Both the position numbers and the translations under genes were made by a program. A stretch of DNA of 23,396 nt from Paramicrosporidium saccamoebae KSL3 (lineage: Eukaryota > Fungi > Cryptomycota): NCBI GenBank assembly GCA_002794465.1, contig MTSL01000149.1:62244-85639 (forward strand). Reading direction: 5' to 3'. Below the pieces are notes generated by a model. The model was not told the origin of the DNA and did not search any database. It saw only the letters and a list, made by a program, of their open reading frames with translations. Positions 1 through 23,396 of this stretch are shown here, in pieces; the first letter of the stretch is position 1; each line of letters begins with the position of its first letter.

Positions 1-1552
1 CTTTCCCTCGGCACCACCAGCGAACAGCGTGTCGGCTATCTACATCAACAGTTGGAGAAGCTGCAGAACTGGATCCGGGAGGCGTTTGCAACAGAGGACG
101 TACAACAATGGGCTGAGCAGGTCGTCCTTACCAAATCAGGACAAGCGGAGGCCACGGTGAACCTTATTTCGTATGAATTCATTCCGTTTCAGAGTCTTAT
201 TAATTTATAGACCACGACTGGAGGAGGAGGTGAAACCTGTACTGCCACTGCGCATCAAGCTTGTAGATGATAAGAGCAAACCCATCACACCGCCTGCACC
301 CCGCAGCGGCACAGGAAGCAAGAACCTGAGCAGGATGATGAGTCGTCCCTCCGAAGCCACTGCTGAGACAAAGGCCAGAACTGCTGTTAGCCAAACCCCC
401 ATCACAGTCTTTTGGAACTATATGGAGCCATTCTTCAAGTCTGTCGATGAGAACGACCTGAGGGTCCTAGATGATACGAGCAAGTTTATTGATCCGGCAC
501 CATTCACAATTCCGCCTCTAGGGCGACATTATGAGGAACACTGGAGGGAAGCGTATGGCTACACGGTGCATGGTAGGTCGACAAGGAGGAGGCCGATACA
601 GAACGGCGCCGATGCTGAAGCCAACTCACCCCCAAGAGTTGCATCTCTCAGAGAACGACTATTAGCCATGCTGATTGAAGAGAATTTGACAGTCCCTGAG
701 ACTTCAGAAAATGGAGGCACTGGTGATTCTACTCCCCCTGATGAAATCTCTCAGGAACAATCCGCCTCTCCCCCGCCCCTAGAGACCCTCAAGGGCATCA
801 ACTTTGTGCATGTCGATGAGCGAATCAGACAGGAACTTTCCCAATCAGGACTCTGCTCCTTTGTCCCCAAAGTCGATTATCAAGAGGATGACGAGATTTG
901 CGCTGAAATGCGGACTCTTCAGAGAAGGCTACGAAACCAAGTTTGTTTGAATCACTACAGGAAGAGAAAGTTGGCCGAATTAGTTCGAACCAAGTTACCT
1001 TCTCAAGAATTCTACACTCTTCTTGGCGAGATTGACAAGCAGATCGAGCAGGCCTATTCTAAGAGATCAAGGGTACAGAAGCAGCAGAAAAAGAAGAAGG
1101 TGTCTGTAACTACACCGTCACCAAGTCCAGTCAACACCCCAATGGAACCTATCCCATTGGTAGAGACACGCCAAAAATTGCTTGCCGCATTCTCGGACAT
1201 TATTCCAAGTCAGCGTGAATTTCTTGCCTCCTCCGCACCTGCTGCACTCTTTAATGCCGCAGACGAAGCCAAGGTACTACAGTACGCACATGATTCTGGG
1301 AATTGGTTACCGATCCCAGAACAATCATTACACCACGTAAAGTTGGCGAAGCAGCCGGCACATCCAGTGTTCCCTGCATTAGAGCGACAGAGACAATCTT
1401 TAACAGCATTGGAACGAGAACGACAGTCCTCGACTGTATCCGATAGGGAGAGGCAACCATCAGCTGTATCGGAGCGAGAAATGCAATCCTCTACTGTATC
1501 AGAGCGGGAGAGGCAATCGTCAATTGTGTTTGAGACTCCGACACCTTTATAA
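1..1552 (+). CDS. ADA3: Ada3/Ngg1/TADA3 histone acetyltransferase-module subunit (SAGA/ADA/ATAC), 5'-partial; exons <1-170 and 211-1552
   Basis: Motifs FWNYMEPFF, IPPLGRHY..HW, LRERLLAMLIEEN, DERIRQEL, EDDEICAEMRTLQRRLR and LLGEIDKQIEQAYSKR match the Ada3 family. Frame 1 is open from base 1. A 40-nt phase-2 intron (171-210, GTATGA..TAG) joins it in frame to ORF 173..1552, so the ORF-track ATG at 173 lies inside the intron. Confidence 0.85.
1381..1530 (+). repeat. Coding 30-nt (10-aa) tandem repeat x5 at the ADA3 C-terminus
   Basis: ERQRQSLTAL / ERERQSSTVS / DRERQPSAVS / EREMQSSTVS / ERERQSSIVF; the 30-nt period is visible in the DNA. Confidence 0.9.
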
Positions 1553-1681
1553 ACTTTACATTTGTCGAAATTGTTTAGTACTGTGGGCATTAGTAGAGTA
1601 ATGGGCGCGAGGAATTTATCAAGAGTCTCTACTGCTATTGATCAGAGATGACGATCCTTTGCTACGAGAGAGTAAATAGGA

Positions 1682-1869
1682 GCCATTACTGCACGCCTCA
1701 CAGGTATAAAGGGTCTTTACCACTATAATACAAGCTTCACAGATATAAAGGCGCCCTATTACTGTGCTACAAGCCTCGGATATAAAGGGTCTCTGTTACT
1801 ATGTTACAGGCCTCGTAGATACAAAGGGTCGCTATTACTATACTACATGCCTTATAGATCTACGGGTAT
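1682..1869. repeat. Degenerate ~39-nt tandem repeat, 5 clear units, possibly extending to ~1621 and to 1908
   Basis: Units 1682-1715, 1716-1754, 1755-1791, 1792-1830 and 1831-1869 share TTACT..TACA.GCCTC..AGATA(T/C)AAAGGGTC. Confidence 0.85.
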
Positions 1870-1888
1870 ACCATTGTTAGAAATGGTC

Positions 1889-3235
1889 TTACCCAATGGA
1901 AAAGGCTCGCCGTAGTTTGACTGAATTTTTTGGCTCAACCCGGAAACTCTTCTTTACAAGCTCCTTTTCGTCCAAGATCACGGCACTCTCGATTAACATT
2001 ACGGCACCCTTGCTGCTCATCTGGCCAATATTGAATCTTTTGGAGATTTCCAGCAAGGTTTTCACTTTTTGAGCATATCCTTTCCACCCATCAAAATGCT
2101 CTCCAGATGGCGGACTCGTAGGGATGGCCTCATACAGATGCACCAAATCTGTCAAATGTAGGCCTAAAAATGGGATACATGGTCCTTCTGCTTCCAGCTC
2201 TCTCAGTCGTGCCCAGTTTCGATCCTCAGCAACAATTTCTTCCAGTATCTTGAATTCAGTCCGCTCAGTTCTGCTTAGATGACGCCATGTCCGTCTCAAC
2301 CGCCCTACCATGGAATAGCCCATCGCAACGATTACACACTTTAATCCATTATAATCCCGCATATCCAGGAGATGGGTGGCCAGGCGGATGCAGAACTGAA
2401 GAATTGCAGCGCGTTGCTTGGGACGTTCTGGTTGGAGGATAGAGTGTATGAGATACCAACTGAGGCGATCACTCCAATGAATTAGTCGGAGCAGAGATGG
2501 TGCAGTACGGTGACGGGAGGGACGAGTCCATGCCAGATTTGAAAATTCCAACGCAGAGATCATGCTGAAAAGATGTTGATGATGGGCAGTTATTTGCAGG
2601 GCGACATGATGAGGTTCGTAATCGAGAAGAGTACCGGACAATTTCAGATCGCCCATGGACGAGAAGAGCTTTCTCATGGAGGACATTACACCCCGCTTGC
2701 GGTGAATCTCGGCAGCAGATCTGGGAGGCAATGCCGTGTTTGGCGCTAAACTTTTATCAGAGAGAGCTTCAAGACCAATTTGGGGGAGCAGACGTTGCCA
2801 ATACATTTTCCGCCCCTCGTCTTCAAAGTCGGAGGGGATAATCCTCTGCCAGTGTCTCAAGAATTGGAATGCGCGTTTTGATTGCTGTGTGTCATAGTTT
2901 GGATGTGCTGCGGTATGGTTGGAGTGTTCTATGGTATAGTTTAATTGCTCTGTGATACTGCACTCGGCATTCTTGTCCAAGATTTTACTTGCAACTTGAT
3001 GAAAAATGTTGTTCCATGTAAAATTTTGCCGATAGAGTAGTGCAACAGAGTAGTACAAGTGCTCACTATCCTCCCTCGAATAGTCAAGCAGTGAATCTAT
3101 CAACTCTACGCACGACATCTCGGCAAGCTGCTCCTCACTCTGATCTGTCAGTGTCAGATCCTCCAACGAGCAGCTCAGCGCTACTGAACGGACTCTTTCG
3201 CTACTACCACCTGTAAGCTCTTCATGCATACTCAT
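1889..3235 (-). CDS. RasGEF (CDC25-like) guanine nucleotide exchange factor
   Basis: VALQIT..LF, SDRLSWYLIHSIL, RAAILQFCIRLA..L..MRDYNGL, VGRLRRTWRHL, RNWARLR and PCIPFLGLHLTDL match the CDC25 catalytic domain. First ATG is 3235 (alternative 3229); the ORF-track start 3247 is TTG. Confidence 0.88.
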   Translation of the reverse strand: MSMHEELTGGSSERVRSVALSCSLEDLTLTDQSEEQLAEMSCVELIDSLLDYSREDSEHLYYSVALLYRQNFTWNNIFHQVASKILDKNAECSITEQLNYTIEHSNHTAAHPNYDTQQSKRAFQFLRHWQRIIPSDFEDEGRKMYWQRLLPQIGLEALSDKSLAPNTALPPRSAAEIHRKRGVMSSMRKLFSSMGDLKLSGTLLDYEPHHVALQITAHHQHLFSMISALEFSNLAWTRPSRHRTAPSLLRLIHWSDRLSWYLIHSILQPERPKQRAAILQFCIRLATHLLDMRDYNGLKCVIVAMGYSMVGRLRRTWRHLSRTERTEFKILEEIVAEDRNWARLRELEAEGPCIPFLGLHLTDLVHLYEAIPTSPPSGEHFDGWKGYAQKVKTLLEISKRFNIGQMSSKGAVMLIESAVILDEKELVKKSFRVEPKNSVKLRRAFSIG

Positions 3236-3304
3236 GGGGGACAACAAATCTTGAGCTTCTCATAAAAATCGTCACTGTGGCAACCGGGCATCTGATTGGT
3301 CGCC
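3236..3304. promoter_or_regulatory. 69-nt bidirectional promoter gap (RasGEF / ZZZ3) with a CCAAT box and an X-box-like motif
   Basis: Lies between divergent ATGs at 3235 and 3305; GATTGGT at 3294-3300 and GTCACTGTGGCAAC at 3271-3284. Function is inferred. Confidence 0.5.
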
Positions 3305-4573
3305 ATGGACGACGACATTTTCGCCGGCAACCCCGAGTAATCCACTTGCCCTTTTGTTGATTTTTAGATATGCCATGGTGACAAAATCGCTGGCAGCTCT
3401 CGAGGGACAGTTGGAGCAAGCACATAGAGATATATCTGCACTACAGGAACTGAAAGGACGGGCACTGGAGGCGCCGGAGCAGTTCCTTGGCGTAATAGAG
3501 GATCGTGCAGAGTGCGAGCGGATGTTCCCAAAGATGCAAACGGTAGCAGCAGTGCCTACCATACCACTGGAGACGTACAGAGTAAGGCTGGTGCGGAGGG
3601 GCGCTGGGAAATACGGACAGAATCTAGGTAGGCAGTCCTACCGTGGCTTATGTATTTAGAATATTTGCTGAAGCGACTAGATGAGCTTCAAAAGAGTAGA
3701 CCCACTGAGAGAGGCAAGACTGATTCACCCTTACTATCGCCCTGTGTGCCTATCAGCCGCATGCCTCCCTCTCACACCCCCGAGGCACCGCTTCGTGATA
3801 CCATTCGGCGTCGTTTCTACGAGATTGTAGGTGCACCTCTGCGCACCGCTTCAGCACCAGCACTCTTTTCCACTATTGATCCTACGCCTAGCATGAATGA
3901 TGCTGTTCCAAATCGGGAAGATTTATTCTCGCCGCAACCGCGCAAGGCACAGTCGATCCACTTTACCATGCCGTTCCTCCCCAGCGATCCCAACTCACGT
4001 CCCTCCACACCGGCCATGGTAACGCCAGAACAGCCCAAGAAACGAAAGAGGATGACCTCTGCTGGCGCTGATTCGCCCCATCATAACCTGCCATGGACAG
4101 AGGGGGAGAAACAAAGACTGATTGAGCTATTAGAGGTGTATCCCGATGAGGAAGTGAACACCCGTCGCTATGCCAAGATTTCTGCAGCTATTGGTACGCG
4201 CACACCTGGCCAAGTCGCCAATCGTGTGAACAAGCTACAACTCAAATTGAAACGTCGAAATGAGGAGAAGATTGACCCGGGTGAGGATCTTGATGAGGTT
4301 CTGGATGTTGAGCTGCGAAAAAGCAAAGAGTACCAGGAGTACATGACCATCCGGAAACAGATTGAGGCGCTCGAGTCTGATTCCGGGATTTCGGTGCACG
4401 TTGGTTTCAAGTGCGACGACTGTGGGATGGAGCCCATTGTGGGCACGAGATGGAGATGTACAAAATGCCACGAACCGAATGCAATCGATCTGTGTCAGGA
4501 CTGCTATGAGTGTGGAGAATTCAATACTGTCCAGCACCGTCCTAGCCACCGATTCTTCCGTCACAATAGTTAA
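3305..4573 (+). CDS. ZZZ3: ZZZ3-like protein (N-terminal coiled coil, SANT/Myb domain, ZZ zinc finger); exons 3305-3336, 3368-3627, 3660-4573
   Basis: NPEYAMVTKSLAALEGQLEQAHRDI, NLPWTEGEKQRLIELLEVYPDEEVNTRRYAKISAAIGTRTPGQVANRV and HVGFKCDDCGMEPIVGTRWRC..C...IDLCQDC match ZZZ3 in order. Introns 3337-3367 (31 nt) and 3628-3659 (32 nt) restore the frame. Confidence 0.82.
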
Positions 4574-5014
4574 ATCATCAATAAGACTGTTTTTTATACG
4601 TATAAAGGTTGAGTAGAATCTCTGATCTACAGATATATACCTCTCGCAATACGCCATTTAAATGAACGATGGATAATCCCAAAAAATTGGCGCATCTGTG
4701 AATAGAGGATTACATACTGCTCAGCACCATCACAATAGTTAAATCATCAATAAGACTGTTGTTTATACGTGTAAAGTTTGAGCAAAATCTCTGATCTATA
4801 GATATATATCTCTCGCAATATGTTAGTTTAAATGAGCCATGGATAATCTCGAAAAATTAACGCAGCTGTGAATGGAGGATTACATACTGCTCAGTACCAT
4901 CACAAGGGCTAAATCATCAATAAGACTATTCTACACATGCTATTTTATGGTATCAGTCGTTATTTTAGATGGGCCATGGATAAGCCCCAAACTTCCAAAT
5001 TGACACATTTGAAT
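4561..5014. repeat. ~170-nt tandem duplication: two full units plus a shortened third, overlapping the ZZZ3 and OXR1 3' ends
   Basis: Units start at 4561, 4730 and 4900. Units 1 and 2 have identical first 31 nt and ~20 differences over 170 nt by hand count. Confidence 0.92.
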
Positions 5015-5922
5015 CGCTCCGTGCTGGCGAGACATTCATTTTCAAACGTAGACACGGGCTGACTGAGCCCTTCCAACAGCTCAGTGTCCAGCCAAAATCC
5101 AAATTTGCCTTCTCCACAGCCTGCTGCCATATATGTCGTCTCGCTGATCATGAAATAGTCATTGCGTCCTGTTGAGCCCCACTTTTTAATACGACCCTCC
5201 TCCATCCGCCAGAGGAAGCACTCGCCGGTCCCATAATGGCCGAAATGTGGCTTCCAAGGCTCGGTGGAGAAGACTCCAAATAGTGCGTCGCCATCATCTC
5301 GGACCACGACCAGCGTAGGACCGTAGTGGTGACGACATTGTGAGAAGAGTGTGGAGAGGGAGAAGCCATACTCGGGAGTACTGTAGATTAAATTCCAATT
5401 GCTCACCAGACGGAACCGAGGCGGAAGGGCGGCATGAATCTATTATGGTGAGCGAAATGACAAATGCCTACTCGATTAATCATGTCCTGGGTAAGGAGGG
5501 CATCGTCCCCAGTGGCATGACGGTCAAGAAGCTTAATTCCATAATCAGTCGTATCTAGGTACGAGACATTGGATCTTTTAGTCTCCGCTATCCGTGTTTC
5601 CTGCTTTGCCGGTTGCTGCGCCACTGTAGGTTCTATTGTGTTAATCAAAATTGTTCAACGTACCATTGGGAGCGGCACTATTCGATGGTGCCCAGAAACT
5701 CCACACGTAATTGCCGACAGCCGTCGCGCCAGTAACTAGTGAATTGACCACCGTCACCGCGATGCCAGACGTTGAACTTTCGGCAGAATGACGACGACTG
5801 GTGGAGGGAGATTCAGGGGGGGTGACGGTGCCCATTGCGGGGACGGAACCTGCCTGCGGTCTATCGTTGTTGGGCCCTTTCATTGTCACCTCGTCTTCGT
5901 AATGACCTTTCACGGGGCTCAT
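4960..5922 (-). CDS. OXR1: Oxidation resistance protein 1 (TLDc domain); exons 5922-5664, 5632-5472, 5439-4960
   Basis: LLTQDMINRIHAALPPRFRLVSNWNLIYS...GFSLSTL, GPTLVVVRD...FGVF, YGTGECFLW, GKFGFWLD..L..G.S....TFEN..L and LEVWG are TLDc motifs. Introns 5633-5663 (31 nt) and 5440-5471 (32 nt) join three ORF-track fragments. Confidence 0.9.
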
Positions 5923-5985
5923 CCCCCCTTATGATTGGCCGATTAGACTCGACAAATTATCCCAAAGGTATATTTTGTGTATTTA

Positions 5986-6417
5986 TTACCGCTGCACACT
6001 ATTAGCCGCTCTGGTTGCATGTGCGCTCCTCGTTTGATGGCCTATAGTGGGTCGTGCTACCTTGGGGGCCGTCTTCTCGTCATGCTCGACAAAACCACTG
6101 AGGCCCATGTCATATTCGCGTTCCAGATACAACTGTATATCCTTTGGCTCAATGGTATGTGAGTGCCGGTGACGTGCCAATGCGGCGGAGGACTGTGCTA
6201 CTTCAATAATGAACGACTCGGCCATCTTTGCCAACGCCTATGCATTGGTGAGAAGCAACAGTAAAAGTACCAACTCGACGCAGGGCTCAAAGCGTTCTCC
6301 AGGCGCGACATTGGCGACTAGCTCGTGTAGTTTTGCCCTTAGAATTATGGGCTGTTGGGGAGTCTCGGCGCCTTGTCCCATATCCACGGTGGCGGCTAGT
6401 CTATGAAGTCCACTCAT
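5986..6417 (-). CDS. TAF12: TFIID/SAGA subunit TAF12 (histone fold); exons 6417-6271, 6237-5986
   Basis: KLHELVANVAPGERFEPCVELALAKMAESFIIEVAQSSAALARHRHSHTIEPKDIQLYLEREYDMGLSGF matches TAF12. Intron 6238-6270 (33 nt, phase 0). Confidence 0.88.
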
Positions 6418-6734
6418 AAACCAAATTCAATAATCTTAAAGTCAACAGCAAGTAGTACCCGATTTGGGACTAGTCCGGAAAAGTTCCACGACCCATATGT
6501 CGATGTGTGGTAAGCTAATTCGCGCTTAAAGAATGATATTCTCTATCTAGAGCATGATCAGATGAAAGTAGTGAAATGACGGACAATATTCAATAAAAAC
6601 TCTTGGTTAGGCATGTGCGATGGTAGTTCCTATACGCAGGTAGAAGAATCCCTACGCCACAAATGCGATTCTTATCCTGCTTTTGGCTTGGCTGATTTGA
6701 CAATTTTGGAAAATAAATTGTATAATATTCTTTG

Positions 6735-7429
6735 ATGAGCGGAGCATCTTATGCAGTATTGGACGAGCCAACGCCAGCCGTAGAGAAAGGAGCAGCCAGC
6801 GACCCGCTCTATCATGCCCTCCTTGGCGGAAATATTGGAAGCGCTTTGGGTACTGCAAAGGAGGACATGACGCGCAACACGCTTGATGAGCCCGTCTCAG
6901 AGACCTTGGTAAACATGCAAATTTGTCGAATGATGGATAGAATAGAGATTTGAAAAAGGTGAGTGACAGGGCATGGATGATCATGTCGCTAGACGAACCA
7001 GAGATATCGCTGCGTGAGTGGGATCTTTGGGGCCCGCTGCTGAACTCTCTCCTGTTGGCCATGTGTCTTGGTCTGGGTTCCAGTGTCACTGTCCCCGCTT
7101 TCACATTGACTATCACGCTTATATGGGCGGGGGCCGCGTTGGTGATTATGAATGCACGACTTTTAGGCTATCGGGTAGCCTTCCTGCCGGGTGTCTCATT
7201 CCTGGGATACTGTGTGACCCCGCTGACAGGATCTGTGGTATTGCTGAGTATGGCACCTTTCTGGGGACTAAGGGTTTTACTGGCGGCAGTAGGTGCGGGC
7301 TGGGCAATCACGGCGGGAATGCGACTGATGGCGTTGGATCCGGCGCTAGAGGATCGTCGATTACTGGCCGCAGCTCCCTTGTGTCTGTATTATATCCTGC
7401 TGGCCTGGTTGATAGTGATTGTGCTGTGA
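6735..7429 (+). CDS. YIPF6: Yip1-family Golgi membrane protein (YIPF6/Yip4-like); exons 6735-6908, 6941-7429
   Basis: NTLDEPVSETLNRDL and LREWDLWGPL, then LLGYRVAFLPGVSFLGYCVTPL and about five hydrophobic segments. Intron 6909-6940 (32 nt). The subfamily assignment is less certain than the family. Confidence 0.8.
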
Positions 7430-7500
7430 ATAATAATCTTTTGATTGTGCTGTAAATAGTAGTCTTTTGATTGTGCTGTAAATAATAGTCTTTTGATTGG
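7417..7500. repeat. 26-nt tandem repeat x3 plus a partial unit, starting inside the last Yip1-family codons
   Basis: GATTGTGCTGTGAATAATAATCTTTT / GATTGTGCTGTAAATAGTAGTCTTTT / GATTGTGCTGTAAATAATAGTCTTTT; unit 1 contains the TGA stop (7427-7429). Confidence 0.95.
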
Positions 7501-7529
7501 GTTATGGACAATAATTTGCTAATGTTGGT

Positions 7530-7578
7530 CGTGTTATACATAGTAATCTGTTAGGTGTTTAATACATAGACACCTTTA
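7530..7578. repeat. Imperfect ~25-nt duplication ending in the MAU2-like stop codon
   Basis: CGTGTTATACATAGTAATCTGTTA versus GGTGTTTAATACATAGACACCTTTA; the final TTA (7576-7578) is the minus-strand TAA. Confidence 0.6.
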
Positions 7579-8931
7579 TTCTGCCAGCAGAGCGTATTTT
7601 TGTGCTTCGTCTGTATCTCCGAGAAGTCTCTTTGCCTTGGATAACAACCCAGCGGCAGCTTTTTCCAGCACCTCCCATCGGGCTGTTTGAGCGCAACCAA
7701 ATGCAGCGGCACTCATCTTTGCCGACATTGCGAAATCTGTATCAAGATAAAGTCGTCCCACCAACAATAGCACGATAATCTTCAACTGGGCGTTTTGTGT
7801 ACAAGAGTTGAGCATCTTCAAAGACGTTAATAGAGTGCCCTTGGTGTGATGAACCGGATGGTTGAGACGATGCATACAGAGGGCACAAATTACAAGTCGG
7901 AACGACTCGAGCTGTGGGTCGAGTGAACCTTGCAAATCCTGGACGGCCACTAGCGCATTTCCAGGATCAGTCTGTATCGATTCCATTAGGCCAAGAAGTT
8001 GTTTCCGTTTCTCTGCATAGGCATTCTTTGTGTCGATTACTTCAGATCCAGCATTCATACTCTCAAATCGATGTTGCAATTCAGGGAGAAGAAGCGTAAT
8101 AATGTTTGTCGGAGCCTCCCCAAGTCTCAGACTAAGAGTTGCAGCCAATCTCGCCCAGACGGTCCCTATCAAGGTAGGATCGTGCAGTCTAATAAAGCCA
8201 GGCAGTATACCATTACACGATGGGATCATTCCAGTATTTCTTTCATAAAACCGTCTCGCATGATCTGATTCTCCCCTTTGGATTCTTTCCTTCAGACACA
8301 TCAGAGTAGCGATCAAACTGACAGCCTCTGATGATGGTTCCATCGCCAGCAGGGCAGGTTCCAGTTCGGATAAAACAAGACTCTCGTCAAAGTAGGAAAG
8401 TAGGATGAGTATATATAATCGATGGGATGCATATTCAGGACCGACGAGCAGCTGGAGTGATTCACGGAGAACGTTAGGATATCCATGCCGCCATGCGAGC
8501 CAGTCGAAATGCATCCACCATTCGAGTTGTCCCTCGTTCTGTGCCACTGTTCTGGATTCTAACAAATATTTCATCCTTCGCTTGTCAGATGCCGCTAGCT
8601 CGTTTTGACACCACATGGATACAGCGAGGAACCTCAGATGAAGCGGACAATCGACTCTCTACAATCTTAGTTGCTCCGTTACATGTACGTTCTGGAGCAA
8701 ATGTAAACACTTTCGTATGTGCTCACATGCCTCTACCTCGTTGGAGGTGTGTGACTGTAGCAGATGTGACAGATACAATCTAAATCGCACTTCTAGCGCT
8801 GTTGGTAGCACAAAGTCCAACCCTGCATACAGACACCTCATCGCTCTCTCCAAACTGCCCTTATCACTCATGCTCCCACATCGACATGCCTCCCGCCAAA
8901 GCATCTCCATCGTGGACAACAACGACACCAT
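7576..8931 (-). CDS. MAU2: MAU2/Scc4-like cohesin loader subunit (helical repeat protein); exons 8931-8689, 8658-7576
   Basis: AMRCLYAGLDFVLPTALEVRFRLYLSHLLQSHTSNEVEACEHIRKC resembles the MAU2/Scc4 N-terminus. Intron 8659-8688 (30 nt) joins it to ORF 7576..8616. The start could also be 8910 or 8904. Confidence 0.65.
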
Positions 8932-8959
8932 AATTGTTTTCTTTTCCCATCCGACAGAC

Positions 8960-9361
8960 ATGCAAGAACTGCATGCACACAAAGCCACTGATACAACATG
9001 TCGAGATTTTGTCTACTTTAGACAGCTGCTGGCTCGGTCTAGGGGTTATTGGGATGACAATATTGCACACCGGCTAAATGGAATTGACATTGGCGATGTG
9101 CGACAGTGTAGAAAACTGGTGGATGGCGTGGAGCGGGCACATAAGGACCGTAGAAATAAGATTGAGTTTTGCATGCACACTCTGCAGAAGGATGTGGAAA
9201 GACAGCCTACAGCTGTCCTGCGTAAGGAGGTAGCCAACTCGGTCCACTTCATTAATATATAGATTGTCCTGCTGGAATCTGAATTAATCGTGGAGGATAT
9301 AATCTGTGGCCGGACAATGGCAACAATTTTCTCTAAATGTAGGAGTCTGCACCACTCATAA
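8960..9361 (+). CDS. MIX23: Mitochondrial intermembrane space protein Mix23/CCDC58; exons 8960-9229, 9263-9361
   Basis: CRDFVYFRQLLARSRGYWDDNIAHRLN, C..L......AH..R...I.FC and LLESELIVEDII..RT...F..KC match Mix23/CCDC58. Intron 9230-9262 (33 nt). Confidence 0.82.
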
Positions 9362-9389
9362 ATGATTCTCCGGTTTTGATTGGCCAGAA

Positions 9390-10415
9390 ATGACCGTTGA
9401 CTCTGGGTTCCCAGCCCATCTCTTCCCAGCCAGCTTCACTCTGCTGTACTGTCCGTTTGAAGAATGCACTCAGGAGATACCGTTTACTGATCCATCTGCT
9501 CTCCTGACCCACGTGGAAGAGCTGCACAAACTCAAAGTCCAGGATCCTGCAGGCGTGATACCTTTCCTGGACCGGTATCTGGCTGCCCTCGTCAGCAACC
9601 CAACCGAAGAGGATACTGCACGCCGGGAACGTCTCCAAAGCCATCGTCTACAGGAGATACTTGCCTTGCAGGCTGTGGAGCGTAATACGCAGCACCAGAA
9701 GGGACGCCACTGCCTCTTTTGCTCGGTGCATCTCCCGACGAGTCAGCTGTTTGACCACATGTTCCAGGAACACGGCTTCAATATCGGCCAACTGGATAAT
9801 CTGGTCATGGTAGGCGAGTTTCTCGACACGCTCCAAGCAAAACTGGACAAGAATACGTGCATTTATTGCGAAAAGGACTTTCCCAATGGAACAGTGCTGC
9901 GCAAGCACGTTAAGAACAAGAACCATTATAGGATCCATCCTCAGAACCACGTCTATGACAAATATTATGTGGTAAACTATTTACAAGTTGGACGTTTGTA
10001 TGACGAAGACGCTGCACGCGGTGAAAGAGAGGAACCGAAGAGTGAAACAGGTGAGGAGGAATGGGCTGAACTGGTGGATCCGGTGGATGAGCGCACAACC
10101 TGTCTGCTCTGTCCACACACGACATCTGATGCGGAAGAATGTATTGCCCATCTCTCCTCGGCCCATTCCTTCCCGTGGGACGTGATCCGTGCTCTTGACA
10201 CATATGAGGCCATCAAAGTGATCAATTATATCCGGGTGCGTGTTGCCGAGCTCGCTTGCATCTATTGTGAGATGGAATTTGGAGTTGAAGAAGAGATGGC
10301 ACAGCACCTACAGACTCATTCACATTGCGTCCCTGAACGGAAATTGTGGGATAATCCGCGTTTTCTGTTTCCCATCTACGAGGATGATCCCCTGCTCTGT
10401 CACCTCGACGAATGA
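9390..10415 (+). CDS. ZNF277: ZNF277-like C2H2 zinc finger protein
   Basis: HMFQEHGFNIGQLDNLV...EFL..LQ.KL....CIYCEK.F...LRKH...KNH..I.PQN..YDKYYVVNYL and the C-terminal FPIYEDDPLLC match ZNF277. Confidence 0.85.
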   Translation: MTVDSGFPAHLFPASFTLLYCPFEECTQEIPFTDPSALLTHVEELHKLKVQDPAGVIPFLDRYLAALVSNPTEEDTARRERLQSHRLQEILALQAVERNTQHQKGRHCLFCSVHLPTSQLFDHMFQEHGFNIGQLDNLVMVGEFLDTLQAKLDKNTCIYCEKDFPNGTVLRKHVKNKNHYRIHPQNHVYDKYYVVNYLQVGRLYDEDAARGEREEPKSETGEEEWAELVDPVDERTTCLLCPHTTSDAEECIAHLSSAHSFPWDVIRALDTYEAIKVINYIRVRVAELACIYCEMEFGVEEEMAQHLQTHSHCVPERKLWDNPRFLFPIYEDDPLLCHLDE

Positions 10416-10569
10416 GCATATATGAGAGTAGATGGGAGTAAATTAGTAGACGAGTAATCCGGATAATTCAGATAACGGACAACTCGGGTGACACGGGTAA
10501 TTTAGGTAAAGTTATGTACATTACGCATTGATGAATACGTGCATTCAATTAAAAAGTCATGTACAGGCT

Positions 10570-10692
10570 TACTTGTAGCACGATAACTAGAGAGACCTGT
10601 TTGAATGTTATAACTCGTGAATAATACAATTATGCATACCTATTTACACATGACTCATGGGCATTACAACTACGCCGGCCTATTTACAATGT
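10570..10692. repeat. Degenerate ~40-nt tandem repeat (2 clear units plus 1 decayed) ending in the CBS-gene stop codon
   Basis: 10609-10648 versus 10649-10688 match at 28/40 positions without gaps, and both end CCTATTTACA. A more decayed copy ends ACCTGTTTGAATG near 10607. Confidence 0.7.
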
Positions 10693-11499
10693 GTGCCTCT
10701 TTAAAAAAGAGATTATATGGTGTAGGTGGAGGATGCCCACGGGTCGGGCGTAGGAATCGAGACGCCACACGTGATGAGCTTGATGTTGCAGAATCTTTTT
10801 TAGCACATCGCCACAGGTGAGGGACTCACTACAAGTCAACAGGCTAGGAGGGGTGCCATCCTCCAAATACACAGTGATTGGTAGGGCCAGTTCGTCCTGG
10901 ACAGAGTGGAAATCAGCCAACGTCACATTTCCCACCAACAAACCCCGTCGATCAACCAGCCCAACCACACCGGAAGACGTTGGGGCCAGAAGTGTCTGGA
11001 GACATTCGGATGCCCTGCAGTTGTGGGGCAGCAATGGCGGGTCTGACTGCCAATCTAGCTTTGTGGCGGACAGATCCATCACACAGTCCAAATGGTAGCC
11101 ATAAATATACAAATAATGCAAGACATCGGCTGCTGTGATCACCCCCGCCACTAGATCATCCATTAGGATTATCGGATCCAGCCAATCATCGTCCCACAAT
11201 TCCAGCAGTCTTGAAATGGAATCTTCCAACCCGCAGGTCTTGGAGGTCTTCATCTCCACAAGGGAACAGACGGCGTCTATGGAGTTGTGGAAATACCATC
11301 GCAGCACATCTTCCAGACGGAGCCACGAGATGCGATCCTGCTGCTGCACCAGCAAATTACGAATGCCATATCGATTGTAAGCCTCCATGCAGGCACCCAC
11401 CCGCACATCCTCAGTCACACTAAACACCACTTCCGCGTCTCTCCTTGCTCGCCATACATCTTCTGCTCGATGTTCTTCCAGCCATCTCCGCAGCTGCAT
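10684..11499 (-). CDS. Tandem CBS-domain protein (Sds23 / AMPK-gamma-like fold)
   Basis: CBS-like segments AGVITAADVLHYL, VGLVDRRGLLVGNVTLADF and HHVWRLDSYARPVGILHLHHII. The likely ATG is 11499 (MQLRRWL); the upstream ORF-track extension overlaps CenH3. Confidence 0.75.
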   Translation of the reverse strand: MQLRRWLEEHRAEDVWRARRDAEVVFSVTEDVRVGACMEAYNRYGIRNLLVQQQDRISWLRLEDVLRWYFHNSIDAVCSLVEMKTSKTCGLEDSISRLLELWDDDWLDPIILMDDLVAGVITAADVLHYLYIYGYHLDCVMDLSATKLDWQSDPPLLPHNCRASECLQTLLAPTSSGVVGLVDRRGLLVGNVTLADFHSVQDELALPITVYLEDGTPPSLLTCSESLTCGDVLKKILQHQAHHVWRLDSYARPVGILHLHHIISFLKRHTL

Positions 11500-11535
11500 G
11501 ATTGGCTGCCGTTTGGCGGGAAGGTCCCCGGTCCG
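11500..11535. promoter_or_regulatory. 36-nt bidirectional gap with a CCAAT box and an E2F-like site
   Basis: GATTGGC at 11500-11506 and TTTGGCGGGAA at 11512-11522 (reverse complement TTCCCGCCAAA), between the ATGs at 11499 and 11536. Confidence 0.5.
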
Positions 11536-12044
11536 ATGCCTCCTCGGCCGATGAGCAGTAAAACGCTCCCAGCCCGCGACGTTGGACGCACTCCCCGGGC
11601 AACGCCGTCCAAGACCACACCTGCGCGCAAACAACGTACCGATCCATTGATTTCTGACTGTAGCGCGATCGAGCTCGCCAAGGGCGCGACGGTACCGTCC
11701 CGGAACGGTGGCATTGCGAGAAATCCGCTATTACCAAAAGACTTCGGATTTGCTGCTGCGGAAGCTGCCGTTTGCGCGGCTGGTCCGGGAAGTAGCCACG
11801 GATTTTATCAGCACCCAATGGTCTGATGGAGTGGGTCTCCGTTGGCAAAGCCACGCCATTCTCGCACTTCAGGAGGCTGCCGAGGCGTTCCTTGTGCATT
11901 TGTTTGAGGACGCGTATATACCCCGTCCCCTGCTTATTATGTAGTAATCTGTGTGCGATTCATGCGAAACGTGTAACTATAATGCAGAGGGATATTCAGC
12001 TGGCCCGTCGCATCCGAGGCTCGCAGGGCGGGGTCACTTTATAG
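11536..12044 (+). CDS. CENPA: Centromeric histone H3 variant (CenH3/CENP-A/Cse4/Cnp1); exons 11536-11635, 11664-11913, 11945-12044
   Basis: Divergent short N-tail, then [18 protein letters not shown], an extended loop 1 ([16 protein letters not shown]), [13 protein letters not shown] and [15 protein letters not shown], all CenH3-type rather than canonical H3. Introns 11636-11663 (28 nt) and 11914-11944 (31 nt). Alternative ATG at 11551. Confidence 0.93.
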
Positions 12045-12099
12045 GGCCGGGTTACTTTATAGTAGCGTCATAGTAACGTCACGGTAGTGTCCGGTGGTG
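12027..12099. repeat. 18-nt duplication containing the CenH3 stop, followed by ~11-nt tandem repeats
   Basis: GGCGGGGTCACTTTATAG (12027-12044, ends in the stop) / GGCCGGGTTACTTTATAG (12045-12062), then TAGTAGCGTCA / TAGTAACGTCA / CGGTAGTGTC. Confidence 0.85.
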
Positions 12100-12132
12100 C
12101 GTGTGTTGATATTGACTAAACATATTTTGATT

Positions 12133-12624
12133 TTACTCAAATGTCGTGTCAGTGGTGTATCGGCGGGGAATGTTTCCATTGGGAAAGTATTTCCCTACCG
12201 TCGGCAATTCTCTGGGCGCCTATTCAGTCAGCAAACAATGCATGCGACATACAAACTGTCCTTTAATCGGGCTTTCATACCGGCTCAGCCAATGATGCAC
12301 CAGGAACATTCCTCCAAAGAATCCACCCAATCCTCCCAGCACCCAGCTCACCCCATAAGTGGTTTCGTGATCAAAGCTCCACATGGTTAGCGGCTCGTAA
12401 TCCTCCGGCATTGCCTCGCCAAAGTTCCGTCGGTTCTGTTGGTCAAAGTAGGTGGCATATGGGTCGCGGAGTTGCTGGCTTTCAGCGGGGACGTTTGGAT
12501 AGTCGCCGATCATGCGCGGGTCGTCCTCTGCTTGCGGCCAGCGGTACCAGTCCGGGTGCATGATCCGCGGCATTGGTACCATCGGTGGTCTCAGTCCACT
12601 GAATCGACGAACAATCCTCAGCAT
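12133..12624 (-). CDS. NDUFB8: NADH:ubiquinone oxidoreductase (complex I) subunit NDUFB8/ASHI; exons 12624-12253, 12219-12133
   Basis: Presequence-like start, GDYPNVPAESQQLRDPY..YFDQQNRRNFGE, one TM segment, and APRELP after intron 12220-12252 (33 nt). Confidence 0.85.
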
Positions 12625-12650
12625 TAACCGTCAATCCATTAATTTTAAAC

Positions 12651-13031
12651 ATGCTGTTAAAGGCGCATTTGTTCCGACGGCTGTATCCGAGTCAGAGTCA
12701 GAGCCAGTCCAGGAGGCTGTATCAGAACCAGGCGCATCCGCAATTGTTCAGACAGGTGGTCCAGCTTACTGACGGTTCCACCGTACGTATCGTTTCGCTC
12801 ACAAAGAACAGGCCGTTTGTAAAGGCGGGGGTGGACTCGCTGACACATCCGTCGTGGAATCCACAGCTCCGCAGTCGCATGATGCTCAGTGAGCATGGAG
12901 AGGTTGCCAAATTCAAGGAGCGATTTGAGGAAATGGATGACTTGGATGCATACGATGGACTTGTATCAGTAGGGAGGGACCATCTAATACCCGTCAAGAC
13001 GACCAAAAAAGTTGCTAACAAGAAAAAGTAG
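12651..13031 (+). CDS. MRPL36: Mitochondrial ribosomal protein bL31m (yeast Mrpl36-like)
   Basis: Arg/Ser-rich presequence-like N-terminus followed by LFRQVVQLTDGST...D...HPSWNP, typical of mitochondrial L31. Confidence 0.75.
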   Translation: MLLKAHLFRRLYPSQSQSQSRRLYQNQAHPQLFRQVVQLTDGSTVRIVSLTKNRPFVKAGVDSLTHPSWNPQLRSRMMLSEHGEVAKFKERFEEMDDLDAYDGLVSVGRDHLIPVKTTKKVANKKK

Positions 13032-13110
13032 GTATTAATAGAAATTGTGACTTTATCCCTCGTCCCTACACACGGTGTACTATATAGGTCGTGACGTACT
13101 CACTCATTCT

Positions 13111-15576
13111 CTATTTTGCTATCCATGGGATAGAGTGTCGTGTACACCACAATTTTACAAGCTGCGTATCAACCTGAGTAAACTCATAGATCGCCTTGGA
13201 TGTACGTACCATCAGTGTCTTTGGATGCCAGCCGCCACCAGATCCAACACTCTTTGGCAACATTGCTAGCTTTCTATCTGACACGCCCTGGAAGAGGATG
13301 CAGATTGGCGTCAGAAACAATCTTCCCGGTATCGGCAGCGTCCTCTTCAAATAACACGACAGAATGCATACGGAATCGTCGGGAACGAACAAAGAAAATA
13401 ATAAAACAACTTCCTTATGGGGCGATGGGAAGCTCATTACATCAGTAAATGAGACAGTCAGCAACTCGTAGTCAAAAGTCAAAAAGACCTCTGCTCGTCT
13501 GCAGAGTCTTCGCGTCAATAATTCTGCAGTATTGGCGTATCCAATGGGAAGTGGCACTACCAGCTGTTGCAGCTGATCGGATTCGTAGCGGAGCACCAGA
13601 AACGACCAGCACCCGATTCGCCAACAGCAGGCATTACGCGAAGATTCCAGTGGAAACGAATGGATTGGTTTCTGCCGGGTACATGACAAGCGGAGTAGCA
13701 GGGCAGCATCATCATGTAACAAGTGCATTTCCACTGTCCTGCCGTAGGCAAAGCGCAGGTCCATGGAAGAGTAGCCGTTATTATTATTGTCGATTCTCGT
13801 CGAAATTGACTCTAATGTCCCCGTCCCGGCAATAAAAAGGGGACAATCTTCAGTTGTGAAAATCATGACAATGCAGTCATTAATAGTTAGCATCGCCGGT
13901 TCTTGATTCCAAATGACTTGTAACCTCAAGTTTTCCCAGGAACCAGACTTTTTCACTCGCGCATATTCAAAGGAAAACACTCGAGAATCTGAACGTACAG
14001 ACAGTGTCCCAAAATCATCAGCAAATGAAATGTTCACGTCTTCAATGTCCTCGCTACTCTTAGGAATCATATCAAAGGACTTTTCAAAGTCTTCATCTCT
14101 CATTGGCAAGTCTACCATTGACCGACTAATTCGAGTCTCTCCCAGCGTGTGGGGCGTCAGCAGGTCCTCGGCGCTGTGCTGTTCTGCTAGCACCAAATCT
14201 ACAGATTGTGCAGCGGGGATTGGGGATTGATTAGCTTTGGTAAAGTTATACCAGGCAATTTTTAAATTATTCCAATTCACTCCTCCTTCTAGCAACGGCT
14301 GTTCTGTTAGCTTGAGGTTAGCCGAAAACTTCCAATCGGTCGCTGTGAGGGGATCGGTGCAAATGAACACTTCCCAGCTGATGGAAAATCCATCCTTTGA
14401 TGTTTCCAGCGGATATAGTACGTTTTGGGGTATTTTCTTTACAGGCAGAGTCATCTGAAACAAAACAGTCCTCTTGGAGTATCTCCTCCTCCTCTGCAAA
14501 AGCGAGACGTAGATATCAGCGACTTCAATGTCGGTAAGAGCAAACTGTTGAGAGAACATCAATGGAATAGTCTCTTCAGGCTGAAACTCTTCGCCTCTCT
14601 CTCGCACCGTGCCCATCCCAACGACACATGACATTGTCGCCAGTGTTCCAACCCTCTCCAAAACGGCCTTTTCCAACTTTACCGAAATGATTCGAACACG
14701 CACAAATCTGCGGGTAGACTTCCAGAGAGGGATGAAGAGCAAGTCTTTTGTGGTTGCCGCCTCAGGTCGGAAGATGAGTGGCTGGTAGTTTGGGAAAACG
14801 GCTCTATTGCGCACCAGACTGGAGATTACCAGAATCAAGACGTTGGAGAGTCGCTCTAATGTTTGCTCTTCATACTCTAGTGAGAATGTAATGGTGGGCA
14901 GCTCTGAGATCATACACAGGATCCTTGAGGATGGAAAGTCAGTTAATCGAAGTAGCACTTGGCCATCAAAACGATTTACGCGCAGCTTGGTCGCCATCCG
15001 TCCGAGTCGAAGTCCAGCCATTGCCGCCAGAAAAAAGGACGCATCTCCCTCGTACTCCACGTCTAGTCTCAAATCCAGTCCATCCTTTCCATAGTTGGTG
15101 CTAACCGCCTTGACATAGGGGGCCTTTTTCCCCAAAACAAAGTCGCGTAAGGCCAAATCTGCCTAGACTCATCAGACCACGTGATTTAATACAAGGAGTT
15201 TTCTGCTCTCGGTGAGGAAATCAACCAACTTGTCCTCGATGCGACCAATGATGAGTTCTTGGATCAACTGGGCCATTTGGGATTCGGCAGAATTAAAAAT
15301 CACCATGTCTAGGACCGTATTTAGCCATTCGCAAGTCTCTTCCAAAGCGTCCTCGAAATGTGGGGGAAGAATCTAAACGTTTAAATACCTTGGTTTGAAT
15401 ACTTTTGCATTGCGGGCTGGAAGCGTAAAAGGGCTACTTGTTCTCCGTGATAGACTCCAGTCGAGATATCCTTGTGCAAGCAGGATAAATAATAGAGAGA
15501 ATAGACAAGCAATGGCAGAAAGAGCGGCTAGGAATCCATATACAAAACTTGAAAGGCACGACACGAGTATTATCAT
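13111..15576 (-). CDS. Membrane-anchored SMP-domain lipid-transfer protein with a C2-like region and a C-terminal GRAM/PH-like domain (~800 aa); exons 15576-15403, 15372-15193, 15162-13111
   Basis: N-terminal hydrophobic anchor (SFVYGFLAALSAIACLFSLLFILL), SMP start ETCEWLNTVL, LRDFVLGKKAPYV and LDVEYEGD, a C2-like FVRVRIISVKL region, and C-terminal LSCYLKRTLPIPGRLFLTPICILF (GRAM-like). Introns 15373-15402 and 15163-15192 (30 nt each). Additional in-frame introns cannot be excluded. Confidence 0.72.
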
Positions 15577-15710
15577 GGACGCACTGTCAAAGTTCACATT
15601 AATTTACGATTATTTTGTGAATTGGGAACTTGTAGTAAAGAATAGATGGAGTATCCCAAAATGCCTTTTGAATCTTACATTTATTAAAGCGTTTTTCAAG
15701 CATGAACCTT

Positions 15711-15791
15711 TTTACTGAATTTTATATCCATTCAGGAGCTTTCCAACAATGTGTCTTTCTACTGAGTCTTGCCTCCATTCGGGGCGTTTCC
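15711..15791. repeat. Imperfect 47-nt-period duplication in the 3' flank of the secreted protein gene
   Basis: 15711-15744 versus 15758-15791 match at 24/34 positions without gaps (shared ACTGA and TCCATTC.GG...TTTCC). Confidence 0.55.
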
Positions 15792-15879
15792 TGTGTATCC
15801 AGATTTGCATTCAAGTGTTTATTCAAATTAATTACATTGTTGTGCCACTTCCCCACCCACCCATATAGATCAGCTCGTA

Positions 15880-17289
15880 TCAGTAACGCATGCGATGATA
15901 GTCCATGGACATTGTGTGAGAAGCTTGGTATGCCGGAGTATGGCCGCCATGGGCACTGGTAGTCGGCGTCAAAGTTTCTGACGTATCCGTCTCAAATTCA
16001 ATGCTGCCCCCAGTAGTAGTGATTGGTACCTTCTTTATCACCGAACTGGTAATCTCTTCAGTGATCACAGTGGTTACGGTAATAGTCTCCTCAGTAGTCG
16101 GCCAAGAGGGCGCGTATTGAGTGATTTCAGTGACTGTCATAGTCGTTGCATCGCTACATTCTGGACAGGGAGAACAGGACAGTGATTCAGTATTGTCCTT
16201 TTCAGGTGGCATGGTAAGGGTCTCAGTCACGGTCGTCCAAACTGTCAATCCATTGAGCTCAGTTGATGTACTCACACTGGTTACCACAGTCAACGGTGTC
16301 TCGAAAACGGTGGAAATCTCTGTAACAGTAACTTCGGACGTGACTGGAGCAGTGGTGATTGGCGATTCAGGACTAGTCACAGTCTCCACAACTGTAGTAA
16401 CGATAGTGCTAACCGTTGAATCAGTAGTTCCAATCGTCACAGTTGTTACCGTAGGGACTTCATTTGTCACAGTGCTAGTGACTACTACCACTGAAGTACT
16501 TATATCAGGTGTCGTTTCTTCGGGTGTAGTTTCGTCAGTTGGCGTCCAGTCAGTTGTAGTTTCGTCAGTTGGAGTCCAGTCGGTTGTGGTTTCGTCAGTT
16601 GGAGTCCAGTCGGTTGTAGTTTCATCGGTTGGAGTCCAGTCAGGTGTAGTCTCGTCGGTTGGAGTAAACTCGGTCGTTATTTCAGTCGTCATCTCGCTTG
16701 TGGTGCTTAAACATGTGTTGGGTTGCTCCGGAATGGGTCTGCGGGGTGGCTTGATAATGATGATATCGACACATCCAACAAAGATCTCTCCACTGTCAGT
16801 CTCCATTCTCCACTGTACGAAACATTCGCCAAATTCACAGGCCGGAGTGTCGACTGGTAACATAATATCCACATCGATCCTGCCCGGTCTCATCCCGCAT
16901 GCACCCCGCCACAGTGCAGAATCACCTCTCATTCCAGGACACATCAGTGTTACTTGGCACTGTGACATACTTGAGGTTGCAATCATCCACCCGACTGCCA
17001 TTTGGTCACCAGCCTGGATTACTCTTGCTGTTTCACGGTCATGCGGGATTCCACCACATGGCATCTCGCAGAAGCCCGGTGGGCGTGAGTCCTTCCCTAC
17101 CAGAACGCTGAGCTGTTGCATGGATTTTCGCATGATCTGGTCACCCCCCATATCACGCACGGGCTTGGGACACTGGTTTAGAAAGTCGGGTTGAATACGA
17201 CGTGGTTCGGGGTTGCAAAAGTAGCCATTGGCGGAGGTGCGGCCGAAAAGGAGCGAGGCAAGCAGGAGACTTCCGCAGACAAGCTTCAT
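15880..17289 (-). CDS. Secreted protein: signal peptide, Cys-rich LPMO-fold-like domain lacking the His brace, and a long Thr-rich mucin-like region
   Basis: Signal peptide MKLVCGSLLLASLLFGRTSA, then NGYF..PEPR, PCGG, AGDQMAVGW, CQVTL, LP...C...C.VQW and EIFVGCVDI, followed by ~270 aa rich in Thr/Ser/Val/Glu. The gene is well supported; the fold assignment is inference. Confidence 0.7.
   Translation of the reverse strand: MKLVCGSLLLASLLFGRTSANGYFCNPEPRRIQPDFLNQCPKPVRDMGGDQIMRKSMQQLSVLVGKDSRPPGFCEMPCGGIPHDRETARVIQAGDQMAVGWMIATSSMSQCQVTLMCPGMRGDSALWRGACGMRPGRIDVDIMLPVDTPACEFGECFVQWRMETDSGEIFVGCVDIIIIKPPRRPIPEQPNTCLSTTSEMTTEITTEFTPTDETTPDWTPTDETTTDWTPTDETTTDWTPTDETTTDWTPTDETTPEETTPDISTSVVVVTSTVTNEVPTVTTVTIGTTDSTVSTIVTTVVETVTSPESPITTAPVTSEVTVTEISTVFETPLTVVTSVSTSTELNGLTVWTTVTETLTMPPEKDNTESLSCSPCPECSDATTMTVTEITQYAPSWPTTEETITVTTVITEEITSSVIKKVPITTTGGSIEFETDTSETLTPTTSAHGGHTPAYQASHTMSMDYHRMRY
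16521..16670 (-). repeat. Coding 30-nt (10-aa) repeat x5, consensus TPTDETTTDW
   Basis: The 30-nt period is visible in the DNA and in the translation TPTDETTPDW (TPTDETTTDW)3 TPTDETTPEE. Confidence 0.95.
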
Positions 17290-17520
17290 TTGTACAGTCC
17301 CCTACCCGACTCGTCCCAATTTATAGCGCATTGGTGAGTGCCCGCCCACTCTAAGGTTACTATTCTGGTACTGCAGGTCTATCCCCAAATAGGAAAGATT
17401 CCATATTAAGAATATTGCATGTTGTGGTCCAAAATAGTAGTAAGATGATTAGCTGGATATTTGCAAAATTGATACTTTGCTTATGCTTTACCATCTTTCC
17501 CACTATGCGAAGATACTCTC

Positions 17521-17580
17521 ACCACCCACCACCACTCATAACCACTCATCACTACCCACCACCACCCATCATTAACCAAT
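17521..17580. repeat. 10-nt C/A-rich tandem repeat x5-6
   Basis: ACCACCCACC / ACCACTCATA / ACCACTCATC / ACTACCCACC / ACCACCCATC / ATTAACCAAT. Confidence 0.85.
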
Positions 17581-17648
17581 ATAATACATCTGTATGGCTA
17601 TGGGCCATTTATTGATTAGTCCATAGAAGCATTAAAGTGTCAGCTTAT

Positions 17649-18169
17649 TTATGGATTGTTTTCGTCAAAAGCTTGTTTATATGCTTGCTGGATCTGCGAT
17701 ACAAAGGATTGCAAGTTCTGTTCAATGGTTGCTACAGTCATTATAAAGATTGTTAGAGAGTACCCGCTTGCAAGCTGACTCTTCGTACCTCTGATAATTG
17801 CTTTTCAAAGTCGCGCAAACTGTCCATTTGTACCTGATACATAGTCTTGGAAAAGTCTGCAACCATTGCATCCAGCGCATCATAAATCCCATCCACAATT
17901 TCTTTAAACTCTTGACACAACTCGGATTGCAGTTTTTGACACTTGTCACGGAACTGCTGCTCACTAAAACCGATGCGTGACTTGACTATCGACATTTCAT
18001 GCAGAATATGTTTTGATCCTCCGACGTTGCTATTGGATTCCCACTGGTCTCGCTTCTCAACTGGCGCCAGTGCCATATCCAACTCATTTGTATCAATAAT
18101 CTCGTCAATAAACGGCGCAAACTGCGAGTCGTAAGTATTCTCCCGAGAATCCTGATACGCACCAGTCAT
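17649..18169 (-). CDS. Hypothetical coiled-coil protein; exons 18169-17764, 17731-17649
   Basis: ORF with a heptad-like helical C-terminal half. The 32-nt intron 17732-17763 (GTACTC..CTAAC..TAG) continues it as AATIEQNLQSFVSQIQQAYKQAFDENNP*. No family recognised; the start is uncertain. Confidence 0.6.
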
Positions 18170-18569
18170 CCGAAAACAGCATGACAATAGCTTTTTCCTT
18201 TCATTGGATCTGCGCGTGGATTGGCAGATTGGTTCTTTTTAAACCAAAGTGAGGCGTGTAGTGATATGATGGTAGTGTATTAGTGTTTTAACAACTTGAC
18301 CTTGAGAGCAAAAAAGCAAATCATCTCCAGCCCAACAAAGAGAGTTGTACTCGTGGGGATCCTCTCCACCTTGCGGCAATGTATAGGATTTTCGATAAAG
18401 TACACCTTTTTAATCAGCATTTTAAATTGTTAAAGCACTAAAGCTCTAAGCCAAGTGGCCAGTCACTAGGTGGCAACACGCGACGAACAACACACAACAA
18501 TCAGGCTTCCACCTTCATAGACTTCTCCGACTGGTCACAAGTGGACGTTTGCCAGGGTATAGAACGAAG

Positions 18570-19679
18570 ATGACCAAGTCGATACTTGCCCAGCAACTTT
18601 GCGAGATCCAGCAGGAGGACCGTATTGTACGTGGTGTCCCTGCAGGCAAGACCTACCGTCCGTCGTTCCTGTTTGACGAGAAGGCGGCTGCAGATTATGA
18701 TGACGAGGCGATATACGCAGTGGCGATCGAGGGCTTCCAGACCCTCTTGAAGGAAGACCTTTCGCTCCGGGAGTATGAGGAAAAATTCTTCTCCCAGGCC
18801 AGTCTGGCGGTAGACTTGTCCCTCATGACACGCAGCGAACGTAGTGCACTGAACAAAGAAGTCGGTGCCCTGCTCATGAGACTATCGGCGCATTTCATGA
18901 GGAATGAGGCACATCGTGCTCTGGAGTGGATGGTCCGAAAGTGGCGAGTCAATGAAGTGTTTGTTGATGAGCTGCTTGTCAGTATCCTTCCATACCACGA
19001 TACACTGCCGTTTGTTCGTATGGTTCAGATTGTCTTTTTCGCAGATGCCAGTCGGTGGTCTTTTTTGTTTGAAAGGGTAAAACAGTCCGGGTTGCCCCTC
19101 TCCAGGACCCTGCTAGCGCAACGCTGCACCGTAGACTCTACGATCCTGACACAGGTTCTGCGTGGCTTTGCCGATATTCGCTTCCACATGACTAGGGATC
19201 CGGACTACAAGTTTGGCAGCAAGTATATAAGCTTTGTGACATATCTGTTGCTAGAGACTATGTCGTTGGTCGATCGTCTAGACGAGCAAGAAGCTATTCG
19301 TTTCTACCAGAGGATCGAGGTGATGATCAAGTCTGAACATTGTCCAGAGGGCTTGGTGGGGGCAATGATAATCTTCATGTCACTCTGTGAAAAGGCGCCG
19401 CTTTCTGATTCCGCGCTGGAATTTTTCATCCGGAAAATCATCAAGTTTTCCAAGCCGTCGATTGAGCGGAATGTAATCCTCACTGTCATGCAAACTGTGG
19501 AAGCAGGATTCTTGGAAAAAATTGCCCCCGAGATGGCCATTTCCCTATGCAGAATGCGGCCGTTTGCCGAAATAATGACACAAGAGTCCCCTGTAAGATT
19601 CTCCAAAGTCCTAAGCGAATCACTGAACGCTTCTGGTGAGCCTGAAGCTGCCATATACCTTAAAAGTCTTGCTCCATAA
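18570..19679 (+). CDS. UTP10: U3 snoRNA-associated protein 10 (UTP10/HEATR1), N-terminal part only (~369 aa)
   Basis: MTKSILAQQL, PSFLFDEKAAA, ALEWMVRKW.VN and ILPYHDT..FVRMVQI match the UTP10/HEATR1 N-terminus. ATG is 18570; the ORF-track start 18549 is TTG. Confidence 0.85.
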   Translation: MTKSILAQQLCEIQQEDRIVRGVPAGKTYRPSFLFDEKAAADYDDEAIYAVAIEGFQTLLKEDLSLREYEEKFFSQASLAVDLSLMTRSERSALNKEVGALLMRLSAHFMRNEAHRALEWMVRKWRVNEVFVDELLVSILPYHDTLPFVRMVQIVFFADASRWSFLFERVKQSGLPLSRTLLAQRCTVDSTILTQVLRGFADIRFHMTRDPDYKFGSKYISFVTYLLLETMSLVDRLDEQEAIRFYQRIEVMIKSEHCPEGLVGAMIIFMSLCEKAPLSDSALEFFIRKIIKFSKPSIERNVILTVMQTVEAGFLEKIAPEMAISLCRMRPFAEIMTQESPVRFSKVLSESLNASGEPEAAIYLKSLAP

Positions 19680-19713
19680 ACAAAAATGAATAAATAGTTA
19701 ATTAACGGACCGC

Positions 19714-20557
19714 ATGTTAGAGCCACGACGGAAACTAAGTTGTTTTGCTTCAACTGTGGCGTCGCTCTTCTTCCTCGCCAATGTTGCCATCCTCGTAAGC
19801 GTCCAGAAATTTAACGATAATGGTAGTCATGCGGGGCCATGTTTGGAGGATTGGCGGCGTATTTTTGGCTCCGCGAGGAGACGCCAGTTGCACTGGGTAT
19901 GCAGGACGTACGGTTAATTGTGGCCATTTGTGGAGCGGCTATGGCAGTGGCATCGTTGATTGGGATGTTTGCTACGGCCGAGGATAGCCGGGTGCTAGCC
20001 AGACTTTACACAATAGTGATAGTGGGGTTAATGGTACTACAGGGCTTTATCTCTGTGTACTTTGTGTTGTTCATGCCATATGGGGAGAGACTGGGAGCTG
20101 CCTTTAATGCCCTGACCCCAGAGGCCCGTCATGCGATGGAAGTGCGCGTACTAGGAGATGGGCTGACAGTTTACTTTGTAGATGATCTGTTGTGGTTATG
20201 AATTCGTCTCACAGAGTCCCAACTGCATCGTCAGCAAAACGGTGAGCTGTGACAAGCCTCTGCATAATGCGCAAGAACCCGTTGTCAAGCTTTTGGTCTT
20301 GTCACATGTTGTGTTTCTAGTCATTGAGGTAGAGCCATCCCTCATACTAACTGTAGGTTGTGTGTCTGATTCTGGCGCAATATCTGTACAGCCAATACAA
20401 AAAGCTCAAGAGCTTGCGCAACCCATCGTCGCCAGTAACATCGCTCAATGTGCATCAGACAAAGGACATGCCGTCACGACACGTCCTCCCGGCCAGTTTC
20501 CGTGCCAACCCGCCGCCATCCAATGTTGCCAGTCCGCTACGAGAAACAACAAAATAA
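19714..20557 (+). CDS. Tetraspanin; exons 19714-19794, 19827-20141, 20182-20328, 20357-20557
   Basis: Four hydrophobic segments and a large loop carrying CCG plus two further Cys. Introns 19795-19826 (32 nt), 20142-20181 (40 nt) and 20329-20356 (28 nt, with TACTAAC) stitch four ORF-track fragments in frame. Confidence 0.82.
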
Positions 20558-20585
20558 ATATGTATCTATTTTTGGTTGTTATGTC

Positions 20586-22025
20586 ATGCCGTGGTGGTGG
20601 CGGAGTAGTCGAAGTGGGTCAAAGGAACGCCCAAGCACTTTTTCAGCGTCCAAGAATGGTTCGCTGATATCCAGGAATGCCTCAGTGACGTCCAGGAACG
20701 CCTCTTTGACTTCAAAGAACGTCTCGGCATCATCCTCGGTGCAGACATCCCCGACAATGAGGACGGTGTCTGAGGAACAACAGACGGAACGGAAATTGAC
20801 GACAGTTCATATTGAACGAAGACCCAATACCACGGCGGGGCTGCACGTTCCGGTTCCACTGGAGAGACTACTTTGGCGCATAGAGGGACCCTCCTGGGTT
20901 ACTGAGACGCGCACCTTTTACCTGTTGACGACGAATGGCGAATTTGTTTTTTTGCAATTGGCATACACATGTTCGGGATGGCCGGTGCAGTCGAGCTGTC
21001 AAGTTACAGCGCGGTATTTTGACCCACGTCATCCGAAAGATGCGGTGGATGGGCGATGGAAGACGAGTTTGCCGCTGCGGAAGGGAAGAGGGCGGAAGGA
21101 TCCGAAACGAGGCGCTGACCATCACGTGGTCGAATGCACTAATCATGCGGCCAGTCGAATGCGGCTTTCTGAGGATCATACGGGAATAATGGTCAATGAG
21201 TCGGGTGTGCATCTGGTCGGCCCCAATAGAGCCAGCAGTCAACAGGTAATGGATGCAGAGAAGAATAATCAACATGACCGTAACGGAGTACGTGGTTACT
21301 ACCGGGGAGCACTGTTAGGAATTGATTTTGTCTTTGAGCCAATGTGTGAAGGCGCCTCGTTTGGGGATGGGAATATTTCATTTGGAGTAGATGGAGGAGA
21401 CGGGACGATCAACATGAAATTCCTTCCATGCGGTGTAGCTCGGGGCACTGTGACGGTGGATTCGGTGCCAAAGCCGCTCAGTGCACATGGGATCATGTTG
21501 CATCAGTTCCAAGGGGTCCGTCCTAATCTGGTGGCATCTCATTGGCATCTGGGAGTGTTTGTATCAGATGCAGACGCGGCGGGGGAGACGACTTCCACAT
21601 TTATGATTCAAATAAGTACCCCAGGGACATATGGCAGTGCCACGGTGAATTATGGCGGATTATATGGCGACGGGAGGCTGTTGGCACTTTGTCGGGGCGG
21701 ACAAATTATCCACACCCGTCCCGACCGCGACTCACGTTCGGGATATTACATTCCTGCCACAGTAACGCTTGAGTGGAATGGAACTACTATTGATGGGGAC
21801 GCCTTTCGTGCCACTGCTGCCATCCAGCCGCAGGTGCTATGCGAACGTATGAATCTGCTGGATCAGTTGCCGTTTGTGATGCGCAAAATTGTAGAGACCT
21901 TTGTAACCCGTCCATATGTGTACCAATGGGTGGATCGAGCCGAACTGACCATAGCGATGCGTGGAAACAAAGATTCCATCCGGGGATGGATGATGACTGA
22001 AATGTCCTTTCTTGGGGACGACTAA
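20586..22025 (+). CDS. SVF1: Survival factor 1 (Svf1) family protein
   Basis: FYLLTTNGEFVFLQLAY, HQFQGVRPNLVASHW, TPGTYGS..VNYG and ERMNLLDQLPFVMRKIV...TRPYVYQW match Svf1. The first ATG downstream of the tetraspanin stop in this frame is 20586. Confidence 0.78.
   Translation: MPWWWRSSRSGSKERPSTFSASKNGSLISRNASVTSRNASLTSKNVSASSSVQTSPTMRTVSEEQQTERKLTTVHIERRPNTTAGLHVPVPLERLLWRIEGPSWVTETRTFYLLTTNGEFVFLQLAYTCSGWPVQSSCQVTARYFDPRHPKDAVDGRWKTSLPLRKGRGRKDPKRGADHHVVECTNHAASRMRLSEDHTGIMVNESGVHLVGPNRASSQQVMDAEKNNQHDRNGVRGYYRGALLGIDFVFEPMCEGASFGDGNISFGVDGGDGTINMKFLPCGVARGTVTVDSVPKPLSAHGIMLHQFQGVRPNLVASHWHLGVFVSDADAAGETTSTFMIQISTPGTYGSATVNYGGLYGDGRLLALCRGGQIIHTRPDRDSRSGYYIPATVTLEWNGTTIDGDAFRATAAIQPQVLCERMNLLDQLPFVMRKIVETFVTRPYVYQWVDRAELTIAMRGNKDSIRGWMMTEMSFLGDD
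20649..20732 (+). repeat. Coding 21-nt (7-aa) repeat x4 in the SVF1 N-terminal extension
   Basis: SKNGSLI / SRNASVT / SRNASLT / SKNVSAS. Confidence 0.8.
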
Positions 22026-22110
22026 CCAGGAGTAGTGCAGATACATTTTATTTAGACATTTCAAAACCATCACGAGGGTGAGGAGCAAGAGTTCTGCCTG
22101 TACAGTGCGC

Positions 22111-23351
22111 TTATTGGATGACGGCATAGAGAGCTTGCTTCAGATCGGAAATCAAATCTTCAGCATCTTCAATACCCACGGATAAACGGATAAAGCCATC
22201 AGTGATTCCCAGTTCTGCACGTTCTTCAGCAGCTACGGCCCCATGAGTCATTACTGCGGGTACATCCACCAGGCTTTCTACTCCACCGAGACTCTCTGCC
22301 AACGTAAACACTTTACATGCCGCAGAGAACTTGCACACTGCCGCCAGACCGCCACGGATTCGAAACGAGACAATACCGCCATGACCCGAGGCCTGTCGCA
22401 CCGAGATGGCATGGGATGGATGTGATGGCAGGCCGGGGTAATAGACCTGTTCCACGGCAGAGTGAGTGGATAGGAAGGTGGCAACTTTCATGGCGTTGGC
22501 GCAGTGACGGTCCATGCGCACGTGCAAAGTACGAAGTCCCCGCATTGTCAAGTAGCAGTCAAAGGGTGATGGTACGGCTCCGATTGCATTTTGCAGGAAC
22601 ACAAGTCGTTCATAAAGTGCATCATCCTTAGTCGCCATCAAACCCATAATAACATCGCAATGACCGTTGAGATACTTGGAGGCTGAATGTGTGACAATAT
22701 CTGCACCCAAAGTCAATGGTCTTTGGAGATATGGGGTCATAAAGGTGTTGTCAGTTACTACGAGAATGTCCTCCCGGATGGAGTGCGCTAATTGGCTGAC
22801 TGCTGCGATGTCCACCACTGCCAGTGTGGGGTTGGTGGGAGTCTCAATCCACACCATTCTTGTGTTTGGCTTGAATAGTGCACGTAGATCCTCAGGTTTG
22901 CTCATGGCTGTGAAGGTGCATTCCACACCACGGGTGCCCATCACCTTGGACAGATATCGTTTAGTGCCTCCATATACATCGTTTACTGAGAGCACGTGAG
23001 CTCCTGGCTCCAACAGTCCGCAGATGGTGGACGTTGCTGCCGACCCCGATGCAAACGCCAAGCCGTGGACACCGTCCTCCAGTTTGGCTATCGCATTTTC
23101 TAGCAGCTTGCGTGTCGGGTTGGAGCTGCGCGAATATTCAAACTCCTACGAACAGGTAAACAACACATGGCACCTGAACATACCGATATGGGTACGCCGG
23201 GAGAACGTTGGGCAAAGGTCGTGGATAGGGAGATGGACGGTACGACCGCGCCGGTAGCCGCGTCGCTGCTGTGGTCCAAGTGTACTGCAAGCGTGCCTAT
23301 TCCTTTGGTTGGCTGCATCGGCCTGGGCTCCCAGCCCCAAAGCCAACTCAT
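22111..23351 (-). CDS. CYS3: Cystathionine gamma-lyase (PLP-dependent, Cys/Met metabolism family); exons 23351-23184, 23145-22111
   Basis: TLAVH, GAVVPSISLSTTF, FEYSRSSNPTR, AFASGSAA, DVYGGT, WIETPTNP, DNTFMTP, PLP-lysine motif HSASKYLNGHCD and LAESLGGVESL. Intron 23146-23183 (38 nt). Alternative ATG at 23318. Confidence 0.95.
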
Positions 23352-23396
23352 TTATATTTGCGGGATTTGCGGAGTCTGTGGGAAACAATGTTTTTT

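Follow-up and report, generated by a model that had tools for sequence, protein, structure and literature searches.

Young, locally derived tandem duplications at the convergent gene junctions of a compact genome

The window is a 23-kb stretch of DNA (23,396 nt), and all junctions of this genome are counted from it. Gene density is about one per 1.1 kb, introns are short (~31 nt), and seven junctions are convergent, with neighboring genes lying tail to tail. When the flanking open reading frames (ORFs) were extended to their stop codons, the seven gaps measured 336, 386, 146, 268, 88, 79, and 85 nt, identical to the sizes given in the original prediction for this DNA. Pfam supports the labels Ada3, RasGEF, Myb+ZZ, TLDc, CBS, and, weakly, Yip1; MAU2 itself has no Pfam match and is labeled through Cohesin_load matches in its relatives, and the histone H3 fold of CenH3 was also assigned via relatives. 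Using TRF and dinucleotide shuffles, clear tandem arrays were found in four of the seven gaps (39/76 nt; 170 nt; 26 nt; 18+11 nt), and a fifth array, two copies of 40 nt at the CBS stop, was marginal. The prediction had counted five repeat-bearing gaps; four of these are clear, the ~40-nt CBS repeat is marginal, and the ~25-nt repeat that it placed at MAU2 is not significant. Its 39-, 170-, 26-, and 18-nt arrays were all recovered by TRF, with z of 8 to 53 against dinucleotide shuffles, and a direct-repeat search with shuffles likewise found nothing in the two gaps (79 and 85 nt) that it had called repeat-free. The features of the convergent gaps are as follows.

1687..1859, unstranded: 39-nt (alternatively 76-nt) array in the Ada3/RasGEF gap; TRF, 4.5 copies at 72% matches, or period 76 with 1.9 copies at 76%; z 17.6
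4516..5014, unstranded: 170-nt array filling the ZZZ3/OXR1 gap; TRF core 4561-4927, 2.2 copies, 88% matches, z 53
7416..7499, unstranded: 26-nt array on the Yip1 side, 3.2 copies; TRF, 93% matches; z 34
7523..7569, unstranded: weak repeat on the MAU2 side, two 21-nt copies at a distance of 26 nt (the predicted ~25-nt repeat); 76% identity; p 0.08
10610..10688, unstranded: diverged 39-40-nt duplication (two copies) on the CBS side; 72% identity, spacing 40; p 0.004-0.04 by frame (shuffles)
12025..12081, unstranded: 18-nt array (2.1 copies, 12025-12062) and 11-nt array (2.1 copies, 12059-12081) at the CenH3 end; TRF, 90-91% matches; z 8
13032..13110, unstranded: repeat-free L31/GRAM gap, 79 nt; zero direct repeats; p 0.49; baseline spacer size
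22026..22110, unstranded: repeat-free gap between a 525-aa ORF and cystathionine gamma-lyase, 85 nt; zero direct repeats; p 0.91

The Ada3/RasGEF array has further degenerate copies at 1617-1638 and 1878-1895. The latter overlaps the RasGEF stop, to which the array had been suggested to be anchored, but this copy has 14 of 18 matches and alone is not significant. By end-to-boundary alignments, the 170-nt unit takes in three parts: the final ~35-55 nt of ZZZ3 (TAA included), the spacer, and, from OXR1, the stop plus the final ~52 nt of coding sequence (CDS). Direct reading of the sequence places the left edge of this array near 4516-4520, where ZZZ3 positions 4520-4539 match unit ends at 16 of 20 nt, with a 21-nt deletion common to the copies. 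Unit 1 of the 26-nt array includes the last 4 codons of Yip1 plus its TGA, and the array ends in a partial unit of 6 nt (TGATTG), beyond which degenerate units run on to about 7551, with a register test giving 24, 25, 26, and 16 of 26 matches, and 18/26 at 7526, where the shuffle 99th percentile was 17. The weak MAU2-side pair ends 7 nt before the MAU2 TAA (7576-7578) and so falls short of the stop that it had been thought to contain. On the CBS side, copy 2 covers the CBS stop at 10684-10686, and the 18-nt array repeats the last 6 codons of CenH3 right after its TAG (12042-12044), with the 11-nt array adjoining. Partial closing units measure 6 nt (26-mer), 2 nt (18-mer), and 1 nt (11-mer), although these arrays are old and any non-integer copy number gives such remnants. 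Once arrays are subtracted, ~46-90 nt of each gap remain, near the size of the 79- and 85-nt repeat-free gaps, with the exception of Ada3/RasGEF (~200 nt).

The units copy adjoining single-copy DNA: the coding ends of ZZZ3, OXR1, Yip1, and CenH3 lie inside units, and the 26- and 18-nt units begin within the Yip1 and CenH3 CDS. No sequence was common to units of different junctions in an all-against-all BLAST, where matches were confined to orthologous flanks and shared simple repeats, and the claim of local copies rather than a dispersed family is thereby upheld. Stops lie within arrays at ZZZ3 (TAA, together with a copy of the OXR1 end), Yip1 (TGA), CenH3 (TAG), and CBS (TAA). As a description, the predicted stop anchoring thus holds, but it does not exceed chance: four of five arrays contain a stop where about 2.6 would be expected from unit length and ancestral gap length (P about 0.17, our own calculation). 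Since units of 18-170 nt arose in ancestral gaps of ~50-90 nt, one or more stops would often be included by geometry alone. Among the relatives described below, most arrays are clear of any stop, and simple microsatellites, for example (CT)15 and (TG)17, are numerous. The proposal of a process aimed at the stop or terminator is therefore not borne out, as stop overlap is geometric, the arrays of relatives lie mostly off stops, and arrays also occur in head-to-tail gaps and in CDS. Nor was a poly(A) tract or A-run found at the boundaries of the 170-, 26-, and 18-nt arrays, which were read directly; such a tract would be expected from the suggested repair templated by transcript ends, and its absence argues against transcript-templated copying.

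Outside the convergent gaps, three further repeats were found in the window.

1433..1527, + strand: in-frame 30-nt repeat in the Ada3 C-terminal tail, 3.2 copies; TRF; translation ...ERERQSSTVS...
15669..15791, unstranded: 47-nt direct repeat in a head-to-tail gap 3' of the gene for a Thr-rich secreted protein; score 16 versus 8.6 +/- 0.9 in shuffles; z 6.5
17520..17568, unstranded: 10-nt (CACCACCCAC) array in a second head-to-tail gap, 4.9 copies; TRF; z 10

Similarity of Ada3 to its relatives stops at residue 404, and its 30-nt repeat shows the same duplication process at work in CDS with a period that is a multiple of three. CDS arrays with a TRF score of at least 50 have periods of 30, 30, and 21, each divisible by three; the TRF periods of non-coding arrays are 39/76, 170, 26, 18, and 10. 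Within genes, arrays were as common at mid-gene or 5' positions as at 3' positions.

For comparison, syntenic loci of at least seven related uncultured organisms were used. The nearest named homologue is a Mucoromycota TLDc protein (39%), and the relatives carry the fungal RRG7 family PF10356; together these suggest a fungus-like lineage. Two metagenome scans, one querying nine concatenated gene ends and the other an OXR1 alignment, returned no relatives, and an exact look-up of one window protein gave no match. Across the clade, arrays with a TRF score of at least 40 were present in 13/29 convergent, 0/24 divergent, and 2/24 head-to-tail gaps (Fisher p 2e-5), and a shuffle-based test detected arrays in 13/27, 2/19, and 5/24, respectively; in both counts gene starts are annotated approximately and orthologous junctions are not fully independent samples. 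Arrays make up 28% of convergent spacer bases and 0-2% elsewhere. In 3.8 kb of divergent spacer there were no minisatellites, and arrays of period at least 10 occurred in none of the 19-24 divergent gaps. Gaps with an array had a median of 248 nt versus 82 nt for those without (Spearman rho 0.75). Thus, two expectations of the original prediction, an excess of arrays over divergent and tandem gaps and a re-inflation of spacers by arrays, were borne out. Convergent spacers of relatives range from -74 to 594 nt, including one gap of just 30 nt as well as overlaps (4 and 74 nt).

The arrays are young and turn over quickly. No array persists even between relatives whose proteins are 88-95% identical: the arrays of the window are missing from the closest-relative contigs L003, L006, and L012, each of which has its own array at the same junctions (15 nt x4.3, ~72-80 nt x2, and 19 nt x4.3, respectively). 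That the array at a given junction differs among these three contigs implies fast turnover, and with other arrays in distant relatives as well, the proposed comparison of orthologous junctions supports independent recurrence. Units within an array differ by 7-28%, compared with 42-47% at 4-fold sites between the window and its closest relatives; by our correction, the latter corresponds to about 0.6-0.75 neutral substitutions per site. Because the MIX23-to-ZNF "gap" is mostly a MIX23 exon, its last 31 nt alone were usable for comparing constraint on promoters and terminators. This 31-nt spacer 5' of ZNF aligns between the window and close relatives without gaps at 84% identity (z 11), whereas the convergent spacers can scarcely be aligned (z 2.3-3.8).

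Several candidate motifs were considered and set aside. A Blastocystis-type signal, TGTTTGTT, was examined because the ~31-nt introns are Blastocystis-like; it was not enriched (28 matches versus 23 expected). CTTTATA, a candidate common terminator motif, had 8 matches against an expectation of 2, each in a 3' region, but two arrays account for five of them, leaving ~5 independent occurrences, an unconvincing number; TTTATAR was not enriched. An element seemingly common to the 39-nt unit of the window and the L006 junction (ATAAAGGGGTCTTTAC...) was not significant by BLAST, and the Reb1-type roadblock site TTACCCG had one match versus 1.6 expected.

We conclude that the arrays are probably ordinary, young, lineage-specific tandem duplications (minisatellite births) that survive where DNA is unconstrained, and that no new stop-directed system is needed. 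Replication slippage or microhomology-mediated duplication would produce arrays at any site in the genome, and purifying selection in this gene-dense setting would eliminate nearly all of them. The survivors would be those in promoterless tail-to-tail spacers and in-frame events in tolerant coding tails. A duplication across a gene 3' end would be harmless, as the outermost copy would retain the full frame and stop and the inner copy would be a promoterless fragment. With two copies in place, arrays could expand, diverge, and be lost, inflating single spacers. Both this molecular mechanism and the neutrality of the arrays are what we infer from the observations, and intolerance of promoters to repeats is assumed from one conserved spacer, the 31 nt 5' of ZNF, although promoters of budding yeast are said to hold many (Vinces et al. 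2009, cited in PMC4393290). A counterpoint to the tolerance model is the very strong asymmetry, the 3.8 kb of divergent spacer being free of minisatellites. In addition, arrays peculiar to one lineage have come to occupy almost every junction of the close relatives within ~0.6-0.75 substitutions per site, which suggests a high input rate of duplications, a feature not predicted by a pure tolerance model.

These same observations would fit a hot spot of mutation at the 3' ends of genes, where convergent transcription collisions, R-loops, or replication pausing or termination would raise breakage and slippage between tail-to-tail genes. We regard this as unlikely, even with a strong array excess in convergent gaps, independent arrays at the same junction in nearly all lineages examined, and divergent spacers free of minisatellites. 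Counted per 3' end, the convergent (13/58) and head-to-tail (2/24) rates show no significant difference (p 0.21), and CDS arrays show no preference for gene 3' ends. Six of the seven gaps lack hairpins or palindromes that could stall forks, and in ZNF/CBS there are only short palindromes of 10-12 nt. Moreover, the low constraint of convergent spacers, which is seen directly, already predicts enrichment of arrays there. Less likely still is that tail-to-tail junctions are true duplication hot spots, driven by convergent transcription or replication termination, that act as a homeostatic source of spacer countering compaction and repeatedly regenerate terminators.

We hold a selected function, in which units are retained as poly(A) or termination elements (fail-safe termination between convergent genes) or to keep a minimum spacer, to be comparably improbable. 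AT-rich words (TAGTA, ATAGTA, TATAA, TAAATA, AATAAA) are enriched in the 80 nt past stops and rare upstream of genes, and can be read by eye in most units; yeast has TA-rich repeats that fall on its poly(A) efficiency elements in 3' UTRs, above all between convergent genes (PMC4393290). However, the count past stops includes the arrays themselves, so that the enrichment is partly circular, and no array is kept even at 88-95% protein identity. Repeats are absent from the 79- and 85-nt gaps of the window and from many gaps of relatives, and the 30-nt gap and the 4- and 74-nt overlaps tolerated by relatives make selection for a minimum spacer doubtful. Finally, an assembly artefact, a dispersed mobile element, or a non-coding RNA gene array is highly improbable: tandem repeats are known to cause errors in assemblies and a 36-nt array in L001 was mis-called as a 100-aa gene, but copies diverge by the 7-28% given above, similar arrays occur in independent assemblies of other samples, junctions are dissimilar with no unit recurring at an unlinked site (BLAST), long or terminal inverted repeats are absent from six of seven gaps with only short palindromes in the seventh, and the gaps contain no tRNA and no Rfam match at E <= 0.1.

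Read as ordinary duplications filtered by selection, the arrays show where new DNA survives when a genome is compressed to roughly one gene per kilobase: duplications are taken up by tail-to-tail spacers, whose variation in size among relatives (-74 to 594 nt) largely records array births. Arrays also produce false ORF calls, such as the L001 "gene," and make 3' UTR lengths unreliable, and they could act as strain markers. If the bias were mutational rather than selective, it would tie transcription or replication conflicts at convergent genes to minisatellite birth.

In consisting of neighboring single-copy sequence repeated head to tail, the arrays resemble minisatellites of microhomology or slippage origin (Haber-Louis model; Dan et al. 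2021, PMC8639346; Wei et al. 2026, bioRxiv 10.64898/2026.02.28.708716). They are also alike in their presumed growth from 2 copies to several and in rapid gain and loss among relatives; the short partial units at array ends, read here from old, diverged arrays, may correspond to the microhomology arms of the model. In the microhomology-mediated duplication model of these papers, the events that selection spares in genes are in-frame or 3'-terminal, and a frame bias is lacking elsewhere; neither a bias toward tail-to-tail spacers nor duplication of stop codons is reported there (PMC8639346; bioRxiv 10.64898/2026.02.28.708716). The TA-rich repeats of yeast are located at the poly(A) efficiency elements of 3' UTRs, notably convergent ones, and are reorganized between species (Menconi et al. 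2015, PMC4393290). The two cases share a compact fungal-type genome, a 3' UTR or convergent location, and an organization that varies by species, but the yeast repeats are (TA)n-like microsatellites, whereas the units here are complex (11-170 nt), include coding ends and stops, and would be tied to poly(A) sites only by the k-mer enrichment past stops. Unstable tandem repeats are also said to be plentiful in budding yeast promoters (Vinces et al. 2009, as cited in PMC4393290). As that work is cited there, the likeness is one of strain-variable intergenic tandem repeats in a compact genome, and the location is opposite, the promoter-bearing divergent gaps of this clade being free of arrays of period at least 10.

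About 19 genes lie in the 23.4-kb window, which has approximately 49% G+C and very short introns, as exemplified by the 31-nt intron of the H3-like gene at 11904-11934 (direct sequence reading). Most of the gene labels originally assigned were backed by Pfam.

173-1552, forward strand, Ada3 (Pfam)
1889-3247, reverse strand, RasGEF (Pfam)
3369-4573, forward strand, ZZZ3, Myb plus ZZ (Pfam)
4960-5406, reverse strand, OXR1, TLDc (Pfam)
ending at 7429, forward strand, Yip1 (weak Pfam match)
7576-8616, reverse strand, MAU2 (no Pfam match of its own; Cohesin_load in relatives)
9390-10415, forward strand, zf-C2H2_2 (Pfam)
10684-11634, reverse strand, CBS (Pfam)

The H3-like gene, which encodes a long loop 1, is plausibly CenH3. 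For the TLDc protein, the nearest named homologue belongs to a Mucoromycota fungus (39% identity), and everything more closely related stems from metagenomes or read-archive assemblies. The source is therefore a eukaryote that is uncultured, has a compact genome, and is probably fungus-like. Within 8689-9238, the first exon of MAU2 (reverse strand, 8689-9012) and the start of MIX23 (forward strand, from ~8966) seem to abut or overlap head-to-head, and the two genes appear to have essentially no divergent promoter spacer. Homology of a 144-aa open reading frame (ORF) to L001, a locus from a distant relative, runs beyond the apparent stop at 17753 into 17664-17732 (region 17664-17755); the "stop" probably sits in a short intron, with the true gene end ~90 nt further on.

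Extension of each flanking frame to its stop gave convergent (tail-to-tail) gaps of 336, 386, 146, 268, 88, 79, and 85 nt, exactly the sizes first claimed. Four of these junctions contain tandem arrays, identified with TRF, that lie far beyond chance compared to dinucleotide shuffles (z of 8 to 53).

1687-1859, 39/76-nt array
4561-4927, 170-nt array, 2.2 copies, 88% matches
7416-7499, 26-nt array, 3.2 copies, 93% matches
12025-12062, 18-nt array, 2.1 copies, then an 11-nt array of 2.1 copies at 12059-12081

The ~40-nt repeat reported beside CBS proved marginal, consisting of two 39-nt copies at 10610-10688 with 72% identity (p of 0.004 to 0.04). A proposed ~25-nt repeat beside MAU2 (7523-7569) was not significant on its own (p = 0.08) and ends short of the MAU2 stop, and the RasGEF stop region matched the 39-nt unit at only 14 of 18 positions, which was likewise not significant. 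The 79- and 85-nt gaps lack a repeat, as originally stated. Within the window, self-similarity was found in 5 of 7 convergent gaps, 0 of 6 divergent (head-to-head) gaps, and 2 of the 4 head-to-tail gaps tested, the latter holding a 47-nt repeat at 15669-15791 and a 10-nt repeat at 17520-17568.

Units from different junctions have no sequence in common, upholding the view that each was copied from local gene-end DNA and that no dispersed family is involved. The 170-nt unit joins the last ~35 to 55 nt of ZZZ3, including its TAA, to spacer and then to the OXR1 stop with the last ~52 nt of its coding sequence, a structure that would be the expected product of a tandem duplication with breakpoints inside both genes. 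Its copies share one 21-nt deletion, and the outer copies leave both genes intact; the left limit of this array was set by direct reading of the sequence. The first 26-nt unit comprises the last four Yip1 codons plus TGA, and the array closes on a 6-nt partial unit, after which degenerate units decay to ~7551. The 18-nt unit consists of the last six CenH3 codons, repeated across the TAG. Because there is no similarity between junctions, no long or terminal inverted repeat in the convergent junctions, no Rfam or tRNA match for the arrays, and no A-tract at unit boundaries, the arrays are not mobile elements, RNA genes, or retro-copies.

The original prediction invoked a process at gene 3' ends that duplicates stop and terminator regions. 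As a description, the anchoring on stop codons stands, with 4 of 5 window arrays containing a stop. The probability that a stop falls inside a duplicated segment is approximately 2u/(g+u), where u is the segment length and g the ancestral spacer that it must touch; this gives 0.3 to 0.45 for units of 18, 26, 39, and 40 nt, rising to 1 for the 170-nt unit. The expectation is thus about 2.6 of 5, and the observed count is within chance (P ~0.17, our calculation). Among relatives, most arrays lie 9 to 79 nt from the nearest stop, and only two or three touch one (a 17-mer in L010, a weak 15-mer in L001, and a duplication in L006). Stop anchoring follows from the geometry of very short spacers, and a special process directed at stop codons or terminators is both unneeded and unsupported.

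At least seven related organisms (L001/L002, L004, L005, L007, L008/L009, L010, and L011) yielded syntenic loci in protein searches and contig look-ups, and three further short contigs (L003, L006, and L012) belong to very close relatives. The close relatives show 88 to 95% protein identity to the window and 42 to 47% difference at 4-fold sites, and the gene order from Ada3 to U3 snoRNP is conserved. None of the window arrays was found in these three contigs, and each carries an array of its own at a junction where the window has one. Distant relatives likewise hold unrelated arrays and microsatellites at matching junctions, establishing that the duplications recur independently.

L003, Yip1/MAU2: 15 nt, 4.3 copies
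L006, ZZZ3/OXR1: diverged ~72- to 80-nt duplication adjoining the OXR1 stop
L012, downstream of ZNF: 19 nt, 4.3 copies
L001, MAU2/Yip1: 36 nt, 6.2 copies, plus (CT)15
L001, OXR1/ZZZ3: (TG)17
L010, OXR1/ZZZ3: 12 nt, 5.6 copies
L005, NDUFB8/CenH3: 5-nt repeats

The gene caller made a 100-aa ORF without Pfam match of the 36-nt array in L001 (11385-11687), an example of arrays giving rise to false genes. In L010, a 38-nt array of 3.9 copies (alternatively 76 nt, 1.9 copies; 83 to 93% matches) lies at 14299-14446 between two unannotated minus-strand ORFs. RasGEF separates Ada3 from ZZZ3 in the window only. These two genes are direct head-to-tail neighbors, 71 to 268 nt apart, in four of four distant relatives (L001, 15876-16005; L008, 7721-7962; L010, 11830-11902; L011, 2792-3061); therefore, RasGEF was inserted or relocated in the window lineage, or the relatives have lost it. 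The 39-nt array is located in the junction that this placement created.

Across ten loci with approximate gene models, TRF arrays scoring at least 40 occurred in 13 of 29 convergent, 0 of 24 divergent, and 2 of 24 head-to-tail gaps (Fisher p = 2e-5), covering 28% of convergent spacer bases versus 0 to 2% of other spacers. A shuffle-based test agreed (13 of 27, 2 of 19, and 5 of 24, respectively; p = 0.006), as did periods of at least 10 nt (9 of 27 convergent versus 2 of 43 others; p = 0.002, by our own classification of the shuffle-test rows). The pattern is a tidy one, and the enrichment at tail-to-tail junctions holds across the clade. Gap length follows array content (rho = 0.75), with medians of 248 nt with an array versus 82 nt without, so that arrays account for enlarged individual spacers, as had been suggested. 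When arrays were counted per 3' end, no significant difference separated convergent from head-to-tail gaps (p = 0.21); therefore, convergence itself, beyond location downstream of a gene, lacks support as the deciding factor.

The simplest account is that ordinary slippage or microhomology-mediated tandem duplication would make the arrays, which would then expand and decay, with selection setting where the products survive. We favor this account because the same type of event occurs inside genes, where all three coding arrays with TRF scores of at least 50 have periods divisible by three (30, 30, and 21 nt); because convergent spacers of the window can hardly be aligned with those of its closest relatives (z of 2.3 to 3.8), while a 31-nt spacer upstream of ZNF shows 84% identity with relatives, above 4-fold-site conservation; because plain microsatellites build up in the same spacers of relatives; and because published duplications arise genome-wide and are filtered by selection. 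An in-frame 30-nt repeat (ERERQSSTVS-like, 3.2 copies, 1433-1527) makes up most of the lineage-specific C-terminal tail of Ada3 (~55 residues, 1385-1549), the homology of relatives ending at residue 404. Another (TPTDETTTDW, 4.7 copies, 16525-16665) lies within a 469-aa Thr/Ser-rich protein whose hydrophobic N terminus resembles a signal peptide, and which is probably a variable cell-surface protein.

An elevated mutation rate at the 3' ends of genes is an unlikely alternative to duplication filtered by selection, although it draws on the lack of any minisatellite in divergent spacers and on a fresh array in almost every lineage. This asymmetry and recurrence exceed what we would have predicted from tolerance alone, and the promoter intolerance that tolerance needs rests on a single short conserved spacer. 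That additional poly(A) or termination elements are retained by selection seems slightly less probable still: units do hold AT-rich words enriched downstream of stops, in an enrichment test that is partly circular. A minimum spacer maintained by selection is improbable, given that relatives get by with a gap of 30 nt and with overlaps of 4 and 74 nt. Copy divergence of 7 to 28% speaks against an assembly artefact.

The overlaps just mentioned join the 3' ends of convergent ZNF and CBS (74 nt in L007, 3375-3448; 4 nt in L005, 3960-3963); thus, the clade tolerates total absence of a spacer. Just past the NDUFB8 stop, a 32-nt block (12101-12132) is 87.5% identical to the equivalent position in L004 (216-247), a relative with only 48% identity to the window in its MAU2 protein. 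Such conservation is unusual for a convergent spacer, and the block may represent an element of the 3' UTR or an unrecognized exon end.

Taken together, the original observation was largely right, in that the arrays exist, are of local origin, recur, and are overrepresented at tail-to-tail junctions. They are further cases of known tandem duplications kept in the unconstrained 3' spacers of a compact genome. Such duplications form genome-wide, and in essential genes of haploid yeast, selection leaves those that are in-frame or 3'-terminal (PMC8639346; bioRxiv 10.64898/2026.02.28.708716). Yeast also provides a precedent, with repeats that cluster in the 3' UTRs separating convergent genes and that are reorganized between species (PMC4393290).
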